From: Bryobacteraceae bacterium
Lineage (GTDB): Bacteria; Acidobacteriota; Terriglobia; Bryobacterales; Bryobacteraceae
DNA: 64,000 bases
Direction of reading: 5' to 3'
Assembly (NCBI GenBank): GCA_049514955.1
Contig: JBEKUO010000001.1
Span: 11,642-75,641, forward strand
The position numbers and the translations under genes were made by a program. Below are positions 1-64,000 of this stretch, one piece after another. The notes under the pieces are model-generated. The model saw only the letters and a list, made by a program, of their open reading frames with translations. It was not told where the DNA came from and made no database searches. Each line of letters starts with the position of its first letter. Positions within the stretch are counted from its first letter, which is position 1.

Positions 1-1317
1 GCCTGGACGGTGACGAAAGACAACAAGACCGTGGTGCGCGGCGGTTCCGCAATTTATTACGACACTTGGGACATTTTCAACCGGCTGATTGAACGCGTCA
101 TTCTGAGTCCACTTGGCGTCGGACGTATCCCGCTGCCGGACAGCGCTTTCTTCGGAACCATTTCCGGTATTCTTGGCTTCGGGGGTCTGCCGACGGCGAT
201 CCAGCCGACCAGTTTGAGTAGCGAACCCACCAATTTCAGAGGACAGGGACTCGTGAATGATTTGGCAACCTTCGTGAAGGGTGCCGAGGCGGAGCTCAAT
301 TCCGGTCTCCCAGTTCAAAACGTTGATTTGTTTAAAACCGGGCAGGGTTTGATCCCGCAGAACTTTCGTCTGCCGTATTCCGAGCATGCCAGCATCGGTA
401 TTCAGCGAGAAGTGCGCAGCGACCTGCTGATCAGCGCGGATTTTGTGTTCCGGCAATACATGCACCAGTTGATCACCGATGCAGACCTGAACTACTACAA
501 CAGCGCAGCGGGTCCGGTGATTCCGAAATGCGGTCCGGGGCAAGCACTCAAAGTGCCTGAGGAATGTTCCGCAGGCCCCATCGAGACCGAAATCTCCGGA
601 GGCCGTTCCCACTACAAAGGGCTGCTGCTGAAGGCCGACAAGCGTTTCTCGCACCGCACGACGGGAACGCTGGCCTACGCCTACGCCAGCCAGGTCGGCT
701 ATAACGGTCTGGTCGACAACAGCAACTGGTTCGCGAGTTGGGGTCCGCAGGCCGGTCATCAGACACTCACCGGCTCCATCGTGGTGGTTCTGCCCTGGGG
801 CGTCCAGGTCTCCGGCATCAGCTCGTTTCAAAGCGCCACGCCCTTCCAGCCTTTCCTGACAGGTGTCGACTTAAACGGCAACGGTGTTTTCGCTACAGCC
901 GGCGAGAGTCCTTTTCCCGGCCCCCCTCTGCCCGGCGGCGGATTCAACGAGTTCGGCGTCGCCAAGAACAAAGCGGACTTGATTCAACTGGTGAACCAGT
1001 TCAACCAAACCTATGCCGGAAAGACCGATCCGCTCGGTCACCCGATCCCGTTCATCACGCTGCCGTCGAACTTCACGTTTCCGCGCAGCTTCAATTCCCA
1101 GGACCTCCGGGTAACCAAGACCTTCCGGCTGTCCAAGGAGCGCTGGAAGCTGTCGGTTATTGGCGAGTGTTTCAACGTGTTCAACATTGCCAACCTCACC
1201 TTCTACAACGACGTGCTGAATGCGCCGAACTTCGGCCAGGCATCGCAAAGGACACCGAACATCTTCGGCACCGGCGGTCCCCGGGCGTTCCAGTTCGCCA
1301 GCCGCTTGACCTTCTGA
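1..1317 (+). CDS. TonB-dependent outer-membrane receptor, C-terminal portion (5' end lies outside the window)
   Basis: The reading frame is open to position 1. The sequence is rich in Y/F/N/G as expected for beta-strands, and it ends ...RAFQFASRLTF with the terminal aromatic residue typical of TBDR/OM beta-barrels. Confidence 0.7.
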   Translation, partial: AWTVTKDNKTVVRGGSAIYYDTWDIFNRLIERVILSPLGVGRIPLPDSAFFGTISGILGFGGLPTAIQPTSLSSEPTNFRGQGLVNDLATFVKGAEAELNSGLPVQNVDLFKTGQGLIPQNFRLPYSEHASIGIQREVRSDLLISADFVFRQYMHQLITDADLNYYNSAAGPVIPKCGPGQALKVPEECSAGPIETEISGGRSHYKGLLLKADKRFSHRTTGTLAYAYASQVGYNGLVDNSNWFASWGPQAGHQTLTGSIVVVLPWGVQVSGISSFQSATPFQPFLTGVDLNGNGVFATAGESPFPGPPLPGGGFNEFGVAKNKADLIQLVNQFNQTYAGKTDPLGHPIPFITLPSNFTFPRSFNSQDLRVTKTFRLSKERWKLSVIGECFNVFNIANLTFYNDVLNAPNFGQASQRTPNIFGTGGPRAFQFASRLTF

Positions 1318-1527
1318 CCGACGCGGCCCCCAGGGTGGTACCCTGCCGGCTCGGGGGTGTGAGACGTCTGTGGCGTCCGCGATGACCCTGATCATGGTCA
1401 GGCTGGAAACGTAACTGGTGAATCGCCAGACCCCGCCCCGCCGCAGCCTTCCCACGCGACGCCAATCTGCTTCTGGCGCCGTCACGGACGGTTTCCGCCG
1501 CTGCTGCCAGGGTTTCGCGGCCCTTGC

Positions 1528-3567
1528 TCATTCAATATCGAGGGTAACCGTATTGAATGTGGTATTGATGTCGTTCACCGAATCTTGCACGGATATCACC
1601 AAGTTCACCAAACCGCTGCCGGCCAGGGAATGCGGGATCTGCACGTTGACCTGATCCAGCCCCGTGTATCCGCCCTGAGCCCCGGCGTACTGTACCATAA
1701 GGCTTTGCCCATTGATCTGCGCACTGATGGCGGAACGCGACGAGACGTGGCGTATGCCAGTACCGAACAATTCCACAACCACACTGTCCGTAGCGTCGCC
1801 CAGGCTGATAGGCTGCGGCAAGCAACTGCCTATGGTGCTGCCACAAGCGAACACCTTTTCGAAGAATTGACCATTCGAGCTTCCGGTGGCCGGATAGCCC
1901 GTGCACGTGCCGGCACAGACCGCTATCGCAGCGGCTACACCAATACCGTTCTGATTCGCGGTATACAGGCCGGGCGCGACCGCCTCGATCAGGACGATGC
2001 CGGTGGTTTCGGTGCCGTCGCCGCTGGTAATGGTTACCGAAGCCGGACCATACGCCGCATTGCCGGGCACATAATAATTCACTTGCATGGGCGACGCTGA
2101 GTACATGGGAACGCTGTACGTAAGATTGGCGCTGTCCACCAAAGTCATCGTGCTACCCGCGAGAGTCGTAGGGAAGCTGGCGGAACTCGTCACCGCAGAC
2201 GAGGTCGCCAGGTCCGTGCCAAACACGCTCACGAGGGCATCGGGAGCCACCGTGGCATTCGCATTACAGGGATTCGTCGCCGTGCCGCAGTCCGGGTCGA
2301 AAACGTTGGGAGGGAGCGTGGCATAACTAGCGCTGGAGATGCTGACGGCCATTTTGATCCCCGCTTGCGCGTTGGGATTCTGTCCACTCACGTCTGCCCG
2401 GTAGCTTTGGGCCGTGGACGTAAGCTGGCCGGCCGAAAAGTTATTGATCACCGCAGAGTTGTACACGGGGTCGTCGATCTTATCGTGCCCCGTAGTGCCA
2501 TAGGCAAAGAATGTCTCCGTGGTGAAGACCGTCAGCGCTTCCATCCCATTGCCCGCTGCGAATTTCGACATACCCTGCAGCCAATTCGTATCCAGTAACG
2601 CAAATGCCGGGTTGGCCGCGCCTAAAATTGAAAAGTCGTCCAGCGAAGCCGTCAGATAGCCCTGTGGGGACAGCGCGTTGGACGGTAGCGGGTTCGGAAG
2701 GTAATGGGGCGAGTAGGTCTCTTCTACATATGCCCCTTTGTTATTGGCGTGTGCTTCGGTTGCCCATTGAATATATGTAGGGAAGGTGTCGGTGTTATAA
2801 ACGTCCATGCCGATCAGGTCCAGGCACCCGCTGTTATCGGCAGCTCCGGCGCAGCCGGAAATATTCGTGATCCAATCCTGCATGTAGGCGCCTTCCTGTT
2901 GGGTCAGCGTAGGGATGGCGCCGTTTTGGAACGCTCCGACAGACAGCCTGGTCCGCGGAGAGGCCTTCCTGAGGACGGGGATCATGGTCAGAATGAAATC
3001 GTGCCAGTCCTGGTTGATAGGGACGCCCATGCTTCCTGTAGCGGTCGTAGGCTCATGGACAATCACGAAAACATCGGGTTGGTAGCGGGCCACCAGTGCA
3101 GGATAATTCTGCATCGCCACGGTTTCAAAAGTTTGGAACGTTATGTTCTGCCCCAACTCACCGGGCGTGAATTCCGGATTGATGGCCAACTCCATCCCCA
3201 ACTGGCGGATATGCGTGACCATGGCGTCGTACAGGGCCGTAGCTATCGGGTCCGTGATCGAAGTAACCCCCGGGTTGAACTCTACCCGCTGCACACCGGC
3301 GGCCTTCAGACCATCCACATAGCCGATCAGCGTCGATTGCTTGGCGCCGTCGACCACCATGCCATTGGCGTAGGGGATATTGCCCCCGTAAATGAGCGGG
3401 TGGGACGCGCTGGACACGGCCACCGCCTCGATCGCGGCACTCGCCGCCGCGATGAACTGATTGCAGGCGGAATCGCACGTCTGAGAGGCCAAAGGCCGAG
3501 CACCCAACCCGAGCAATACCAGGAGAGACGCCGTTGCCAGAACCGCAGTTGGATGCGAAGACATCAA
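1528..3567 (-). CDS. secreted glycoside-hydrolase-like TIM-barrel protein with Solibacter-type C-terminal domain (TIGR03437-like)
   Basis: N-terminal signal peptide MMSSHPTAVLATASLLVLLGLGARPLASQ. Central region has a clan GH-A-like motif (FVIVHEPTT, compare NEP). C-terminus reads APDALVSVFGTDLA...APGLYTANQNG...VQYAGAQGGYTGLDQVNVQIPHSLAGSG, matching the pattern I recall for TIGR03437. Confidence 0.65.
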   Translation of the reverse strand: MMSSHPTAVLATASLLVLLGLGARPLASQTCDSACNQFIAAASAAIEAVAVSSASHPLIYGGNIPYANGMVVDGAKQSTLIGYVDGLKAAGVQRVEFNPGVTSITDPIATALYDAMVTHIRQLGMELAINPEFTPGELGQNITFQTFETVAMQNYPALVARYQPDVFVIVHEPTTATGSMGVPINQDWHDFILTMIPVLRKASPRTRLSVGAFQNGAIPTLTQQEGAYMQDWITNISGCAGAADNSGCLDLIGMDVYNTDTFPTYIQWATEAHANNKGAYVEETYSPHYLPNPLPSNALSPQGYLTASLDDFSILGAANPAFALLDTNWLQGMSKFAAGNGMEALTVFTTETFFAYGTTGHDKIDDPVYNSAVINNFSAGQLTSTAQSYRADVSGQNPNAQAGIKMAVSISSASYATLPPNVFDPDCGTATNPCNANATVAPDALVSVFGTDLATSSAVTSSASFPTTLAGSTMTLVDSANLTYSVPMYSASPMQVNYYVPGNAAYGPASVTITSGDGTETTGIVLIEAVAPGLYTANQNGIGVAAAIAVCAGTCTGYPATGSSNGQFFEKVFACGSTIGSCLPQPISLGDATDSVVVELFGTGIRHVSSRSAISAQINGQSLMVQYAGAQGGYTGLDQVNVQIPHSLAGSGLVNLVISVQDSVNDINTTFNTVTLDIE

Positions 3568-3700
3568 ATTAAACCTAACACCTCCCGCGGCTTCAAGTCG
3601 CTCTAAACGAACGGGTAATCGTGTTTTAGGAAACTGAAAGGGTCCGGCATGCCTCGGGAGCCTCCTGTTACAGTACTGGCACTAACAATTGGCTAACGGC

Positions 3701-3730
3701 TTGACTTTCCGTTGCTAGTCCGACGATAAT
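3701..3730 (+). promoter_or_regulatory. sigma70-like promoter candidate (TTGACT-18 nt-GATAAT) upstream of the BNR-repeat gene
   Basis: TTGACT at 3701-3706, an 18-nt spacer, then GATAAT at 3725-3730. It lies in an AT-richer divergent intergenic region. A GAGAGGG Shine-Dalgarno sits 8 nt before the ATG at 3859. Confidence 0.3.
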
Positions 3731-3858
3731 TAATAGCCAGTTTTTGCAATGAGTTACCGGCCCGGCTGTCTGATTTTTATCTTGATGCGCATAAGCTGCC
3801 CTTCGGGCACGCGCACGGCGCCCGGCAACGAGTGATTTCCACACGAGAGGGTATTCTT

Positions 3859-6306
3859 ATGGCGTCGCCGCTCCGCGTTTTCATTTGCAGCGTAATCTGC
3901 CTGGTTTTCTCCGGCCAATGCTTGCTGGCTCACGATCCACACGATCCCATCGCCTGCATGGCGCTGTCCCCTAACTTCTCAAAAGACCGGACCATTTTTG
4001 CTGCGACTGGCCTTCTGTCCATTAAAGTAGGTATCTTCCCCATCCTGAAGTCCAGCGACGGAGGGGTCACCTGGACGGTTGTCCCAGGCCTGCCGAACAA
4101 TAACGCGATCTTGTCCATTGCAATTTCACCGGGGTACAGCCAGGATCAAACCCTTTACACTGCCGGCGCTGGAGGGCTTTTCCGGAGCACTAATCAGGGG
4201 GCATCGTGGGCCGCCCTGACGACGCAGTCGCTGCTGAGCGTGACTTTATCGCCGAACTTCGCTACAGACAACACGCTTTTTGTAGTCACCAAAAACAACA
4301 GCATCCACATGTCGACAAACCGCGGCCAGACATGGCAAACGCTGTCTGTGCCGGCATCGCTGACCGCGGGCCTTACCGTAATGGCGGTGTCTCCGAATTA
4401 CGCTACAGACAAAACGCTGCTGTTAGGCAGCGGCGCGAACGGCATTTTCAAATCCACCAGTGCCGGCTCCGCTTGGACTGCGGTCGCCACGGGCCTGACT
4501 TCTCAGGTGAACGTGCTCGTTTTTTCGCCAACTTTCAGTACCGACGACACGGTCTTTGCCGGAACACTTTCCGGTTTCCTGGTCTCCACGAATGCAGGCA
4601 GTTCGTGGAAGGCGTCCAATTCGGGCCTTTCGGATACAAAAGTGACTTCCCTGGCGTTCTCTCCGCACTATTCGACGGACTCGACTCTCTGGGCCTCAAC
4701 TGCGGTCGGCGGCGTCTTCCAATCCACCAACCAGGGCGCTTCCTGGACGCTGGGCGGCACCGTTTCACGCACGCTCTCGAACCTGACGAACATCCATTAC
4801 CAAACTGTGTCCGCGGCCATCAGCGGCAGCGGCATCGCGCTCTATCTGGGAATGTATGAAGGGGTGTGGACATCCTCGGCCGCCTCGATATCCTGGCAAT
4901 ACATCGATGTATTGCCAACCCGGCTTATCCGGCACATCAACCTGTCACCCAACTACGCCAACGACCAAACGGTATTTGCGAATAGCTACGGAGGCGCGAA
5001 CTTGTGGTCCACCACCGGCGGCGCGACCTGGACCTTCCAGAACACCGGAATGCTGCTCCCCTTCACCGACGCCTCGGGCATCTCTCCGAATTACGCAGTG
5101 GATGGCACGGCGTTTAGCGGCGATGCCGATGGTTTGCAAAAGACAACCAACTTCGGAGCCACCTGGCTCAAATTGACAGGGAATGGGCAGGCTGATTATC
5201 CCAGGGCCTTCGCTATCTCGCCCAACTATGCGGTGGATTCCACTGTACTTGTCGGAGCTACCAATACGAATACCGCTTACGAAGGTCTGTTTCTTTCCAC
5301 GAATGGCGGCAGCACCTGGACCGCGACGAACGTGATGGGCACAACGGTGACTGCGATTGCCTTTTCACCGGCTTTCGACTCGGACCGGACGGCGTTTGCC
5401 GCCAATTCCCAGATCGGCCTGTATAAATCCACCAATGGCGGCGTTACCTGGACTTTGCTCACCCTGCCAGCCACCTCGCAGCTATGCACGACAGTGGTGG
5501 TTTCCCCATCGTTTGCCGCAGACGGAACGGTATTTGCGGGCGGGCTCACCGGGGGCATCTTCAAGTCCACCAATGGCGGATCGAGCTGGACGGTGCTTCC
5601 TCAAACCAGCACCCTGAGAGCCTTGGACATTCAGTTGTCCCCAAACTTTGCGGCCGATCAAACCATGTTTGTCGGCACCTTCCAATCCGGGCTCATGGAA
5701 TCCACCCAGGGCGGGCAGAATCTGGTCCAGATAACGGCATTCCCGGATAACCTCGTCCTGGCAGTGGGCCTTTCGCCCAACTTCGCAAGCGACGATACTA
5801 TGTTCGCGTCTAGCTATCATGGCCTTTTCAAGTCCACCGATGCGGGCGCCACTTGGACCTACACCACGGAACCCTCCCGCATCGAGGATACCCAGAACGT
5901 CACCAGCAACAGTCCGCCCCAGCAGCCTCCTACCATTGTCTATAGTGGCGCCTGGTCGAGTATATCTGCGCCGGTGAATGCCAGCACGTCCGCTTACACG
6001 ATAACCGAGGCGTCCGGGGCCACCGCGACTCTCACTTTCACCGGTACCGGTGTGCGCTGGATTAGTGTGACCGGGCCCACCCAGGGGAGCGCTACGGTTC
6101 AGCTTGACGGCGCCACACAGGGCACCGTATCTCTGAACTTGAATGGAAGCGCAACGACCACTGAATACCAGCAGAATGTCTGGGAGCAGCACGGACTTTC
6201 CTGCGCCCATCATGCGTTCACCGTGACTGCAACGCCACAAGCCAAACAAACCGTCACTGTGGATGCCTTTGACGTCTGGGTGGACGGCTGCCCGGGAACA
6301 AATTGA
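3859..6306 (+). CDS. secreted BNR/Asp-box (sialidase/Ycf48-like beta-propeller) repeat protein with C-terminal beta-sandwich (CBM-like) region
   Basis: Signal peptide MASPLRVFICSVICLVFSGQCLLA. There are more than 12 SxDxGxTW-type repeats (SSDGGVTWT, STNQGASWA, STNRGQTWQ, STSAGSAWT, STNAGSSWK, STNGGSTWT, STNGGVTWT, STNGGSSWT, STDAGATWT). The upstream alternative start at 3832 lacks a signal peptide. Confidence 0.8.
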   Translation: MASPLRVFICSVICLVFSGQCLLAHDPHDPIACMALSPNFSKDRTIFAATGLLSIKVGIFPILKSSDGGVTWTVVPGLPNNNAILSIAISPGYSQDQTLYTAGAGGLFRSTNQGASWAALTTQSLLSVTLSPNFATDNTLFVVTKNNSIHMSTNRGQTWQTLSVPASLTAGLTVMAVSPNYATDKTLLLGSGANGIFKSTSAGSAWTAVATGLTSQVNVLVFSPTFSTDDTVFAGTLSGFLVSTNAGSSWKASNSGLSDTKVTSLAFSPHYSTDSTLWASTAVGGVFQSTNQGASWTLGGTVSRTLSNLTNIHYQTVSAAISGSGIALYLGMYEGVWTSSAASISWQYIDVLPTRLIRHINLSPNYANDQTVFANSYGGANLWSTTGGATWTFQNTGMLLPFTDASGISPNYAVDGTAFSGDADGLQKTTNFGATWLKLTGNGQADYPRAFAISPNYAVDSTVLVGATNTNTAYEGLFLSTNGGSTWTATNVMGTTVTAIAFSPAFDSDRTAFAANSQIGLYKSTNGGVTWTLLTLPATSQLCTTVVVSPSFAADGTVFAGGLTGGIFKSTNGGSSWTVLPQTSTLRALDIQLSPNFAADQTMFVGTFQSGLMESTQGGQNLVQITAFPDNLVLAVGLSPNFASDDTMFASSYHGLFKSTDAGATWTYTTEPSRIEDTQNVTSNSPPQQPPTIVYSGAWSSISAPVNASTSAYTITEASGATATLTFTGTGVRWISVTGPTQGSATVQLDGATQGTVSLNLNGSATTTEYQQNVWEQHGLSCAHHAFTVTATPQAKQTVTVDAFDVWVDGCPGTN

Positions 6307-6744
6307 AGCGGCTTGTCTCGATACTGCGTGGAGGTCTACTGGCCGGCGCCTCGTCCTCAGAGGGGCGGATTCGCTCCTTACGTTTCTGTTGCAGTTGACC
6401 CATCTCGGTTCAGCAGTTAAAAGTCGCTCGGGAGTTGCAGCGCGATCTTTTTCCCTCCGATGCACCGCATGGTTTCCGCGGCAACCCGCTTTTGCCGGTA
6501 CAAAACGTTTTGCTAGAACCGGACGACCAGACCACCGGCACCGGCGTGAAAGTCGTCGCGACGGTGCCCGATTGTGCAGCGGACGGCCAGCGCCAAGTTC
6601 AGGCACGCCTGGGATTGAATCTGTTCGGTATGGGAACCGGCTTCGACTATGGACCTCCAGATCCGAAGGCCCCGCGGCCGCAGCCCGGGTCGGGGCAACG
6701 GCTGAATCTCTCAAAGCAGACTCCTTCGCCGACCCGCTACTCAA

Positions 6745-8877
6745 TTACGTTGTGGTAACCGGCACTATAGCGGACATGGGCGACAAGTTACCGAGCGTGT
6801 CGATCGCCTGCACGCCGTAGTAGTACGTGGTCCGTGAATTCACCGTGTTGTCCGTAAACGAAGTATTTTTCGTCGCGCTGACCTGGCTCAAGCCGGAAGG
6901 CGAGGTCCCCCGGTAAATCTGGTAGCCGGCAATCGGCAGGCCGCCGGTCGAGGCCGACCAAGTCAGCTTCACCTGCGTGGCCGAGGTCGCCGTGGCCGTC
7001 AGCTTGCTGGGCGCCGATGGCAGCGCTAGCGTCGTGACTGCAATGACGTTCGACATCCCGGAACTCAGCCCGCCCGCCACCGCCTCCACCCCGTAATAAT
7101 AGGTGGTCTGCGGCGTCAGACTGTAGTTGTCGAACGAGGTGGCCGTGCCGGTCAGTTGCTGGATCTGGCTCATGCTCGTCGGAGAGTTCCCGCGGAATAC
7201 AAGATAGCTGGTAGGAATCACGCTCCCGGCCGAAGCCGACCAGGTCAGGTCGATTTGCTGGGTGGAGACCGCCGTCCCCGCCAGCTTGGTAGGCGGATTC
7301 GGAGGCGCCGAATTCGGCGTCTTGACGGCCACGACGGCCGGCTGCGATACATTGAACGCCAGATCGTACGCCTCGATCTGGTAAGTATACGTCGTGTATC
7401 CCGAAAGCCCCGTGTCCTGAAATTGTGTTAGTTCAGTGGTGGTGAGCGGCACCCCATTGCGCCACACGTAGTACCCTGCAACACCCACGTTATCCGTGGA
7501 GGCGCCCCAGCTCACGTTCACGGCTGACGGACTCACGGCGATGGCTGTGGGGTTGGTGGGAGTCGACGGCGGAATCGTATCCGGGGGTGAGACGATCGAC
7601 TGGTAATAACTTATCCCCGTGCTGCTATAGCTGCCTTGCTGCATTACCAGAGCCGATTGGGAAACTTCCTGGCTGAATAGCTGACTGGGTAACAGATTCG
7701 AAAGGCTGATGCTGTATGTCAGGTAGGCCGAAAGCTCTTGCGTATCGAACGGGTTCATGAAGATCATCTTGGAGTAATTAGCCAGATTCACGATCGTCTG
7801 CAGGAACGCTGTGTCCTCCGGTTCCCAAAAGCTGAAGGCCTCACGCGACTCCTGCGTATCCCCGCTCAGCACACCCCATTCACTGTTCCGGACCTTCCGC
7901 AGCCAGGTCTGCGACAGCGTCACCGGCTTGCCCGCCGCTTGGGCCATGCTGACGATGGTCAAGGCATTTTGCCAAAAGTTGTCGTTCGTCGGTGGCCCCA
8001 ACTCGTTGATCGGAAAGATGTGCATGTCGATGAAGTCCAGCGGGACGGTCACACAGGGCTGCGTAGACGAACACTGCTGGTCGGTGAAGCCGGCGATAAA
8101 CCCCTGAAAGCCCGTTAGCCACGATCCCACGCCAGCGCCTATCTTCATGTTCGGCACCCTCGCCTGCAGAACGCTGCTTGCGGTCTGGTCCAACATGCTT
8201 ATGGAACCGCTGACAGTGTTAACGTTGGTTTGCCCGGATTGCGTGGCTTCGGTGTCAGGCTCTTCCTGCAGCACGTAGTAATCCGGCTGCATCGTCTGGG
8301 CCACGACTTGCGCGGCCTGCGCGCGGGCCGCCTGATATTGGGTCCAGTTCAGAGTCGGGTAAAACGCCGCCACCTGCGGGCCCCATCCGGACCCCAGACC
8401 GCTGGGCATCATGCTCTGGCTTTCGACGATGAGCTTGAAGCCCTCCGCTCGCACCGCCGCCGCCACTTGCGCATAAAAACTAACGTATTGCTGATAATCC
8501 GTCTGGCTCGAAAAAAACGGCTCGTACAACATGGGAAAACTGACTTCCACGGCAACGGCTTGAACCCCAAGAGCTTTTAGCATCGTAAGGTCGTTCTGTA
8601 CGGATCGCATGCCGCTCAGTAACTGCGGCCCGTTGTTGGAATTGGCATTCGTCAACTCTCCTGTATAGAGGACCGGATATTTAGATCCGTTCCAAAGACC
8701 CTTGAGTGCGGTATTGAAATCGCTGAGGTCACTGTTGAGCGTGTTATAGAGATCCTGATAAACCGGGGGCACCGGCGGCGCTTGACCCCGACAGGAAGGC
8801 AAGATGGACAGCATCAGAATCGTCACCAGACAGGGGACAGACTCCGGCAATGCAAAACAGCGTAAGATAGGCTTCAT
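6745..8877 (-). CDS. secreted glycoside-hydrolase-like TIM-barrel protein with three C-terminal fibronectin type III domains
   Basis: Signal peptide MKPILRCFALPESVPCLVTILMLSILPSC follows the ATG at 8877; the longest ORF starts at 8991. The N-terminal half is colinear with the 1528-3567 protein (YYVLQEEPDTEA versus VFVIVHEPTTA). Three FN3 units carry LTWSAS...Y.Y/FRG...TYYYGV motifs. Confidence 0.7.
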   Translation of the reverse strand: MKPILRCFALPESVPCLVTILMLSILPSCRGQAPPVPPVYQDLYNTLNSDLSDFNTALKGLWNGSKYPVLYTGELTNANSNNGPQLLSGMRSVQNDLTMLKALGVQAVAVEVSFPMLYEPFFSSQTDYQQYVSFYAQVAAAVRAEGFKLIVESQSMMPSGLGSGWGPQVAAFYPTLNWTQYQAARAQAAQVVAQTMQPDYYVLQEEPDTEATQSGQTNVNTVSGSISMLDQTASSVLQARVPNMKIGAGVGSWLTGFQGFIAGFTDQQCSSTQPCVTVPLDFIDMHIFPINELGPPTNDNFWQNALTIVSMAQAAGKPVTLSQTWLRKVRNSEWGVLSGDTQESREAFSFWEPEDTAFLQTIVNLANYSKMIFMNPFDTQELSAYLTYSISLSNLLPSQLFSQEVSQSALVMQQGSYSSTGISYYQSIVSPPDTIPPSTPTNPTAIAVSPSAVNVSWGASTDNVGVAGYYVWRNGVPLTTTELTQFQDTGLSGYTTYTYQIEAYDLAFNVSQPAVVAVKTPNSAPPNPPTKLAGTAVSTQQIDLTWSASAGSVIPTSYLVFRGNSPTSMSQIQQLTGTATSFDNYSLTPQTTYYYGVEAVAGGLSSGMSNVIAVTTLALPSAPSKLTATATSATQVKLTWSASTGGLPIAGYQIYRGTSPSGLSQVSATKNTSFTDNTVNSRTTYYYGVQAIDTLGNLSPMSAIVPVTTT

Positions 8878-9514
8878 AAAACTCGATGGCGTGTTGCGCG
8901 ATGGCACGTGACGCGCGAACCCACGCTCACCTGTTCTCGGTTGAGCTAGCCTGAAGAAATTGGCTTTCATTAGAACGGTGTCTCGAGCCATCTGATACTC
9001 TCATCGGCCACCGTCGTTGGTTCAGTATAATCGGTTATTAAGATCTTTGACTAATAATGCCCGCCGGATTAACCTTAGGCTACTGCAACGGGTTTATGAC
9101 ACGCTTCGCCTATCTTCATGTGCAGCCCCCGTGAACTGGAAACGCTGCACTTACCCAGTTTCGTTCCCCCGGGCGGTCTGGCCCCAAACAAACCACCCGC
9201 ATGTCTCGTCGAAGCTGGGAAAACATAACTTTCGTAAGTATCCGCGCGCTGGGCGGACACACCTCAAGCGACACAAACAATCCAAGGACTCACGCGGATA
9301 GGTAGCATCCCCTCCCTACCGCGTATTCACAAAGAGATACAGATAGAAACGCTACCATGGAACAGAAGTCGCGGCGTCATGGTACGGCGGTATGCGATGT
9401 GCCGTTTATCACTGTACAAAACGGTACACAGCCATAGGCCGTGAGCGGTCTGATCTGCTGAAATAGGGAACTACACCCGGCGCGGCAGGCGACTTAGCTA
9501 GCAGCTAGGGAGAC

Positions 9515-10375
9515 TCAGTACATCTCGGGATCTTGCAGGCTGTAGCCGAATGCCCGCACGCGGGGCTCATAGCGCGCGATCCAGTCCTGGACGGAAGCCC
9601 TGGTTTCCGGGTTTGTCGCCATTTCCGCCCATTGCGCAAAGTATCTTTGGTTGTGTTCGGTGGTGGCTTCAAATGTGGTTGGATGCGGTTCTACCCCCAA
9701 AACCGCATAGATCTTGCTTAACGCAGCGTCCGGCGCGGCGATTAGGGTCTCGTACTTCACCGTTACAGCCCGCTTCAGGTGTTTCTGGTCCGCTTCCGCG
9801 ATCTCGTGCGCTACCAGCCAGTGTTCGATTAGCGAATCCAGGCTCCGCGTGCTCCATTTAGTCGTTGCTAGCGAAACGGCAACCGGATGCCGCACGATGG
9901 TTACGAAATAGGTTTGCGGGAAAGCGCTCTGTAGGAAACGCGTCATCAGAATATTGGGGGTAGATTTCTCTAGCAGATAGCGCTTCGAGAGGTCCCAGTA
10001 AGGAAACCAGTCGAGAGCCAGTTGCGCTTTGTTGTCCGGCGTCAGCAACTCGGATTCCTCGGTGAGATGCGCTCCGGGGGAAAAGGCAAAGCTGCCGGGG
10101 CCTCCGTAAACGATCCCCGGGGGATAGACCGACTGCAGGAATTGGCCCTCATCCTCCAGGGCCAGCCATTCGGTGGCGACCTGATTGTTCGTGAAGCCGC
10201 TCATCGCGGGATGCTCCCGCAACATCCGGAACAGCAAAGTGGTGCCGCTACGATGCAGCCCGCAACAAAACACGAAATGGTGCGCCTGCGCGATCTCGCG
10301 AGCCTGTTCCAGACTGAGCGCGCTGGCCGGACCTGTGGTAGGCGTCGTCATCGGTTCCCGGGATTCCCGCTGCAT
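9515..10375 (-). CDS. sulfotransferase family protein
   Basis: PAPS-binding 5'-PSB-like loop CCGLHRSGTTLLFRMLREHP. Size (about 286 aa) and overall pattern fit cytosolic/polysaccharide sulfotransferases. Confidence 0.6.
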   Translation of the reverse strand: MQRESREPMTTPTTGPASALSLEQAREIAQAHHFVFCCGLHRSGTTLLFRMLREHPAMSGFTNNQVATEWLALEDEGQFLQSVYPPGIVYGGPGSFAFSPGAHLTEESELLTPDNKAQLALDWFPYWDLSKRYLLEKSTPNILMTRFLQSAFPQTYFVTIVRHPVAVSLATTKWSTRSLDSLIEHWLVAHEIAEADQKHLKRAVTVKYETLIAAPDAALSKIYAVLGVEPHPTTFEATTEHNQRYFAQWAEMATNPETRASVQDWIARYEPRVRAFGYSLQDPEMY

Positions 10376-10687
10376 CCTCCATAAAGTAGCACACGTTGCT
10401 GAGCCGGAAATGCTTCCGGGAACCGAACCGGCAAGGGGGACGGAGTTTGTGGTGCTCCACCCCCTGCCGGCTCAACCTATAGGAGATCGAATTTACGAAC
10501 GCTTGCCTAATAAAATTCTAGACGCCTGGCGCCGCTCCGTAAAGAACCGGTCGTACGGTACCGGGTACAGTCCCCGATATAAACCGAACCGAGTTCCCCG
10601 CTGGACCCACCGGCATACCAGTCGGCAAGCGGTATCCTGGAATAAAGCAGTGGACTGGACGGCATCTCAAATACAGAGCACTCAGAA

Positions 10688-11284
10688 ATGCGCGAACCTT
10701 GCGAACGTCCACTAAACCGCCGATCTTTCGTTTCGGCCTCGCTCGTCTTCCTGGCCGGCACGGCCTGCACCAGCGACGCGCGCAGCGCCAATCATCCCGC
10801 GCCAGCCGCCAAACACGACCCCGGACCAGTCCGGCTGGTTGACTTCTCAGATTCCGGAAAGAGAATAGGAATTGTGACCACTGAAAAAGTAATCAAAAAC
10901 GACGAAGAATGGCAGCGCCAACTCACGCCCCAGCAATTTGCGGTCACCCGCAAAAAGGGTACGGAGCCGGCTTTCACGGGCAAATATTACAACCTGCACG
11001 AGAAAGGCCTGTACCGCTGCGTCTGCTGCGGCAACGCCCTGTTCAGCTCGGACACCAAGTTCGAGTCCGGCACCGGCTGGCCGAGCTTCTGGGCCCCCAT
11101 CGCCAAAGAGAATGTCGCCGAGGAAACCGATACCAGCTATTTCATGACGCGCACCGAAGTGCTCTGCCGCAAGTGCGATGCCCACCTCGGCCACGTCTTC
11201 CCCGATGGGCCGGAGCCCACCGGTTTGCGCTACTGCATGAACTCGGCTGCCCTGCACTTCATCAAGGGCGATGCGCCTAAATAA
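10688..11284 (+). CDS. msrB: peptide-methionine (R)-S-oxide reductase MsrB with N-terminal Tat-like export signal
   Basis: Two CxxC zinc motifs (CVCCGNALF, CRKCDAHLGHVF), GTGWPSFW, and the catalytic RYCMNS. The N-terminus NRRSFVSASLVFLAGTA resembles a twin-arginine signal. Confidence 0.9.
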   Translation: MREPCERPLNRRSFVSASLVFLAGTACTSDARSANHPAPAAKHDPGPVRLVDFSDSGKRIGIVTTEKVIKNDEEWQRQLTPQQFAVTRKKGTEPAFTGKYYNLHEKGLYRCVCCGNALFSSDTKFESGTGWPSFWAPIAKENVAEETDTSYFMTRTEVLCRKCDAHLGHVFPDGPEPTGLRYCMNSAALHFIKGDAPK

Positions 11285-11340
11285 GCGCACCCTGCGCATC
11301 CTACCCCTGGGGTCGAATCGGACATAGGGGTGCACGCCCG

Positions 11341-12456
11341 ATGCGAATTACTATCGACGCCGTTCCCCTGCTGGTGCGCAGCGCGGGCGTCAAGAATTAC
11401 CTGTTCCACTGGATCGTGCACCTGCGGCGCTTGCTGGGCGCTGCACAGGTCCAGCTTTTTCCTATCCTGGACCGCCTGCCGGAGCTGAATCATGAGGGCT
11501 CCATCGCGGGTCCGCCAGGAACGCTCGCCCGCCAGGGTCTGCTCTATGCGCTGAACCTATGGCCCAATCACGCCTGGGACTGGATCGGTCCCGCGGCCGA
11601 CATCTTCCATGCGACAAAGTTGCTAAATCCGCCGCGCCGCCCCCGCCTCACCGCCACCCTGCACGATATGACCTGCTGGCTCCTGCCCGAATTCCACCAG
11701 CCCGCCAACGTGGCCGCCGAGAAGCGCTTCGCTGGGCAGATCTGGAAACGGGCCGCCGGCCTGATCGCGGTTTCCGAGAACACCCGCCGCGATGCCGTGC
11801 GGGTGCTCGGTTTGAACCCGGACAACATCCGGGTGATCTATCCCGGAGTGCCGGAACCATATTTTCAAGCCACCATTGAGACAGGCGTCGCCACGCGGCA
11901 AAGGTATGGACTCTCGCGCCCGTACGTCCTGTACGTAGGAACCGTCGAGCCCCGCAAAAATCTGGATTGCCTGCTGGATGCCTGGCGAACTCTGGCCGCC
12001 CCAGTGCGCGACGAGTTCGCGCTGGTATTAGCCGGTCCGGAAGGCTGGCGGTCCGCTGCCACCATGGCCCGGTTGCGGAGCCCCACCGCGGGCGTACACT
12101 ACCTGGGTTATGTGCCCGAATACGATCTGCCGGATATCACCGCTGGCGCGGCAGTCTTCATTTATCCGTCGCTTTATGAAGGCTTCGGTTTTCCCGTCGC
12201 GCAAGCCATGGCGGCCGGCGTGCCCGTAATCACTTCAAATCTATCGTCGCTGCCGGAGGTGACTGGTGGCGCAGCGGCGCTCATCGATCCTCGCAGCCCG
12301 GCGGAGATGTGCGCTGCGCTCGACCGCCTGCTCACCTCGGCGGCCACGAGTACCCAATTGGCGGAAGCCGGCAGAGTCCAGGCGCAGCGTTTCCGTTGGG
12401 ACACCTGCGCCCGCCAGTCGTTGGAGTTTTTCGCGAAGATCGCGGGCCCTGCGTAG
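11341..12456 (+). CDS. glycosyltransferase family 1 (GT4-type)
   Basis: C-terminal GT-B motif YPSLYEGFGFPVAQAMAAGVPVITSNLSSLPEV. Length is 371 aa. Confidence 0.8.
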   Translation: MRITIDAVPLLVRSAGVKNYLFHWIVHLRRLLGAAQVQLFPILDRLPELNHEGSIAGPPGTLARQGLLYALNLWPNHAWDWIGPAADIFHATKLLNPPRRPRLTATLHDMTCWLLPEFHQPANVAAEKRFAGQIWKRAAGLIAVSENTRRDAVRVLGLNPDNIRVIYPGVPEPYFQATIETGVATRQRYGLSRPYVLYVGTVEPRKNLDCLLDAWRTLAAPVRDEFALVLAGPEGWRSAATMARLRSPTAGVHYLGYVPEYDLPDITAGAAVFIYPSLYEGFGFPVAQAMAAGVPVITSNLSSLPEVTGGAAALIDPRSPAEMCAALDRLLTSAATSTQLAEAGRVQAQRFRWDTCARQSLEFFAKIAGPA

Positions 12457-12753
12457 CTGCTAGCTTAGCTAGGTCCCCTGGCGAACTCGTCCAGCGCCTC
12501 ACCCAGACCCAGGCAGGTGCAACAGGAATAGTCCGCGCGCAGCCCGGCACCGCAGCCATAGATAGGATATCCTGATGCCCCAGCGGTGTTTTTCCGTTCG
12601 CCGGGGGTCCCATCGAAAAGCAGAGAGCCAGCCTGTGGGAACAGACACAACTTAACGGACTTCCCTGCCCCGCCATGGTATTGCTGTAATTGAACCCTGT
12701 GGTCGATTCAGCCCCTGGAGCACCAAACTTTCATCACTTTCATTACTTATGTG

Positions 12754-12782
12754 TTGACATCACCAGTATTGCCCACTAGGAT
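12754..12782 (+). promoter_or_regulatory. sigma70-like promoter candidate (TTGACA-17 nt-TAGGAT) for the HTH-ParA operon
   Basis: TTGACA at 12754-12759, a 17-nt spacer, then TAGGAT at 12777-12782, about 19 nt before the ATG at 12801. It is preceded by the adjacent direct repeat CTTTCATCA/CTTTCATTA (about 12728-12747) in an AT-richer patch. Confidence 0.4.
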
Positions 12783-12800
12783 CGGGAATGTGGGCTGCTA

Positions 12801-13001
12801 ATGAAATGTCGTGTGGAACCATACCTAACATCCCAGGAGGTTGCCGACGTCCTGGGAATTACCAAGCGCACGCTGATGAACTGGCTGCGCACGCAAAAAA
12901 TCCAGGAGCCGGAGCGCAATCAGATGAACCGCTACCGGCGCTGGACCGCGCAGGATGTAGAGCGTATCCGGCAAACCATCGCGGAGAAAAATAGTGATTA
13001 A
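12801..13001 (+). CDS. MerR/excisionase-family helix-turn-helix DNA-binding protein (66 aa)
   Basis: LTSQEVADVLGITKRTLMNWLRTQKI...RYRRWTAQDVERI matches the HTH_17/excisionase-type pattern. Its stop overlaps the downstream ParA GTG start by 8 nt. Confidence 0.65.
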   Translation: MKCRVEPYLTSQEVADVLGITKRTLMNWLRTQKIQEPERNQMNRYRRWTAQDVERIRQTIAEKNSD

Positions 13002-13797
13002 GCTGGTGATTTCAAACCAACGAGGCGGCGTGGCTAAGACGACCACTGCCACGACGCTGGCGCGGTTGTGGGCCGACCAGGGTCATAAGGTACTGCTGAT
13101 CGACACCGATCCGCAAGGGTCGGTGGGTATGTCCCTGGGCCTGAAGGCAGACAAGTTCCTGCACCATTTCGTGGTCTACAACCACCTGTTCGAGAGCTGC
13201 CTGGTACACGCAGCGCCGAACATCGACGTGCTTTGCAGCAGCCGCGAGACCATCCAGGCGGAGGCTTCTCTGATGGGGGTGCCTGCGCGGGAGATGTCCT
13301 TTTCCCTGCTCTTCTCCAGGGTCGACGAGCCTTACGATGTCGTGCTGATCGATGTGGCGCCGTCCATCACGTTGATGCAGACCTGCGCCATGGTTTACGC
13401 GCAGCGTGTGCTGATCCCGGTCAGCATGGACACGCTCAGCCTCCAGGGCGCGGGTGCCTGCCTGGAGACCGCGCGCATGATGAACGAACTCTTTCGCGTC
13501 AACGTACAGCCGGCGGCCCTTTTGCCGGTCATGGTTGACCGGCGCTTTCAGCACACCGCTGTAATGATGAAATCGCTGGAGGACCTGTCGGCCAAATTCA
13601 GCCTTCCGCTGCTGCCGGCGATCCGAACCGACGTGACGGTCTCCAAATGCGGCCGCGCGCGCCAGTTCCTGGCGGATTACGACCCGAAGTGCAAGGCCAT
13701 GGAAGATTACGAGACTGCGGGAGCGCAACTGTGGGAGCTGCTCAATGAGCGAGCCGACCAAGGAAAATCCGAAAACGTCCAAACGGTCCAGGCGTAA
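12994..13797 (+). CDS. ParA/Soj/MinD-family P-loop ATPase
   Basis: Deviant Walker A region ISNQRGGVAKTTTATTLA, then LLIDTDPQGS, VVLIDVAPS and RVLIPVSMDTLSLQG, colinear with ParA/Soj. The signature lysine position is Arg (RGGVAKTT instead of KGGxGKTT). Confidence 0.85.
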   Translation: MIKLVISNQRGGVAKTTTATTLARLWADQGHKVLLIDTDPQGSVGMSLGLKADKFLHHFVVYNHLFESCLVHAAPNIDVLCSSRETIQAEASLMGVPAREMSFSLLFSRVDEPYDVVLIDVAPSITLMQTCAMVYAQRVLIPVSMDTLSLQGAGACLETARMMNELFRVNVQPAALLPVMVDRRFQHTAVMMKSLEDLSAKFSLPLLPAIRTDVTVSKCGRARQFLADYDPKCKAMEDYETAGAQLWELLNERADQGKSENVQTVQA

Positions 13798-13804
13798 GCC
13801 GGCG

Positions 13805-14878
13805 ATGGAACCGCTCGGCTGGGACGAGATTGTCAGCCAGCCGGGGATGGGCGGCTATCTGTCGTTTTTGAATGGCCCGGTTCCCCTGCCCCACCTTGGA
13901 CGGGCCCCTGCAGTCGAAACGACCCCAGGACCCGTGAGCGGCCCTGTGGTTGTAACACCGGGCGACTTGGCAGCTCCCGATACAAACCCAGGGGCTGGCA
14001 GCACCCCGGGGGTTGAATCAATCTCAGCAAGCACCTCGGCTAAAGGGGCTGAAACAACCCCAGGAATCGAACCTGTTGCGACCCCTCTGTCTCCATCACT
14101 TGCAGGGCTTGCAGCAACCCCAGGGGTTGGTCAACCTGCTCGGCCCTTCGGCACACTGTCAAGCCCAAAGGTCGAACCAACCCCAGGGACTGCTGGCACT
14201 CCTGGTCTCGCCTCGATCTCTGGGTCCGACTCGATTGAAGGAGTTGAAACAACCCCAGTAATCGAAAGCTCTACGACGCATTCAACCGCACCAACAACAG
14301 GGCTCGCAACAGCCCCAGGGGTTGATCGCTCGCTCGCCCCCTCGCCCGCTCGCCCGCTCGGTGCCCTATCAGGGCCAGAGCTCGAAACAACCCCAGGGTC
14401 TGATAACCGGCCTCATCGCTCCCACAGCAACCCAACCCCTGAGGTCATTTCGATTCCTGCCGTTCCACCGGGCCCCCGCCTGCGCATTCGCAAATGTATT
14501 GCCGCGCAGGATGGGCACTCGCTCGGAGAAGAGGTCCTCTATCAGGCACTCTGGAAGACGGCCACGCCGGAATCCGACGAGACTCGCACTATCGTAATCG
14601 GCTGGCGGGGTATGTCGCAGATTTGCCGGATGACACCTAAGAACTGCAAAATCAACACCCAGCGGCTCATTCGCAAGCTGGCCTTGGAGGTCCTGTCGCC
14701 TTACAACACGCCGGAGTCCATCGGCACCACGTACCGCGTTTACGCGAGCGATGCCATCTTACGGCGGCGGCGCTCAGCGGGACTGGAATGGGTTGTGCGG
14801 AGCAGGGGAGTCGAGTTTGTCGACCCCACAACGGGGCAAATGCATTCTGCCCATCTGTGCGGATACGTATCAGAGTAG
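13805..14878 (+). CDS. hypothetical protein: Pro/Thr/Gly-rich repeat N-terminal region plus C-terminal winged-helix-like region (possible ParA partner/adaptor)
   Basis: The ATG at 13805 is 8 nt after the ParA stop; a longer ORF starts at 13745. N-terminal region has about 200 aa of ETTPG/ATPGV repeats. C-terminal region reads GWRGMSQICRMTPKNCKINTQRLIRKLALEVL, which looks HTH-like. I recognise no family. Confidence 0.55.
   Translation: MEPLGWDEIVSQPGMGGYLSFLNGPVPLPHLGRAPAVETTPGPVSGPVVVTPGDLAAPDTNPGAGSTPGVESISASTSAKGAETTPGIEPVATPLSPSLAGLAATPGVGQPARPFGTLSSPKVEPTPGTAGTPGLASISGSDSIEGVETTPVIESSTTHSTAPTTGLATAPGVDRSLAPSPARPLGALSGPELETTPGSDNRPHRSHSNPTPEVISIPAVPPGPRLRIRKCIAAQDGHSLGEEVLYQALWKTATPESDETRTIVIGWRGMSQICRMTPKNCKINTQRLIRKLALEVLSPYNTPESIGTTYRVYASDAILRRRRSAGLEWVVRSRGVEFVDPTTGQMHSAHLCGYVSE
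13913..14400 (+). repeat. intragenic tandem repeats (GAAAC(A/G)ACCCCAGG core; two ~195-nt/65-aa units)
   Basis: The core recurs at about 13913, 14051, 14113, 14170, 14246, 14306 and 14381. At protein level, ETTPGIEPVATPLSPSLAGLAATPGVGQPARPFGTLSSPKVE aligns with ETTPVIESSTTHSTAPTTGLATAPGVDRSLAPSPARPLGALSGPELE. Confidence 0.8.
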
Positions 14879-14945
14879 CCTTAGCTGCTGCAAGCCAAAA
14901 AATTCTTGGATTTGCGGACTCCTGTCGCCACTTTCCTAGTTAAGC

Positions 14946-15968
14946 GTGCACATCTGTGTTGTCGGCGGCATCTTCGATAAGCCGGCGCATTACCGGTCGA
15001 AGCATTCCATCTCTCCCGAGACGGTGCTGGCCGCGGGATTGCGCGAGCGCGGTTGGCAGGTAACGGCCTGCGGACACCGCAACCCGCTGCCAACGGGCGA
15101 CTTCGATGTCGTGCATGTGCACCACTTCGGACGGGCGGCGCTACGCATGGCGCTAAGTCGGAAGCGCGTGCCCTTCGTGTTCACGACCCACGACCCATTT
15201 TCGATGAACGGGCTGCCGGTGGGTTGGAAACGGCGGCTGACAGACGCGCTGGTGCTGCGCCGGGCCGATAGAGTGGTGGCGCTTTCCAACGCGGAGCGCA
15301 GTTTTCTGCTCCGGCAATATGGGCTACCGCCGAGCTCGGTCGCGGTGATTCCGAACGGCATCGATACCCGCGTGTTCGGTGGCGCCGCGGAGGCGCCGCA
15401 GGGCGGGGAACAGCGGCTTCTATTCGCCGGTCAACTGCAAAAGTTCAAAGGGCTGGACTACCTGATCGAGGCGCTGCCGGCGGTGCGCGCCGCCTACCCC
15501 TGGGTGAAGTTGCAGGTAGTGTACCAGACAGACGCGCTCCTGAAGCATTACCGGGCGCATACGGCGAGCCTGGGACTGGATGGGAGAGTCGAGTTCGCCG
15601 GGCCCAAGACCGCGCGCGAACTCGCGCAACTCTACTCGGCAGCAGCCGTGGTGGTATCGCCGAGTCTGGGCGAGTGCCTCTCCACTGTAGTCCTGGAGGC
15701 CATGTGCTGCGGAGCGGCGGTGGTGGCGACCGATGTGGGCAGCATACGGGAACAACTGGACGAAGCCACCGGCGTGATCGTGCCGCCGCGGGATTCCGGC
15801 GCGCTGGCGGAGGCCATCTGTGGCTTGCTGGCGGCAGGCGATCTGCGGTGGACCATCGGACAGGCAGCGCGGCGGAAAGCCCGTACGGAATTCACGATCA
15901 AGAAGATGATCGACCGTCACGTGCGGCTCTACGAGGAGTTGCTGGGGGCCGATGAGCGCGCCGCATAG
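14946..15968 (+). CDS. glycosyltransferase family 1 (GT4-type)
   Basis: GTG start. GT-B pattern SPSLGECLSTVVLEAMCCGAAVVATDVGSIRE. Length is 340 aa. Confidence 0.8.
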   Translation: MHICVVGGIFDKPAHYRSKHSISPETVLAAGLRERGWQVTACGHRNPLPTGDFDVVHVHHFGRAALRMALSRKRVPFVFTTHDPFSMNGLPVGWKRRLTDALVLRRADRVVALSNAERSFLLRQYGLPPSSVAVIPNGIDTRVFGGAAEAPQGGEQRLLFAGQLQKFKGLDYLIEALPAVRAAYPWVKLQVVYQTDALLKHYRAHTASLGLDGRVEFAGPKTARELAQLYSAAAVVVSPSLGECLSTVVLEAMCCGAAVVATDVGSIREQLDEATGVIVPPRDSGALAEAICGLLAAGDLRWTIGQAARRKARTEFTIKKMIDRHVRLYEELLGADERAA

Positions 15969-17289
15969 TGTAGTGCCCGGCACACCGCTTGCTGACGCGC
16001 GCGGCTCCGACAACGCGATTCAGAGCCGTGACCGTCAGGGAGCGGTTGTCAGGAATTACCAGCGGCTGGGCGCCGCAGCCCGCAATATAGGGCTGGTCTT
16101 CGGCGGGCAGGCTGCCCTTTCCGCCAGTAAGGTCGCTGCACTGCTGGTTTTGTCGCATCATCTCGCGCCAGCCCGCTTTGCCGAGTGCGCCATCTATGCC
16201 AGCAGCAGCCTGGTGGTGGGCAACCTGAGCGAGCTGGGCATCAATATTTCCTGCCTGAAATTCGCAGCCGAGGCTCAGCGCGCGGACTGGCTGCGGACCG
16301 TTTCGCGGTTTCTGCTGCTGCGGCTGGCGCTGACAGCCGGGGTGATCGCGGCCGTTTTTCTGCTTGCGCCGCTAGCCAGCGCGAAGCTGCTGCACCATCC
16401 GGAATACGCTACGGCGCTACGCCTGGCATGCGGCAGCGCGGCGGTGGCATCGCTCTCCGCCTTCAGCCTGGTGCTGCTGCAGTCGCGGCGCGAGTTCGCG
16501 CGCATGGCGAGGCTGAGCGCGGCGGCCGCCATCCTGCAGATCTCGCCGGTGCTCATGCTGCTGCGCTTCCCATCGCAAGGCGTGGCGATCCTGTTCGCCG
16601 GAGATTTGCTGAGCCGTTCTTGGATCGTCGCTGCCAACCTGGGGCTGCTGGCAGCGGCGCTAATGGCCGCCCGGACGCCTGGGCCCCGGCCGGCCTGGAA
16701 GCCCATCGCCGTCTTTGCCAACTGGATCACGCTTTCCACGCTGATCGGCGCGCTTTACAACTACATTCCGTCGATTGCGCTTTCGCGCTGGGCTACGGTT
16801 TCGGCGCTCGGCTCCTACAGCCTAGGTATGTCGCTGGCTGGCGGGTTTGCGCTCCTGCTGAACACCACCAGCACGGTGCTTTTGCCGGACGCCGTGGCGG
16901 CCAATACGGTTGCGCGCCGGCTCAGCTACTTGCGCAGCTATCTGCCCGCAGCCGCTCTGATGAGCGCAACCCTGCTGGCCCTGACTTGGCTCGCAGGACC
17001 GCTCGCCGCGCGCCTGTTTCCGGCCGCCATGCCGGAAACCGTGCGTGTCTTCCAACTGCTGGCTACGGCGCACCTGGCGCTGCTGGTGGCCAATCCCGTG
17101 CAATTCCTGTTGTACGGAGCGGGCCGCCCGCAGTGGTGCACCGCGTCCGACGGCCTGATCACCCTGCTGTTCGGCGGCATGGCGGTGTGGCTCGCGCCAG
17201 CATACGGCGCCATCGGCGTGGCCTGGGCGCTCCTCATCGCGCAAACCGGCATCAAGGCGGCGCTGGTGGCGATGGTGGTCCGGCGATGA
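15952..17289 (+). CDS. polysaccharide flippase, Wzx/MOP-superfamily-like membrane protein
   Basis: 445 aa, hydrophobic throughout with about 12-14 predicted TM segments. Located in a glycosyltransferase operon. Overlaps the upstream gene by 17 nt. Confidence 0.6.
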   Translation: MSAPHSVVPGTPLADARGSDNAIQSRDRQGAVVRNYQRLGAAARNIGLVFGGQAALSASKVAALLVLSHHLAPARFAECAIYASSSLVVGNLSELGINISCLKFAAEAQRADWLRTVSRFLLLRLALTAGVIAAVFLLAPLASAKLLHHPEYATALRLACGSAAVASLSAFSLVLLQSRREFARMARLSAAAAILQISPVLMLLRFPSQGVAILFAGDLLSRSWIVAANLGLLAAALMAARTPGPRPAWKPIAVFANWITLSTLIGALYNYIPSIALSRWATVSALGSYSLGMSLAGGFALLLNTTSTVLLPDAVAANTVARRLSYLRSYLPAAALMSATLLALTWLAGPLAARLFPAAMPETVRVFQLLATAHLALLVANPVQFLLYGAGRPQWCTASDGLITLLFGGMAVWLAPAYGAIGVAWALLIAQTGIKAALVAMVVRR

Positions 17290-18641
17290 GACCGGCCCTC
17301 ATTTTCACGCTTGCCGTGACCGCCGCGGCGGCGCACTACGCCAACGGATCGCCTGCGGGGATGAATGCCTATCTGTTCTTCGGCACGCTGCTCGCGGTCT
17401 TCGGTGCCTACAGCCGCGGCATGCACGGGCGGAACTACTGGCTGAGCTTGACAGGGCTGGTGGAAGCCTGGTTCGTTTTCGATTACTGCCTGTATGGAAC
17501 TGCGCTCGCCGTGTTGGGCCGGAGCAAGGCGCCGCTCGCGGCATCCACGGAAGAAGCCTATTCGCGCGCGTACCTGGTAGGGGCACTGGCGCTGCTGGCT
17601 TTCGCATCCGGCGCGCATTTTGCCGGCAGGCGGTCGCCGAGGCCGGAGGCTAAGGGCTGGGGGCTGCACGCTGGAAAACTCGCGCGTCGCGTGTTCCTGT
17701 TATTTACGGCGGCCGGCGTGGTAAGCGTCATCGTGCTGCTGCTCGATCCCGAAAGCCGGCAGCAACTCTTCTTCGAGCATGTCGGACTGGCGCCGCGCGA
17801 GGGCATGGGCCGGTACACCTCGCTGTTATTCATGCTGCCGACCACCGCCGTGGGGCTCTGGTATTTGTCCAGTCGGAAACGGCCGTATTCGCGCTGGCTG
17901 ACTATGGCGGGCCTGTTTCTGATTGCGGCCATCCACCTGGGTTATGGCAGGCGCCTGATGTGGGCGGGCACCATGCTCCTGATCCTCCATTTATGCAAGG
18001 TGCGCGGCATTTTCACGCTGCGGGCGCGCTACCTAGCGGTCGCGTTGCCGCTGCTTATCCTCGTGTCGGTTTGGATGGAAGCCAGCAAGAACCTGGGATG
18101 GTACACCGCCACGGAAAGCATCCAGATTTCCCGACTGGCCGACGGCAACAAGGTTTTTGACATGGTGGACAACTCGGTGGGCCGCTTCGATACTACGGCG
18201 GCGTTGATCGCCAATCGCGAAACGTTGCCCTATTACTACGGCGAGACGTTCCTGATGGCGCCCCTGCAGGTGCTGCCGGTGTCGGCGGGATTCGAACGTT
18301 CGCGCGGCGTGCGCGAAGAGTTGGGCGAATTGATCTACGGCGCCTTCGGGCAAGGGCTGGTATCGCAGGAGGCTTCGCTCGTTGGCGAACTGTACGCCAA
18401 TTTCAGTTACGTCGGGGTGATGGCGGGGTTTTTGGTGGTGGGGTTCGGAGCGGCATTTCTGGACGCGCGCTGCCATCACAGCCGCCATCCGCTGGTGGCT
18501 ATGGGCTACGGATTGTGTTTGTTTCGCGCCATCCATCAATTGGCGACGGCATCTACGTCCTGGTTTCCACTCACGTTTCTGGCGTTTCTGCCGTGGCTGT
18601 GTACGGCCGCCGCAGTCCGGCTGGCCAGGAGGCCTCTGTGA
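17286..18641 (+). CDS. polytopic membrane protein, candidate Wzy-type polysaccharide polymerase
   Basis: The ATG at 17286 overlaps the flippase stop (ATGA). About 451 aa with many TM segments and a large loop. The upstream part of ORF 16185-18641 is an Arg-rich high-GC artefact. The call rests on topology and context only. Confidence 0.5.
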   Translation: MRPALIFTLAVTAAAAHYANGSPAGMNAYLFFGTLLAVFGAYSRGMHGRNYWLSLTGLVEAWFVFDYCLYGTALAVLGRSKAPLAASTEEAYSRAYLVGALALLAFASGAHFAGRRSPRPEAKGWGLHAGKLARRVFLLFTAAGVVSVIVLLLDPESRQQLFFEHVGLAPREGMGRYTSLLFMLPTTAVGLWYLSSRKRPYSRWLTMAGLFLIAAIHLGYGRRLMWAGTMLLILHLCKVRGIFTLRARYLAVALPLLILVSVWMEASKNLGWYTATESIQISRLADGNKVFDMVDNSVGRFDTTAALIANRETLPYYYGETFLMAPLQVLPVSAGFERSRGVREELGELIYGAFGQGLVSQEASLVGELYANFSYVGVMAGFLVVGFGAAFLDARCHHSRHPLVAMGYGLCLFRAIHQLATASTSWFPLTFLAFLPWLCTAAAVRLARRPL

Positions 18642-19747
18642 TTGTCCACGTAGGTCCATCGAATCTTCGGCTACCGGCGCGGCTCGGCGGGGCAGTGGAA
18701 CGGCGCATGATGGAACTGGCCGAAGCGCAAGCTCGCGGCGGTGAGCGGGTCGTCGTTTACTCGACGGGCGCGGAAACAGGTTGGCGGGACTACCACGGCG
18801 TGCGCATCCGGTATCTGGCCGGCCCCCGCGCGGAGTTTGCCCTGCGCTTCGTGTACGACGCCGCGCGCGGTCCGGAGGGCGTCCGGCCCCGGGTGGTCCA
18901 CGTGCATAATCGCGCAGAGATCTCTTGGCTGGCAAAGACGGTGGGACTGGGTCCCACGCTGCTGAGTTGCGATTACCACTTCGAGCCATGGCGCCGCTCT
19001 CCGCGCTTCCGCCCCATCAGCAAGGCGGTCTGGCGGCGGTGCTTGCTGGCTGCCCACCGCATCGCGCCGGTTTCGGCCTACTGTCTCCGGGTCCATCGGG
19101 ATTATTGGGATCTGCCCGACAGCAAGTTCGTGCTGATCGCAAATGGCGTGGATTGCGCCCGCTTTCATCCGGACGCGGCCCTACGTGCCGAGTGGCGGGA
19201 ACGCCTGGCGCTGGACGGGCGCCCTGCCATCCTGTACGTGGGCAGATTGTGCGAGCAGAAAGGCACCGACCTGCTGATCGCGGCGTATCGCATGCTGAAG
19301 CAGCCGGCCACTCTGGTAGCCGTGGGCCCCTGCGAGTTGTTCGGTAAGACGCAGCCTAGCGCTCTGGCAGCCGAATTCCGGGAAGCAGGTGGCATCTATC
19401 TGCCGCCGCTGGACGATGCCGATATGCCGGGGATCTACAACGCCTGCGACATGTTCGTGATGCCTACGCGGGAACTGGAAATGTTCGGCATGGCGGCAGT
19501 GGAGGCGCAGGCCTGTGGCAAGCCGGTGGTGGCGAGCGATCACGGCGGGCTGCGCGAGACCGTGCCGGAGTCGGCCGGAATGCGTTTCCGCACCGGAGAC
19601 GCCGCGGACCTGGCGGACCGGCTGGAGACTCTGCTCGGTCGTCCCGATCTGCTGGATACGCTCGGCGCTGGCGCTCGTGAAAATGCCTCGCGCTACGACT
19701 GGCCGCGCATCGCCGAGTGTTGCGAGGAGGCCTACGCCGCGTTATGA
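18638..19747 (+). CDS. glycosyltransferase family 1 (GT4-type)
   Basis: The GTG at 18638 overlaps the upstream stop (GTGA). N-terminus VIVHVGPSN...GGAVERRMMELAEAQARGGERVVVY. C-terminal motif MPTRELEMFGMAAVEAQACGKPVVASDHGGLRE. Confidence 0.8.
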   Translation: MIVHVGPSNLRLPARLGGAVERRMMELAEAQARGGERVVVYSTGAETGWRDYHGVRIRYLAGPRAEFALRFVYDAARGPEGVRPRVVHVHNRAEISWLAKTVGLGPTLLSCDYHFEPWRRSPRFRPISKAVWRRCLLAAHRIAPVSAYCLRVHRDYWDLPDSKFVLIANGVDCARFHPDAALRAEWRERLALDGRPAILYVGRLCEQKGTDLLIAAYRMLKQPATLVAVGPCELFGKTQPSALAAEFREAGGIYLPPLDDADMPGIYNACDMFVMPTRELEMFGMAAVEAQACGKPVVASDHGGLRETVPESAGMRFRTGDAADLADRLETLLGRPDLLDTLGAGARENASRYDWPRIAECCEEAYAAL

Positions 19748-20589
19748 GCATACCGCTGGTGAGCATCGCCATGCCGTTTTACAATGCCCAGCACACAATC
19801 GGCGCCGCCATACGGTCGATCCTGCTGCAGAGCTATGCGAATTGGGAATTGCTGCTGTGCGATGACGGCTCCACGGATGCGAGTTGCGCGATTGCGCGCT
19901 CGTTCGGCGATCCGCGCATCGTGGTGTGGGGCGACCGGCGCCGGCTGCAACTCGGCGCCCGCTTGAACGAGTGTATCGAGCGCGCCGCGGGCGAGTACGT
20001 CGCGCGCATGGACGCCGACGACATTGCCTATCCGCGGCGCTTGCAGAAGCAAGTGCGTTTTCTCGAAGATCATCCGGGAGTAGACCTGACCGGGGGATGG
20101 GCAGTACTGTTCTCGGATCGCGGCACGCCGGTCGGCAAGCGCACCGATCCCACAGCGCATGGCGACATCGCGCGCCGGCCGCTCTATTCCTTCAAGCTGA
20201 TCCACCCCACCTTCATGGGGAAAACATCCTGGTTCCGGCGCTATGGGTATCGCGCCGATGCCATACGCTGCGAGGATCACGATCTGCTGTTTCGGGCCCA
20301 CGCGGGCAGCCGCTACGCCAACATGCCGGAAATCGTGCTCGGCTACCGGGAGGGCGCCATCGATCTGCGTAAGCGGCTGCGCTCGCGCTGGATGTGGTAC
20401 CGTTGCGCCGGTCGCTACCTGAATGCCGCCGGGCGGCTGCGGGTGGGCGCCGTCGAGTTGCTGAAGAGCAGCCGCGATGCCTTGGCCGTGGCCGCGGGGG
20501 CCGATACCGCGTGGCTGCGATCGCGCGCCACGGCGCTCACCGAGGAGGAATTGCGGGAATGGCGGCAGGTATGGGCCTCGGTATCATGA
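19744..20589 (+). CDS. glycosyltransferase family 2
   Basis: The ATG at 19744 overlaps the upstream stop (ATGA). Motifs VSIAMPFYNAQHTIGAAIRSILLQSYANWELLLCDDGSTD and ARMDADD (DxD). Confidence 0.85.
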   Translation: MSIPLVSIAMPFYNAQHTIGAAIRSILLQSYANWELLLCDDGSTDASCAIARSFGDPRIVVWGDRRRLQLGARLNECIERAAGEYVARMDADDIAYPRRLQKQVRFLEDHPGVDLTGGWAVLFSDRGTPVGKRTDPTAHGDIARRPLYSFKLIHPTFMGKTSWFRRYGYRADAIRCEDHDLLFRAHAGSRYANMPEIVLGYREGAIDLRKRLRSRWMWYRCAGRYLNAAGRLRVGAVELLKSSRDALAVAAGADTAWLRSRATALTEEELREWRQVWASVS

Positions 20590-21938
20590 CCGCTGGTGTA
20601 ATGAGCACGGCCAGGGTTTGTCCAGCCACGGTGTGGCCCGCGCCGGATTACAACACGGTGGCGGCCAGCGTGCGCGATCTGTTCCGCTTTCTCGGCCTGG
20701 ACGCGCATAATCCCCTGGGCCGGTGGATCCAGCCCGGCATGACCGTAGTCATCAAGCCCAACTGGGTGAAGCATGAGTTCGGAGCAACGGAAGGTTGCCA
20801 CGTGCTTTACACGCATGCATCGCTGCTACGCGTGCTGATCGATGCGGCGCTGGCGGCGGTGGGTCGGAATGGGCGCGTCTACGTGGCCGACGCGCCGCTG
20901 CAAGGCTGCCATTTCGCCCGCTTTCGCCGGCAGAGTGGGCTCGCCGAACTAGAGGAGCGCTACGCGCGCGCTCCGGTCGCGTTTCTCGATCTGCGGCAAC
21001 AGTGGGCCGAAATCGACGATGCCAGCAGTTTCGTGCGCGGCGTGCATGCGCTCGCGGGCGATCCCCAGGGCTATTCGCTGGTGGATCTGGGCGCACGCAG
21101 CCGCCTCGCGTGCTTCGGCGTAAATGCGCGCTTCGGGGTGACCGATTATCGCGCCGAAACCACCAACGGCCATCACCGCGCGAGCCAGCACCGTTATTTG
21201 GTGAGCAATACCGTGTTGAGCGCCGATGTGATCCTAAACGTTCCCAAGCTCAAGACTCACATGAAAACCGGCATGACCGGCGCGCTCAAGAATTTCGTGG
21301 GCATCATCGGGTCCAAGGATTTTCTGCCGCACTTTCGCGCGGGTTCTCCGAGGAGTGGCGGAGATGAGTACCCGGACAGGAACTGGGCCAGCCGGGCGGC
21401 CAGTCCTGTCCGGGAGCTTCTGCAGACGCGCGCGCCTTTGTGGCTTTGGAAGTTGGCACGGGCGGGCGCGCAGGCAGCGTCGTCGCCGGTGATTCATGGC
21501 GGCGGATGGCATGGCAACGATACGCTGTGGCGCACGGTCCACGACCTGGTGGCTATTGCCCGCAATTACGGCGTGGACGGCACGCGCCGGGACCGGCCCC
21601 GCACCATCCTGACGCTGGTGGATGCCATTGTGGCGGGCGAAGATTGCGGGCCGCTGAAGCCGCGCCCCAAGCCGTGCGGGCTGCTGGTGTGGGGAGAAGA
21701 TCCCGGCGTGGTCGACGTCACCTGCGCCACGCTGATGGGTTTCGACTGGCGCCGCATTCCCCTGCTCAGCCATCTGTGCGATGCCCAGGCGCGGGCTTTC
21801 AGCGACTTTGCCGGCGAGTTGGCATTTCACGCGCCGGCGCCGGGATTGGAGGACTTTGTACGGAGTGGCGGCGGGCAGTTCGCCTCGCCGGTCGGCTGGG
21901 CAGGGGAGATAGAGCAGCGCCAAAGGAGTAAACTTTAA
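20586..21938 (+). CDS. DUF362 domain-containing protein
   Basis: The ATG at 20586 overlaps the upstream stop (ATGA). Motifs MTVVIKPNWVKH and VILNVPKLKTHMKTGMTGALKNFVG match the DUF362 pattern as I recall it. Confidence 0.6.
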   Translation: MTAGVMSTARVCPATVWPAPDYNTVAASVRDLFRFLGLDAHNPLGRWIQPGMTVVIKPNWVKHEFGATEGCHVLYTHASLLRVLIDAALAAVGRNGRVYVADAPLQGCHFARFRRQSGLAELEERYARAPVAFLDLRQQWAEIDDASSFVRGVHALAGDPQGYSLVDLGARSRLACFGVNARFGVTDYRAETTNGHHRASQHRYLVSNTVLSADVILNVPKLKTHMKTGMTGALKNFVGIIGSKDFLPHFRAGSPRSGGDEYPDRNWASRAASPVRELLQTRAPLWLWKLARAGAQAASSPVIHGGGWHGNDTLWRTVHDLVAIARNYGVDGTRRDRPRTILTLVDAIVAGEDCGPLKPRPKPCGLLVWGEDPGVVDVTCATLMGFDWRRIPLLSHLCDAQARAFSDFAGELAFHAPAPGLEDFVRSGGGQFASPVGWAGEIEQRQRSKL

Positions 21939-21942
21939 GTGC

Positions 21943-22473
21943 ATGGCGACCTCGACCAGCGTTCCCGTGGAAGAGTATCTGCGGACCACCTACCATCCGG
22001 ATATGGATTACGTGGATGGAGAGCTTGTGGAGCGGCACGTGGGTGAACGTAGGCACAGCCGCTTGCAGATACTATGCGTGCTGCTGCTTGGCCCCCGCGA
22101 GCGGGAGCGCGGTTTCCACGTTTTTACCGAACAGCGATTGCGCGTGTTAGGCACGAAACACAGGTATCGCATCCCGGATGTGTGCGTGATGGCGCTGCCT
22201 TATCGGTCGGAGCCAGTCCTGACCACTCCGCCCCACCTGGCAATCGAAATCCTATCTCCAGAGGACGAGACGGCTGACATTCTTGCGAAAGTGGCTGACT
22301 TCCTGCGGTTTGGCATTCCCCACATCTGGATCGTGGATCCGTACAAGCGCACTTTGCAGGAAGCCGACCGCGAAGGCATCCGCTATCGTACCGACTTGGT
22401 GGTCGAGACCGAGTTGGTTGGGCGCATCGACTTCAAGGAACTGTTCTCGCAACTTGAGGAACCCACCGAGTGA
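21943..22473 (+). CDS. Uma2-family (DUF820) putative endonuclease
   Basis: VEEYLRTTYHPDMDYVDGELVER, YRIPDVCVM, PHLAIEILSPED and FGIPHIWIVDPYKR form the typical Uma2 PD-(D/E)xK pattern. Starts 4 nt after the DUF362 stop. Confidence 0.8.
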   Translation: MATSTSVPVEEYLRTTYHPDMDYVDGELVERHVGERRHSRLQILCVLLLGPRERERGFHVFTEQRLRVLGTKHRYRIPDVCVMALPYRSEPVLTTPPHLAIEILSPEDETADILAKVADFLRFGIPHIWIVDPYKRTLQEADREGIRYRTDLVVETELVGRIDFKELFSQLEEPTE

Positions 22474-22614
22474 TGGCGTTGGCACCTGCCCTCACTCTGT
22501 CCTCCATTTGTCGATAGTTGCAAAGCGCCCTCATCTCTCTACGCCGCGCACCTTACCGTTCGAAGGGCTCTTTCGCGAATTCCAGGCTTCGGACATCCTG
22601 GTCCTGCGGAACTC

Positions 22615-22635
22615 TGTGCAACAGCCTGTTGCACA
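22615..22635. promoter_or_regulatory. perfect 9-bp inverted repeat TGTGCAACA-gcc-TGTTGCACA (candidate operator)
   Basis: Read directly from the sequence. The half-site tail TGCACAATT recurs at about 22694-22702. It lies in a 494-nt non-coding gap upstream of the CapK-like/GT/epimerase/WecA operon. Confidence 0.35.
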
Positions 22636-22973
22636 ATTCGGAAGATTCTCCGCAGCTAGATATTATGGCATCGCGAAATTATGCAGTAGCCGGCTGCACA
22701 ATTGCTCTTCCCTCCAATCTTTGGCAAGACTTGGCACGGAGAGAAGCCCCGCATTTCCGGAACCGCCGCCTTCGGGTCGGCGGGAAGACGGTCGATTATC
22801 TTAGCGCCGCAAGCCCTCCGTACACCTGCCGCGTCAGGATTTCGCGGGCCTACTTGCCAATACAGCGGACCAGCTCGTAGACGGCCACCGCACCCCTGAA
22901 AAAAGTCCGCACGTTTCAGAGATAAAGTACCGATCCTCTGCCACCATCTGATTTCAACGCTTCCGCATTGCAA

Positions 22974-24353
22974 ATGGCGCACAGAGCCTATTCCCGGCTA
23001 CCCATCGCGCTGCAGCACGTTTGCGCCACGGCCCAAGGCGCTCGGTATTACCACTGGCGTTATGGGGGGATATTTCGAAAGTACTTGGCATACCTCAAAC
23101 AGACCGAACAAATCCCCGCGGCACAGATGCGTGACAGGCAAGCGGCCGAGCTCGACCGGCTGCTGCGTTTCGCTGTCACGCACGTGCCGCACTACCGCAA
23201 AAATGGCACAGATGCGCTCACGCAAAAGGACCAGATCCGCGAGCGGCCCGAAGATTTTCTCGCCGATACATACCCGCGCCGGGCGCTGATCCCCTGGCAC
23301 ACCAGCGGCACCACGGGGAAACCGCTCACCATCTTCTACAGCCGCGAGGCCATGAAAAAGATGTGGGCCTTCGTGGAGCTGTACCGGAACCAAGCGGGCG
23401 TCACCAAAGACGACCGGCGAGGCCAATTCACCGGCAAGCTGATCGTACCGCCGGAGCAGTCCGCATCGCAAAAGATCTTCTGGCGGCGCGACCTGGCCAA
23501 CCACACGCTGCTGCTTTCGAGCGTTCACCTGCTGCCGGAAAATCTGCCGCACTACGCCGCGGCGCTGGAGCGTCTCCGGCCGGTGTATCTGTGTGGCTAT
23601 CCATCGTCGATATACGTGCTGGCGCAATTCTACCGGCAGTCGGGCCGAACCGCCCTGGGGGCCGCGCCGCACCTCAAGGCAGTGCTCACATCCGCGGAAA
23701 CGCTCCTGGAGCACCAGCGGATCGCCATCGAAGAGACCTTCGCCACGCGCGTCTTTGACCAGTACGGGCAGGCGGAGATGCAAAGCTTCTGGTACGAGTG
23801 CGAAGCCGGCCGCATGCACGCGCATCCGCTCGCCGGTGTTACCGAGATCCTGCGGCCGGACGGCACTGCGGCGGCGCCGGGCGAGCTGGGCGAAGTCGTG
23901 TTGACGGGCTTCGTCAATTACGCCATGCCGCTCGTACGATACCGCGTGGGCGACACCGCCTGCTGGGCCGCCGAGCCCTGCCCCTGCGGCCGGGCAATGC
24001 CGGTCATCGAGGAAATCGGCGGACGGCTCGACGATCTCGTATTCACGCGCGAGCGCGGTTTTCTGGGGCGCCTCGATCCGGTATTGAAGGGCGTCCGCAA
24101 CATTGTCGAGAGCCAGCTCGAGCAGGAATCGCTGGATGTGTTACGCGTACGCTTCGTGCCCGCGCTGCACTTCACCGCGGAAGACCTGCGGATGCTGGAA
24201 ACCAACCTCCGCGCCCGAGTGGGGCGGAGCATACACCTGGAGTTCGAGTGTACCGCTCGCATTCCGCGCACGGCGAACGGGAAGTTCCGCTTTGCAATTT
24301 CGCGGCTGGACCACGCAGCCATCCCAAAGTCGTGCGCGTCATCACGCGGCTGA
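22974..24353 (+). CDS. adenylate-forming enzyme, phenylacetate-CoA ligase/coenzyme F390 synthetase (CapK)-like
   Basis: AMP-binding core WHTSGTTGKPLTIFYS, with GYPSSIY and the late motifs GDT...GR...DD. The ATG at 22974 is preferred over the TTG at 22968. Confidence 0.7.
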   Translation: MAHRAYSRLPIALQHVCATAQGARYYHWRYGGIFRKYLAYLKQTEQIPAAQMRDRQAAELDRLLRFAVTHVPHYRKNGTDALTQKDQIRERPEDFLADTYPRRALIPWHTSGTTGKPLTIFYSREAMKKMWAFVELYRNQAGVTKDDRRGQFTGKLIVPPEQSASQKIFWRRDLANHTLLLSSVHLLPENLPHYAAALERLRPVYLCGYPSSIYVLAQFYRQSGRTALGAAPHLKAVLTSAETLLEHQRIAIEETFATRVFDQYGQAEMQSFWYECEAGRMHAHPLAGVTEILRPDGTAAAPGELGEVVLTGFVNYAMPLVRYRVGDTACWAAEPCPCGRAMPVIEEIGGRLDDLVFTRERGFLGRLDPVLKGVRNIVESQLEQESLDVLRVRFVPALHFTAEDLRMLETNLRARVGRSIHLEFECTARIPRTANGKFRFAISRLDHAAIPKSCASSRG

Positions 24354-25489
24354 ATATAGGCGGCCCGGCGATTCACACGTTGCTCCTGACGCGGGATTTG
24401 GCCGCGCTCGGATATCGCACCGTTTTGGTTGCGGGAAGCTGCGAAGCCGAAGACGGCGACATGCGGTACCTGGTGCGCGACGACGACCCCCTGTGCTGGG
24501 TGACGGACCTGTCGCGCTCCGTGCGGCCGTGGCGCAACCTGAAAGCGCTGTGGCGATTGTGGCGGCTGATGCGGCGTGAGCTGCCCGATATCGTGCACAC
24601 CCATACGGCCATGGCCGGCTGCTTGGGCCGCCTGGCCGCCGTGCTCAGCGGCGCGCCGATTATCATCCACACGTTTCATGGAAACAGTCTCAACGAGTAT
24701 TTTTCGCGCTTTCAGGCGGGCGCGTTCCGGCGCATCGAGCAGCTATTGGCGCGATTCACGGATGTGCTGTGCGTAGTCTCGCCGCAACAGGCCAAAGAGT
24801 TGAGCGAGGAGTTTCACATCGCGCCGCCTGACAAATTCCGCGTAGTGCCCCTCGGCCTGGAGTTGCAGCCCTTTTTCGACCTGCCCCCGCCGGCGCCTCG
24901 CCCCGGCCCGCTGACGGTAGGATGGTTCGGCCGGCTAGTTCCGGTGAAAAACGTACCGCTGCTCCTCGCAACCATAGAAGAGGCGCTGCGCCGCGACGAA
25001 AATTTGCGATTTGTGATCGCCGGAGACGGGCCGGACCGCGGTGCCCTGGAGAGTGTTGCCGGTCTCTACGGCGGGCGCGTGGAATGGCTCGGCTGGCAAC
25101 GGGACATCCTGCCGGTGCTGGCCCGCTGCCATGTGGTGCTGCAGACTTCGCGGAATGAAGGCACGCCGGTGGCGCTCATTCAGGGGATGGCCGCGGCACG
25201 GCCGTTCGTATCGACGGCTGTGGGCGGAGTGGTGGACATGGTCTCCGGTGCCGTCGAGCGCTCCAGCGACGGCGCGCGCTGGTACGCCAACGGCGTCCTG
25301 GCCGAGCCGAATGCCGCGGCGCTAGCCGGAGCGCTGGCAGCTCTGGCACAAGACCGGCTCCGGCTGGCGCGAATGGGATGCGAAGGGCGGGCCTTCGCCT
25401 ACAGCCGGCATCGCAAGGAACTGCTTGTCGGAAACGTAGATGCACTGTACCGCGAGCTGATACGCAAGAAGTTGAATCCATCGATTTAA
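24332..25489 (+). CDS. glycosyltransferase family 1 (GT4-type)
   Basis: The GTG at 24332 gives MRVITRLNIGGPAIHTLLLTRDLAALGYRTVLVAGS. C-terminal motif QTSRNEGTPVALIQGMAAARPFVSTAVGGVVDMV. The upstream part of ORF 23798-25489 is a high-GC artefact. Overlaps the upstream gene by 22 nt. Confidence 0.75.
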   Translation: MRVITRLNIGGPAIHTLLLTRDLAALGYRTVLVAGSCEAEDGDMRYLVRDDDPLCWVTDLSRSVRPWRNLKALWRLWRLMRRELPDIVHTHTAMAGCLGRLAAVLSGAPIIIHTFHGNSLNEYFSRFQAGAFRRIEQLLARFTDVLCVVSPQQAKELSEEFHIAPPDKFRVVPLGLELQPFFDLPPPAPRPGPLTVGWFGRLVPVKNVPLLLATIEEALRRDENLRFVIAGDGPDRGALESVAGLYGGRVEWLGWQRDILPVLARCHVVLQTSRNEGTPVALIQGMAAARPFVSTAVGGVVDMVSGAVERSSDGARWYANGVLAEPNAAALAGALAALAQDRLRLARMGCEGRAFAYSRHRKELLVGNVDALYRELIRKKLNPSI

Positions 25490-25620
25490 CCAGACCTGAA
25501 ACTACTATTTCTTGAGATAAGCGGCGGGCTGCCTCGCACCAATATTTTCTCAGTGCTTCTGCAACCGCATCTCTGTCCATCTGTGTTCATCTGTGGTTCC
25601 ACACGGCTTAAGGGAGAATT

Positions 25621-26613
25621 ATGAACGTACTGATTACCGGCGGGGCCGGTTTTATCGGATCGCACCTCGCGGAACGGTGCCTAGCCGAGGGATGGAGGGT
25701 CTCCATCGTCGACGATCTCTCGACCGGCTCGTTCGAGAATATCGCGCACTTGAAGGCCAAACCAAACTTCTCCTATACGATCGATTCGATTTTTCATGAG
25801 CCGGTGGTCGCCGAGCTGGTGGACTGTGCGGACGCGGTGTTTCATCTGGCTGCGGCTGTAGGCGTGAAGAGAATCGTGAACGACCCTGTGGGCACGATCG
25901 AGACGAACGTACACGGCATGGAGGTGGTTCTCCGGTGCGCCGCCAAGAAAGGCAAGCGGGTGATGTTCGCGTCCACTTCCGAAGTCTATGGCAAAAGCAC
26001 GGACCTGCCATTCCGCGAAGACGGTGACCTGGTGTTCGGCCCCACGGATATCGGGCGTTGGAGTTATGCCTGCTCGAAGGCCCTTGATGAATTTCGGGCG
26101 CTGGCCTACTGGGGGCAGAAGATGTTGCCGGTGGCTATTGTGCGACTGTTCAACACCGTAGGCCCGCGGCAGACCGGCCGCTACGGCATGGTGCTGCCGA
26201 CGTTCGTGCGCCAGGCCCTGCACGGCGACCCTTTGACCGTCCACGACACCGGTGAGCAACGCCGCTGTTTTTCATATGTGGGCGATGTGGTCGAGGCGCT
26301 CGTACGTATCGCGCAAACACCGAAAGCCGTCGGTGAGGTCATCAACATCGGCAGCGATCGAGAGGTGAGCATCAACGAGCTGGCCGCGCTCGTTAAGGAG
26401 ATCACCGGCTCCCCGTCGGCGGTGGAGCACATGTCTTACGAGCAGGCCTACGGCCCGCGATTCGAAGACATGCCGCGGCGCGTTCCATGTCTTGAGAAGC
26501 TGGAGCGCCTGGTGCATTATCGCCCGGCGACTCCGCTTGAAACCATCGTGCGGCGCGTGGTGGATTACGAATGGGTCAGGATGCCGAGGCGCGCCCTCGC
26601 CGCCGTAGTGTAG
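25621..26613 (+). CDS. NAD-dependent sugar epimerase/dehydratase (extended SDR)
   Basis: MNVLITGGAGFIGSHL Rossmann motif, catalytic YACSKALDE (YxxxK), and a GGGAGA Shine-Dalgarno before the ATG. Confidence 0.85.
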   Translation: MNVLITGGAGFIGSHLAERCLAEGWRVSIVDDLSTGSFENIAHLKAKPNFSYTIDSIFHEPVVAELVDCADAVFHLAAAVGVKRIVNDPVGTIETNVHGMEVVLRCAAKKGKRVMFASTSEVYGKSTDLPFREDGDLVFGPTDIGRWSYACSKALDEFRALAYWGQKMLPVAIVRLFNTVGPRQTGRYGMVLPTFVRQALHGDPLTVHDTGEQRRCFSYVGDVVEALVRIAQTPKAVGEVINIGSDREVSINELAALVKEITGSPSAVEHMSYEQAYGPRFEDMPRRVPCLEKLERLVHYRPATPLETIVRRVVDYEWVRMPRRALAAVV

Positions 26614-26615
26614 AG

Positions 26616-27659
26616 ATGCCGATCCTTCTGACAGGTTTGCTTTCGGCGCTGCTCACGTGGCTGCAAATCCGGATGAACTCCCGGCTGGGGCTCACGGCCG
26701 CGCCACGGGCGGACCGCTGGCATGCCCTCCCTACGCCTTCGAGCGGAGGCTTGGCGATTTTTCTGAGCTGCGCGGCCGCCTACTGGCTGGCCTGTCCAGG
26801 ACGATATCCACGAATCGCGCTGGCGGCGGCCGCGCTGTGGATCTTCGGATTTCTAGACGACCGGCTGGGCCTGCGTCCGGCACTGAAGCTCGCGGCACAG
26901 GTGGCCGCCGCTGGGTTCGTGGTCCTGGGTGGCGTAGTATTTCCCCTCACCTCGTGGCACTTGCCCAACGTCGCGCTCAGCATGTTCTGGATCGTGATGA
27001 TTACGAATGCCTTCAACCTGATCGACAACATGGATGGGCTATGCGCTGGAGTAGTCATCGTCATTTGCCTGTTCCGCTTCTGGCTGCTCGCCGCGGACGG
27101 GCACCTCGCCGACGCAAACCTGTGCGTAATGCTGGCCGCGGCGTTCGCCGGCTTTCTTCTTTTCAACTACCATCCGGCGCGGATCTTCATGGGCGATTGC
27201 GGCAGCCTGCCGGTGGGTTTCGCGTTGGGCGCATTGACGCTGGCCGGCCCGGCGCCGCCTAAAGGGCTCGTGATGGCGGGATTCTTTTACCCGGCGCTGA
27301 CGTTTACCTATCCGATTTTCGACACGGCGCTGGTTTCAATTTTGCGCAAGCTCGCCGGGCGGCCGATTTCGGTGGGCGGCCGCGACCACAGCTCGCATCG
27401 GCTCGCCTCGCTCGGGCTCGATCAGCGCCAGGTCGTCTGGATTTTGTGGCTGCTGACGGCCTTCGGCGCCAGCCTTGGTCTAACGATTCACTGGAGGCCG
27501 GGAGCGCTGTTCGCCGCCGGAGCGCTGCTGGCAGGTCTGCTGGGACTGTTCGGGGGGTTTCTGGCGACACGGCCGGGATACCCGCTACCGCGGTGGGCCA
27601 CGGCCTGGGTGCAACGGCTGGCAATGCTCTCCCGGCAACCAGATTTGCCGGGGATTTGA
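26616..27659 (+). CDS. MraY/WecA-family polyprenyl-phosphate N-acetylhexosamine-1-phosphate transferase
   Basis: NAFNLIDNMDGL and IFMGDCGSLPVGF motifs. Polytopic membrane protein. The ATG lies 2 nt after the epimerase stop. Confidence 0.8.
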   Translation: MPILLTGLLSALLTWLQIRMNSRLGLTAAPRADRWHALPTPSSGGLAIFLSCAAAYWLACPGRYPRIALAAAALWIFGFLDDRLGLRPALKLAAQVAAAGFVVLGGVVFPLTSWHLPNVALSMFWIVMITNAFNLIDNMDGLCAGVVIVICLFRFWLLAADGHLADANLCVMLAAAFAGFLLFNYHPARIFMGDCGSLPVGFALGALTLAGPAPPKGLVMAGFFYPALTFTYPIFDTALVSILRKLAGRPISVGGRDHSSHRLASLGLDQRQVVWILWLLTAFGASLGLTIHWRPGALFAAGALLAGLLGLFGGFLATRPGYPLPRWATAWVQRLAMLSRQPDLPGI

Positions 27660-27666
27660 GTCATCC

Positions 27667-28230
27667 ATGGCCAAAGCCCCCATCAGCTCCGCAACCGGGA
27701 ATCTGCCCGTACCCGCTGAAGTCATTGAACGGCGGATCTACCTCATCCGCGGCCAGAAGGTCATGCTCGACAGTGATCTCGCTGAACTCTACCAGGTACT
27801 CACGAAGAACTTGAACCTGGCGGTGCGCCGCAACCTCGACCGCTTCCCTGAAGACTTCATGTTCCAGCTCACCCAGGACGAGTTCCAAAACTTGAGGTTG
27901 CAATCTGCAACCTCAAGTTCAGGCTACGGCGGCCGTCGCTACTTGCCTTATGCATTCACCGAGCACGGCGTGGCCATGCTGTCTTCGGTTCTGAGCAGTA
28001 AGCAGGCCGTACAGATGAACATCGTCATCATCCGCGCGTTCGTCAAGCTCCGCGAGGTTCTTGCCACGCACAAAGACCTCGCCGCTCGAATGGAAAAGCT
28101 GGAAGCCGCCCAGAAGCAGCACGGCTCGATCATTGCCGTTGTAGTTGAAGAGATCAAAAAGCTAAAACAGCCATCTCCGACTCCTCCAAAACGACGCATC
28201 GGCTTTACCATTGATGACCCGAAGGCCTAA
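27667..28230 (+). CDS. ORF6N (KilA-N-related) domain DNA-binding protein
   Basis: IERRIYLIRGQKVMLDSDLAELYQVLTKNLNLAVRRNLDRFPEDFMFQLTQDEFQNLRLQ is the characteristic ORF6N pattern, followed by a C-terminal coiled-coil-like tail. Starts 7 nt after the WecA-like stop. Confidence 0.75.
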   Translation: MAKAPISSATGNLPVPAEVIERRIYLIRGQKVMLDSDLAELYQVLTKNLNLAVRRNLDRFPEDFMFQLTQDEFQNLRLQSATSSSGYGGRRYLPYAFTEHGVAMLSSVLSSKQAVQMNIVIIRAFVKLREVLATHKDLAARMEKLEAAQKQHGSIIAVVVEEIKKLKQPSPTPPKRRIGFTIDDPKA

Positions 28231-28731
28231 TCACTCCCCCGTCGTCCGCTTCTCAAACGCCTCATAATCGTTCGCGATCGCCTGCGCCAGGGCGAACAGC
28301 TTGCTTAGCAACTCCTCCGACGACCGGAACTGAATATGCAACTCCCCGGGACTCAGGCCGATGCCTGCCGGCAGGTCCGGCAATCGTTGGCTCAACACCT
28401 CCGGCTCCACCGGGATGGCCACCCGCGCCCCTGCCTGCAAGCGGCGGATGGCATCCAGCCGCTCCGCCAAGCGCTCCTTGCGGCGCCACTCCATTTTGAA
28501 ATCCGGGCTGTCGCGGATCTGCTCCAACTGCGCCACCAGCTTCGGACGGTCGATCAAGAACGTCCGGCCCGCCTGGTAACCGCCGAAGAAGTGAATCAGG
28601 TCAATGGCGCGCCGCCGCCGCAGGCGGAACAGCCGCTCGCAGACTGCGCGATCCACCACCGGCACATCCAGCGTTCGCAATTCTTCCAGGATCTCGGGGA
28701 CGCGCAGCAGCCATTGCGCTTTAGCAGGCAT
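28231..28731 (-). CDS. hypothetical protein (166 aa), no recognised domain
   Basis: Clean ORF with protein-like composition. Its stop codon abuts the ORF6N stop with 0 nt between them. It starts 9 nt downstream of the PilZ-like gene. Confidence 0.5.
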   Translation of the reverse strand: MPAKAQWLLRVPEILEELRTLDVPVVDRAVCERLFRLRRRRAIDLIHFFGGYQAGRTFLIDRPKLVAQLEQIRDSPDFKMEWRRKERLAERLDAIRRLQAGARVAIPVEPEVLSQRLPDLPAGIGLSPGELHIQFRSSEELLSKLFALAQAIANDYEAFEKRTTGE

Positions 28732-28740
28732 TTCGCAGGC

Positions 28741-29028
28741 CTATCCGCGTAGCCAGCCCTGCTTCTGCCAGGCCGCCTCGGCGGTGTCCAGCAGCATGTG
28801 GTGGATTTCGATCCAGAAACCGCCCGGCTCGACATTCAGCACCTCGCCCAGCAGCAGTTGGCCCTCCCATTCCAGGCGTACAGCGCCGTCCTTCTTGACC
28901 GGTAATGCCGCGGCCAGGCGGAGGCGTTTGCCGGAAAGTTCCACGATGCGCGCGGACCCGGCACATGCCCCGTCGCCTAACACGTGCAGTTCGACGAGTT
29001 GATCCCGCTTCCAATTCAGTTCGCGCAT
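28741..29028 (-). CDS. small PilZ-like beta-barrel protein with degenerate c-di-GMP motifs
   Basis: The ATG at 29028 gives MRELNWKRDQLVELHVLGDGACAGSARIVELSGKRLRLAAALPVKKDGAVRLEW..GEVLNVE, which resembles the PilZ pattern. The RxxxR and DxSxxG motifs are imperfect (RELNWKR; ELSGKR). Confidence 0.35.
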   Translation of the reverse strand: MRELNWKRDQLVELHVLGDGACAGSARIVELSGKRLRLAAALPVKKDGAVRLEWEGQLLLGEVLNVEPGGFWIEIHHMLLDTAEAAWQKQGWLRG

Positions 29029-29064
29029 TGCCCTTCCGTGCCAGTGTACTATGCGTACAGGACG

Positions 29065-30408
29065 ATGTTTACATTTCTCAAGAGCCTGTTTTCCACGCGT
29101 ATCCTCAGCCTCATCGTTCCGGAAACGATTCTTATTTTCTCCTGCTATATTCTGGCCGCCTATTGGTCCGGAGGCGTGGACCCTTCCGTATTTCTGCTGT
29201 ACGACAATGGGCTGCTGCAGATCGCCCTGGTGGTGGCGGGCGTGCTCGCCGGACTGCAACTCAACAAGCTGTACGTACAGGTAGGCGTGCGCTCGAAGAT
29301 ACTGCTCCTGCAGCAAATCTGCCTGACGATGGGCGTGACCTTCCTGTTGGAATCGCTGCTGAGCTATCTGCGGAACCCGGGGCTGGTGCTGGCGCCGGCG
29401 ATCATGCTGGTCGGCAGCGGCTTGGCCTTGGTGGTGTTGTTCGTCTGGCGCGTGTTCTACAGCGCGGTGCTGTGGAAGAGCTTCGGGACCAAACGGGTGC
29501 TCTTTTATGGGACGAATACGGCCGTGATGGAAACCAGCCGTAGCCTAACCGCACATCCCGAGTTGGGCCTTTCGACGATCGGCTACATCGACGAGGAACG
29601 GGCTGCCGGCACGCCGCTCCACGGAGCGCCCGTGCTGGGCTCTGCCGCGGACTTCGCGCGGGTGGTTTCCGAGGCGCATCCGGACCGTATCGTCGTGGGC
29701 GTTACCGAACGCCGCCAGAACATGCCGTGGCGCGAGCTCTTGGACTTGCAGTTCCGCGGCATTGAAATCCAGCCCGTGGGGGAGTTGTACGAAACGGCTT
29801 GCGAGCGCGTGTGCCTGGCGGAGTTGCTGCCCTCGCAACTGATCTTCTCCGACGAACTGGGGGCCCGTCGCGGCGCCATCGCGTTGCAGGCCATCTACTC
29901 GAACATAGTGGCGCTGGCCGGCTTGGCATTGCTGGCGTCGCTGGCGCTGCCGATCGCCGCGGCAGTGAAGTTGTCTTCACGCGGCCCGGTCCTGGAGGGG
30001 CATGCACGACTGGGGCTGAACATGGTCCCGTTCACGCTTTACCGCTTCCGCAGCCGGCGCGCGGACGGCAGCCCCACGCCAGTCGGCCGATGGCTGCGTC
30101 GCCTGCATCTGGACGGGCTGCCCCAACTGCTGAACGTGATCCGTGGCGAGATGTCCCTGCTGGGGCCGCGGCCCCATCGTCCAGAATTCATCCCGGAGTT
30201 GCTGCGGCAGATGCCATTTTACGGGCAGCGGCATGCGGTGCGACCCGGTATCCTGGGCTGGAGCCAGCTCAACTGCGACTATGGCCGGCTACGCGACGCG
30301 CGGGAATCGCTGGAGTACGACCTGTATTACATCAAGCATGTTTCTCCGGCGCTGGACGCGTACATCCTCCTGCATAGCTTGATGGAAATGCCCTTCCGGG
30401 AAGCATAG
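29065..30408 (+). CDS. polyprenyl-phosphate glycosyl-1-phosphate transferase (bacterial sugar transferase, WbaP/EpsB type; resembles PEP-CTERM-locus subfamily)
   Basis: N-terminus MFTFLKSLFSTRILSLIVPETILIF plus TM segments, a central Rossmann-like region (VLFYGTNTA...) and a C-terminal catalytic domain (DGLPQLLNVIRGEMSLLGPRPHRPEF, VRPGILGWSQLN). Confidence 0.8.
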   Translation: MFTFLKSLFSTRILSLIVPETILIFSCYILAAYWSGGVDPSVFLLYDNGLLQIALVVAGVLAGLQLNKLYVQVGVRSKILLLQQICLTMGVTFLLESLLSYLRNPGLVLAPAIMLVGSGLALVVLFVWRVFYSAVLWKSFGTKRVLFYGTNTAVMETSRSLTAHPELGLSTIGYIDEERAAGTPLHGAPVLGSAADFARVVSEAHPDRIVVGVTERRQNMPWRELLDLQFRGIEIQPVGELYETACERVCLAELLPSQLIFSDELGARRGAIALQAIYSNIVALAGLALLASLALPIAAAVKLSSRGPVLEGHARLGLNMVPFTLYRFRSRRADGSPTPVGRWLRRLHLDGLPQLLNVIRGEMSLLGPRPHRPEFIPELLRQMPFYGQRHAVRPGILGWSQLNCDYGRLRDARESLEYDLYYIKHVSPALDAYILLHSLMEMPFREA

Positions 30409-30422
30409 CTCTCAGGCCGAAT

Positions 30423-32510
30423 CTACGACTTTCCCACCGCTCCAACGATGAAGTCCACTTCCTGACCCGGCTGCGCGCTGCTTGGCGCAAAATTGTAATT
30501 CGGGCCGCTCATCAGGCGGATGTGGAAGGCATGCCGGGCCCTTCCGGCCTGGAACATTCCGGTCTTGTTCCTTTTCGCGTCTTTTACCGCGGTGGTGCTG
30601 AAGGTGTGCACGCCATCGTTGGCCTTGAAACTGGCCTTCCCCCGGGAGACGCTCAGCCATCCTTGGCAAGTAGTAATAAAGTTGTCACTATGATCGTGAT
30701 ACACCAAAAAACTCGCCACTCCGCCCTTGTCAAGCGCGGCACGATAGTTGATAAATGCATCTGCCGGTTGATTCAGGTAGTAGAGCTCGATTTTGGCGAG
30801 TGCGTTGTAAGCCTGCCAGCGCGACGGATTCGCCTGAATCGCGCTGTTCAGCAGTGTCTGCGCGTCGGTATATAGGACGTTGTTGATCTTCACCTCCGCC
30901 TGCCTGAGCAGCTCGTCGTAGCTCGTAACAACTGGCGCGGGTGGCGGCACGACCGGCGCGGGCGCAGGCTCGACCGGCGCGGGCGCAGGCGTAACGGCGA
31001 CCACCGGCGCTGGTGCCGGCGGCGCCGGTTTCTCCACTGTTACCGGCTGTGGCTCCGGCGCCACCGGATTCTCCGCCTGCGCCTCGAGCGCGCGCTGGCG
31101 CTCCTCGTCGCTTTGCGGAATGCCTGCCGCTTGGGTCGGCCACTGTGTGGACCCTGCGGCCGGCGTAGGGCTCGTAGCCCCTGGCGCAGGGGTCGTGGAA
31201 CCCGACTCAGGGGTTGTAGAACTTGCCGTGGTTGTCGGCCGGTGCCTATGACGGTACCAGTAGATAGAGCCGCCGGTGGCTGCCAGCGCGACGATTGCAA
31301 TCAGAAGCGCGAGGACCAACCACTTCGGCAACGTCCGGCGGACGCGTGGCGGCGGTGGCGGCGCCACAGGCGCTGCGGGGACAGGGCCGGCTATGACCTG
31401 CGGCGCTGGCGGCCCTGGCGGTGGAACAACAGCCGGTGGCTGAGCGGGGGCCACTGGTGCCAGTATCAGCGTCTCAACCAGTGTCCGCCGGGTCTCATCC
31501 AATGCCCGCGTCTCACTCAGAACAGTTACCGGCGCAGGACGAGGGACGGGGAGATTGCCCGTAAGGGCGCTCTTGAAATCCTCCATCGATTGGAATCGGT
31601 CGCCGGCGCGCACGGCCAGCCCCTTCATCAATGCGATCTCCGCGGAAGCCGGAATGCTGACTCCCAGTTGGGAGGGGCTTTCCAGCGTGTCCGCAGCCAG
31701 CCTGTCGATCGAAGCTGGCGGGACCTTCCCGGTGACGGCGCGATAGAGCGTGGCGGCAGTGGCATACACGTCGGTCCATGGGCCTTGAATGCCGTTCGAC
31801 CGGTACTGCTCTTCCGGAGAGTATCCCCCTCTCATGATCACCGAGAGGTTCCGGCTCCTTTGGCTGAGCGCATTGCGCGCCGCGCCAAAATCGATCAGCT
31901 TCACTTTGCCCGTCCTGGGGATGTAGATGTTGTCCGGGCTGACGTCGCGATGCAGGATGTTCTCGGCGTGCACGGCGCTCAAGGCGTCCATCACCGGCAG
32001 CATGATACGGAGCGCCTCCTCGAAAGGGATCGTTCCGCCGCGGCGGCGCAGAAGCTCCTCGAATGTCATGCCCTCGAGGTACTCCATCACCAGGTAAGCC
32101 GTACCGTTATCGCGGAAAACGGTGTCGACCGCCACGATATTGGGGTGATTGCACTTCTTCAGCACGCGCGCCTACTCGAGGAAGCGCTCCAGTCCCCATT
32201 CGTACTCCGGCTTGGTTATGTCGGAGAACGGCAGGACTTTGCTTTGCCCCGTGCGGCCGGCAATGCCATTCGGCATGTACTCTTTTATGGCGAGGCGCGT
32301 TTGCAGGCCGATATCCCAGGCCAGATAGGTGATGCCAAAGCCGCCGTGGCCGAGCGCGCGCCCGATCACGTATTGATCGCGCAAAACCGTGCGCGGCGGC
32401 AGCATCAGGGTGTTGCTGACAGTGGGATGGAAGGGTGACCCACACTTGGGGCAGATCGTGCTGCCGGAATCGTCTTCCAGGCAACTGACGCACATGGTTT
32501 CGAGATTCAT
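30423..32510 (-). pseudogene. Ser/Thr protein kinase (N-terminal zinc-ribbon, TM, Pro-rich linker, C-terminal TPR-like/unknown domain) interrupted by an in-frame TAG
   Basis: ORF 32172-32510 carries CVSC...CPKC, the glycine loop GHGGFGITY and AIKEY. The same frame continues after the TAG (32172-32174) with ARVLKKCNHPNIV, HRDVSPDNIYI, DFGAAR and GYSPEE. ...ERFLE*ARVLKK corresponds to the canonical FLxEARxL segment. Confidence 0.8.
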
Positions 32511-32533
32511 AATCCGTTCTCCATTATGTGTCG

Positions 32534-34405
32534 TTAGTGCTTCTTGGGCGGGGCTTTCGGCGGAGGCGCGGGCGCGCGTTGCGGCTGCGTGTGCTGCTGC
32601 GGCTGCATGCGCTGCTGCGGCTGCGTGCGCTGTGGTTGGGTCTGCGTCCGCTGCGGTTGGGTCTGCGTCCGCTGTGGTTGGGTCTGCGTCCGCTGTTGCT
32701 GATTCTGCGTGTGCTGCGGCTGGGTCTGGGTCCGCTGTTGCTGATTCTGCGTGTGCTGCGGCTGGGTCTGCGTCCGCTGCTGTTGGTTCTGCGTGTGCTG
32801 TGGCTGAGTCTGCGTGTGCTGCGGCTGGGTCTGCGTCCGCTGCTGTTGATTCTGCGTGTGCTGTGGCTGGGTCTGCGTCCGCTGCGGCTGAGTCTGCGTG
32901 CGCTGTTGCTGATTCTGTGTGCGCTGCGGCTGCGTCTGGGTCCGCTGTTGCTGATTCTGCGTGCGTTGTGGCTGGGTCTGCGTCCGCTGCTGCGTCTGTG
33001 TGCGCGGCGCAGAAGACGTGGGCCGCGTCGAAGGCGTCCGGTTCGCCACAACATTACGGCTCGCGATCTTAGACGGCGCGCCGTGCGCCGATCCGTGCGG
33101 CCCCAGACGCGCCTCCTTCGTAGGCTCCACATTGGACCGCGGGCCCACTTTCGCCTTCGCGTTGGCCGCCGCCGGAACGTGCACAGAGTCCTTGCCGACC
33201 GGGTGTCCACTCGCGACGTCGCTGCGCCGCGCAGCGGTCAGGGCCGATGCGCGGTTCATATAGTGCTGCCGCGCCGCATCCGGGTGGGCCAGCACTTTGC
33301 GATCCACGGGCACCGCGTTGGTTGCGTTGACCTGCTCCAGGTACCCGGCGCTTACGGTGTACGCCGGCACCCACACTTCGCCGGGGCCTAGCGGGAACCA
33401 GCCGAGCACCGCGTCGGCCAGTACGACGCCCGCTCCAAAATCGGCGAATGCCACCAGTGCGGGTGCGTAGTAGGGGCGAATTACGAACACCCCGGGAGTC
33501 TCGGGCTTCCCGGGAGTCCAGCCCCAGGCGCCGTCAACCTGCACCCAACGCCCGAAATGAAACGGCGCGTAACCCCAGGGCGCGTCGTCCACCCAGGTCC
33601 AGCCCCACGGATCCACAAAGACCCAATGGCCCACGCGGTACGGGGCCCATTGCGCATCTACGTTGGGAAACCAAACCGGGCCGTACGGGTCGACGGTGCG
33701 CCAATTGCCATTGGCATCCAGATCGGCGTAGCCGGGGATGTCGCGCGAAATGTTTGTCGCCGTGGCCGACGAGTCCTCGCGCCCGTCCCGTTCGATGCAC
33801 CAGGCGTCAAACGGATCGGTGGCGGGCGCGTCGAGCGGTTCGGTATTCGCAGCGGTCACCCGCACCTGCTTGCCCTCGGCGACCGGCGTAATCTGGCCGC
33901 CGGCGTTGATCTCGGCGTCGCCCATCCGCACCGTGACCAGAGTGGTATCGCCCTGCTCGCTGACCTCCACGCGATAGGCGCCAAAGCGTTTCAAGGTAAA
34001 GGAAAGTTGCGGCGTGTCGATCTCAAAGACCTCATCGGCAGCCAGATCGTGCAGCCGCACGTTCAGGATGCCGCTCGCAATTTTGATGTGGGTAACCGCG
34101 TCGCCCAGTTCCACAAAAGCGAAATCCGTGCGTCCTCCGAAGCGCATGGCGGCATTGTCCGTCTGCAATTCGGCACGGCCGTTGTCTTCGGTCCAGAACT
34201 CGTCGCCGGTGGTCATCGGGCGGTTCAGCTCCGCCGGAGTCCAGTCGTCTACGCCGGCGGGTTTGAAGGTAACCGTGCCTTCGAAATACCCGAGACGCGC
34301 GGCGCGCCGCGGCGGGTCGGCGTTCTGCGGCAGCGCGGGCGTGGCCGCAACGGCTCCCAGAATGACGAACGCCGCAAATCTCTTAAGCATTTCCTGTCTC
34401 TCCAC
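32534..34405 (-). CDS. secreted FecR-like/DUF6600-like protein with Gln/Thr-rich heptad-repeat tail
   Basis: Signal peptide MLKRFAAFVILGAVAATPALPQ. Then GYFEGTVTFKPAG.DDWTPAELNRPMTTGDEFWTE..GRAELQ (FecR-like) and a Trp-rich block WGWTWVDDAPWGYAPFHFGRWV..GAWGWTPG. The C-terminus has about 21 copies of (R/H)TQ(T/N)Q(P/Q)Q. Confidence 0.7.
   Translation of the reverse strand: MERQEMLKRFAAFVILGAVAATPALPQNADPPRRAARLGYFEGTVTFKPAGVDDWTPAELNRPMTTGDEFWTEDNGRAELQTDNAAMRFGGRTDFAFVELGDAVTHIKIASGILNVRLHDLAADEVFEIDTPQLSFTLKRFGAYRVEVSEQGDTTLVTVRMGDAEINAGGQITPVAEGKQVRVTAANTEPLDAPATDPFDAWCIERDGREDSSATATNISRDIPGYADLDANGNWRTVDPYGPVWFPNVDAQWAPYRVGHWVFVDPWGWTWVDDAPWGYAPFHFGRWVQVDGAWGWTPGKPETPGVFVIRPYYAPALVAFADFGAGVVLADAVLGWFPLGPGEVWVPAYTVSAGYLEQVNATNAVPVDRKVLAHPDAARQHYMNRASALTAARRSDVASGHPVGKDSVHVPAAANAKAKVGPRSNVEPTKEARLGPHGSAHGAPSKIASRNVVANRTPSTRPTSSAPRTQTQQRTQTQPQRTQNQQQRTQTQPQRTQNQQQRTQTQPQRTQTQPQHTQNQQQRTQTQPQHTQTQPQHTQNQQQRTQTQPQHTQNQQQRTQTQPQHTQNQQQRTQTQPQRTQTQPQRTQTQPQRTQPQQRMQPQQHTQPQRAPAPPPKAPPKKH
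32579..33010 (-). repeat. 21-nt coding tandem repeat array (~20 units) encoding (R/H)TQ(T/N)Q(P/Q)Q
   Basis: Visible as ctgcggctgggtctgcgtccg / ctgttgctgattctgcgtgtg variants on the + strand. It generates long spurious ORFs in several other frames. Confidence 0.9.
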
Positions 34406-34468
34406 CTCGACTCTACCACTGACGGGCCCGATCGCAGGCTAACTGCGAGCTTGCTGACTCCGTCCCGA

Positions 34469-36292
34469 CTAAGGTAACTCCCCCATGCAACGGAACCCCA
34501 CATCGCTGGCGCGGCTCTCCGGCGCACCCTGGGAACGGGCCGAGACGCGAACGCCGTCCGCACGCATGTCCCAGGCCCCGCCGCGCAGCACATGCCCGGC
34601 GCCGCCGTCCGGACCTTTGGGATCCGCTCCGGGGCTCGCCTGGTAGTAGCCGCTGCCGTAGAAGTCGGCAGTCCACTCCCACACATTCCCCAGCATGTCG
34701 TACAAGCCGTACCCGTTCGGCTTCTTTTTGGCGACCGGCTGCGGCGCATTCCCGCTGTTATCTCCGTCCCAGGCGATAGCGTCGAGAGCTCCGTATCGCG
34801 ATCGCACATTTCCGCCCCGTGCCGCGAACTCCCATTCCGCCTCAGTGGGCAAACGCAGTCCCGCCCATTCGCAATAACCGGCGGCTTCCTGCCAGGTCAC
34901 CGACACTGCGGGAAGATCTCCTCCTCCCGTTCCCGTGGCGCGCGTATAGCGCTGGTATGCGCCCGCAGTCACCTCCGTCTGCCCCATCCAGAATCCCTGG
35001 CTGATGCTGACTTCGTGCACCGGTTTCTCGTCGGCGGCGCACGTGGCGTCGCCCGGCGAGCACCCCATGCGAAAAGTCCCTGCCGGGATCCACACGTACG
35101 GCAGGCCGTCTTTTGAGTTGGTCCGCACTTCACCCAGGCTCCCCGCCCGCGCAGGACCAGGGGCGGGTGACGGGTGCGACTCAGGCGCCGTTGGCTGATG
35201 CGACCGGAAAAGGAAAATCCAAACAATCGCGGCCAACAGCAGGCACGCCGCCACACCCGCAGCCAGCCACATTCCGGTCTTGCGGGGCTTTGGTGGCGCG
35301 ATGGGCGTGATCTGCACCGTGGGAACGGCCGGTACGACCGCCGTTACTGGCGCCGTCGGCATAACTGCCGCGACGGGCGGCACCGTCTGTCTTGTCGGAG
35401 GGCTCTCTTCCTCCCACACGCCGCCCCCCTGGACCGCGGGCGAGGAGAGCGCCGCAATGAGATCCGCGGCGGTCTGAAATCTTTCCTCTGAATTCTGTTT
35501 CAGACAGCGCAGGATCGCGCTCTCCCATTGCGGGTCCAGGTCCGGAACGAACTGCCGGGGCGGAGGCGCTTGCGGACGAACGTACGCCGCCTCCGGAAAC
35601 GGTCGCCGGCCGGCGACCATTTCATACATCACGATGCCCAGCGCAAAAATGTCCGTCGCTGGTGTGAGCGTGCCCAGGGTAAGTTGCTCGGGAGACATAT
35701 ACGCTGGAGTGCCGACGATATGGCCGACCATCGTCACGTTGCCGGCGGTATCCTCCATGCTGCGCGCCAGTCCGAAATCCGTGACCACCACACGGATCCC
35801 GTTTCCCTTGCCCGTTGGCGTCAGCATGACGTTTGCGGGCTTGAAATCCCGGTGTACGATGCCCACTTCATGTGCCGCATCGAGGGCCGCAGCCATTTGC
35901 ATGACGAGAGGGCCCGCCTCCTGGGTGCTCATGCGCCCCCGGCTCAACCGGTCGGCGAGGTTCTCACCTTGCAGCATTTCCATGGTGAGGAACATCATTC
36001 CGGGTTCCCCGGATGCTGGGTTTCCTGGCGTGATGTGGAGATCGTATATCCGGCAAACATTGGGATGCGTGACCTGCTTGGCCGTCTGCACTTCCCGCTT
36101 GAATCGGGCAGTGGCCTGCGCATTGGAGGCGATATCCGGCCGTATGGTCTTCAGGGCCACGCGCCCGCCCAGATTCAGATCTTCCCCCTCATATACGTCT
36201 CCCATACCGCCGCGTCCGAGCCGGCGCACGATCCGGAACCGGCCTGCCAGTACGTCGCCTGCGCGCAGGCCCAACTCAGGAATTTGGACCAT
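34469..36292 (-). CDS. Ser/Thr protein kinase with TM segment and C-terminal FGE-sulfatase (SUMF1/DUF323) domain
   Basis: Kinase motifs GRGGMGDVYEG, VALKTI, HRDFKPANVML, DFGLAR and YMSPEQ. FGE-domain motifs RLPTEAEWEFAARGG, YGLYDMLGNVWEWTADFY, VLRGGAW and GFRCM. Confidence 0.9.
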   Translation of the reverse strand: MVQIPELGLRAGDVLAGRFRIVRRLGRGGMGDVYEGEDLNLGGRVALKTIRPDIASNAQATARFKREVQTAKQVTHPNVCRIYDLHITPGNPASGEPGMMFLTMEMLQGENLADRLSRGRMSTQEAGPLVMQMAAALDAAHEVGIVHRDFKPANVMLTPTGKGNGIRVVVTDFGLARSMEDTAGNVTMVGHIVGTPAYMSPEQLTLGTLTPATDIFALGIVMYEMVAGRRPFPEAAYVRPQAPPPRQFVPDLDPQWESAILRCLKQNSEERFQTAADLIAALSSPAVQGGGVWEEESPPTRQTVPPVAAVMPTAPVTAVVPAVPTVQITPIAPPKPRKTGMWLAAGVAACLLLAAIVWIFLFRSHQPTAPESHPSPAPGPARAGSLGEVRTNSKDGLPYVWIPAGTFRMGCSPGDATCAADEKPVHEVSISQGFWMGQTEVTAGAYQRYTRATGTGGGDLPAVSVTWQEAAGYCEWAGLRLPTEAEWEFAARGGNVRSRYGALDAIAWDGDNSGNAPQPVAKKKPNGYGLYDMLGNVWEWTADFYGSGYYQASPGADPKGPDGGAGHVLRGGAWDMRADGVRVSARSQGAPESRASDVGFRCMGELP

Positions 36293-36361
36293 TCCCGGGA
36301 ATCGCGCTCAAGTGCTTCGTCGACGATCTTCCTGACCTGCGCCCAGCGCTCCGGGCTCATT

Positions 36362-36930
36362 TCAGACGGCACGCGCGATCTCCCGGTGCAGCCACAAACG
36401 CGCCACGTTCCACTCCCGTTTCACGGTCCGATCCGAAATGCCCAGCACCGCGGCGGTTTCGGCGACCGACAGGTCTCCAAAGAATCGCAATTCCACGATG
36501 CGGCTCTGCCGCGGATCGAGCTTCTCCAGGCGCTGGAGGGCCTCGTCCAGGGCGATCAGCTCGCTGGATTTCTCGGGAGAAAACACCAACCCTTCGTCGA
36601 GCGGGACCTTCGACTGGCCTCCTCCGCGTTTGTCGCGGCCGCGCCCCCGCGCGTAATCGATCAGAATACAGCGCATCTGCCGTGCGGCTACCGCAAAGAA
36701 ATGCGCGCGATTCTCCCAGTTGAAATTCGCCCTGCCTACCATCTTGAGATACGCTTCATGACCAGTGCGGTTGCCTGCAGCGTGTGCTCCGGCCGTTCGA
36801 GTCTCATGTAGTGCGCCGCGATCCGGCGCATCTCCCCATACACGAGGGGTACCAGTTTCTGAACCGCCTCCGCGTCCCCTTTTTGAGCGCCGGCAAGCAG
36901 CCGTGTGATTTCTCCAGGAGACGATTCCAT
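36362..36930 (-). pseudogene. ECF-type RNA polymerase sigma factor (TIGR02999/ECF43-like) with a 1-nt frameshift
   Basis: ORF 36736-36930 reads EITRLLAGAQKGDAEAVQKLVPLVYGEMRRIAAHYMRLERPEHTLQATALV. The frame of ORF 36362-36742 reads HEAYLKMVGRANFNWENRAHFFAVAARQMRCILIDYAR...SVAETAAVLGISDRTVKREW. The two join perfectly if one C is restored at about 36760 (gtc-cat). Confidence 0.8.
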
Positions 36931-37070
36931 ATGCAGGTTCTTGAAAGAAGAGCGTTTTTCGGAATTCTACCGCACTTTCGCGCCAGATTTGGCCCCTCCG
37001 CTCCTCCCATGTCGCCTGTAAGGTTGCAGGCGGTCAAAGCCGCCTGACACTTTCGAAAAGGAGAAGGAAA

Positions 37071-37445
37071 ATGTTCCATCGTTCGCTTCCCAAAATCGCA
37101 GTAGCGTTGGCCGTGCTGCTGGCGCTGATCACTGTCGCCCCATCACCTATGAGCGCCCAGGGCAGCCGTTACTCCCTGACGTTCAACAACTATTCGGGTT
37201 TGCGAATCGACCGCATCTACATGTCGACCAGCGAATCCGGCCGTTGGGGCCCGGACCAGCTTCGCGAGAACCGTCTGTGGTCCGGTTCCTACTACACTCT
37301 CACCGGGATTACGCCGGGAGAATACGACGTCAAGTTCGTTGATGGACGGGGCTTTGCCTGCACCCTGTACGGGGTCAACGTGTTCCGCGATCTATCCTGG
37401 GACCTGACCCGGCAGTGGCTGCTGGGCTGCGAGTACCGGCGCTGA
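37071..37445 (+). CDS. small secreted hypothetical protein (124 aa)
   Basis: Strong Shine-Dalgarno AAGGAGAAGG before the ATG. Signal peptide MFHRSLPKIAVALAVLLALITVAPSPMSAQ. Divergent from the ECF sigma gene. Confidence 0.65.
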   Translation: MFHRSLPKIAVALAVLLALITVAPSPMSAQGSRYSLTFNNYSGLRIDRIYMSTSESGRWGPDQLRENRLWSGSYYTLTGITPGEYDVKFVDGRGFACTLYGVNVFRDLSWDLTRQWLLGCEYRR

Positions 37446-37497
37446 GCCATGCGGGCCGCCGCGCTGGGCGAGTTCTGCCAAGAACTCGCCCGGGGCC

Positions 37498-38985
37498 TCA
37501 TTCCCGCGCTAAAGATACCGCCGAGCCGGCTTCCGCGGTTGCAGACTCAGGGAATTTTTCGGCAAGGGTCTGGCGCAGGAGGTCCACGAACGGGGCGACC
37601 ATCATCGGCAGGACGGAAGATGCAAAGGGCCGGGACAGCACGGCGTAGTCCCGATTGGAAAGCGGTATGCGCAGCGTCCAGGCGGGAGTTTCGGGATCGT
37701 CGCCACAGTAATCGTAAATCTCGCCGCCCAGCGAGAGCCGCACCTGCTGGAATCCGAACCTGACGCCGGCGTCCCGGATCGCCTCCCAGCACTCGCCGGG
37801 AGTTCCAGCGGCCAGCAGCGCGGCGCGGAATTTTCGCAGGTCCAGTTGGGCGCTCACGGTCCGCTGGAACTCGCCGCTGAACAGCAGCCGGCCGGCCAAG
37901 TCGAACTCGGCGTAGCCCAGATATTGAATGCCCAGCAGCATGAAGACGCAAAACAGCAGGATGAGCGCCCCCGCGAAACTATGTACCACGCCTTGAAGAA
38001 GAGAAAACGCCGCCGCCAGTCCGCAGAGGCCGTAGAGCACCAGCACGACGCGGCGGGGCGTAAGCCCTCGGTCGAGCAGCCGGTGATGGATGTGGCCACG
38101 GTCCGCCGCAAAGAGCGGCTGACGCCCAAGAAAACGGCGCACAATGGCCAAGGCTACATCCAGCAGGGGAATGGAGAGAGCCATCAGCGGCGCGGTCATG
38201 CCGAGCACTGTGGCCGATTTATTGGTCCAGATGGCCGCATAGCAGCCTAGCAGGAAACCGATCAGCAGGCTGCCGGAATCCCCCAGGAAAATGGTTGCCG
38301 GGTTGAAGTTGTAGCACAGAAACGCGAGCAGGGCGCCCGCCAGCGGGAAGGTGGCCACCGCCAGCACCATGTTGTGCGACATCAGGGCAGCGGCGAAGAC
38401 AGTCAGGGTAGCGAAGAGCCCCACGCCCGCAGCCAAGCCGTCGAGTCCGTCCACCAGGTTGAAGGCGTTCATGCAGGCCAGCAACCAGATAATAGTCAGC
38501 GGCACATTCCACCAGGCGACCGTGTCCGCGCCGTGGATGGAGAGGATTCGGACGCCGCCCCAACAGGCCACGCTGGCGGCCGCGATCTGTCCGAGAAGTT
38601 TCTGCCAGGCCCGCAGGTTGAACAGGTCGTCCAGCAATCCAATCGCGAACGCTAGGGCGGCGCCCGGGAGCAATTTCCAGACGAGCGAGATCTGCTGGGC
38701 CAGCGGGCTGCCTTCTTCCGGGCGAACCAGTAAGTAGGCCACCAGGTAAGAAACGGCGATCGCCAGGCCGCCCACGCGCGGGATGGGATAACGGTGGACC
38801 TTACGCGTGGGATCGGGCTGGTCCACGACCCCGTAAGACCGGAAAACGTCCCGGCAAATCGGGGTCAGCACCAAAGAAATAATAAATGCTCTGAATCCCA
38901 ACCAGAGCAACGAATGCACCCAAAACCTCCAGCCACTCCTGATGGTGGCGCACGCCGCGCTACGTGTCAAGACACATGCTTTCAA
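37498..38985 (-). CDS. MraY/WecA-family phosphoglycosyl transferase with ~150-aa C-terminal cytoplasmic extension
   Basis: MNAFNLVDGLDGLAAG and IFLGDSGSLLIGF motifs. Polytopic. This is the second WecA-like gene in the window. Confidence 0.8.
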   Translation of the reverse strand: MKACVLTRSAACATIRSGWRFWVHSLLWLGFRAFIISLVLTPICRDVFRSYGVVDQPDPTRKVHRYPIPRVGGLAIAVSYLVAYLLVRPEEGSPLAQQISLVWKLLPGAALAFAIGLLDDLFNLRAWQKLLGQIAAASVACWGGVRILSIHGADTVAWWNVPLTIIWLLACMNAFNLVDGLDGLAAGVGLFATLTVFAAALMSHNMVLAVATFPLAGALLAFLCYNFNPATIFLGDSGSLLIGFLLGCYAAIWTNKSATVLGMTAPLMALSIPLLDVALAIVRRFLGRQPLFAADRGHIHHRLLDRGLTPRRVVLVLYGLCGLAAAFSLLQGVVHSFAGALILLFCVFMLLGIQYLGYAEFDLAGRLLFSGEFQRTVSAQLDLRKFRAALLAAGTPGECWEAIRDAGVRFGFQQVRLSLGGEIYDYCGDDPETPAWTLRIPLSNRDYAVLSRPFASSVLPMMVAPFVDLLRQTLAEKFPESATAEAGSAVSLARE

Positions 38986-39105
38986 TTATTTCCGGATTGT
39001 ACTGGTACCTTGGATAAATTCTTGTCTGTCGCAGGTCCGGCATGGCCGGACGGCAGACCGGCCACCTCCTGGCTTGACACCGCTGCTTGCGGCGCGTCAG
39101 AGTGA

Positions 39106-40536
39106 ATGTTTGCTCGTTGCTTGCCCAAGATCATGGTTCGATTACCGAAATCCCGGAGGCGCTCTTTGCTTTTTGTACGAACGACCCTGTTTTTAGGCTG
39201 CGCGCTGGCTCTCCTAGCGCAGTCCGACCAGGACGCGCAGCCCGCCCAGGACGCGCAAGCCCCGGATGCGCAGCCAGCGCCGGAGTATGGCGGACCCGCG
39301 ATTTTGAGCCGCGGTGAAACCCCTGCCATGCTGTCTCCGGCACCGATCGCCTTCCGGCCGTACATTGGCCTCAGCGCGATTTTCGACAACGGCATTGTGC
39401 CCGTCTCGGTCACTCCCACCGGCCAACTACCCAGCCCGGATGTGTATGGCGTGGCGTTGAACTTGGGCGCCTACACCTATCGCTCGTGGAAACACACCAC
39501 GCTGGGCGTGGATTACAGGGGCAATTTCCGGCACTACTCGCAACAAACTTACTACGACGGCACCGATCAGTTATTGGCGCTGATCTTGACGCATGCGCCC
39601 AGCAAGCGCATAACGTTCACCCTGCGAAACAGTGCCGGCACTTATTCCGAGAATTACGGTCTGCCCACCCCACCGGGCATTGTGGATACTAATTACCTGC
39701 AGCTTCCGCAAAACGACATATTCTATGGCCCGGTCATCTTTCTTAGCACGGCCGCCGATCTGACGTTCCACAAGTCTGCCCGGCTATCATTCGATATCGG
39801 CGGGGAAGGCGATCTGGTGCGGCGCCGATCGACTGCCCTTTACGGCAGTACGGAAGGCTCCGCACGCGCCGATATGCAATACCGGGTCACCCGGCACTCC
39901 ACGCTTGGAGTGGACTATCGTTTCACGTACTACTCGTACACCAAGGGTTTCGGCAACACGGATATCCACTCCGTGGGGCTTAATTACAGCACGCAGTTGA
40001 CACGGCATTTGCAACTGTCCGCGCGCATTGGCGGCGCGCGGGTGCAAAGCTTGAGCCTCGCGGAGGTACAAATCGACCCCGTAGTAGCGGCCCTGCTGGG
40101 CGAGTCGGTGGGTATACAAGTGGCCCATCAGATCAGCTATGTGCCCGACATTATGGCCCGGTTGACCGACACTTTTCGGCGGTCGACGTTTGACGCGAGT
40201 TATATCAATGGGATCAGTCCCGGCAATGGAGTTTACCTCGCCTCCCGAAGTCAGACGGAAACCGTTTCTTATACTTACACCGGTGTGCGGCACTGGAATT
40301 TTGGCGCAAACGCCGCTTATGCGCGTATGGACGCGCTGGTGCAGACGCTGAGTGCATATTCGAGTTATGGTGGAGGAATCGGGATTACCAGGGACTTGGG
40401 AAAGGGCCTCCACACGGTGCTGCGTCTCGATACCCGTCACTACGACATCCCCGGCAACCAGTTCCTGCGTACAGAATACCGAGCTACGCTTGGGTTGACC
40501 TTCAGCCCCGGAGACGTGCCCCTGGCGTTGTGGTAG
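39106..40536 (+). CDS. outer-membrane beta-barrel protein, possibly polysaccharide-locus associated
   Basis: Signal peptide (...LLFVRTTLFLGCALALLAQS; alternative start at 39133). Alternating Y/T/R-rich strands. C-terminus ...TEYRATLGLTFSPGDVPLALW. No specific family recognised with confidence. Confidence 0.55.
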   Translation: MFARCLPKIMVRLPKSRRRSLLFVRTTLFLGCALALLAQSDQDAQPAQDAQAPDAQPAPEYGGPAILSRGETPAMLSPAPIAFRPYIGLSAIFDNGIVPVSVTPTGQLPSPDVYGVALNLGAYTYRSWKHTTLGVDYRGNFRHYSQQTYYDGTDQLLALILTHAPSKRITFTLRNSAGTYSENYGLPTPPGIVDTNYLQLPQNDIFYGPVIFLSTAADLTFHKSARLSFDIGGEGDLVRRRSTALYGSTEGSARADMQYRVTRHSTLGVDYRFTYYSYTKGFGNTDIHSVGLNYSTQLTRHLQLSARIGGARVQSLSLAEVQIDPVVAALLGESVGIQVAHQISYVPDIMARLTDTFRRSTFDASYINGISPGNGVYLASRSQTETVSYTYTGVRHWNFGANAAYARMDALVQTLSAYSSYGGGIGITRDLGKGLHTVLRLDTRHYDIPGNQFLRTEYRATLGLTFSPGDVPLALW

Positions 40537-40610
40537 GGCGCGCACCACGACTTCTCGGCAGCAATTGTGAACGGGGCTTGCTTTCATTCGGTTGGTGCAG
40601 TCAAGGCGCG

Positions 40611-41711
40611 TCATCCGAGAAGGCCGGCGTAAATCTCGCCCATTCTGGCCGCGGACGCTTCGCGCGAAAACCGGCTCCGAATCGCACGCGCCGCTTGTAG
40701 TGCCAGCTTGCCGCGCAGGGCGCCTTCGCGGATCAACAGACGCAGGGTCTGGGCCAGCCCCGCCGTGTCGCGCGGTTGGAAGAGCATGCCGGTTTCGCCG
40801 TGCGCCACCAACTCCGGATTGCCGCCCACTCGCGAAGCCACCGCGCAACAACCGCAGGCCATAGCCTCCATCAGCGAATTTGAGAGCGCTTCGGAAAGCG
40901 ACGGCAGCACGAATATATCAATCGCCTGCAGCCAATCGGCGACGCGGGGCGAGGCCGGTTCAAAGAGGCAATCCGGCGGGATGCCCAGCGTCCGCGCGCG
41001 GTGCTGTAGATTGCCCAGACAAGGTCCGCTGCCCACCAGCACCAGCTTTACGCCGGGTTCGAGGCCGCGCATGGCGGCGAAGGCGTCCAGCAGCGTTTCA
41101 AGCCCTTTTTCAGGCCGTAGCGCGCAGACCACGCCCACCACTAGCGAGGCGTCCCGCAAGACCCGGGGCCTGGCGCCGCGCACCCGATGGAACACGCTGG
41201 TATCGATGCCGTTATAGCAGAGATGGATCAGCCCGGCCGGTGCTTTCTCCTCCTCAAGCATGTGGCGCCGCACGAACTCACAATTGACCACTATTGCGTC
41301 CACCAGGTGGTCGGTGACGCGCAACCCGTGCCGGTAGAGCGGCGGCATCAAAGCGCGGTCGGCCCGCTGGCTGGAGATTACCCGCGCGGTGCCCGCCATA
41401 CGGGCGGCTGGCACGCCATACAGATTCGCGGACGTGTCGAAAGTGTGGACCAGGCGGATGCCTTGTTCACGGATATAGGCCGCGATGCGCAGGGCGCCTT
41501 TGACGCTGGCGAGCGACGGGACGGGAAATTCGACGATGGGTACGCCGGCCGCCCGCAATTCCGCGCCTCGCAGGCCTGCCGCATGGAAGCAGCCGACCCG
41601 TACATCGAACTGAGAACGATCCAGCGACATAGCCATTTCCGCCAGTTGCCGCTCGCTGCCGCCGAGGTCGAGTGCGCGCACCATGAGCAGGACGGGGGTG
41701 GGGATGGGCAT
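40611..41711 (-). CDS. glycosyltransferase family 1 (GT4-type)
   Basis: LPSLSEALSNSLMEAMACGCCAVASRVGGNPELV GT-B motif. N-terminus VLLMVRALDLGGSERQ. Confidence 0.8.
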   Translation of the reverse strand: MPIPTPVLLMVRALDLGGSERQLAEMAMSLDRSQFDVRVGCFHAAGLRGAELRAAGVPIVEFPVPSLASVKGALRIAAYIREQGIRLVHTFDTSANLYGVPAARMAGTARVISSQRADRALMPPLYRHGLRVTDHLVDAIVVNCEFVRRHMLEEEKAPAGLIHLCYNGIDTSVFHRVRGARPRVLRDASLVVGVVCALRPEKGLETLLDAFAAMRGLEPGVKLVLVGSGPCLGNLQHRARTLGIPPDCLFEPASPRVADWLQAIDIFVLPSLSEALSNSLMEAMACGCCAVASRVGGNPELVAHGETGMLFQPRDTAGLAQTLRLLIREGALRGKLALQAARAIRSRFSREASAARMGEIYAGLLG

Positions 41712-41813
41712 GCTTCCTCAATGTAGCGCAGGAGAGCGGGCAAACTGATCCCTGGCCGCGCCGGTCCGCCTCCCATCGGATGCTACAGTAAGGGGCAGAG
41801 CGGTCTCCAATCC

Positions 41814-43742
41814 ATGTGCGGCATTGCCGGATTCTACTTGCGCGAAGGAAATGCAGAGCTCCCTGTCGTGCGCGCCATGTGCGACCAGATCCGCCATAGG
41901 GGACCCGACGACGAGGGCTATCATGTCGCGGGCGGCTGCGCGATCGGCGCGCGGCGCCTGGGTATTATCGATCTCAGTACAGGTCATCAGCCCATGGCCA
42001 ATGAGGACGAATCCGTCTGGGTGGCGTTCAACGGCGAGATTTATAACTATCGGGAATTGCGCCGCGACCTGCTTGCACGGGGACACCGTTTCTCTACGAA
42101 TAGCGATACCGAAACTCTTGTGCACCTCTATGAGGAAGACGGCGTAGAAGGTGTCGCGCGGTTGCGTGGGATGTTTGCCTATGCCATTTGGGATGCGCGC
42201 CATCGCCGCCTGTTTCTGGCTCGCGATCGTTTCGGCAAGAAGCCGCTGTATTATGCCGTGCTGCCGGAGGGATTGTACTTTGCAAGCGAGTTGAAATGCA
42301 TGCCGGTCGCGGGCGTGCCAGTCGAAATCGACACCGAGGCGCTACGGCTGTTCTTTCAATTTACGTACATTCCGGAGCCGTTTACGTGCTTTCAGGCGGT
42401 GCGCAAACTTCCCGCGGGCTCCTGGCTGATGTACGACCGGGACGGGAGAGTCCGCCAAGGACAGTACTGGCGGTTCCCTGAACCCGTGGCTGAGACGCCG
42501 GCGGACTTCTCGGAGGCCCAGGCTTGTACGCGGTTACGGAACAAGTTCGACGAAGCTGTGCGTATCCGCATGATCGCCGATGTTCCGCTGGGCGCTTTCT
42601 TGAGCGGCGGCATCGATTCCAGTTCGGTTGTCGCATCGATGGCACGGGCATCGCCGGAGCCGGTGCGCACGTTCTCCATTGGTTTCGAAGAGCGCGGCTT
42701 CAACGAGCTGTCGTATGCGGCGCTGGTGGCCCAAGAGTATCACACTGAGCATCACGAGATTATGGTCCGTCCTGACGCGGTCGACTTGGTTTCCCGCCTG
42801 CTGCGGCACTTCGACGAACCTTTCGGCGATCCTTCCGCCATCCCCATGTTTGTCGTTTCGGAATTTGCGTCCCAGCACGTGAAAGTAGCGCTGAGCGGAG
42901 ATGGCGGCGACGAGTTGTTCGCGGGCTACGACCGATTCCGAGCGCTGGCTAAGCTGCGCATGGCAGATCATGTGCCGAAGGCGATGCAGCGGTTCGTTTC
43001 CTGGGTTGCCGATTGCTTGCCGTATTCGGCTTACGGCAAAAATTACTTGCACGGGATGACCCGCCCAACCGCTATGGAACGTTATTTCGAGTGCAACTTT
43101 TCGCCCTGGCCTCTGCGAAAGGCGCTGTTTCAACCCGAGTGGATGCTACCCGCCGATAGTGTCTATCTAACGCATACATTGGCACACTTCCTGCTACCGG
43201 ACGATGCCGATCTTCTCTCGCAGGCGCTATACTTTGAAACCACGCAGAATCTGCCTGGAGATCTGCTGGTGAAGGTGGACCGGATGTCGATGGCGAACTC
43301 ACTCGAGGTGCGCTGTCCAATACTGGATCACGAGTTGGGCGAACTGGCCGCTTCTATCCCGCATGCGTGGAAAATCCGTAATGGGAAGGGCAAATACATC
43401 TTTTTACAGGCGCTTGGCGACCGCCTGCCACCGGCGCTCTTGAAGCGCCCCAAGATGGGATTCGGCGTGCCCCTGGCTGTCTGGTTTCGCGGGGACCTGC
43501 GCTCGTTTCTATGGGATCACCTTGGCAGCACCGCGTTCCAGCAGCGGGGTGTCGTGTCGCCCGGTTTCGTGCAACACATGCTCGACGAGCATGAATCCGC
43601 CCGGCGCGATAATTCATACTGGCTATGGTCGCTACTGGTGCTAGAGCTATGGTTCCGTGAATTCGAGCGGAAGCGACCAGCATCGCCGGATCGTTACGAT
43701 CAAACACACACGCCGGCCAAATCCATGTGGGGGCAATCGTAA
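41814..43742 (+). CDS. asnB: asparagine synthase (glutamine-hydrolysing) family amidotransferase, EPS-locus type
   Basis: MCGIAGFY N-terminal nucleophile, GPDDEG, FNGEIYNY, and the PP-loop FLSGGIDSS. Length is 642 aa. Confidence 0.9.
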   Translation: MCGIAGFYLREGNAELPVVRAMCDQIRHRGPDDEGYHVAGGCAIGARRLGIIDLSTGHQPMANEDESVWVAFNGEIYNYRELRRDLLARGHRFSTNSDTETLVHLYEEDGVEGVARLRGMFAYAIWDARHRRLFLARDRFGKKPLYYAVLPEGLYFASELKCMPVAGVPVEIDTEALRLFFQFTYIPEPFTCFQAVRKLPAGSWLMYDRDGRVRQGQYWRFPEPVAETPADFSEAQACTRLRNKFDEAVRIRMIADVPLGAFLSGGIDSSSVVASMARASPEPVRTFSIGFEERGFNELSYAALVAQEYHTEHHEIMVRPDAVDLVSRLLRHFDEPFGDPSAIPMFVVSEFASQHVKVALSGDGGDELFAGYDRFRALAKLRMADHVPKAMQRFVSWVADCLPYSAYGKNYLHGMTRPTAMERYFECNFSPWPLRKALFQPEWMLPADSVYLTHTLAHFLLPDDADLLSQALYFETTQNLPGDLLVKVDRMSMANSLEVRCPILDHELGELAASIPHAWKIRNGKGKYIFLQALGDRLPPALLKRPKMGFGVPLAVWFRGDLRSFLWDHLGSTAFQQRGVVSPGFVQHMLDEHESARRDNSYWLWSLLVLELWFREFERKRPASPDRYDQTHTPAKSMWGQS

Positions 43743-43944
43743 AACGTATGGCGGTTTTGCGTGCTTCGGCGTAAACCAGGGCGTCGTAGCGTGTGCTCAA
43801 GCGTAACCAGGAGGCCCAATCTATGTGCTTGACCGTAAGCAGCACGCTCTCGAACTGGTGCATTGCTTTGCCAAGCTACTGAAAATACAAGGTTTCTTTC
43901 GCTACGCTCAAACCCACTCCTGGATGAGGTTCATTTTGAACGGG

Positions 43945-44018
43945 TTACGGTCTTCTTATGGTCGGGCACACACTCTTTACGATCAAACCCATGGCGCTTA
44001 CGGTCAAACACACGGCAC
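43945..44018 (+). repeat. iteron-like direct repeats TTACG(G/A)TC(AAAC) upstream of the Rep gene
   Basis: TTACGGTC at 43945. TTACGATCAAACCCATGGCGC at 43977-43997 is immediately followed by TTACGGTCAAACACACGGCAC at 43998-44018, a 21-nt period. A further copy TTACGATCAAACACACA is at 43694-43710. TTATGGTC variants occur at about 43956 and 44108. Confidence 0.5.
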
Positions 44019-44293
44019 AAAAACGCTTGCTTTCACTGTAAGTGTTTGTAAAATAAAGTAGTTGTCCTCGCATCTCTATCTCGGCGACGCATGTATATGG
44101 AATGGTCTTATGGTTTGGTAACCCTAACGGAAGATAGCACTGGTGCGGTGTACAAGGCTGTTTGTGGATGGCTGGCGTGTGCTTACCAATAAAAATACCG
44201 CAAAGCCACGGGCTTCATCGTAAATCGCTAGAACAGAACATCGAAGAAATGTTAAAAAACAGATGATGCAGTCTGCGTTCTAAGGCATACAAC

Positions 44294-45889
44294 GTGAGCA
44301 AACATATCACCAAGCCTTCTCTGGTCAACCTGTCCGTTGAGGAAGAGAACCTCGCAGCCATTCCCTTTGCGGTGCTGGAGCGAAGGGTAGGCAAACGAGT
44401 TGGCAAGATCGAGATTAAAGGCACGAAGATCCTTCCTAACGGTGGGGAGATGGAGGTCGTCTGGCAGATACAGGGCAACAACGAATTGGGCCTGCCGACC
44501 GAGCAAGACCTTGATATCTTTGTTGCGCTGGGTGTGCTGACCTTCCGTAACAACTTTGCCAAGACGGTGACGTTCAGCGGGCGGGAGATAGCCCGAATGC
44601 TGAATATCAACTCCGTACACGGCAAGTTCTATCAGCGGCTGAAGCTGGCCATGGATCGTTTCATTCCGTTGCGTTTCCGGGCGCTTACCGCTACAGACCA
44701 GCAAGAAGAAGTCAAGTGGAGCAACGTATTTCAGGAAGCCAGTTTTTTGTTGGATCGCGAAAGCGGTCGCTGCACCGGCAGCGTTACCTGGACTGACAAA
44801 CTAATCCAATCTATCAACAACGGCTTCTTTCGAGTGCTGGACGCCGGCCGGTATATGGAGCTTGATGGAATTACGGCCAAGCACTTGTACCGCTTCTTTG
44901 CCGTGGCCTTTGAAAAGACCGACCTGATTGTGATGGACGCCCGCAAATTGGCGATGGAGCATGTAGGCATCCTGAACCCACCACACTATTTTTCACGGTT
45001 GATGCAGACTCTCGAACCGGCATTCGACCAGTTGGTCCGCATCCAGGTGTTGGGATCTTATAACGTAATTTCCGCAGAAGACTGGCGGATCGCGATGCAC
45101 AGGCACCCGTCTTACGTGCCTGAGCGTAAGAGCCTGATGCTGCAAAGTACAGTTGGTCCAGAGCTAAGCCGCGCCCACTGCCAGAGTATGTTGGAAAAAG
45201 CGGGTTTCGCGTACAAACCAGCCATGACTTGGAGCGAAGCAGCCCAGACGCCAGAAGAATTGTACGCGTTAGAACGCGCTGCATACCTTGTGCAGGCCAT
45301 GAAGCAAGACGGCGTGCTGCCGCATGTGGCTACCAGTTTTGTATCGCGTGCACTCGACTTGGGCGCGGCATCGGGCGAGGGCAGGGAAGCGCTCGACTGG
45401 TGCGAGATGGCAGTGGAGATCTGCAGACAAAAGAAGCACACCGGTCAGAACCTCAAAAACGCTGCCGGGCTGCTAGTCAAGATTATAAAAGATCCGGCCA
45501 CGCGCACCCGGTTGCTGGACGAACAGATGGAGTCCGCCGCTAAGGAGCGGTACCGGCAACGCGAGCGTACTATCCTGCGGCAAAATCAAGAAGCCGAAGA
45601 ACGCGCCGTCATACTGGAATACGAACAATTCCGGCACGCCACTGCACAGAGTCTTTTCGAGCAACTCAGCGAATCGGCAAAGCAGGTTCTTGGAAAAGAA
45701 AAAGCGGAACTGCTCCGGCGCGAAGGCCGGTTGGAGAGAATGGCGCCGGAAGTGCGCGACCGTGAAGTAACAGACCTGATTCTGCAGGATCTTGCGAAGA
45801 ACGAGGTGCCGCCTTACAGCAAATGGCTGTTGCGCAAGCGCGCCGGGCAGGCAGTACTACCGTTCGCTTCCGCGGAAAGCCTCGCCTGA
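44294..45889 (+). CDS. replication initiator protein A (RPA/pfam10134-like) family protein
   Basis: N-terminus ENLAAIPFAVLERR...VVWQIQGNNELGLPTEQDLDIFVALGVLTF follows the RPA-family pattern (PFFsL.kr...GlaT..D.DIL). GTG start. The gene is visibly more AT-rich than its neighbours. Confidence 0.6.
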   Translation: MSKHITKPSLVNLSVEEENLAAIPFAVLERRVGKRVGKIEIKGTKILPNGGEMEVVWQIQGNNELGLPTEQDLDIFVALGVLTFRNNFAKTVTFSGREIARMLNINSVHGKFYQRLKLAMDRFIPLRFRALTATDQQEEVKWSNVFQEASFLLDRESGRCTGSVTWTDKLIQSINNGFFRVLDAGRYMELDGITAKHLYRFFAVAFEKTDLIVMDARKLAMEHVGILNPPHYFSRLMQTLEPAFDQLVRIQVLGSYNVISAEDWRIAMHRHPSYVPERKSLMLQSTVGPELSRAHCQSMLEKAGFAYKPAMTWSEAAQTPEELYALERAAYLVQAMKQDGVLPHVATSFVSRALDLGAASGEGREALDWCEMAVEICRQKKHTGQNLKNAAGLLVKIIKDPATRTRLLDEQMESAAKERYRQRERTILRQNQEAEERAVILEYEQFRHATAQSLFEQLSESAKQVLGKEKAELLRREGRLERMAPEVRDREVTDLILQDLAKNEVPPYSKWLLRKRAGQAVLPFASAESLA

Positions 45890-45968
45890 TAGGCCGCGCA
45901 CTCCAATCCCAGCGAGGCACGTAGGTTGGCCAGGAACTACGGTCGCACAAGGATTTGCCCCCTTTCAG

Positions 45969-47105
45969 CTATTGACCAGCGCGAGTTTCCTTCCACAATT
46001 TACGCGCCGGGACAAAGAAGATGGCAACCGCGCACAGCGCGGCGGCCATCAGCACGACGAAGGTGCGGGCCAGCGAGGAAATTCGCTTTATGGGCCAACT
46101 CCTGGGGATGCGCGAGTCAAGCGCCGCCAAAAGGTAGAAAGCCGCCTGCGCAGTGACGGCTACGGCCCGCCATGCACCCGGCAGCCCAAAACTCGAGCCG
46201 GCCATCAGCAGAAGAGCAAATGGCACCAGCAAACGCCCGAGTTTGTGCGACACAAAGTGAAGCCACATGCGGTTGCCCGGCCCGATGAGCGCCGGAAAAA
46301 TACCGATCAGTTGGTAGATCCCAGCCAGCGTCCGCACTTTCCGGCGAAACTCCGCATCCAGCGTGGTGGGGTATTCGTAGGCGATGGCGCCCGTGTCGAA
46401 AACGAAACGGTAGCCCCGGAAGAAACCGCAAAGCGGAAGATAGGAATCGTCCAGCAGCGTATCCGGCGGGATGGGCGAAGCCAGCTCGCGGCGCATGGCG
46501 TAAATGCAGCCGGTACCCGCCTGTATCGAGTGGATGCGGGTGTGGTTGAGCCGGATCCATTTCTCGTAACGCCAATAGAGACCCATGTGGGCTTGTTGTT
46601 GCTCTTCCTTAGCGCCGAGAAAATATAAATGGCCGCAGGCTGCGCCGACCGAGGGATCACCAAGGCAAGATACCAGACTCTTCAGACACCCGGCATCGAG
46701 CGGTTGGCGTACATCGGTGAAGAACAGAATTTCGCCGTCCGCGGCGCGCAGGCCGGCGTTTAGAGCGGCGGCTTTTCCGCCGCGCGGAACTCGGAGCAGT
46801 TCGACGCCGTCGCGCCCGAATCCGCGCACGATCTCGTCGGTCCCGTCGCTGGATCCGTCTGAGATCACGATAACGCGCAGTAACTCCCGCGGGTAGTCGA
46901 GGCGGAGGATGGACAGGAGCTTGTCACGTATCCAGTTCTCTCCGTTGTACACAGCCAGAAGGAGGTTTACGGTTTTCGGTTCGAAATGTCTATCGATTTT
47001 ACGATCACGGCGCGCAAGCACCGCCAGCAGCAGCGGATAGCCGAGCAGGATATAGACCGTGAAGCTCAGCGAGACCAGAAATACGAGCGCAGAGCCGCTA
47101 GGCAT
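45969..47105 (-). CDS. membrane-anchored glycosyltransferase family 2 (synthase-like)
   Basis: N-terminal TM segment, then LLAVYNGENWIRDKLLSILRLDYPRELLRVIVISDGSSDGTDEIV, FTDVRQ, GTGCIYAMRRE and EFRRKVRTLAG (QxxRW-like), followed by C-terminal TM segments. Confidence 0.8.
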   Translation of the reverse strand: MPSGSALVFLVSLSFTVYILLGYPLLLAVLARRDRKIDRHFEPKTVNLLLAVYNGENWIRDKLLSILRLDYPRELLRVIVISDGSSDGTDEIVRGFGRDGVELLRVPRGGKAAALNAGLRAADGEILFFTDVRQPLDAGCLKSLVSCLGDPSVGAACGHLYFLGAKEEQQQAHMGLYWRYEKWIRLNHTRIHSIQAGTGCIYAMRRELASPIPPDTLLDDSYLPLCGFFRGYRFVFDTGAIAYEYPTTLDAEFRRKVRTLAGIYQLIGIFPALIGPGNRMWLHFVSHKLGRLLVPFALLLMAGSSFGLPGAWRAVAVTAQAAFYLLAALDSRIPRSWPIKRISSLARTFVVLMAAALCAVAIFFVPARKLWKETRAGQ

Positions 47106-47313
47106 GCACTAAGCGGATCGCGCCCTGGCGTGCTCGGCCGGCGAAATCGTAGTGCCCCGGGCTGGTTTTACCCTCGACGGGGTGGCCGCCCGCGATGATC
47201 TTCAGATACCCCGGCTTGATGTTCCCCCGAAACAAACCGTTCACGATGCCGTGGAACTGGAACCGCTCTTCCACGGAGAGAATGCCGGCCACAGGAGTCG
47301 CGCGGTGACCCAT
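47098..47313 (-). CDS. small hypothetical ORF (71 aa), uncertain
   Basis: It fills the 274-nt gap between the flippase and the GT2 gene and overlaps the GT2 start by 8 nt. No clear Shine-Dalgarno and no recognised domain. Confidence 0.25.
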   Translation of the reverse strand: MGHRATPVAGILSVEERFQFHGIVNGLFRGNIKPGYLKIIAGGHPVEGKTSPGHYDFAGRARQGAIRLVHA

Positions 47314-47379
47314 GTGCTGAGTATCGCATAGGTGAACATGGAATATGCGGGTCCTGGCACAATCGAAAATAGTCCCAAG

Positions 47380-48894
47380 CTACGGCGCTGGCCGCGCCGC
47401 CCAGTGCCGCCACATGAGCGCGACTTTGTCGTGGAGGAAAGCCTTTTCCTCCGCTGTGACGATGCGCAAAACATAGACCGCGGCGGCATACGTGAACACG
47501 AAACCGGCGCCACCGGCGGCCAGCACGAAGATCGGTTTCAGCCGTCCGAGTAGCGCGTGGAGTAGAGCCGCAACGGCCCCGGCGGAAGCCACGGCCACCG
47601 CCAACTTCCCCACGTCCCGCAACAGCCGGATGTCGGTACCACGCACGCCGAGAATGCGGCAGATGCGCGCTAGCGTGAGGGTGCGCTCCGCGGCGGCGAC
47701 GATCACGACCACGGAGATGGCGCCCATGAGGCCGAAATGCCCGGTCGCGAACCACAGGGCCACGGCCATCATGGAACACAACGCCAGCCTGAGCCGCAAC
47801 AGAAAGAAGCGTTGATCGATATAAGCCCGGAACAGGGGATCGTATAACAGCACTGCCATGGGCAGCAGGAGCAAATTGATCGCGAAAATATTCGCGCTGT
47901 TCGTATACTGGGCAGTGAATAAGAACGTAATCACTTCGTGCCGGAAGATCAAGAAAAAGGTGTACGCCGGGAAGTATACGGCGGCCAGCTTGCGCATGGC
48001 GCTGGCGGTGATCCGCAGAATCTCGCCGGTGGCATTGCGTTGCTGGAGCATGGTGACACGCAGGATCATCACCGAGTTGGTTGCCTCCTGCAGCAAATTC
48101 ATAAAGGGCAACTGCACCGTGCCGATGGCATACACGGCGAAGAGGGTGGGGCCGAAACGGTTCGAGACGAAGTAGCTAGGCAGGTCAGTCTCCAGGTTGA
48201 GCAAAAGCGCGCCGACACCAATCGGCAAGACATAGGAAAGCTGCCGGCGCAGGACGGCCAGGTCGAAGCAGCGCCAGAACCCCGGGAAGCGCGATTGCAG
48301 GTATACCAGCAGGAGGATCGATTGCAGCACACCCTGGAGCACTGCGGCATACACCAGCGCGCGCACGGTTCCGAAGATCAGTACGGCCGCGAGGTAAAAG
48401 ACCGTACGGCTCAATTGCACAGACACAATGGCGGCACTGGCCACTTTAATTTCCTGGTTGGCGATCGGCACGATTTCCAGGAATGAAGAGACAATCCAGA
48501 GCAGAATCACCAAGCCGACCAATCGCCCATAGGCAGCCAGTCCGGGCTGGCGGAAGAGGACTCCCAGCAAGGTCGGATAGAAGAACAACACCAGCCCAGA
48601 CAGCGAGCCCATCGCCAGATTGAAAACGACGATGTTGATGACGGTTTGACGTTGGCGCTCCGGCTCGCGCGGCAGAAAGTAATAAGCGCTCATGCCGAAG
48701 CCCACCTGCAGGATTACCACCGACGTCCCGATCACTAGAAAGAGCTGCTTATAAAGGCCGAATTCCGTTTGGCTCAAGCGCCGCACCAGGACCAGCGGCA
48801 GAGCCAGGGCAAGCGCAAACGAGAGTGTCTTGGCCAACACCAGCCAGGAGACGTGAGAAGTTAGAGAGCCGGTCTTCTCGATCGGGGTGGACAA
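47380..48894 (-). CDS. polysaccharide flippase, Wzx/MOP-superfamily-like membrane protein
   Basis: 504 aa with about 12-14 TM segments. N-terminal pattern WLVLAKTLSFALALALPLVLVRRLSQTEFGLY is typical of polysaccharide biosynthesis (PST) family proteins. Confidence 0.7.
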   Translation of the reverse strand: MSTPIEKTGSLTSHVSWLVLAKTLSFALALALPLVLVRRLSQTEFGLYKQLFLVIGTSVVILQVGFGMSAYYFLPREPERQRQTVINIVVFNLAMGSLSGLVLFFYPTLLGVLFRQPGLAAYGRLVGLVILLWIVSSFLEIVPIANQEIKVASAAIVSVQLSRTVFYLAAVLIFGTVRALVYAAVLQGVLQSILLLVYLQSRFPGFWRCFDLAVLRRQLSYVLPIGVGALLLNLETDLPSYFVSNRFGPTLFAVYAIGTVQLPFMNLLQEATNSVMILRVTMLQQRNATGEILRITASAMRKLAAVYFPAYTFFLIFRHEVITFLFTAQYTNSANIFAINLLLLPMAVLLYDPLFRAYIDQRFFLLRLRLALCSMMAVALWFATGHFGLMGAISVVVIVAAAERTLTLARICRILGVRGTDIRLLRDVGKLAVAVASAGAVAALLHALLGRLKPIFVLAAGGAGFVFTYAAAVYVLRIVTAEEKAFLHDKVALMWRHWAARPAP

Positions 48895-48920
48895 CGATTG
48901 CAGAATAACATGGGGTCACA

Positions 48921-50669
48921 TCACGGAGCCGGCGCCACAAGGCGGCGGTCCTGCGCGGTCACCGCGTCCAGCGCCTCGATTCCGGCAGAGAAGTCATAGG
49001 TGTGTGTGCCTTTCAGGTCTTTCTCCCAGTCGGGCTCGATGGAGTGAAGGCGGCGCTCCCGGCATGTGGATGGGGTAAGTTCCAAAATCTCTTGCACGTG
49101 GATACGGCGGCCGTACCTCTCACTACAATCCTGCACAGGCCGAAAGAGACGGCCGTCCAGCCTCTGAATCCGGCCTGCCGAACGCGCGTTGCGGACGTCG
49201 GTGGAAATAGGGCTGTTTGGGTGCAGGACCCAATCGCCACTGAGTTGGGCTGCGGAAAACAGAGTTCCGAACACGGCGTTATGGGGAGGTTCGCACAAGG
49301 TGGTAAAGAAGTACCAGCGATCGTCGTGGAGAATCGGTGTCGTGTCCACGGCACACCCTCGGAATAGCGTCCTTTCCAACTTCCACGAGAAGGGGAAGGC
49401 CGTCGCGCGGTACAGGTCCACCGATTCATTGGAGGCGGATTCTGGAATCAGAAAAACGTCGCTGCCATGATGAAACACAAACGGGTATGAGACGTGGTAG
49501 GGAAGATCGAGGCAAGTCCTGGCAGGGCCGATGGAAAGATCGCTTTCAATGGGGGCGCAGGCGATCCGCCCGCGGTTTTCGTCATACCGGTAGTCCTCGA
49601 AGAAGAGCCAAAGCTGACCCTGGTGCTCGAGAAGAAAAGGGTCCGCGTAGAAATGCCCAGCCGGGCTCGGCAGCCATGGATGCTCCGGCCCTCTCGCCAG
49701 CGGGCCGGCCCGGCCGGTCAGCAACCGGGAGGAATCGGCGTGCCGCAAGCAGATGCGCCAATGATACAGCGTGTCGCGCCGAAAGGGACGCGTGATCAGC
49801 TTGCGGCCAATCGCTGGCACGATCCATTTCAGCATCTGCGAATTGCCCGGGGCGCGATAAATTTTCACCTTGCCGCGGTAGGGCGCCGGCGGCACCGCGT
49901 GCTGCTTAACCGACTCCCAGCCGCACTCGTGGAGCTCGTGGAGCTTTCGGATTACGAAGTGGCTGGACCCCCAGTACGGGTAGAAAACGTTGCGATTTCG
50001 CGACAGCCCGCGGACGGTTGAGAACACGGACTTGCATAGGACCTGCCCGGCATCGAGCTGCTCGTCCAGCACTTGCAAAAGCACACCGGAGCACGGATTG
50101 TCCTCCACAACCTCCCAGAACAGAGCCGGCCCGCCCCTATAAAAATCATTGTCGCCATGATGAAACGACCAGACTCCATATCGGGCGCTGGTCAGAACTT
50201 CGCCGTGGAGAATGTTGAAGCCGAAGCGCAGGAGCACATCCAGATCGTGAGAGCGCACCGCGGCGATCGCTTCTGGTGGAAAACGATGTACGAACCGCTT
50301 CGCGATAGGGATGACGTCCAGCCTGGGAATGCCGCCCAAAATGTCGGCGGAGTCAACTTCCTCCAGAGGGTCGGGATGCTGCACGTAGCGTTTGTCAAGC
50401 TTGTTGTAGAGACTGTAAAGCAGAAGCCGGCGGAAGCGAGATTCGCGTAACAGGCGCATGCGCCGCGATAGTCTGCTTTCGGAAGGGGCGGGAGCGGCCG
50501 GCGGTTGCCGGTTTACGACCACCAACTCCAGCCGAGCAAAGTCCGACGCCTGCACATCCAGGAGAACTTGACGGGCCGCCTTTGTGATTCGAAACCTGTC
50601 CACCAGCACACCGATGCGAAGCGGCTTTGCCTGCGACCGGGAATGAAGATACAGTGACGAAATCGACAT
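48921..50669 (-). CDS. formyltransferase-like N-terminal domain fused to a beta-propeller-like (GINT1/GH43-like) C-terminal domain
   Basis: The N-terminal domain reads DLDVLLRFGFNILHGEVL...WSFHHGDNDFYRGGPALFWEV, matching the Fmt-type H..YRG pattern. The C-terminal domain reads ADPFLLEHQGQLWLFFEDYRYDENRGRIACAPI. The ATG at 50669 is 14 nt below the upstream stop. Confidence 0.55.
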   Translation of the reverse strand: MSISSLYLHSRSQAKPLRIGVLVDRFRITKAARQVLLDVQASDFARLELVVVNRQPPAAPAPSESRLSRRMRLLRESRFRRLLLYSLYNKLDKRYVQHPDPLEEVDSADILGGIPRLDVIPIAKRFVHRFPPEAIAAVRSHDLDVLLRFGFNILHGEVLTSARYGVWSFHHGDNDFYRGGPALFWEVVEDNPCSGVLLQVLDEQLDAGQVLCKSVFSTVRGLSRNRNVFYPYWGSSHFVIRKLHELHECGWESVKQHAVPPAPYRGKVKIYRAPGNSQMLKWIVPAIGRKLITRPFRRDTLYHWRICLRHADSSRLLTGRAGPLARGPEHPWLPSPAGHFYADPFLLEHQGQLWLFFEDYRYDENRGRIACAPIESDLSIGPARTCLDLPYHVSYPFVFHHGSDVFLIPESASNESVDLYRATAFPFSWKLERTLFRGCAVDTTPILHDDRWYFFTTLCEPPHNAVFGTLFSAAQLSGDWVLHPNSPISTDVRNARSAGRIQRLDGRLFRPVQDCSERYGRRIHVQEILELTPSTCRERRLHSIEPDWEKDLKGTHTYDFSAGIEALDAVTAQDRRLVAPAP

Positions 50670-50682
50670 GCAATGCGGCTTG

Positions 50683-52224
50683 TCAGGGAGTGGCTTTCCT
50701 CGTGCGGGCATAGACGGTATAGAGCGCATTGGCATAGAGCGGCTGGTATGCGGTTTGAAGCATGTTCCGGAGAGAGGCATAAACCACGGGGCGCGTATGC
50801 GCGAGATCGGCCAGATGTGCCCGGTAGTTGCCGTCGATCACGATAAAATCCGGCCGCTTGCCACTGTAGTAACCCAGGCTCGCGTCGTCTTTGACGCGGT
50901 CGAAGCCAAGGCCGAAGCCCAGCTCGGCACTCCCGATTACCGACTGGCCGGGCTGCAGGTCGCGCTGGAGCGCAGCAATCGTGGGTTGGTAGATGGTGGC
51001 GTACTTTCGTCCGGCGATCAGCGCAACGGCGTAGCCGGTTTCGAGCAGCATGAGACCGGCCACCATGCCGATCCATACGGGCCGCCAGGAAGGGCGCGCC
51101 TGGGCATGCCATTTGTATGAGGCGGCCACGGCGGCCGCCAGCAGCCACGTCAAGTGAATCAGGTACCAGGGCTGCTTGGCGCCCTCGAAAAAGGTGAGCA
51201 CGAACAGAACGATGGCGATCAGGAAGCCGACGACCTTGGCCGTCTGCGTCCGTCTGAGGGAACGCGGCCCCAACAGTCCCAGCACAGCAGCCGCATAGAG
51301 GAACAGCACCATCACGCGCCCCTTTGCAACACGATTTGCTCCCGGTGACAACCCATAAGCGGGAAAGAACCGGTCCGTAAACTCCCGCTGGAGAGCGGCT
51401 AGCGGAGCCTTCAGCGGCCAAAGACGGCCGGCGGAGTTTCCGGCGAACTGCGCCCAAAAAACTTCAGGGCTGCGGAGAATGTACGCTGACCAGGCAACTC
51501 CGCCAATCAGGTACGGCGCCGCGATAGGCAGCAGATCCGGCCAGCGCAGCCGGCGGCCATCGAAGTAGAAATGCAGGAAGACCAGGCTGGGCACGGCGAT
51601 CAGGCCGCCGATCGGGTGCGTCAGTCCGCTGGCCACCGCAAATGCATGCGCGCTGAAGAGCGCCCAGCGGAAATGGTTCTCGCGCAGAGACAAATACGCG
51701 GCCAGCGCCGCGGCGCCGAAAGCAGCGCTGAGCATGTCCGATCGCCCCGTGGAAGCCAGAATCAGGACGGTCGAATCGATCGAAATTAGCGCGAGGCTGA
51801 GGAGCGCAACAGCTCTATCGCCCGTCACGCTGCGAATTACGTAGAACCAGCAGAATAAGGCCACAAACCCGGCCGCCACCGAAAGCATCCTGGTAGAAAA
51901 CAGAGTGGCGCCGAACAGATGAAACCAGGGCGCCTGTATGAGGGCATGCAACGGCATGATCCAGTACGTGTATTGTTCAATACCCCTCAGGTAAGTGCCC
52001 GCGCTCTCGAGTACCGGCGAGCCCATGCCACCGTTGGTTATTAGGCTCAGCGTGGGGCTGGTGGACCAACCTTCGTCGCATATCGGTATCCTGGTGAGGC
52101 TCAGGCCGATGGCGAACCCCAGGTATAGTGCCAGAACCGCTCCGCTGGCGGCCCAGTAGGCGCGGCTGCGGCGGTCGGGCACCGGCTCATGGCTGGCGAG
52201 AGGCGGGCGCCCCAGAGCGCTCAT
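50683..52224 (-). CDS. GT-C fold (ArnT/PMT-like) polytopic membrane glycosyltransferase
   Basis: Early periplasmic-loop DE motif (RIPICDEGW) and 10 or more TM segments. Colinear paralogue of 55698-57275. ATG chosen at 52224; the ORF extends to 52341. Confidence 0.6.
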   Translation of the reverse strand: MSALGRPPLASHEPVPDRRSRAYWAASGAVLALYLGFAIGLSLTRIPICDEGWSTSPTLSLITNGGMGSPVLESAGTYLRGIEQYTYWIMPLHALIQAPWFHLFGATLFSTRMLSVAAGFVALFCWFYVIRSVTGDRAVALLSLALISIDSTVLILASTGRSDMLSAAFGAAALAAYLSLRENHFRWALFSAHAFAVASGLTHPIGGLIAVPSLVFLHFYFDGRRLRWPDLLPIAAPYLIGGVAWSAYILRSPEVFWAQFAGNSAGRLWPLKAPLAALQREFTDRFFPAYGLSPGANRVAKGRVMVLFLYAAAVLGLLGPRSLRRTQTAKVVGFLIAIVLFVLTFFEGAKQPWYLIHLTWLLAAAVAASYKWHAQARPSWRPVWIGMVAGLMLLETGYAVALIAGRKYATIYQPTIAALQRDLQPGQSVIGSAELGFGLGFDRVKDDASLGYYSGKRPDFIVIDGNYRAHLADLAHTRPVVYASLRNMLQTAYQPLYANALYTVYARTRKATP

Positions 52225-52436
52225 GGGTTTATGGTAGCGAAGCTGGCGGACGCCGAAGAGGGCGCCATTCATTTCGAATACGAGCTGTTGCGGCAAATAG
52301 GGCGCGCAGAGGCGCGGAGCGAATTGAACAGTCAATTGCACAACCGCTCTGAAACGCAGTGCTGCCCCTTACTTCCGTGGAAACATCGCTTGATCCGCAC
52401 GCCGGCGACTTGCCGGGCTGCGGTACATTGAGGTTG

Positions 52437-53282
52437 ATGCGCTCCACCTCCCAACAGGAGATTGCTGCCGGCGAGCGCTTTGCGTTTGGAGAAAACTGGC
52501 GGCGATTCCTCTCCATCCTGGATGACGGCCGCATAGGAAAGGCGGAAGATTCTCTCCGGCGGATGCTGGAAGTCCCGGATTTGACGGGCAAGAGCTTCCT
52601 CGATATCGGCTGCGGCAGCGGTCTATTCGGCCTGGCGGCAAGGCGCTTGGGCGCACGTGTGTATTCCTTCGATTTCGACCCGCAATCGGTGGCCTGCACC
52701 CAGGAACTGCGCCGGCGTTATTTCCCGGCAGACGCGTACTGGGAAATAGAGGAAGGGTCGGTCCTCGATACTGGCTATCTCGCCAGCTTGGGTCGCTTCG
52801 ATGTGGTGTACTCTTGGGGCGTCCTGCATCATACCGGCGCTCTATGGCAAGCTCTGGGCAATGCTGCCGCAATGGTCGCGCCAAAGGGAAAGTTGTTTGT
52901 CGCCATATACAACGATCAGGGTAAGATCAGTGACCGCTGGCGCGCGATCAAGCGTTCGTACAACTCCCTGCCGAAAGGTTTGCGCTTTCTGATAACGATT
53001 CCGGTGCTGGTACATCTCCAATGGCGCCCGGCGTTGAAAGATCTCCTGAGGCTCAGGCCTTTCGAGACCTGGCGCAGTTATGGCAAGGAGCGCGGCATGT
53101 CTCCCTGGCGGGACTTGATCGACTGGGTGGGCGGCTACCCTTTTGAGGTAGCTAAGCCGGAAGCCATCGTCGATTTTTGCCTCCGCCGGGGTTTTACATT
53201 ACGGCGCCTAGTTGCTTGTGGCGGTTCGCTTGGTTGCAACGAATTCGTTTTCGCGCGGACGGCAGCCGAAACAGTATCGTAG
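52437..53282 (+). CDS. class I SAM-dependent methyltransferase
   Basis: SAM motif I FLDIGCGSGLFGLAARRLGARVYSFDFD and motif VVYSWGVLHH. Alternative upstream start at 52359. Confidence 0.8.
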   Translation: MRSTSQQEIAAGERFAFGENWRRFLSILDDGRIGKAEDSLRRMLEVPDLTGKSFLDIGCGSGLFGLAARRLGARVYSFDFDPQSVACTQELRRRYFPADAYWEIEEGSVLDTGYLASLGRFDVVYSWGVLHHTGALWQALGNAAAMVAPKGKLFVAIYNDQGKISDRWRAIKRSYNSLPKGLRFLITIPVLVHLQWRPALKDLLRLRPFETWRSYGKERGMSPWRDLIDWVGGYPFEVAKPEAIVDFCLRRGFTLRRLVACGGSLGCNEFVFARTAAETVS

Positions 53283-53343
53283 CGAGGCAGGCGGGGACCT
53301 GCTGTCGGACGCGTAGTATGATGGGGTATCTGCGGTCCCCGCC

Positions 53344-54084
53344 ATGCGGTCTTTGCTATTCAAGCTTTACTGGAAGCTGGAAAAACTATTCTTTCCCGCA
53401 TTGAAGTATTCTCAGTATCGCTATTACGAGACATTGAAGGGCGCTATTCCCGACCGATGTGCCTGGCTCGATCTCGGGTGCGGCCACCAGATGTTCGCAA
53501 GCTGGATGAGAGAGGAAGAACGGGCACTGGCAGGCCGGGCGGCCATGCTCGCAGGCATCGATCTCGACTGGCAGGCATTACGCGCGAATCCGTTCGCTTC
53601 CGCGCGAGTTCTTGGGGCCCTGGAGAGTCTTCCTTTTCGCGCCGAGGTGTTCGACGTAGCCACTGCCAACATGGTCGTCGAACACCTCCGCAACCCGGCC
53701 GCCATGCTCGAGGAAGTCAAACGCGTCCTGCGGCCGGGCGGACTGTTCATCTTTCATACGCCGAATCGCAATGCGGCGATGCTGCGGGTTGCCGCCCGCA
53801 TGCCGCAATTCCTGAAGAACTTTCTGGCCCGCCTCCTCGAAGGAAGAAGAGAGGAAGACGTCTTCAAGACTTTCTACCGGATGAACTCCCTGGCGGCCAT
53901 CTCGCAAATGGCTGCGGCGAGCGGCTTCCGCGTGCAGGAGTTCCGCTCGATCTCCACCTCCGCGGTCACGGCGCTGTTGGGGCCGGTGGCGATTGTGGAA
54001 TTGCTATATCTGCGGCTGCTTGAGGCGAAGCGCTTCCAGAATTACCGCAGCAACCTGATCGCCGTGTTACAAAAAGCCGCTTGA
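53344..54084 (+). CDS. class I SAM-dependent methyltransferase (Methyltransf_11-like)
   Basis: WLDLGCGHQ, FDVATANMVVEHLRNP and LRPGGLFIFHTPN. Confidence 0.8.
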   Translation: MRSLLFKLYWKLEKLFFPALKYSQYRYYETLKGAIPDRCAWLDLGCGHQMFASWMREEERALAGRAAMLAGIDLDWQALRANPFASARVLGALESLPFRAEVFDVATANMVVEHLRNPAAMLEEVKRVLRPGGLFIFHTPNRNAAMLRVAARMPQFLKNFLARLLEGRREEDVFKTFYRMNSLAAISQMAAASGFRVQEFRSISTSAVTALLGPVAIVELLYLRLLEAKRFQNYRSNLIAVLQKAA

Positions 54085-54094
54085 TTCCGCTGGT

Positions 54095-55564
54095 CTATTT
54101 TGCGATCGGACGGAACTCTGGCAACCGCTGGCGAGCAGGGGCCACCCGCCCCACAGGCTTCCCCGGCGCGGAACCAGCCGGGCTGCTGGCGCGCGCCTGC
54201 ATAGCCGAATTTATGGAGCGTTCGAAAGCCGCGCAGAGGCCCGCCACCAAGGGAAAGTAAAAGTAATAGGCGTTGCTCGCAAAAATCGCCGTGATGGCAA
54301 AGGCGAGAACGGAGAGCCGTAGGCAAAACGCCATGTCGCCCAAAGCGCGCAATTCCGGGTCGCGAGCGGCGTATTTTCGGGCGGAGTGGGCGGTCTGAAA
54401 ACAGAAGAACAGAGCCGCGAGATAGAAGAACAGCGCCGGTAATCCGGCTTCCGACGAGATCTCGGTAAAGGTGTTGTGGCTCTGGCGCCAAGCGGCGGGC
54501 CGCTTCTTCTCCTCGGCATCTTTGGCATCGGCGACCGCGAACATCCCCGGACCGACTCCCAGAATGGGATGTTGGAACGTCAACTCCACACTATGCTCGA
54601 ACATTTCCTTCCGGACGCGTGTAGATAACACCGCGGATTCTTCCGCGGAGTTGGCGACGTAAGGCGTGTCCCCGCTCAGGAACAAGGTCTTATAGCGCTC
54701 CAAAGCATCGCTGCTGGAGACGAGCACGGATGCCACAGCCAACAGCAGGGCGCCCACTGCCAGCGGGACTTTCTGGAGGGGTGGAACGGAGAAGAAGTAG
54801 AGCAGAAAGATGACCAGCAAGGCCAGCAGGCCTCCACGGGAACCGGTACGGACCACGGTTATGGGAACGAGAACCAGCGCCAGAAAGCAAGCCACTCTCA
54901 AGAGGGACAGCCCGGAACGGGTACGCACGGCCAGCAGGCAAAAGGGCAGGCCCAGGAGCAGCAAGGTAGCGAAATCGTTCGGATTGCCAAAGGTGCCGGC
55001 CACCAGCGAGAAGCGTCCCAGGTCGCGCGTCGCGGTCGAGACGCCCAGCACGAAACTGAGAGCCTCAATGACCAGCACCGATACGGCCATGGCGTACATG
55101 GCCTTCCGGCATTGCTCCAGGCCGTCGATGCATCCCGCCAGCAGGATCAGACTAATTAGAGATACCGACCAGAAGACAAGCGTATCAAAGCTCCCGTGCC
55201 GCCAGACACTAAACGGAGTACTAAGGAAAAGCCAGGCGGTAAAGCACAACAGGGCCAGAACGATCTTCGAAGAGAAAATGCGAAAAATACCGCCGCTCAG
55301 CAAGACCACCAAAACCGCCAGAATCGCTGAGATGAGGCCGAGGCGCAAGCCATGGCCGGTGACGATCAGCAGGATCTCAGGAAGTCGGGTATAAGTGATA
55401 AATATATAGGCGATCACCAGATAAAGGGCCGGATGCCAGGACGCCGGAGGGTGCGCCGTGGCGGCCGAAGAAGGCGGGATGGTCACCGGATGTTCAGCAA
55501 CGCGGGGTGGTGGCAAGATCAGATCCAATGTAACATTCTGGCGGTGTCTCAGCCAAGGAAACAC
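54095..55564 (-). CDS. O-antigen ligase/Wzy_C-family membrane protein
   Basis: Polytopic. The RTGSRGGLLALLVIFLLYFF segment and following periplasmic loop are characteristic of the Wzy_C domain. Confidence 0.7.
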   Translation of the reverse strand: MFPWLRHRQNVTLDLILPPPRVAEHPVTIPPSSAATAHPPASWHPALYLVIAYIFITYTRLPEILLIVTGHGLRLGLISAILAVLVVLLSGGIFRIFSSKIVLALLCFTAWLFLSTPFSVWRHGSFDTLVFWSVSLISLILLAGCIDGLEQCRKAMYAMAVSVLVIEALSFVLGVSTATRDLGRFSLVAGTFGNPNDFATLLLLGLPFCLLAVRTRSGLSLLRVACFLALVLVPITVVRTGSRGGLLALLVIFLLYFFSVPPLQKVPLAVGALLLAVASVLVSSSDALERYKTLFLSGDTPYVANSAEESAVLSTRVRKEMFEHSVELTFQHPILGVGPGMFAVADAKDAEEKKRPAAWRQSHNTFTEISSEAGLPALFFYLAALFFCFQTAHSARKYAARDPELRALGDMAFCLRLSVLAFAITAIFASNAYYFYFPLVAGLCAAFERSINSAMQARASSPAGSAPGKPVGRVAPARQRLPEFRPIAK

Positions 55565-55697
55565 AGTTCCATAGGAGTTTGGCTCGGAAGCGCGGCGGTA
55601 TAGCTGGGGAATGCTTCGGGAAAGTTCGCAAACGGTCCATTGAATTGACCCTTACGGTATGTTAAGTGGGTAGTGTGCGGCTGCTGCATATACCGCG

Positions 55698-57275
55698 ATG
55701 ACTTCCCCAAGTCCCCGCCCGTCTAGGAACATTCATCTGAGAATCGCAAAACGCTGGTATGCGGCGGGGGCTATCCTCGTGCTGCTCTACAGCGCTTTAC
55801 TGGTAGCGCAAGCCGCAACGCGCCGCCCGTGGACCGATGAGGCCATGTTCGCCGATCCGGCGCTCACTCTTATTACCAAAGGTTATTTGGGATGCCCCGT
55901 CGAGGAGTTTGCAACCGCATGGCCGAATATAGCCCGGCATATCTACACGATGTTCCCGCTGAATCTGGTGGTGCTGGCGGGCTGGTTCAAGATCGTGGGC
56001 TTCGGTCTGATCGAGCAGAGGGTGCTCTCCATGCTTTGGACGGCGCTGCTGCTGTTTTCGGTATACCGGCTGGTTGTGCTGCTTTCGGGCGCGCGGCGCA
56101 CGGCGCTGTTGTGTACGGCGCTGGTGGCCCTGGATTATCACATCATGGTGGCAGGCTCTTTCGGCCGGTACGATCCGATGGTCGCGGCGCTCGGGTTCGG
56201 AGGTTATGTCCTTTATCTGGCGTTGCGCGAGCGAAATCTGAACCTCGCATTGTTGTTGGCCAACACCTCTGTGATGCTATGCGGCACGACGCACCCGAAC
56301 GGGCTGCTTTACTTCATCGGACTCTGGGTGCTGGTCCTCTACTACGACCGGCGTAGGATCGGCCTGCGGCAAGTAGCGCTCTGCGCGATCCCCTACGTGG
56401 TGGGTGCATGCGTGTGGAGCGCGTATTTGATGCAGGACCCCCAAAGCGCGCTGACGCAGCTCCGGAATAATTCATATAGCCGCGTGGCGATCCTACAGCC
56501 CTGGCAGGCGCTGAAGCGCGAGATCCTGCTGCGGTACGCCCCGGGATTCGGTCTTACGGCTCAGCACTCGGCCGGGAGCGGGGGACCCATTCAACTGAAA
56601 GCGGTCCCTTTGCTGGCATACCTGGTGGGCGTTCTGGGCTGCCTTTCCGTGCGTCAGATCCGCCGGAATCCCGGAGGCCGCACGTTGCTGCTGCTCACGG
56701 CCGTCCACGTCTTGTACCTGACGTTCTTCGAGGGCATCAAGTTCCCCTTCTATTTGGTCCACATCGACCCGTTGTACGCGATACTGCTAGGGATCTTCGC
56801 CGTCTGGCTGGGACGCGCCGGCGCGATACCCAAGTGGGCGACCGCGAGCGCCTTAGCCGCCGTGATGGCGGTTGAGGCCGGGGGAATACTGTGGCGCATT
56901 CGCATCGACACCTACGGCACCGAGTACGCGCCCGCGGTGGCCTATGTCAAGCGTCACGCGACCGCCAACGACCTGGTTTTGGCCAGTTGCGATTTTGGCT
57001 TCGGCTATGGCTTTGAAGCGAATTTCCGGGATGACCCGCTGCTCGGTTACGAGTCCCACCGCGTGCCGCAATTCATCGTCTGGGACGTGGATGCCTATCG
57101 GGACGAATTCATTCACAACGCGCAGACCAAGCCAGGCGCGCACCGTTACGTGGCGGAGATGCTGCGTCAGTACGATGCCGTGTTCCACAATGCCGGTTAC
57201 ACTATCTACCGGCGCCGGCCTGACGCCGGGCCACCGCCAACGGGTGCGGAGGGGCAGCGAGGGCCGCTACCGTAG
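55698..57275 (+). CDS. GT-C fold (ArnT/PMT-like) polytopic membrane glycosyltransferase, paralogue of 50683-52224
   Basis: RRPWTDEAMFADPALTLITKGYLGCPVEE aligns with RIPICDEGWSTSPTLSLITNGGMGSPVLE. Further shared blocks are YL.LRE, THP.G, WSAY...P and the C-terminal FGFGYGF...DDPLLGY...PQFIVWD. Confidence 0.6.
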   Translation: MTSPSPRPSRNIHLRIAKRWYAAGAILVLLYSALLVAQAATRRPWTDEAMFADPALTLITKGYLGCPVEEFATAWPNIARHIYTMFPLNLVVLAGWFKIVGFGLIEQRVLSMLWTALLLFSVYRLVVLLSGARRTALLCTALVALDYHIMVAGSFGRYDPMVAALGFGGYVLYLALRERNLNLALLLANTSVMLCGTTHPNGLLYFIGLWVLVLYYDRRRIGLRQVALCAIPYVVGACVWSAYLMQDPQSALTQLRNNSYSRVAILQPWQALKREILLRYAPGFGLTAQHSAGSGGPIQLKAVPLLAYLVGVLGCLSVRQIRRNPGGRTLLLLTAVHVLYLTFFEGIKFPFYLVHIDPLYAILLGIFAVWLGRAGAIPKWATASALAAVMAVEAGGILWRIRIDTYGTEYAPAVAYVKRHATANDLVLASCDFGFGYGFEANFRDDPLLGYESHRVPQFIVWDVDAYRDEFIHNAQTKPGAHRYVAEMLRQYDAVFHNAGYTIYRRRPDAGPPPTGAEGQRGPLP

Positions 57276-57297
57276 AAAGGCGGTTGTGAGTTCCCGC

Positions 57298-58977
57298 TTA
57301 CCAGCGCTTGATTTTCCCTAGCCGCCTGGTTTCGAACAGACTCTGCTGATGTTCGAATCCGGCCTTCTCGATCGCGTGGCAGGACGCCAGGTTTTCCTTT
57401 AAGGCCCCAATATAAATGTGCCTGATACCGGGCACCTTTGCGGCATCGTAGGTCATTTGCGCCAGTGCTCGCTGGTAGAAACCCTTGCCGCGGTGTTCCG
57501 GGCGTGTGTAGAAGTCGTACAACACGGCAGAATCCGGCGGCAGCCGCAGCTTTTGGCTCACCTCCGAAATGAAGGCCTCCTGTTGCCGCTCTATCAGCCA
57601 GCCGTGGTGCGCCAACCGTCCGTCTTGCGCAAATGTGTAGGCATGTTCACCCGCTTCAAGACGCTTAGCAGCCTCGCGCAAGAACTCATCTAGGGGTGGC
57701 TGCCAGGCCTCGGCCGGCATATAGAGCGTCAGATCGGGAAGGCAGTCACGGCGCATGATCTTCGCCACCGGTTGCGGAACCGCCTCCGCCGCATACCGAT
57801 AAACCCGATATTCGCGATGCTCATAGCAGAACCGTCTGATGGGCCGTAACAGCCTGTTCAAGATGCTCCGCGGGCGGACCAGCGAAGCCTTATGCCGTGC
57901 CATGCGCAACGCTTGCTTTACCCGGTTTGTCGACACGAAGCGCTTCCCAAAACCAATCGACGCCCGTTTCCACCGGAAGGCGCGGACAGCGGACCGCGAA
58001 AAGAAGATATCGAGCACCGACGCTTCGTCGTACCGCGTGGCAAAACGTTCTTTGAACTCGCCTCCCGGAGTCAGGTCCAGTGCGCGAAAGCCATCCTGTT
58101 CGAGGGTCAACCCGAGCAGCAGCAAGTGCAGCTTCCCGCACGAGTGTCTCGCAAAGAACGGCGAATGAACCAGAATCCCAAGGACGACCTCCTCTCTGTT
58201 GCACGGGCCTATGTGTGCAGCCGCGATCTGCTGCCCAACTCGGAGTACGGTCACATGCATCAGGCCGGGTTGCTCCAGCAACGCGATGTAGAACGCTTTC
58301 TTGTGACGATCTGCCTGGAACGGTAGCACGCCGTTCACAGCTCCCTGGCGGAAATCGGAGAGATCGCCGATAACCTCCAACGCCGCCCGGAACCCCTCGG
58401 CGCCGGTGATCTTTGCGAAATTCAGCGGGCCTTCCTTCTCTAGTCTGCTGAGCCGGCTCTTGTTGCTCTTCTTGCGCAAAGACTCTCGCGCCGAATCGGC
58501 CGGCCGAGTTACCATCAGCGGCTTCGGAATGGGGCGCAGGTAACAGCGCCCCGACCATCTCTTGGTCCATTCGACCGGGGTCTTGGGAGGAGCAAAGAGG
58601 AGCTGGAGGTGGCCCCGAGGGAAGACGCGCGATAGTTCGTCCAGGGCCTCCTCAATGAACCGGGCGCCGTCCCCGGGTAGCGCCAACCAGACGTGATATT
58701 CGGCTTGGTGAGCACCCGCAGCGCAAAGCGCCCCGCTCCTCTTGTCGGTCGCCAGAGTGAATAGGCCGGAAAGCCGGCCATCCGTTTCACCTGCGACGAT
58801 TACCGGCTCAAAATCCTCCGCATAGCAGCGATACCAGGTCGTCACAAAGGGCGCGTCCTGAAAGCATGTCGCCCAAGAGCACGCATGGTACAAAGCCGCC
58901 CATTCGCGCAGGAACGGCGGCGAGTCCAAAAGCTGTTCAGCGTCTCGCCCCAGATAGAGCCGAACCACGGTTGTCAA
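57298..58977 (-). CDS. FemAB/CelD-like (BioF2-type acetyltransferase, pfam13480-like) domain fused to a C-terminal GNAT acetyltransferase domain
   Basis: The N-terminal 380 aa include VTVLRVGQQIAAAHIGPCNREEVVLGILVHSPFFARHSCGKLHLL...DLTPGGEFKERFA. The C-terminal GNAT motif A is YTRPEHRGKGFYQRALAQM. Confidence 0.65.
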   Translation of the reverse strand: MTTVVRLYLGRDAEQLLDSPPFLREWAALYHACSWATCFQDAPFVTTWYRCYAEDFEPVIVAGETDGRLSGLFTLATDKRSGALCAAGAHQAEYHVWLALPGDGARFIEEALDELSRVFPRGHLQLLFAPPKTPVEWTKRWSGRCYLRPIPKPLMVTRPADSARESLRKKSNKSRLSRLEKEGPLNFAKITGAEGFRAALEVIGDLSDFRQGAVNGVLPFQADRHKKAFYIALLEQPGLMHVTVLRVGQQIAAAHIGPCNREEVVLGILVHSPFFARHSCGKLHLLLLGLTLEQDGFRALDLTPGGEFKERFATRYDEASVLDIFFSRSAVRAFRWKRASIGFGKRFVSTNRVKQALRMARHKASLVRPRSILNRLLRPIRRFCYEHREYRVYRYAAEAVPQPVAKIMRRDCLPDLTLYMPAEAWQPPLDEFLREAAKRLEAGEHAYTFAQDGRLAHHGWLIERQQEAFISEVSQKLRLPPDSAVLYDFYTRPEHRGKGFYQRALAQMTYDAAKVPGIRHIYIGALKENLASCHAIEKAGFEHQQSLFETRRLGKIKRW

Positions 58978-59988
58978 CTATTCCACCATTTGGCCTTCGC
59001 CTGCGATGAACTTCCGCCGCGGCAGAAGTGAGGCCTCGCCACTAACCCATCCGGCAAATTCCAGACGCTCGAAGCGGATACTATCCAACAAGCGCGGTAG
59101 CCGGAGCGGGCCTGTGCGGCCGGTCGCAAATCCCGGCCAGCACGTTACCGCAGATTCAATTCCGCACTCTGCGAGTGCCAGTTCGAACTCGGGCAGGTAC
59201 ACGCCGCCCGGATAGCAAAAATGACGCGCCGGACTTTCGCGCAAGGCCGTAATGCGGCGCTCGTTTTCCACGACCTCCTGCAGCATTCTGTTCCTGCGGC
59301 GGGAAAGACGATGACGATGCGTATGCAACTGGATATCGAAACCGGCCTGCGCTAATTCACGAGCTTCTTCGTGCGTCATGATGTAGAGCATCCGCTTCCG
59401 GCACAGAGCTTCATAATCCAGCTCCAGGCGGGCGGCCACCTGCGTCAACAGGATATCTTTCTCGCGTCCCGAAAGTCCGTGTTTTTGCGCGAACAGCTTG
59501 ATCAGACGATTTGCTGAATCCCGGCCCTTATCGTCCAAAAATATCGGATGAGGGCAGATCCCCGGAAGTGTCGTAGTCCTTCCGCGAGCCTTCCACAGCA
59601 AGTAACTAGCCATGACATCGAATACGGGCCGCTGGAAGTCGCAATAGTAGGTAGTCAAGTACACCGTGGCTGGATACCCAAAGTGCTGAATTATCGGAAA
59701 TGCTAGGCGGTAAGCATCATAAGTGCCATCGTCTATCGTCAGCACTACACTGCGCTCCGGCAACGTACCGCTATAAAGTCGCCGTAACGCGTCCGCTAGC
59801 GACAACACGTTGCAGCCGTTGTCCCTTAGATGGCTAAGCCGGCTCCGAAACACTGCCGCTGGCATGTAGAGGGAGGAATTCCAGAGATGCTCGTCGTCCT
59901 GTGAGAACCCGTGATACCCAAGAATCAAGAGCCGGTTGCTCCGCCAGCGGCTGTTAAGGAGCAGAGCCGATAAGCCGCTTCGGGTCAT
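58978..59988 (-). CDS. polysaccharide deacetylase (CE4/NodB homology) family protein
   Basis: LILGYHGF, VVLTIDDGTYDAYRLAFPIIQHFGYPATVYLTT and IQLHTHRH. Its stop is directly adjacent to the downstream gene's start (58977/58978). The longest ORF begins at the TTG at 60054. Confidence 0.8.
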   Translation of the reverse strand: MTRSGLSALLLNSRWRSNRLLILGYHGFSQDDEHLWNSSLYMPAAVFRSRLSHLRDNGCNVLSLADALRRLYSGTLPERSVVLTIDDGTYDAYRLAFPIIQHFGYPATVYLTTYYCDFQRPVFDVMASYLLWKARGRTTTLPGICPHPIFLDDKGRDSANRLIKLFAQKHGLSGREKDILLTQVAARLELDYEALCRKRMLYIMTHEEARELAQAGFDIQLHTHRHRLSRRRNRMLQEVVENERRITALRESPARHFCYPGGVYLPEFELALAECGIESAVTCWPGFATGRTGPLRLPRLLDSIRFERLEFAGWVSGEASLLPRRKFIAGEGQMVE

Positions 59989-60306
59989 GGCAGACAAGAC
60001 TAGCAGCTTAAGGCGCTTCAACAATGACCTAACCTCCGCGATCCGCCGGCACAATCGATTCCTCCCATGATGCGTTTTGACGATCGGAATGGCTCACGCA
60101 ATTAAGCGTCGTCCAGAGTTTGCCTGTTGGAAGGACACCAAAGGGCCTAGTATACTAGATCGCTTGCGCGATACGGAGGGCTTTCGACTGGGCAGCGCGC
60201 CTGGCGGCGGACCGTGGCCGGCAGTGCGAGTGTCACGTAGGCAGGCTAAAGCGTCCGGATCCACCCCGCGAATCGGCACCATCCAGTTCTACCATGGACT
60301 CCTGAT

Positions 60307-63300
60307 CTAAGGTGTGGCCACCACCTGAAGCGGTGCCTCTGCCACTACGCTGTTAGTGGCGTTGCGGTATTTCGCCTTGTAATACAGAATCCGCTGCGAG
60401 ACCGCCGGAACGGCAATGGTGCAAGTGGAGGCACAGGGCGCCCCAGCCGGATTCTCTCCCGCGAACTGAAACGGCACGGTGCCCACAGAAGCCGTACTGG
60501 CGATGCAGGGCTCGTTCCGTGTGGTGCAGTTCCCGCTGAATTCCCGGTAACCGAACTCCACCACGGCATTGGTCACCCCTAATCCAGCGGGTGGGCTTAA
60601 CGTGACCGGCAGCGGCAAAAAGGCGCTGCGGTTTACGCCACCTGCCGCCGGAAAAGGGGGCAGCTTGGCCATGTACAACTCCCGCCGCGCGGAGTCCAGG
60701 TAATTGCCCTGGAACATAACCCAGGAATTGTCCGGCAGCGGCCGGGCGTTGGCGAATCCGCTGGTAAACTTCAGTTTTCCAATCATGGACTTAACCAGTA
60801 TCCGCTGGAACTGTCCGGATGGATCCGGCTGGAGCGTAGAGAACTGAACCAGCCCTTGCCCCAGCGCCGGCATATTATCGAGACAGATATCGTTTGCGGG
60901 ACTCGTTTGGCCCGTAACGCCTGCGCCGTAACAGTACGGATAAATGACCGCCGGCGCGTTCACATAAACCTCTCCCACTGCGCCATTTGGCCGGCATTCT
61001 CCGGCGGACCGGGGAACGCAGTATTTATAGGAGTCAGCGACCGCGTCGGAAAGAGAGGAAGCCGGGCCGCTGACATCGATGAGTGGATGAGATCCGGAAC
61101 TGGCCGCAGTGGGCAGCAATTTGCGATTCAGGTTGCCGATATTATCGGGATCTTTCACGGGGTAAGTCGTCTTCCAGAGTTGGCCGCTAACCAGGGTCCA
61201 CAAGTCCGGCGGCGCTGGTGCGCTGGTGAACTTGCCCACCAGAGGCCTAATGTCAAACGCTGCCTGGCTCTCGGAAGCAGTTGCCGATTCTCCGCTGACG
61301 GAAGGGTGCGATTGAAATACATTGTTGATTGCCGCGGCGTACGCTCCGGCAAACGCCGGATTGGCCGACACGTAGGCCACCGGCGCCGCAAACAATTGCG
61401 CGAAATTCGACGCATGCCGTACCCGGTAGGCGCCGCCCCAGGGTGGATGCGGATACGAGCTGCCTTCCACGGCGATAGCAGCCCGCTGCGTTGCGTGCGC
61501 GTCGAAGTACCCTGGGTCTATCGTGGCGTTCAGGCCATGTGGATCGTGCAGGTAGTCCCAGAATACGTTGCCGCCCCATCCCAGCGCATAGTAATCCGGA
61601 TACTCGGGATCGTAGTAATTCAGATTCGTGGCGCCGGACATGGCAAAGAGGTACTTGACGCCTGTGCCCGGTATTTCCTTGGGTCCGTGCATCCAGTGTC
61701 CGGCGTTGCGCTCAAAGACCCATTGCCCATCCTGGCCCTTTTGGATTAACACGAGAACCTCGGCGGAGGCATTGAGGAAGTTACAGGAAGTCTCGCTGTC
61801 GCTGATACACCAGATGTCGCCGGCTTGTGCCGTGCTCAACTCTCCGGGGGTCTGTTTTTGCGGAGGAACCAGCTTCCAGTAATAAGGCTCGTAAGATCCA
61901 TCCTTGGCGTCGATCTGCAGCAGTGTACAGTTGGAACCCGTAATGTTCATGGGGTTGCCCCATTGGGAGCATGGAGAGCCGCCTCGGGGCACGGCTGTAT
62001 GCGTAGTAATCACGACTGCGGTGGCTCCCGGAGCGGCAGACCCGGCGACCATGGTGTTGGCCCCGTAGCCAAAGTAGCCGCTGTAGCCGTAGTCTTGCGC
62101 CGAGTGGTTGACGCCCCACCGGGCAGCTCCGTGTGACCAGGTGTTCATGGCGGCAATGACATTGGGCCCGCCCGGCCGGCCGGCATGGGCCGGATTCCCA
62201 TCACCCGCGCTGAAAACCCCAAACCAGCCGAGCGTATCCTGCGAGCGATAGCAATAGATCAGCAGGTTGCCCTGCTGAACCGGGCCGGTATAGCAGTTCA
62301 TCGCTTGATCGAAGGCTGGCTCAAAGGCGGACAGCAGGCTTTTAAGATCTTTCCCGCTTGAGGCGGGCGTCAGATTAGTGATGACCGCGTTCGCGAAGTT
62401 CATCGAATAGTTGCCTTGCCCATGCGCCGCGCCCGTGCCAATCGATTCGCTGTCCGAAAACGGCCTGCTGGAGGCATAGGAGCCTGTGTAAGTGACTTGC
62501 AAAATGACGGGAGTTTTGCCCGATTGCGCCATACAGTACCAGGTGGGCGCGGGCTTGGTATCGTCAAAGGTTTGAAAAACTTCTGGCGCGAACATCGGGC
62601 ATGAAGTATCGGGCCACTTGTCGGGTCCGTCTGGGTTGCCATTGGCTTTGGCCGGGCCGATCATGTTGGATGTTCCGGTTACCGGATCGATCCAGACAAT
62701 CGCTGCGCTGCCGCCTCCCACCGGGACCATGCACACATAGCCATTACCGACTTTAGCGTTGGAACACAGTGTATCGTAGCCTTCGTCCGGCCATTCGCCG
62801 GACTGCCCGGAAACAAACGAGAAAGTGGCCTGGTGCACGGTAATAAAACTGCTGTCGTCGGCCGTATGGCGCCTGATCATTACCGCGAAATCCGGCGCGC
62901 AGTAGAACCGGTAAGATCCAGGAGAACTGGTTAGCGTAAGGATTTTGCCGAAGCCGCTTGCAATGGTGGCTTCAATGGACCGGTTGGCGAAGGGAGGCGC
63001 CGCGCAGGCATCCTCGGCGGAAACATTCGAAAGTCGGATGCGTCCGCTGCCGCCCGCGATCCAGGCTTCGCTGAAGAGATCGCCGTCAGTCTGGATGACG
63101 ACAGATCGATCGACCGTTACGGCGCCCTTGTGAAAGATGGCTTCCGGGCGATTGATGCGCGGCGTGCTGTCAAACAACCATGGATCGATACCCATGCCGC
63201 CGGGCTGGTGCGTGCCTACGAAGACTGTGCCGCTCTTCGGGCCGAAGGTTACGGTTTTGATCTTGCTGGCACAGGAAGCTCCCGCATTCATGCTGAGGCA

Positions 63301-64000
63301 AACGTCCAGCGTGCGGAAGTTGGCATCGCGAGAATTTCCTTGGCCATTCAAAGCCACTTGAAACTGGTTGAGCGAATAGCCATAGCCACTGGACGCGCCG
63401 CCCCATCCGAATCCTGGGTCCTTCGGCCGTAGCACCAGCCACCCAGTCGAATTGCTTACCGTGGTAGCGCTCTCGCTGCACGGAGTAGACCAAGGACCCT
63501 TTGTGTCACATGGGTTTTGCCCCTGGTTGTATGCGGTACCAAACGTCACGTTGGAAATGGCCGCATAGCCAATACCGGGATAGGTGACCCGTTGTATGCG
63601 CACGCCGGTTTGCGGCTCGATAAACTGCTCGTTCACGACGCTGCCGGGCGACGAAGGCACGGCCCACTCGCCAGGCGCGGTAGGGTCGGAAGGCCAGGGG
63701 TCGGAATAGCCGATACCCAGCGGAATGTTCGTGGTCTCGAAGTGGAAGAGCGCCGTATCCGTACCGCACGTAAGCTTGCTGTAATGGAGGGTGTTCGTTT
63801 GCAGCGCGCGGGAGTAGTAACGGCCATCGGCGCCTTTCTCGGCTGCCCGCTTGCCGATAACGAAAGTCCGCTGGGCGCCGTTGCCGATATTGCCGGCCCG
63901 GTTGTCCTGGTCAGCCCCCGGGAAGTGAGTTGGGTCCACATCATGGACGAGCGGCGGTTGCGGATTCGCGTTCGCATCGGCGGTCTCGCTGACGGCCAGC
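60307..64000 (-). CDS. very large hypothetical protein (>1230 aa; 5' end beyond the window), probably secreted or surface-associated
   Basis: The frame stays open from 60307 to the window edge; codons upstream of the GTG at 63939 read ...LAVSETADANANPQPPLVHD with no stop. The sequence is G/S/T/N/Y/W-rich and Cys-containing, with no motif I can assign. Confidence 0.6.
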   Translation of the reverse strand, partial: LAVSETADANANPQPPLVHDVDPTHFPGADQDNRAGNIGNGAQRTFVIGKRAAEKGADGRYYSRALQTNTLHYSKLTCGTDTALFHFETTNIPLGIGYSDPWPSDPTAPGEWAVPSSPGSVVNEQFIEPQTGVRIQRVTYPGIGYAAISNVTFGTAYNQGQNPCDTKGPWSTPCSESATTVSNSTGWLVLRPKDPGFGWGGASSGYGYSLNQFQVALNGQGNSRDANFRTLDVCLSMNAGASCASKIKTVTFGPKSGTVFVGTHQPGGMGIDPWLFDSTPRINRPEAIFHKGAVTVDRSVVIQTDGDLFSEAWIAGGSGRIRLSNVSAEDACAAPPFANRSIEATIASGFGKILTLTSSPGSYRFYCAPDFAVMIRRHTADDSSFITVHQATFSFVSGQSGEWPDEGYDTLCSNAKVGNGYVCMVPVGGGSAAIVWIDPVTGTSNMIGPAKANGNPDGPDKWPDTSCPMFAPEVFQTFDDTKPAPTWYCMAQSGKTPVILQVTYTGSYASSRPFSDSESIGTGAAHGQGNYSMNFANAVITNLTPASSGKDLKSLLSAFEPAFDQAMNCYTGPVQQGNLLIYCYRSQDTLGWFGVFSAGDGNPAHAGRPGGPNVIAAMNTWSHGAARWGVNHSAQDYGYSGYFGYGANTMVAGSAAPGATAVVITTHTAVPRGGSPCSQWGNPMNITGSNCTLLQIDAKDGSYEPYYWKLVPPQKQTPGELSTAQAGDIWCISDSETSCNFLNASAEVLVLIQKGQDGQWVFERNAGHWMHGPKEIPGTGVKYLFAMSGATNLNYYDPEYPDYYALGWGGNVFWDYLHDPHGLNATIDPGYFDAHATQRAAIAVEGSSYPHPPWGGAYRVRHASNFAQLFAAPVAYVSANPAFAGAYAAAINNVFQSHPSVSGESATASESQAAFDIRPLVGKFTSAPAPPDLWTLVSGQLWKTTYPVKDPDNIGNLNRKLLPTAASSGSHPLIDVSGPASSLSDAVADSYKYCVPRSAGECRPNGAVGEVYVNAPAVIYPYCYGAGVTGQTSPANDICLDNMPALGQGLVQFSTLQPDPSGQFQRILVKSMIGKLKFTSGFANARPLPDNSWVMFQGNYLDSARRELYMAKLPPFPAAGGVNRSAFLPLPVTLSPPAGLGVTNAVVEFGYREFSGNCTTRNEPCIASTASVGTVPFQFAGENPAGAPCASTCTIAVPAVSQRILYYKAKYRNATNSVVAEAPLQVVATP

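Follow-up and report, generated by a model that had tools for sequence, protein, structure and literature searches.

A ParA-like ATPase gene within a polysaccharide biosynthesis locus raises the question of what its product moves: the polysaccharide machinery encoded around it, or DNA. The first-pass annotation of the window (i.e., the whole stretch of 64,000 nucleotides analyzed here) had left both answers standing, describing the operon either as a plasmid- or ICE-type partition cassette, with ParA and a non-ParB adaptor of undescribed type, or as a ParA-driven system, akin to BcsQ or McdAB, for positioning the polysaccharide machinery. The first answer was supported in kind by the lack of a family match for the third protein, its predicted winged helix-turn-helix (wHTH) fold, its basic N terminus, an array of palindromes, and the replication and recombinase genes that neighbor related trios. 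The second was left unsupported, as the partner is predicted to bind DNA, the NCBIfam BcsQ and tyrosine-kinase cutoffs were missed by far, and a candidate site ahead of a glycosyltransferase gene was not conserved. Since distant trios adjoin rep and recombinase genes, and the module has DNA sites of its own, we read the locus as a partition module and not as a device for positioning polysaccharide machinery. Specifically, it is rather probable that the locus is a complete, autoregulated, type-I-like partition module that derives from acidobacterial plasmid or integrative-element cassettes, has a new centromere-binding protein, and acts on DNA as its cargo (Table 1).

Table 1. Coordinates of the features of the module and of a related lone site (positions in the window)
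Feature	Coordinates	Strand	Basis or remark
Lone palindromic site, perfect 17-mer (ACCCCTGGGGTCGAATC)	11297..11319		44 nt upstream of the GT4 gene starting at 11341
Distal palindromic site(s), same type as the in-gene array (AACCCTGTGGTCGATTCAGCCCCTGG)	12687..12721		Matches to 17-mer and 23-mer patterns
Direct repeats ACTTTCATC, period 9, 2.4 copies	12727..12748	+	TRF; abut the -35 hexamer
Sigma-70-type promoter TTGACA-17-TAGGAT	12754..12782	+	Promoter scan; 10/12 positions match
MerR/excisionase-type HTH protein, 66 aa	12801..13001	+	HTH_17 5.6e-8; MerR_1 2e-7
ParA/Soj-type deviant Walker A ATPase, 267 aa	12994..13797	+	AAA_31 1.2e-35; PHROG 164 'ParA-like partition protein' 3.5e-41
Gene 3, predicted wHTH centromere-binding-type ParA partner, 377 aa	13745..14878	+	wHTH model; conserved start
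Gene 3, basic N-terminal peptide and ...GMGGYLSFL... motif	13745-13897	+	Conserved across loci
Gene 3, low-complexity linker	13898-14479	+	Variable across loci
Gene 3, winged HTH	about 14480-14878	+	AlphaFold2 pLDDT 91.2; conserved
~10 copies of 23-bp palindrome GAWWCRACCCCWGGGGTYGWWTC in linker-coding DNA; candidate centromere-like cluster	13916..14451		Pattern matches
Starts of the palindrome copies	13916, 13979, 13997, 14051, 14111, 14174, 14246, 14306, 14384, 14429

An ORF scan of the window found GT4 glycosyltransferase genes on either side of the trio, as the first-pass annotation had described; the trio is co-directional with these flanking polysaccharide genes. Among the larger ORFs scanned, which covered most of the window, none encoded an integrase, a relaxase, or a phage structural protein, in line with the first-pass annotation. 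Plasmid-type genes are not missing, however: an RPA-family replication-initiator gene with iteron-like repeats was found at 43.7 to 45.9 kb of the window. With this RPA-type rep gene and its iterons ~30 kb from the trio, the region may be part of a secondary replicon. A point that runs against the partition reading is that the module itself lies amid chromosomal-looking genes.

The first two ORFs of the operon are collinear with type Ia RepA, the small HTH protein matching positions 34 to 88 of TIGR03453 and the ATPase positions 108 to 279, at scores (24.5 and 51.9 bits) below the cutoff of that model (348). In the window, the stop codon of the 66-aa MerR/excisionase-type HTH ORF overlaps the GTG start of parA by 8 nt, exactly as first annotated; in all loci seen, the HTH has an ORF of its own, out of frame with parA and overlapping it by 8 or 4 nt. 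A type Ia ParA with a fused N-terminal HTH (P1 ParA, SopA, RepA) was therefore rejected. The ParA/Soj-like nature of the ATPase was confirmed by its family matches (Table 1; also CbiA, 5e-17), and among solved structures it is nearest to a mycobacterial ParA-like protein and to Thermus Soj. The operon hence encodes an ATPase of the ParA family whose Walker A motif is deviant, as in type I partition systems. The motif reads NQRGGVAKTT, with an Arg at the signature Lys position that is conserved in 17 of 18 loci, an observation that counts against the partition reading. Identity with BcsQ was rejected, as the protein scored 52 bits on TIGR03371, far from the cutoff of 158, and no bcs genes were found in the window; on Pfam CBP_BcsQ it reached 27.4 bits, above the low cutoff of 21.3 and a quarter of its AAA_31 score (123.5 bits). 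A polysaccharide co-polymerase tyrosine autokinase (BY-kinase) was also rejected, with 35.5 bits on TIGR01007 against a cutoff of 108 and a C terminus (...ERADQGKSENVQTVQA) that has no Tyr and thus no Tyr cluster.

Gene 3 had been described as beginning 8 nt after parA, which needs correction. The distance from the parA stop to the ATG at 13805 is 7 nt, and translation most likely begins at an ATG (13745) that lies 53 nt inside parA, because 14 loci retain an ATG or GTG with GGAG in front of it at this position, the additional N-terminal peptide (..NPK.SKRSKRKPA) is conserved, and the homologue P0027 has Leu instead of the 13805 Met. The resulting 53-nt overlap with the 3′ end of parA is conserved in the 14 loci as well. 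The N terminus of the protein is conserved, basic, and structure-poor (KRSRRKP...GMGGYLSFL), and would thereby resemble a ParA-contacting peptide; the C-terminal HTH-like segment noticed earlier is confidently modeled as a winged HTH carrying an extra pair of strands. Gene 3 had no match at E≤0.1 in Pfam, NCBIfam, PHROG, or PADLOC and none better than E=0.2 among PDB sequences, in agreement with the initial view that it lies outside the ParB, ParG, and ParR families (and, on the same libraries, KorB). A ParB/Spo0J/KorB-type partner (ParBc domain plus ParB-type HTH) was rejected for lack of a match in those four libraries, and a ribbon-helix-helix partner (ParG, omega, ParR) because the predicted fold is a winged HTH. 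The Foldseek matches of the wHTH (MarR, CAP, and Rep wHTH proteins) were generic or initiator-type only, and a profile search with this domain yielded 1030 representatives of 50%-identity clusters in metagenomes. As in type I systems, a predicted DNA-binding partner is thus encoded immediately downstream of parA in the same operon, and gene 3 appears to specify a previously undescribed one.

The long Pro/Thr/Gly repeat region reported for this protein is indeed present, but it had been treated as a protein feature, whereas the evidence indicates that it is largely a DNA feature, namely, the translation of ~10 palindrome copies. The odd repeats would thus be explained by the palindromic DNA sites lying within gene 3. 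Matches to the 17-mer numbered 16 in the whole window versus 0.8 expected, and those to the palindrome across 14 loci 33 versus 0.15 in shuffles, all confined to the module. The sites are a feature of the DNA, as they are also present in the non-coding region ahead of the trio promoter; in locus L001, where the linker is short, at least eight of them follow the stop codon as a non-coding array whose spacings are not divisible by 3. Also, L006 has a different 23-bp palindrome, found in both orientations within the linker, where these encode unlike peptides (ERDTVP versus DTASLS or GTVSFS), and again after the stop codon; in further lineages, the part encoding the wHTH is flanked by palindromes of still other sequence; and codon choice in the linker of the window tracks the palindrome, Pro being encoded by CCA in 7 of 11 PG motifs versus 10% in background genes. 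That selection acted instead on a peptide repeat, e.g., a Pro/Thr-rich spacer, with the DNA motif as a by-product and the outside matches due to chance, would accord with the in-gene sites of the window all lying in one reading frame and encoding (E)TTPG(V/I)-like peptides. We find this decidedly improbable in view of the non-coding arrays of L001 and L006, the unlike peptides of the latter, the codon usage fixed to the palindrome, the excess of matches within the module, and an upstream site that is recognizable in most of 12 loci. The single shared frame is also an observation against the partition reading, as in-frame duplication and peptide-repeat selection both fit it.

The palindrome is probably the binding site of gene 3 itself; the array is strongly over-represented, confined to the module, and co-varies in sequence with the wHTH. 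In L008 the recognition helix is near-identical and the core motif the same, although ParA is only 54% identical, and tblastn found no match to the HTH or ParA of the window in L005 and L019, both of which possess the wHTH gene and the arrays. This candidate assignment, and that of the direct repeats to the small HTH protein (see below), are drawn from co-occurrence and co-variation only.

Site arrays within the gene of their own wHTH protein, in the part coding for a flexible linker so that DNA and peptide repeats coincide, are known from phage lambda O/ori-lambda and RepA_N plasmid initiators, which are laid out as wHTH, linker with sites, and C-terminal domain. Gene 3 might accordingly be, or derive from, a replication initiator with in-gene origin repeats, the array being an origin or incompatibility determinant. 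Long-form relatives of gene 3 do show this layout, with an extra C-terminal domain, and there are weak fold matches to the RepA_N N-domain, a staphylococcal Rep bound to DNA, the lambda O N-terminal domain, RepL, and replisome organizers; the long-form C-terminal domain weakly resembles the C terminus of NF040582 'pathogenicity island replication protein' (E 0.03 to 0.04) and has an NPxGFLL motif in common with the RPA protein of L008. However, all these similarities are below significance thresholds, and gene 3 of the window ends after the wHTH, without the C-terminal effector domain. The GC content of the array (0.61 to 0.63) is not AT-rich, hence no unwinding element is evident; and, unlike the lambda O and RepA_N genes, gene 3 lies downstream of and overlaps parA and begins with a ParB-like basic peptide. 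In addition, L008 and L023 have a separate RPA-type initiator beside the trio. An initiator origin for gene 3 is, on balance, improbable, and an in-gene-origin initiator of the lambda O or RepA_N type proper was rejected for want of a Rep family match, a C-terminal domain recruiting a helicase or primase, and an AT-rich unwinding element beside the repeats. It may be added, as an observation against the partition reading, that the gene 3 fold matches weakly favor the wHTH domains of replication initiators over known centromere-binding proteins.

The features of gene 3 also bear on whether ParA might position the polysaccharide export or synthesis machinery in a BcsQ- or McdAB-like manner, with gene 3 as cargo adaptor. 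The module lies within a polysaccharide locus in many species, as BcsQ does among polysaccharide genes; the ATPase has some affinity to Pfam BcsQ and is, like McdA and BcsQ, a ParA-family member whose signature residue deviates from the standard; and a long low-complexity, disordered region is present in the partner. The partners of McdA and BcsQ, by contrast, bind protein cargo and have neither a sequence-specific DNA-binding domain nor a cognate site array, while the sole folded domain of gene 3 is a predicted DNA-binding wHTH, with cognate-looking sites at hand; McdA/McdB-type positioning was rejected on this ground. As the NCBIfam BcsQ and tyrosine-kinase cutoffs are also unreached, no bcs genes lie nearby, and relatives of the trio occur in rep/integrase contexts without polysaccharide genes, we give such a role a very low probability.

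Upstream of the trio, the AT-richer patch around the promoter was verified (GC 0.535 at 12600-12999 versus 0.62 to 0.65 in the flanks), as were the near-consensus promoter and the direct repeat beside its -35 hexamer. Two promoter-like sites were found in 12300-15200 versus 0.4 expected, and the TTGAC and TA..AT of the promoter are invariant in 12 loci. Within the direct-repeat segment, 5 loci share TTTCA..ACTTTCAT without change and 12 almost without change; L006, L022, and L023 have other 9-bp direct repeats at the same position. We propose these repeats as a candidate operator of the small HTH protein. The distal palindrome, ~45 bp upstream of the -35 hexamer, is recognizable in most loci of the 12-locus alignment, the strict 23-mer scoring (≤4 mismatches) in 4 of the 13 loci with the upstream region included, and distant relatives have their own, different palindrome at the same place. 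We likewise propose it as a candidate site through which the gene 3 wHTH protein could autoregulate the operon. Gene order, overlaps, and promoter/operator layout are conserved in 12 loci.

Downstream, gene 3 is separated by only 61 to 105 nt (11 loci) from the first of a GT4-Wzx-polymerase-GT series of genes, and no terminator-like site was found between gene 3 and this GT4 gene in a scan of 12300-15200. These data, together with the co-directionality of the trio, would suit an alternative in which a former partition operon now mainly controls transcription of the polysaccharide genes, its strong autoregulated promoter or the protein-bound in-gene array setting or gating expression of the GT4-Wzx-polymerase-GT set and ParA acting as an ATP-dependent co-regulator, as with type Ia ParA proteins. 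The polysaccharide neighbors recur in several independent contexts (L001, L004, L022), and a perfect-core site precedes the GT4 gene at 11341 (Table 1). However, this last site, whose role is uncertain, lacks a counterpart in six other species, and the spacer between gene 3 and the GT4 gene carries a conserved element of its own that may be a separate promoter. In L001 and L004, moreover, what follows the trio is the non-coding array or toxin-antitoxin genes on the opposite strand, which precludes its co-transcription with polysaccharide genes there, and a repressor would not need an array of ten sites and an ATPase of such high conservation. We thus regard co-opted transcriptional control as unlikely.

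The first-pass annotation had named absence from this position in all close relatives, as after a random recent insertion, as a refuting finding; instead, the trio is syntenic at the same position in at least 11 Bryobacteraceae species. Its proteins are more conserved than their neighbors, with 91 to 94% identity across species for ParA versus about 65 to 80% for most flanking genes (53 to 84% overall); the small HTH protein shows 84 to 92% identity, and the three ORFs, promoter, operator repeats, and site array are intact in 14 loci. A now functionless remnant of an old integrated element would account for the lack of an integrase nearby and for the loss from the short gene 3 of the C-terminal domain found in relatives, but with the module intact and ParA so conserved we see hardly any likelihood of this. 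Distant trios adjoin RPA or RepA_C replication initiators and tyrosine recombinases. No gene 3 homologue was found on any PLSDB plasmid or on IMG/VR contigs, and the plasmid link of the partition reading rests for this reason on neighboring rep/integrase genes in metagenomic contigs.

Among known systems, the trio shares with type Ia (P1 ParABS, F SopABC, repABC RepA/RepB) the succession of a Walker-type ParA and a DNA-binding partner in one operon, a partner N terminus predicted to contact ParA, and a candidate multi-copy cis centromere, which in L001 lies downstream of the partner gene, like sopC. The HTH collinear with the ParA N-terminal HTH could also serve autoregulation, and the par-par-rep gene order of L023 mirrors repABC. 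Unlike type Ia, the trio encodes its HTH as a 66-aa protein apart from ParA, which is as small as Soj and carries Arg at the signature Lys position; gene 3 represents a new wHTH family and not ParB (no ParBc/CTPase domain), and most of the centromere-like array is embedded in the sequence coding for the partner itself. Type Ib systems (TP228 ParFGH, pSM19035 delta/omega) resemble it in the small ParA without an N-terminal HTH, the small partner with a flexible basic N-terminal tail, and the repeated sites upstream of the operon for autoregulation and partition; their partners are ribbon-helix-helix proteins, however, whereas gene 3 is modeled as a wHTH. As seen with SCP2 ParT of Streptomyces, ParB-like proteins activate ParA via a basic unstructured N-terminal peptide, and parS can lie within the partner's own coding sequence (PMC12260392). 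The SCP2 ParA-ParT-parS system thus shares with the trio a non-canonical CTPase-less partner, a basic N-terminal peptide, and an in-gene site, but ParT keeps a ParB-type HTH middle domain and a C-terminal dimerization domain and uses a single 18-bp parS (PMC12260392). Gene 3, by contrast, has an unrelated wHTH and ~10 sites in linker-coding DNA, which dictate its peptide repeats.

The module would therefore open with a palindromic site, followed by 9-bp direct repeats that directly adjoin a strong promoter and then by the small HTH gene, parA, and gene 3. Gene 3 dimers would bind the 23-bp palindromes via the C-terminal winged HTH, so that a nucleoprotein complex resembling a centromere would assemble at the locus on the ~10 in-gene sites in linker-coding DNA. 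Through its basic N-terminal peptide (..KRSRRKPAMEPLGWDEIVSQPGMGGYLSFL..), the protein would contact nucleoid-bound ParA-ATP and stimulate its ATPase, and the DNA carrying the array would be moved or positioned as a result. The small HTH protein, as the counterpart of the type Ia ParA N-terminal HTH, would bind the direct repeats by the -35 hexamer and, jointly with gene 3 on the distal palindrome, repress the operon. In this lineage of soil Bryobacteraceae, the module would have passed on vertically while keeping one fixed place in a large polysaccharide region, under strong purifying selection, its cargo being DNA, either the locus itself or its replicon, and not the polysaccharide machinery.

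Each element that the first-pass annotation had read from the DNA, i.e., a promoter with a direct repeat in an AT-richer patch, a small helix-turn-helix (HTH) gene overlapping parA by 8 nt, a third open reading frame (ORF), and glycosyltransferase genes on both sides, was found in the sequence. The sigma-70-type promoter, located by a promoter scan, is abutted by direct repeats, both lying in a patch with a GC content of 0.535 compared to 0.62-0.65 in the flanks. Twelve Bryobacteraceae loci have the same order of palindrome, TTTCAYTAC direct repeats, TTGACA, 17 nt, TAnnAT, and ATGAA. Distant loci keep this regulatory layout with other sequences (CAGTTTATA repeats in locus L006, GGGTTTAY repeats in L022 and L023), and L022, L023, and L008 each have their own lineage palindrome upstream of the trio of HTH gene, parA, and third gene (gene 3).

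Depending on the locus, the HTH and ParA ORFs share 8 nt, as in the window, or 4 nt (ATGA type). In alignments to TIGR03453, a type Ia ParA model, the small HTH covers positions 34-88 and ParA positions 108-279, so the two correspond collinearly to a type Ia ParA encoded by two translationally coupled genes. A programmed frameshift fusing them was considered, and simple translational coupling was preferred since a -1 shift meets TAG at once and the overlap elsewhere is 4 nt. The solved structures nearest to ParA are a mycobacterial ParA-like protein and Thermus Soj. In the window and 17 related loci the Walker A motif reads NQRGGV(A/G/S)KTT; at the signature-lysine position of this deviant motif, 17 of the 18 have arginine and only L008 has lysine.

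Coordinates of features in the window and in related loci
Sequence	Feature	Position (nt)	Details
Window	Sulfotransferase gene	9515-10375	
Window	Interval compared with L002, L003, L010, L014, and L018	11285-12690	
Window	Isolated perfect-core palindrome	11297-11319	
Window	Palindrome upstream of trio promoter	12693-12721	
Window	Direct repeats	12727-12748	9-bp ACTTTCATC, 2.4 copies
Window	Sigma-70-type promoter	12754-12782	TTGACA-17-TAGGAT
Window	Small HTH ORF	12801-13001	66 aa; HTH_17 5.6e-8, MerR_1 2e-7
Window	ParA-family ATPase ORF	12994-13797	267 aa; AAA_31 1.2e-35; PHROG 164 "ParA-like partition protein" 3.5e-41
Window	ParA Walker A	13018-13041	Residues 9-16; NQRGGVAKTT
Window	Gene 3	13745-14878	377 aa
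Window	Palindrome array in gene-3 linker	13916-14451	~10 copies
Window	Element in gene 3-GT4 spacer	14879-14945	AAAAATATTGGGATTACCGCC...CCGCCACTTATCTTTCCTAA
Window	ORF6N gene	27667-28230	KilA-N/antirepressor-type domain, 1.6e-35
Window	Ser/Thr protein-kinase genes	30423-36292	Minus strand
Window	Iteron-like repeat and RPA gene region	43690-45889	AT-richer before the gene
Window	TTACGRTCAAAC repeats	43956, 43977, 43998; 43694, 43902; ~43827	First three at 21-bp spacing; last an inverted copy
Window	RPA-family protein gene	44294-45889	531 aa; PF10134 2e-5, 24.7 bits, just under the 27-bit cut-off
L005	wHTH protein gene with flanking arrays	2794-4151	
L006	Long-form C-terminal domain	6770-7173	
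L008	Sites after tyrosine-recombinase gene	8122-8152	Two, 18 bp apart
L019	wHTH protein gene with flanking arrays	5873-8011	

Comparison of 14 related loci moved the most probable start of gene 3, previously placed at 13805, to the ATG at 13745, 53 nt inside parA. This start is preceded by GGAG and kept as ATG or GTG, the additional N-terminal peptide (..NPK.SKRSKRKPA) is conserved, and one homologue has Leu in place of the window's Met at 13805. Aligned homologues consist of three parts, i.e., an almost invariant N-terminus (MSEP..KRSKRKPAMEPLGWDEIVSQPGMGGYLSFLNGPVPLPHL), a linker varying widely in length and sequence, and a conserved C-terminal domain of ~130 aa. AlphaFold2 modelled the latter as a winged HTH (wHTH) with an extra strand pair (pLDDT 91.2, pTM 0.84); in a low-confidence full-length model (pLDDT 44), residues 1-259 have no predicted regular structure.

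Gene 3 had been flagged as belonging to no known partner family, and the profile and structure searches proposed at that time bore this out: there was no family match in Pfam, NCBIfam, PHROGs, or PADLOC, and Foldseek against PDB and BFVD gave only generic wHTH matches (MarR, CAP) and weak initiator-type ones (RepA_N, a staphylococcal Rep-DNA complex, the lambda O N-terminal domain, RepL), every one at E>1e-3. A chromo-like identity for the wHTH was discarded, the PDB profile search having returned nothing above chance level, chromodomains (E about 0.2) among the matches. A profile search with the wHTH retrieved 1030 cluster representatives (50% identity), of which 752 had E<=1e-10. Proteins of the wHTH family are 118-758 aa long, and those tested had no Pfam domain; PLSDB plasmids had no tblastn match to the wHTH, and a scan of IMG/VR gave no relative of gene 3. 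From the missing library match and the 1030 cluster representatives, gene 3 is a member of a large unannotated family that is not ParB, ParG, ParR, or KorB.

Some members (P0076, P0078, P0079, P0082, P0097, and P0179) are long-form relatives with an extra conserved C-terminal domain of the pattern ..C...PD....EI..F...K......NPxGFLLxAVPKCFEG.., followed by a charged helix and DDP...ED+, for which PDB and Pfam gave no match. In two loci, L005 and L019, a gene-3-type wHTH protein is flanked by TCAGGTRYACCTGA arrays and accompanied by neither ParA nor the small HTH. In L005 a 137-aa AAA_22-type protein and a 105-aa ORF are encoded upstream of the wHTH gene, and L019 has ORFs of similar size (137 and 106 aa); the NTPase may be a different partner for the same kind of DNA-binding protein.

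The evidence points to the repeat region of gene 3 itself as chiefly a DNA-level feature. Both AACCCCAGG and ACCCCWGGGGT cluster in 13.9-14.45 kb, and a 17-mer, ACCCCWGGGGTYGAWTC, has 16 matches with <=3 mismatches in the 64-kb window compared to 0.8 expected, all but one of them in the linker, upstream of the trio promoter, or in front of the upstream GT4 glycosyltransferase gene. The 17-mer belongs to a 23-bp palindromic unit, GAWWCRACCCCWGGGGTYGWWTC, adjacent copies of which often share their outer 5 nt, giving an 18-bp spacing. With <=4 mismatches it was found 33 times in the window and 13 related Bryobacteraceae loci, compared to 0.15 in shuffled sequence. Of these matches, 31 are in the linker, downstream of gene 3, or ~112-120 nt before the start codon of the HTH gene; the remaining two are an intergenic site in L001 and, in the window, the site preceding the GT4 gene.

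Five observations show selection on the DNA and not on the peptide alone. The upstream copy, recognisable in most of 12 loci, is in non-coding DNA. In L001 the gene-3 linker is short and at least 8 sites occupy a 750-nt non-coding stretch after the stop codon, with spacings that are not multiples of three. L006 has a different 23-bp palindrome, GAAAGGGATACSGTATCCCTTTC, in either orientation within linkers and again after the stop codon, and the two orientations encode different peptides (ERDTVP vs DTASLS or GTVSFS). In other lineages the palindromes TCAGGTRYACCTGA, CGGGTRYACCCG, and AGGGTRYACCCT, each far above expectation, flank the wHTH-coding segment. Finally, codon choice in the window's linker tracks the palindrome, with CCA for Pro in 7/11 PG motifs, GGG for Gly at 46%, and GTT for Val at 50%, compared to 10%, 18%, and 12%, respectively, in 12 neighbouring genes. 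A strict perfect-palindrome scan missed the L006 and L008 sites, which were found by k-mer and mismatch-tolerant searches.

By co-occurrence, it is probably the wHTH, and not the small HTH, to which the palindromes belong. L008, the ParA of which is only 54% identical, has a nearly identical recognition helix (LTPKNCKLNTHRLLRKLA vs MTPKNCKINTQRLIRKLA) and the same GACCCCWGGGGTC core, and L005 and L019 have the wHTH gene and arrays with no tblastn match to the window's HTH or ParA. Two more GACCCCWGGGGTC-type sites in L008 directly follow the tyrosine-recombinase gene that comes after the trio, and may be an element boundary or recombination site.

Lambda O and RepA_N have their origins in linker-coding DNA, and by analogy gene 3 could be initiator-like. 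This is a real possibility for the long-form relatives, whose C-terminal domain shares the NPxGFLL motif (NPPGFLLTAI) with the RPA-family initiator of L008 and weakly resembles the C-terminus of the NF040582 STY4528 "pathogenicity island replication protein" (E 0.03-0.04). The window's gene 3, however, is without the extra domain, and its array is not AT-rich.

The sequence-level parts list of the module is that of a putative type I partition system, i.e., a Walker-type ParA, an overlapping DNA-binding partner, a cis palindrome cluster, and an operator-like promoter. Gene 3 is downstream of and overlaps parA, and its N-terminus is conserved and basic; we take the ..GMGGYLSFL.. that follows the basic cluster to resemble the LG(R/K)GLxALL of chromosomal ParB N-termini. 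In the ParABS, SopABC, ParFGH, and ParT systems, the partner activates ParA via a basic unstructured N-terminal peptide (PMC12260392). The array would be coated by gene-3 dimers, the N-terminal peptides of which would stimulate nucleoid-bound ParA-ATP, and the DNA carrying it would be moved or positioned by a diffusion-ratchet mechanism. At the promoter, the small HTH would bind the direct repeats and gene 3 the distal palindrome, the two together controlling their own operon in the manner of known par systems.

Trios related to the window's, with a ParA of about 50-63% identity, are found in mobile-element settings. In L008 and L009 an RPA-family initiator and a 167-aa ORF precede the trio and a tyrosine recombinase follows it; in L023 the trio is directly followed by a RepA_C/RPA-like initiator; L021 has a tyrosine recombinase, and L006 a recombinase and a Tn3-type gene. 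L020 combines a gene-3 homologue with a tyrosine recombinase and a far more distant ParA-like gene (28% identity), and no HTH was detected there.

The window's version of the trio was found in nine Bryobacteraceae species in a scan of one genome per species. In these and in metagenomic contigs, where flanks are present, the order is MsrB, GT4, (APH, histidine kinase), HTH, ParA, gene 3, GT4, (methyltransferase), Wzx, ..., GT4, GT2, DUF362; the trio is thus present at this position in close relatives, the neighbourhood conservation that the first-pass annotation had proposed to examine. Identity to the window is 91-94% for ParA, 83-92% for the small HTH, 76-98% for the gene-3 N-terminus, and mostly 77-86% for the wHTH, compared to about 65-80% for most flanking polysaccharide and MsrB proteins (53-84% overall). 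The fixed synteny and the conservation of the trio relative to its flanks rule out a recent random insertion and argue for continuing function. The association with polysaccharide genes also recurs in a second setting, where a 91-93% identical trio lies near a UDP-GlcNAc 2-epimerase gene (L001) and Bac_transf genes (L001 and L004), and in L022, where a 53%-identical trio adjoins Epimerase_2 and Bac_transf.

In the window the trio is flanked by GT4 glycosyltransferases, and much of the remainder encodes a Wzx flippase, more GT4 and GT2 proteins, an epimerase, sugar transferases, and a second Wzx/Wzy set. Compared with L002, L003, L010, L014, and L018, three genes are missing, i.e., a minus-strand GT2 gene between msrB and GT4 and the APH-like and hybrid histidine-kinase genes between GT4 and the trio; the isolated palindrome is exactly at the msrB-GT4 junction where the GT2 gene is missing. 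The region also holds an ORF6N-domain gene among the sugar-transferase genes, another gene of mobile-element type, as well as a sulfotransferase gene and two Ser/Thr protein-kinase genes that have a gene for a DUF6600 protein between them, one kinase carrying a fused FGE-sulfatase domain.

These surroundings had suggested BcsQ- or McdAB-like positioning of the envelope polysaccharide machinery, a reading rejected here. The partner's only folded domain is predicted to bind DNA, the NCBIfam cut-offs for BcsQ and tyrosine kinases were missed by a wide margin, and the single site before a glycosyltransferase gene is specific to the window, being absent in six other species, for which reason it was also rejected as the mark of a conserved regulon. 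Regulatory co-option, in which the trio controls the polysaccharide genes, is possible: the trio is co-directional with the downstream genes, with spacers of 61-105 nt to the next GT4 gene and no terminator predicted in the gene 3-GT4 spacer. Yet this spacer has its own element, conserved in the equivalent spacers of 10 loci, and co-transcription is impossible in L001 and L004. The element went undetected in the sigma-70 scan; it may serve the polysaccharide operon as a separate promoter or as a regulatory site.

The partition-like reading of the trio is accompanied by a plasmid-type replication-initiator gene ~30 kb away. Its product, an RPA-family protein, shares 24-27% identity with trfA/RPA initiators from plasmids of Rubrobacter and planctomycetes, and iteron-like TTACGRTCAAAC repeats lie in an AT-richer region before the gene. 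Many Bryobacteraceae contigs, up to 384 kb long, encode the protein at 84-94% identity, the repeats and neighbouring genes are conserved in L024, and one 215-kb contig carries the RPA gene and the trio together, about 66 kb apart. Two conserved modules, one par-like and one rep/iteron, hence share the region; they are domesticated fragments of an old integrated plasmid or else maintenance genes of a polysaccharide-rich secondary replicon, and the RPA/iteron region may correspondingly be a secondary-replicon origin or a plasmid origin since domesticated. The GC skew of the window was too noisy to call an origin or to decide between the two.

Partition systems are classed by their ATPase and a few partner folds, namely ParB, ribbon-helix-helix, and recently ParT, and in Bacillus a parS site lies inside spo0J, the partner's own gene. 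The same holds for SCP2 parT (PMC12260392). The type of system is therefore already known. What is new is the partner family, an HTH/ParA pair that is split and has Arg at the signature position, the placement of a whole site array in linker-coding DNA across a large family, yielding lineage-specific peptide repeats, and the strict vertical retention of a par-like module inside a polysaccharide super-locus. No description of the trio or of the gene-3 protein family was found in the literature searched, in keeping with the earlier suggestion of an undescribed adaptor type.

With this module, a new family of winged-HTH partners would join those folds, one that is abundant in soil Acidobacteriota and missing from every annotation library searched. 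Because a probable centromere embedded in the partner gene determines the linker sequence, a DNA-site code and a peptide code would be superimposed and co-evolve, an unusually economical arrangement, and synonymous recoding separates the two. For annotation, low-complexity "repeat proteins" beside ParA genes may hide cis-acting DNA elements.

A tentative and rather unlikely joint reading combines two claims, one on site arrays written into linker DNA across the wHTH family, the other on the Bryobacteraceae trio, RPA gene, and iterons as a secondary-replicon maintenance system. If this were true, a family of over 1000 50%-identity cluster representatives would carry its sites in the coding DNA of disordered wHTH-flanking linkers. 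Centromere and partner gene would evolve as one unit, and lineage-specific palindromes would be what is translated into the lineage-specific peptide repeats (TPGV, DTVP, G[IVT]P, and others). In Bryobacteraceae, an unrecognised chromid or megaplasmid, rich in polysaccharide loci like the pSymB of rhizobia, would be maintained by the trio together with the conserved RPA initiator and iterons 30-66 kb from it. The strictly conserved module in the polysaccharide super-locus and the conserved plasmid-type initiator with iterons nearby together raise the possibility that the exopolysaccharide genes of these abundant, poorly cultured soil bacteria are on a separately maintained replicon.

Follow-up and report, generated by a model that had tools for sequence, protein, structure and literature searches.

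A conserved Rep/iteron module of plasmid ancestry as a candidate replication origin in Bryobacteraceae

The rep gene and its neighborhood

The locus lies in a 64-kb window (the whole stretch of DNA analyzed) from a Bryobacteraceae bacterium. It comprises an asnB-like open reading frame on the plus strand (41814-43742; Asn_synthase E value, 1e-103), an intergenic gap of 551 nt, a plus-strand rep gene (44294-45889), and a GT2 gene on the minus strand (45969-47105) that is convergent to rep. The rep gene starts with GTG and encodes a 531-amino-acid initiator of the RPA/TrfA superfamily. The gap and gene had been described as lower in GC than their neighbors, and GC at 43800-44400 is indeed 0.47, versus 0.60 to 0.66 in the flanks; the lowered GC of the rep module is common to all 37 of 37 orthologues. 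No mobility genes flank rep within the window. The initial annotation thus placed the module correctly between convergent genes without mobility genes (asnB-like on plus, GT2 on minus), but its picture of an isolated insertion does not hold, as the module is family-wide and single copy.

The downstream partner is not conserved among orthologous loci, being convergent to rep in L017, L019, L105, and L111 as in the window. In L014 and L016, a priming transferase gene (Bac_transf) begins 20 nt past rep on the same strand, so that an operon is possible. A glycan-biosynthesis cluster surrounds rep in every one of about 10 contexts, a constant setting that is not accounted for by a pure origin; kdsA-like, nadE-like, and flagellar genes are present in some orthologue flanks. 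No parAB genes adjoin rep, a point against an origin, and most contexts have none closer than 10 kb. A linked HTH_17-ParA-partner trio with a plasmid or island flavor is found 30 kb off in the window and at 3 to 10 kb in L003, L018, and L109.

The Rep protein comprises a WH1-WH2 core (about amino acids 25 to 270) and a helical C-terminal domain (amino acids 290 to 531). Pfam RPA (PF10134) matched the window protein with an E value of 2.1e-5 and 24.7 bits, under the 27-bit gathering cutoff, and Rep3_N matched its WH1 at an E value of 1.6e-3; PF10134 was matched by 27 of 40 orthologues at an E value of ≤1e-3 (best, 3.6e-6). When alignment A2 was compared by hhalign with alignment A3, whose 26 members all match PF10134 (down to an E value of 1.5e-20), the probability was 100% and the E value 8e-44 over 458 columns, the C-terminal domain included. 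Annotated plasmid RPA/TrfA initiators were the only matches in a tblastn search of PLSDB, the closest relatives being 24 to 27% identical and coming from Planctomycetes and Rubrobacter; no related free plasmids of Acidobacteria were found in PLSDB. Despite the sub-cutoff Pfam score, these profile comparisons make the homology of Rep to plasmid RPA/TrfA initiators secure over the full length. The AlphaFold2 (AF2) model has a pLDDT of 74, with only moderate confidence in the winged-helix core, and its top Foldseek matches in the PDB were RctB domains 2-3 (E value, 5e-7; probability, 1.0), RepE (2z9o, ranked fourth), and the WH1 domain of MSBI1.176 Rep. The model predicts the tandem winged-helix fold of iteron-binding Rep proteins (RepE, pi, RepA, and the RctB core). 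The original call of an RPA-type initiator, at stake had RPA/Rep similarity been lacking, is therefore sustained by homology (E value, 8e-44) and predicted fold, with the qualification that the gathering cutoff itself was missed (24.7 versus 27 bits).

Iterons and A/T-rich tracts

An 18-bp iteron with the consensus yTTACGaTcAArCaCAyG occurs in about 11 copies in the 600 nt upstream of rep and in one intragenic copy, the layout being three blocks of opposing orientation phased at 32 and 21 nt. The supposed enrichment of repeats over shuffled sequence was borne out: TTACGRTCAAACMC, with up to two mismatches, matched 8 times in 64 kb (0.81 expected; 0 of 100 shuffles reached 8), and 7 of the 8 matches fall within 43694-44884. 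A PWM trained exclusively on other loci placed sites at 43693+, 43758-, 43790-, 43822-, 43955+, 43976+, 43997+, 44176-, and 44207- and an intragenic site at 45113-, with 4 weak matches elsewhere in the window; shuffled sequence would give about 1 match per 64 kb. A relaxed pattern added an iteron at 43901+. The motif holds information beyond the search pattern, and no more than about half of its copies contain GATC, a difference from Vibrio cholerae ori2.

The left edge of the module is formed by iteron 1 (GTTACGATCAAACACACA; 43693..43710, plus strand; 25.8 bits), located in the final codons of the asnB-like gene, where a repeat copy had been reported at 43694. PWM and alignment then define a minus-strand block of four iterons about 32 nt apart (43725-43744, degenerate and overlapping the asnB stop codon; 43758-43775; 43790-43807; and 43822-43839). 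The previously listed GCGTAA(A)CCAGG pair is present here but is no separate repeat, representing the ends of two of these iterons 32 nt apart. A plus-strand block of four follows (43901-43918; 43955-43972, degenerate; 43976-43993; and 43997-44014), with spacings of 54, 21, and 21 nt. Its adjacent 21-nt repeat pair, initially seen at 43977, was recovered both by TRF (tandem pair at 43977-44016) and by the PWM (43976+ and 43997+); the copy claimed at 43945 turned out to be a half-site only, the true degenerate copies lying at 43901 and 43955. Closest to the promoter is a minus-strand pair (44176-44193, a variant that ends in CAATAA, 10.1 bits; and 44207-44224, 24.7 bits), a candidate autoregulatory operator, around which the block GTGTGCTTGCCAATAAAAAC...CATCGTAAATCGCTAGAACA is conserved in a 13-locus alignment. 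An A/T tract assigned to 44186-44200 does exist but belongs to the variant iteron and this conserved block. The intragenic iteron (CTTACGCTCAGGCACGTA; 45113..45130, minus strand; 19.9 bits) covers codons Y274-K279 in the linker between WH2 and the C-terminal domain and is a candidate control, looping, or handcuffing site. All strong sites are upstream of or inside rep, and no strong iterons occur at neighboring promoters. An oriV is expected to carry at least three direct repeats of 17 to 22 bp with helical spacing beside rep; about 11 copies are found in 43693-44224.

Two A/T-rich tracts accompany the iterons. Tract 1 (43865..43900) lies between the minus and plus blocks and reaches 62% A+T in a 40-nt window; the most A/T-rich 40-mer falls at its relative position in 19 of 40 loci. 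Tract 2 (44020..44062), directly past the tandem iterons, reaches 70% A+T in 40 nt versus a background of about 40% and is a candidate DNA-unwinding element; across 40 loci, A+T averages 64% between +20 and +60 past the last plus iteron. No 13-mer repeats were seen in the tracts. Farther downstream, a conserved non-iteron block (TATATGGAATGGTyTTATGGTTTGG...; 44093..44122) shows near-invariant columns in the 13-locus alignment and no match to a DnaA box within 1 mismatch. Against an origin count the short length and modest composition of the tracts, conserved in position as they are, and the fact that none of 13 loci has a DnaA box (TTATCCACA, ≤1 mismatch) in the 720 nt preceding rep.

Conservation and GC skew across orthologous loci

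The comparison set consisted of 82 orthologous loci, all on metagenome contigs of Bryobacteraceae type, the longest of 384 kb, with one rep locus per MAG. Iteron number, order, orientation, and spacing are conserved in the 82 loci and spacers vary freely, with 9 to 13 upstream iterons (mean, 10.7) per 720 nt versus 0.22 per 720 nt elsewhere; this is not the multicopy chromosomal family without repeats that would have undermined the initial annotation. The strand pattern (one plus, four minus, four plus, and two minus) is exact in 40 of the 82 loci. Sites are spaced at 32, 21, 31, and 54 nt, and iterons on the same strand are most often 32 nt apart (196 times in the 82 loci). In the 13-locus alignment, iteron cores are invariant (minus block: GTG..CGTAA) and spacers are divergent. 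Every orthologue carries a plus iteron at about -600, irrespective of the upstream gene, and a minus iteron at about -85, and the tandem pair keeps its position in all loci. An intragenic iteron (17 to 25 bits) is found at the equivalent position in 38 of 39 loci. Its codons are Arg CGT in 36/36 cases (CGT makes up 18% of Arg codons), Val GTG in 36/36, and Pro CCT in 33/36, and neighboring codons vary; the site is maintained through frozen synonymous codons.

The rep dN/dS ratio is 0.024 versus L020, and no other gene of the neighborhood is as well conserved as rep (Rep identities of 98.5%, 88%, and 84% where neighbors have 84 to 95%, 61 to 80%, and 64 to 78%). Purifying selection thus acts on the protein as well as on its sites. 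A dN/dS of 0.02 together with this top conservation argues that the rep module is no decaying or recent plasmid insertion. It is an ancient, single-copy, vertically inherited, and slowly evolving feature of Bryobacteraceae, and the label "plasmid-type" fits its ancestry and mechanism only.

Plus-strand GC skew of flanking genes is about -0.04 left and +0.04 right of rep, regardless of gene orientation. A skew model gave a side coefficient of 0.040 (bootstrap confidence interval [CI], 0.024 to 0.060) and an orientation coefficient of 0.002, and at four-fold degenerate sites the side coefficient was 0.060 (CI, 0.018 to 0.095). Skew is negative in 7 of 7 left contexts and positive in 8 of 10 right contexts (MWU P value, 7e-4); the recurrence of asnB-like and GT genes makes these contexts partly interdependent. 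Right skew exceeds left skew in 49 of 52 loci, the mean profile switches sign between -4 kb and 0, and three additional contexts agree with origin-type skew, all within flanks of only 6 to 10 kb at the other loci. Across most lineages, then, skew polarity changes as at a working replication origin. An exception that counts against an origin is the short left flank of L110 (3 kb), with strongly positive skew, as does the lack of co-orientation of flanking genes away from the locus (about 52%). Also against an origin, the window itself has weak skew, with a four-fold-site side coefficient of 0.004, a second local cumulative-skew minimum at 14.7 kb, and positive skew over 16 to 34 kb.

The origin interpretation and its alternatives

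On balance, 43690-45889 is probably a complete and functional Rep/iteron origin of theta-plasmid type, stably and vertically inherited as part of a large Bryobacteraceae replicon (≥384 kb). Architecture, conservation, and GC skew all point to origin activity, and the carrier may be a secondary replicon (chromid or megaplasmid) or the main chromosome. At such an origin, Rep monomers would bind the 18-bp iterons via both winged-helix domains, and phasing (21 nt corresponding to two helical turns, 32 nt to three) would align the bound Rep molecules along a single face of the helix. The resulting strain could open the adjacent A/T-rich tracts, leading to helicase loading and bidirectional forks. 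The two inverted promoter-proximal iterons may serve as the operator for rep autorepression, and firing may be restrained, via looping or handcuffing, by the opposing block and by the +820 iteron inside the gene.

The combination of a Rep gene, phased iterons, and A/T-rich tracts, recognized early on as theta-type oriV anatomy, is upheld, and a long iteron-filled gap ahead of rep is a layout shared with genuine plasmid homologues. Full-length Rep homologues (24 to 27% identity) are encoded on pPL62-2 of Planctomyces sp. SH-PL62 (NZ_CP011275) and a Rubrobacter indicoceani plasmid (NZ_CP031116), where a gap of about 930 nt upstream of rep holds 6 to 10 iterons with a 22- to 23-nt period, similar to the arrangement here. 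Those homologues reside on free circular plasmids of 52 to 190 kb, whereas the present module is single copy and family-wide on contigs of up to 384 kb; pPL62-2 has parA-parB directly past rep, but here there is no adjacent par or plasmid backbone. Three alternating iteron blocks, 32-nt plus 21-nt phasing, and one conserved intragenic iteron further distinguish the module from RPA/TrfA plasmids. With classical iteron plasmids (P1 RepA incC/incA, F RepE, RK2 TrfA/oriV, and R6K pi), it shares spacing of about two helical turns, an A/T-rich neighbor, inverted iterons close to the rep promoter, and remote iterons that may handcuff. Classical iteron plasmid origins normally carry DnaA boxes; here, in contrast, no DnaA box was found, a control-type site lies inside rep, and the whole module is inherited vertically with the host.

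The best structural match, domains 2-3 of RctB (E value, 5e-7), belongs to the initiator of Vibrio cholerae ori2, the likeness being in fold only, as Pfam, NCBIfam, and PDB sequence searches returned no sequence homology. RctB offers further parallels: it combines a plasmid-Rep-like double winged-helix core with extra domains and acts at phased short iteron arrays with separate regulatory sites, and this initiator, specific to one family and slow to evolve, serves a large domesticated replicon. Unlike ori2, the present locus has no adjacent equivalents of parAB2 or rctA, and no second site class resembling the 39-mers was seen.

The main alternative, which we regard as unlikely, is that Rep has been domesticated and no longer initiates replication, instead binding the array, repressing its own gene, and controlling or insulating the glycan genes, for example by looping the array to the +820 site. 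Such a regulator would explain the glycan-biosynthesis setting of all of the roughly 10 contexts but not why the downstream partner varies, being convergent in the window and several other loci. The possible rep-Bac_transf operon in L014 and L016 is in its favor, yet the strong sites are confined to the upstream region and interior of rep, with none at neighboring promoters, and eleven phased sites plus A/T tracts far exceed the need of an autoregulator. It would be at ease without a DnaA box or adjacent par genes and with the missing switch in four-fold-site skew in the window, but it leaves the orientation-independent, origin-type skew of the other loci unexplained. Strong purifying selection suits any essential function; the full-length initiator architecture has nonetheless been kept, down to the C-terminal domain that plasmid Reps also have.

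Quite improbable, in our view, is a silenced integrated plasmid origin kept to titrate or handcuff incoming related plasmids or as a stress backup origin. Opposing iteron blocks and a remote intragenic iteron do recall copy-control (inc) arrays more than a minimal origin, and the absence of an adjacent partition system and the linkage of the HTH_17-ParA-partner trio at 3 to 30 kb in several lineages would fit. However, permanent silence would yield no skew switch, PLSDB holds no related free plasmids from Acidobacteria to be excluded, and conservation across the family at a dN/dS of 0.02 would be atypical of an exclusion function. A recent or decaying plasmid remnant between two EPS genes, with no host function, is scarcely credible: the GC of rep and gap below that of the flanks, the cassette position between convergent genes, and the subthreshold Pfam score suggest it, but it is contradicted by synteny of the module in dozens of relatives, by Rep as the top-conserved neighborhood gene (dN/dS, 0.024), by binding sites conserved amid saturated spacers, by low GC common to 37/37 orthologues, and by the lack of flanking mobility genes in the window.

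Sulfolobus oriC3 adjoins its own initiator gene and is an element-derived extra origin of an archaeal chromosome. Together with integrative suppression in Escherichia coli, it offers a conceptual parallel only, namely, an origin and initiator of extrachromosomal ancestry driving a large host replicon; domain, initiator family, and experimental setting differ, and chromosome embedding is putative here. To our knowledge, no natural case of an element-derived origin in a bacterial main chromosome has been established. We tentatively raise the possibility, itself rather doubtful, of an active Rep/iteron origin in the main multimegabase chromosome, either as a second origin beside DnaA-oriC or as a replacement of DnaA-oriC. 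The missing partition genes beside rep and the origin-type skew polarity at the locus are compatible with this, as is the closed genome of P. fermentans, which consists of a chromosome and a 55-kb plasmid only, without a large secondary replicon (PMC8407742). Should the origin prove to be of the main chromosome, Bryobacteraceae would provide a natural bacterial counterpart of archaeal multiorigin chromosomes and of laboratory integrative suppression.

Rep and its gene neighborhood

The entire 64-kb window is one large polysaccharide/glycan biosynthesis region, with genes for glycosyltransferases, flippases, Wzy, priming transferases, epimerases, and Ser/Thr kinases. Within it, rep (44294-45889, + strand) has a GTG start and encodes the 531-aa protein Rep. 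A 551-nt gap with a GC content of 0.47, versus 0.60 to 0.66 around it, separates rep from an asnB-like gene (41814-43742, +), and a GT2 glycosyltransferase gene (45969-47105, −) runs toward rep from the right. The initial annotation had described an AT-rich gap after asnB and a rep gene lying between convergent genes without mobility genes; both descriptions are accurate, and no tRNA, rRNA, or mobility genes were found in the 64-kb window. Rfam and tRNA scans of the window gave no matches, and a scan for sigma-70 promoters and terminators gave no more than expected by chance. The GC content of rep is indeed lower than that of its neighbors, as had been claimed, but this is common to 37/37 orthologues and is therefore not a sign of recent transfer.

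The assignment of Rep to the RPA family stood only in part at the level of Pfam, where the RPA score of 24.7 bits falls slightly below the 27-bit cutoff and the match to the Rep3_N WH1 domain is weaker still. NCBIfam and PHROGs have no family for Rep, and sequence searches of the PDB gave spurious helical-repeat matches or none. Profile-profile comparison of 40 orthologues with 26 PF10134-positive proteins, in contrast, supported homology with a probability of 100% (E value = 8e-44) over 458 columns. This alignment includes the helical C-terminal half, ruling out a clade-specific C-terminal domain. The claimed similarity to plasmid initiators was also borne out: tblastn against 72,556 plasmids matched only genes annotated as "replication initiator protein A" or "TrfA" (24 to 27% identity), on plasmids of Planctomycetes and Rubrobacter. 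The best structural match of the AlphaFold model (pLDDT 74) was to RctB domains 2-3 (E value = 5e-7), followed by RepE and then a Rep WH1 domain. Rep is thus, by profile and fold, a distant member of the RPA/TrfA superfamily, although it lies under the Pfam threshold. One of the 26 RPA-family proteins, which are about 30% identical to Rep, matches the DnaA N-terminal domain (PF11638, E value = 2.7e-5), a hint from sequence that some members of the family may recruit helicase via a DnaA-like module.

Several features of the surroundings deserve mention. At the orthologous loci L014 (11646-13037) and L016 (11692-13080), a priming sugar transferase gene (Bac_transf) starts 20 nt past the stop codon of rep and has the same orientation, and this spacing suggests cotranscription of rep with a glycan pathway gene. 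The glycan region of the window also encodes a Ser/Thr protein kinase carrying a fused FGE-sulfatase domain (34469-36292, −) and a second kinase (30423-32165, −), both conserved beside ECF sigma genes in close relatives. Toxin-antitoxin-type genes (FitA/PIN, PemK, and PIN) occur within a few kilobases of the Rep module at L105 (7800-8482), L017 (6891-7214), and L109 (19132-19557); they could be leftover plasmid stability functions or a coincidence.

Iteron architecture and conservation

The repeat pattern of the initial annotation, TTACGRTCAAACMC, is enriched as proposed, with 8 matches at up to two mismatches in the window versus 0.81 expected by chance, 7 of them within 43694-44884. About 100 sites at orthologous loci yielded an 18-bp motif, yTTACGaTcAArCaCAyG, whose information extends outside that search pattern. 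A position weight matrix trained without the window, for which shuffled sequences give about 1 match per 64 kb, found nine sites within 43693-44224 plus a strong one inside rep (45113-45130, −). With relaxed matching, the layout comprises one copy on the + strand; four copies on the − strand spaced 32 nt apart, the first degenerate and overlapping the asnB stop codon; four copies on the + strand with spacings of 54, 21, and 21 nt; and a last pair on the − strand, 118 and 87 nt before the start codon. Two smaller claims have to be withdrawn, as the supposedly separate GCGTAA(A)CCAGG pair represents the ends of two minus-strand iterons and only half a site is present at 43945. A weak, lineage-restricted "iteron" at +577 within rep was treated as chance.

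Two non-iteron blocks are near-invariant across orthologues, namely, 44093-44122 (TATATGGAATGGTTTATGGTTTGG) and 44225-44262 (CGCTAGAACA...TGTTACAAAAACAG), the latter just 5′ of the start codon. They could be a host factor site and a promoter or leader; the scan for sigma-70 promoters found no consensus. The first block initially resembled a DnaA box, an impression dropped after a DnaA box search found none upstream of rep. GATC occurs in about half of all iterons (CGATC core; consensus positions 4 to 7; 43698 and 43981 in the window). Iteron binding by RctB is methylation dependent, and the GATC within these iterons recalls that behavior. An isolated iteron-like site (TTTACGCCGAAGCACGCG; 21107-21124, −; 16.6 bits), 17/18 identical to the iteron at 43758-43775, lies within the EPS operon, 23 kb from the Rep module; it could be a chance match or a remote Rep site, the flanks at other loci spanning at most 10 kb.

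Full-length relatives of Rep number in the hundreds (62 to 98% identity), all from metagenomes or MAGs and, where named, labeled Bryobacteraceae. They form a single full-length cluster when the library is clustered at 50% identity, the next relatives being about 30% identical. Their contigs reach 384 kb, and the metagenome contigs with the exact window protein do not exceed 84 kb. In 82 loci, the 720 nt upstream of rep contain 9 to 13 iterons (mean, 10.7) versus 0.22 per 720 nt elsewhere. The strand order + −−−− ++++ −− is exact in 40 of these loci, and spacings of 32, 21, 31, and 54 nt are common to them. Two A/T-rich tracts on either side of the + block also hold their position across loci. 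The pattern is kept in lineages with entirely different flanking genes, and the module is not an isolated insertion. A multicopy family lacking associated repeats had also been raised, but each of ten species-representative MAGs yielded one rep locus, and the iterons accompany it in the 82 loci.

Selection is evident on both protein and sites. Compared with a 98%-identical orthologue, rep has a dN/dS of 0.024 at a dS of 0.31; by 88% protein identity, dS has reached saturation. In each of three comparisons, no neighboring gene is as conserved as Rep (98.5% versus 84 to 95.6%, 88% versus 61 to 80%, and 84% versus 64 to 78%). In a 13-locus alignment, the spacers are essentially randomized while the iteron cores are invariant. 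The intragenic minus-strand iteron, at +820, was found in 38/39 loci, and synonymous positions within its footprint are frozen (Arg CGT, 36/36; Val GTG, 36/36; Pro CCT, 33/36), even though CGT accounts for only 18% of Arg codons in orthologous rep genes and codons just beyond the footprint vary freely. Such freezing shows selection on the DNA sequence, and the intragenic iteron is thus probably a genuine binding site.

GC skew and a partition-like cassette

Eight loci with 10-kb flanks, representing five contexts (distinct sets of flanking genes), were used for a per-gene regression of + strand GC skew. The side of rep had an effect of 0.040 (bootstrap confidence interval [CI], 0.024 to 0.060) and gene orientation an effect of 0.002; left of rep, genes on both strands are C-rich, and right of it they are G-rich. 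After grouping of the flanks into independent contexts, which share some gene families, the left side was negative in 7/7 and the right side positive in 8/10 (MWU P value = 7e-4); flanks at loci other than the window span at most 10 kb. Skew was higher on the right in 49/52 loci. The context-averaged profile has values of −0.06 to −0.09 between −10 and −5 kb, changes sign between −4 kb and rep, and remains at +0.01 to +0.06 as far as +11 kb. At 4-fold degenerate sites across loci, the side effect was 0.060 (CI, 0.018 to 0.095). The further contexts L105, L109, and L111 are concordant, and the right flank of L105 has a skew of +0.065 though nearly all of its genes are on the minus strand; the 3-kb flank of L110 is strongly positive, against the trend. 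This polarity, negative then positive, is that of an origin and not a terminus, and it is independent of locus orientation.

The signal of the window itself is weak, with a side effect of 0.004 at 4-fold sites and positive skew at 16 to 34 kb. A window-only scan with 10-kb arms ranked the rep locus just 26th of 440 positions and was not decisive, and genes are not co-oriented away from the rep locus. The cumulative G-C minimum of the whole window lies at 14762, at the end of a ParA-like cassette, and equals in depth the minimum near the Rep locus; it may mark a functional feature or a rearrangement boundary, or may be no more than local noise.

That three-gene cassette (window, 12801-14878, +; L003, 5559-7307, −; L018, 5520-7275, −; L109, 20257-21617, +) encodes a 66-aa HTH_17-like protein, a ParA-like ATPase (ParA_partition, 77 bits, under the cutoff), and a Pro/Thr-rich partner. 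No fewer than three different contexts have it, 3 to 30 kb away from the Rep module, and among them identities are 46 to 51% for ParA, 42 to 44% for the HTH protein, and 30 to 35% over the C terminus of the partner. An integrase adjoins the cassette in L003, L018, and L109 and not in the window, and a search for centromere-like repeats beside the cassette found none. The cassette may act in partition of the replicon or may belong to an island.

Candidate origin, carrying replicon, and implications

The most economical reading, which we favor by a modest degree, is that the locus is a functional Rep/iteron origin vertically inherited in a large Bryobacteraceae replicon. The main rival, which we consider rather unlikely, is a domesticated Rep regulating the glycan clusters around it: Rep is always in such clusters and possibly shares an operon with Bac_transf in two lineages, but regulation leaves unexplained the skew polarity, the restriction of sites to rep's own locus, and the retention of the full initiator architecture. 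A repressed origin, retained for plasmid exclusion or as a backup, seems less likely still. A decaying plasmid remnant is highly improbable, being contradicted by the invariant iteron cores amid randomized spacers, the dN/dS and neighbor comparisons, the 82-locus pattern, and the frozen codons of the intragenic iteron.

If the locus is a functional origin, the carrying replicon would conventionally be taken for a chromid or megaplasmid; the lack of parAB at the candidate origin counts against this. A rep origin within the main chromosome would be far more out of the ordinary, and we consider it possible but doubtful. The one closed genome consulted in the literature, that of P. fermentans, consists of a 9.48-Mb chromosome and a 55-kb plasmid only (PMC8407742). 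The tblastn search with Rep gave no match to that plasmid, if it is in PLSDB at all, and a literature search for chromids, megaplasmids, or origins in Bryobacteraceae or Acidobacteria found nothing relevant beyond this genome note (PMC8407742).

The predicted mode of working is like that of RPA/TrfA iteron plasmids, and two genuine plasmid homologues have the same layout, with a gap of about 930 nt before rep and 6 to 10 iterons at a 22- to 23-nt period. As in Vibrio RctB/ori2, the initiator is plasmid derived, specific to one family, and slow to evolve, and it is accompanied by phased iterons and, as predicted here, remote regulatory sites, although Rep shares only the fold with RctB. Unlike both systems, the locus described here lacks a DnaA box and adjacent partition genes, has iteron blocks that alternate in orientation and use three-turn spacing, carries an iteron inside the rep reading frame, and is always located within glycan gene clusters.

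Iteron/Rep origins are textbook plasmid devices, and a few domesticated forms (Vibrio RctB/ori2 and repABC chromids) have shaped ideas on the emergence of secondary chromosomes and their coupling to the cell cycle. If our favored reading is true, this locus would be a new, independent case in the Acidobacteria, an abundant and genetically intractable soil phylum, with sites arranged in an unusual way (three iteron blocks of alternating orientation plus a predicted binding site in the initiator's own coding sequence) and core-gene-like conservation. A chromid origin would define a new chromid lineage and provide a marker for binning that chromid from metagenomes. An origin in the main chromosome would run counter to what is, to our knowledge, a general rule: one DnaA-dependent origin per bacterial chromosome. 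The 2.2-kb module would also be a ready-made candidate replicon for the first Bryobacteraceae shuttle vectors.
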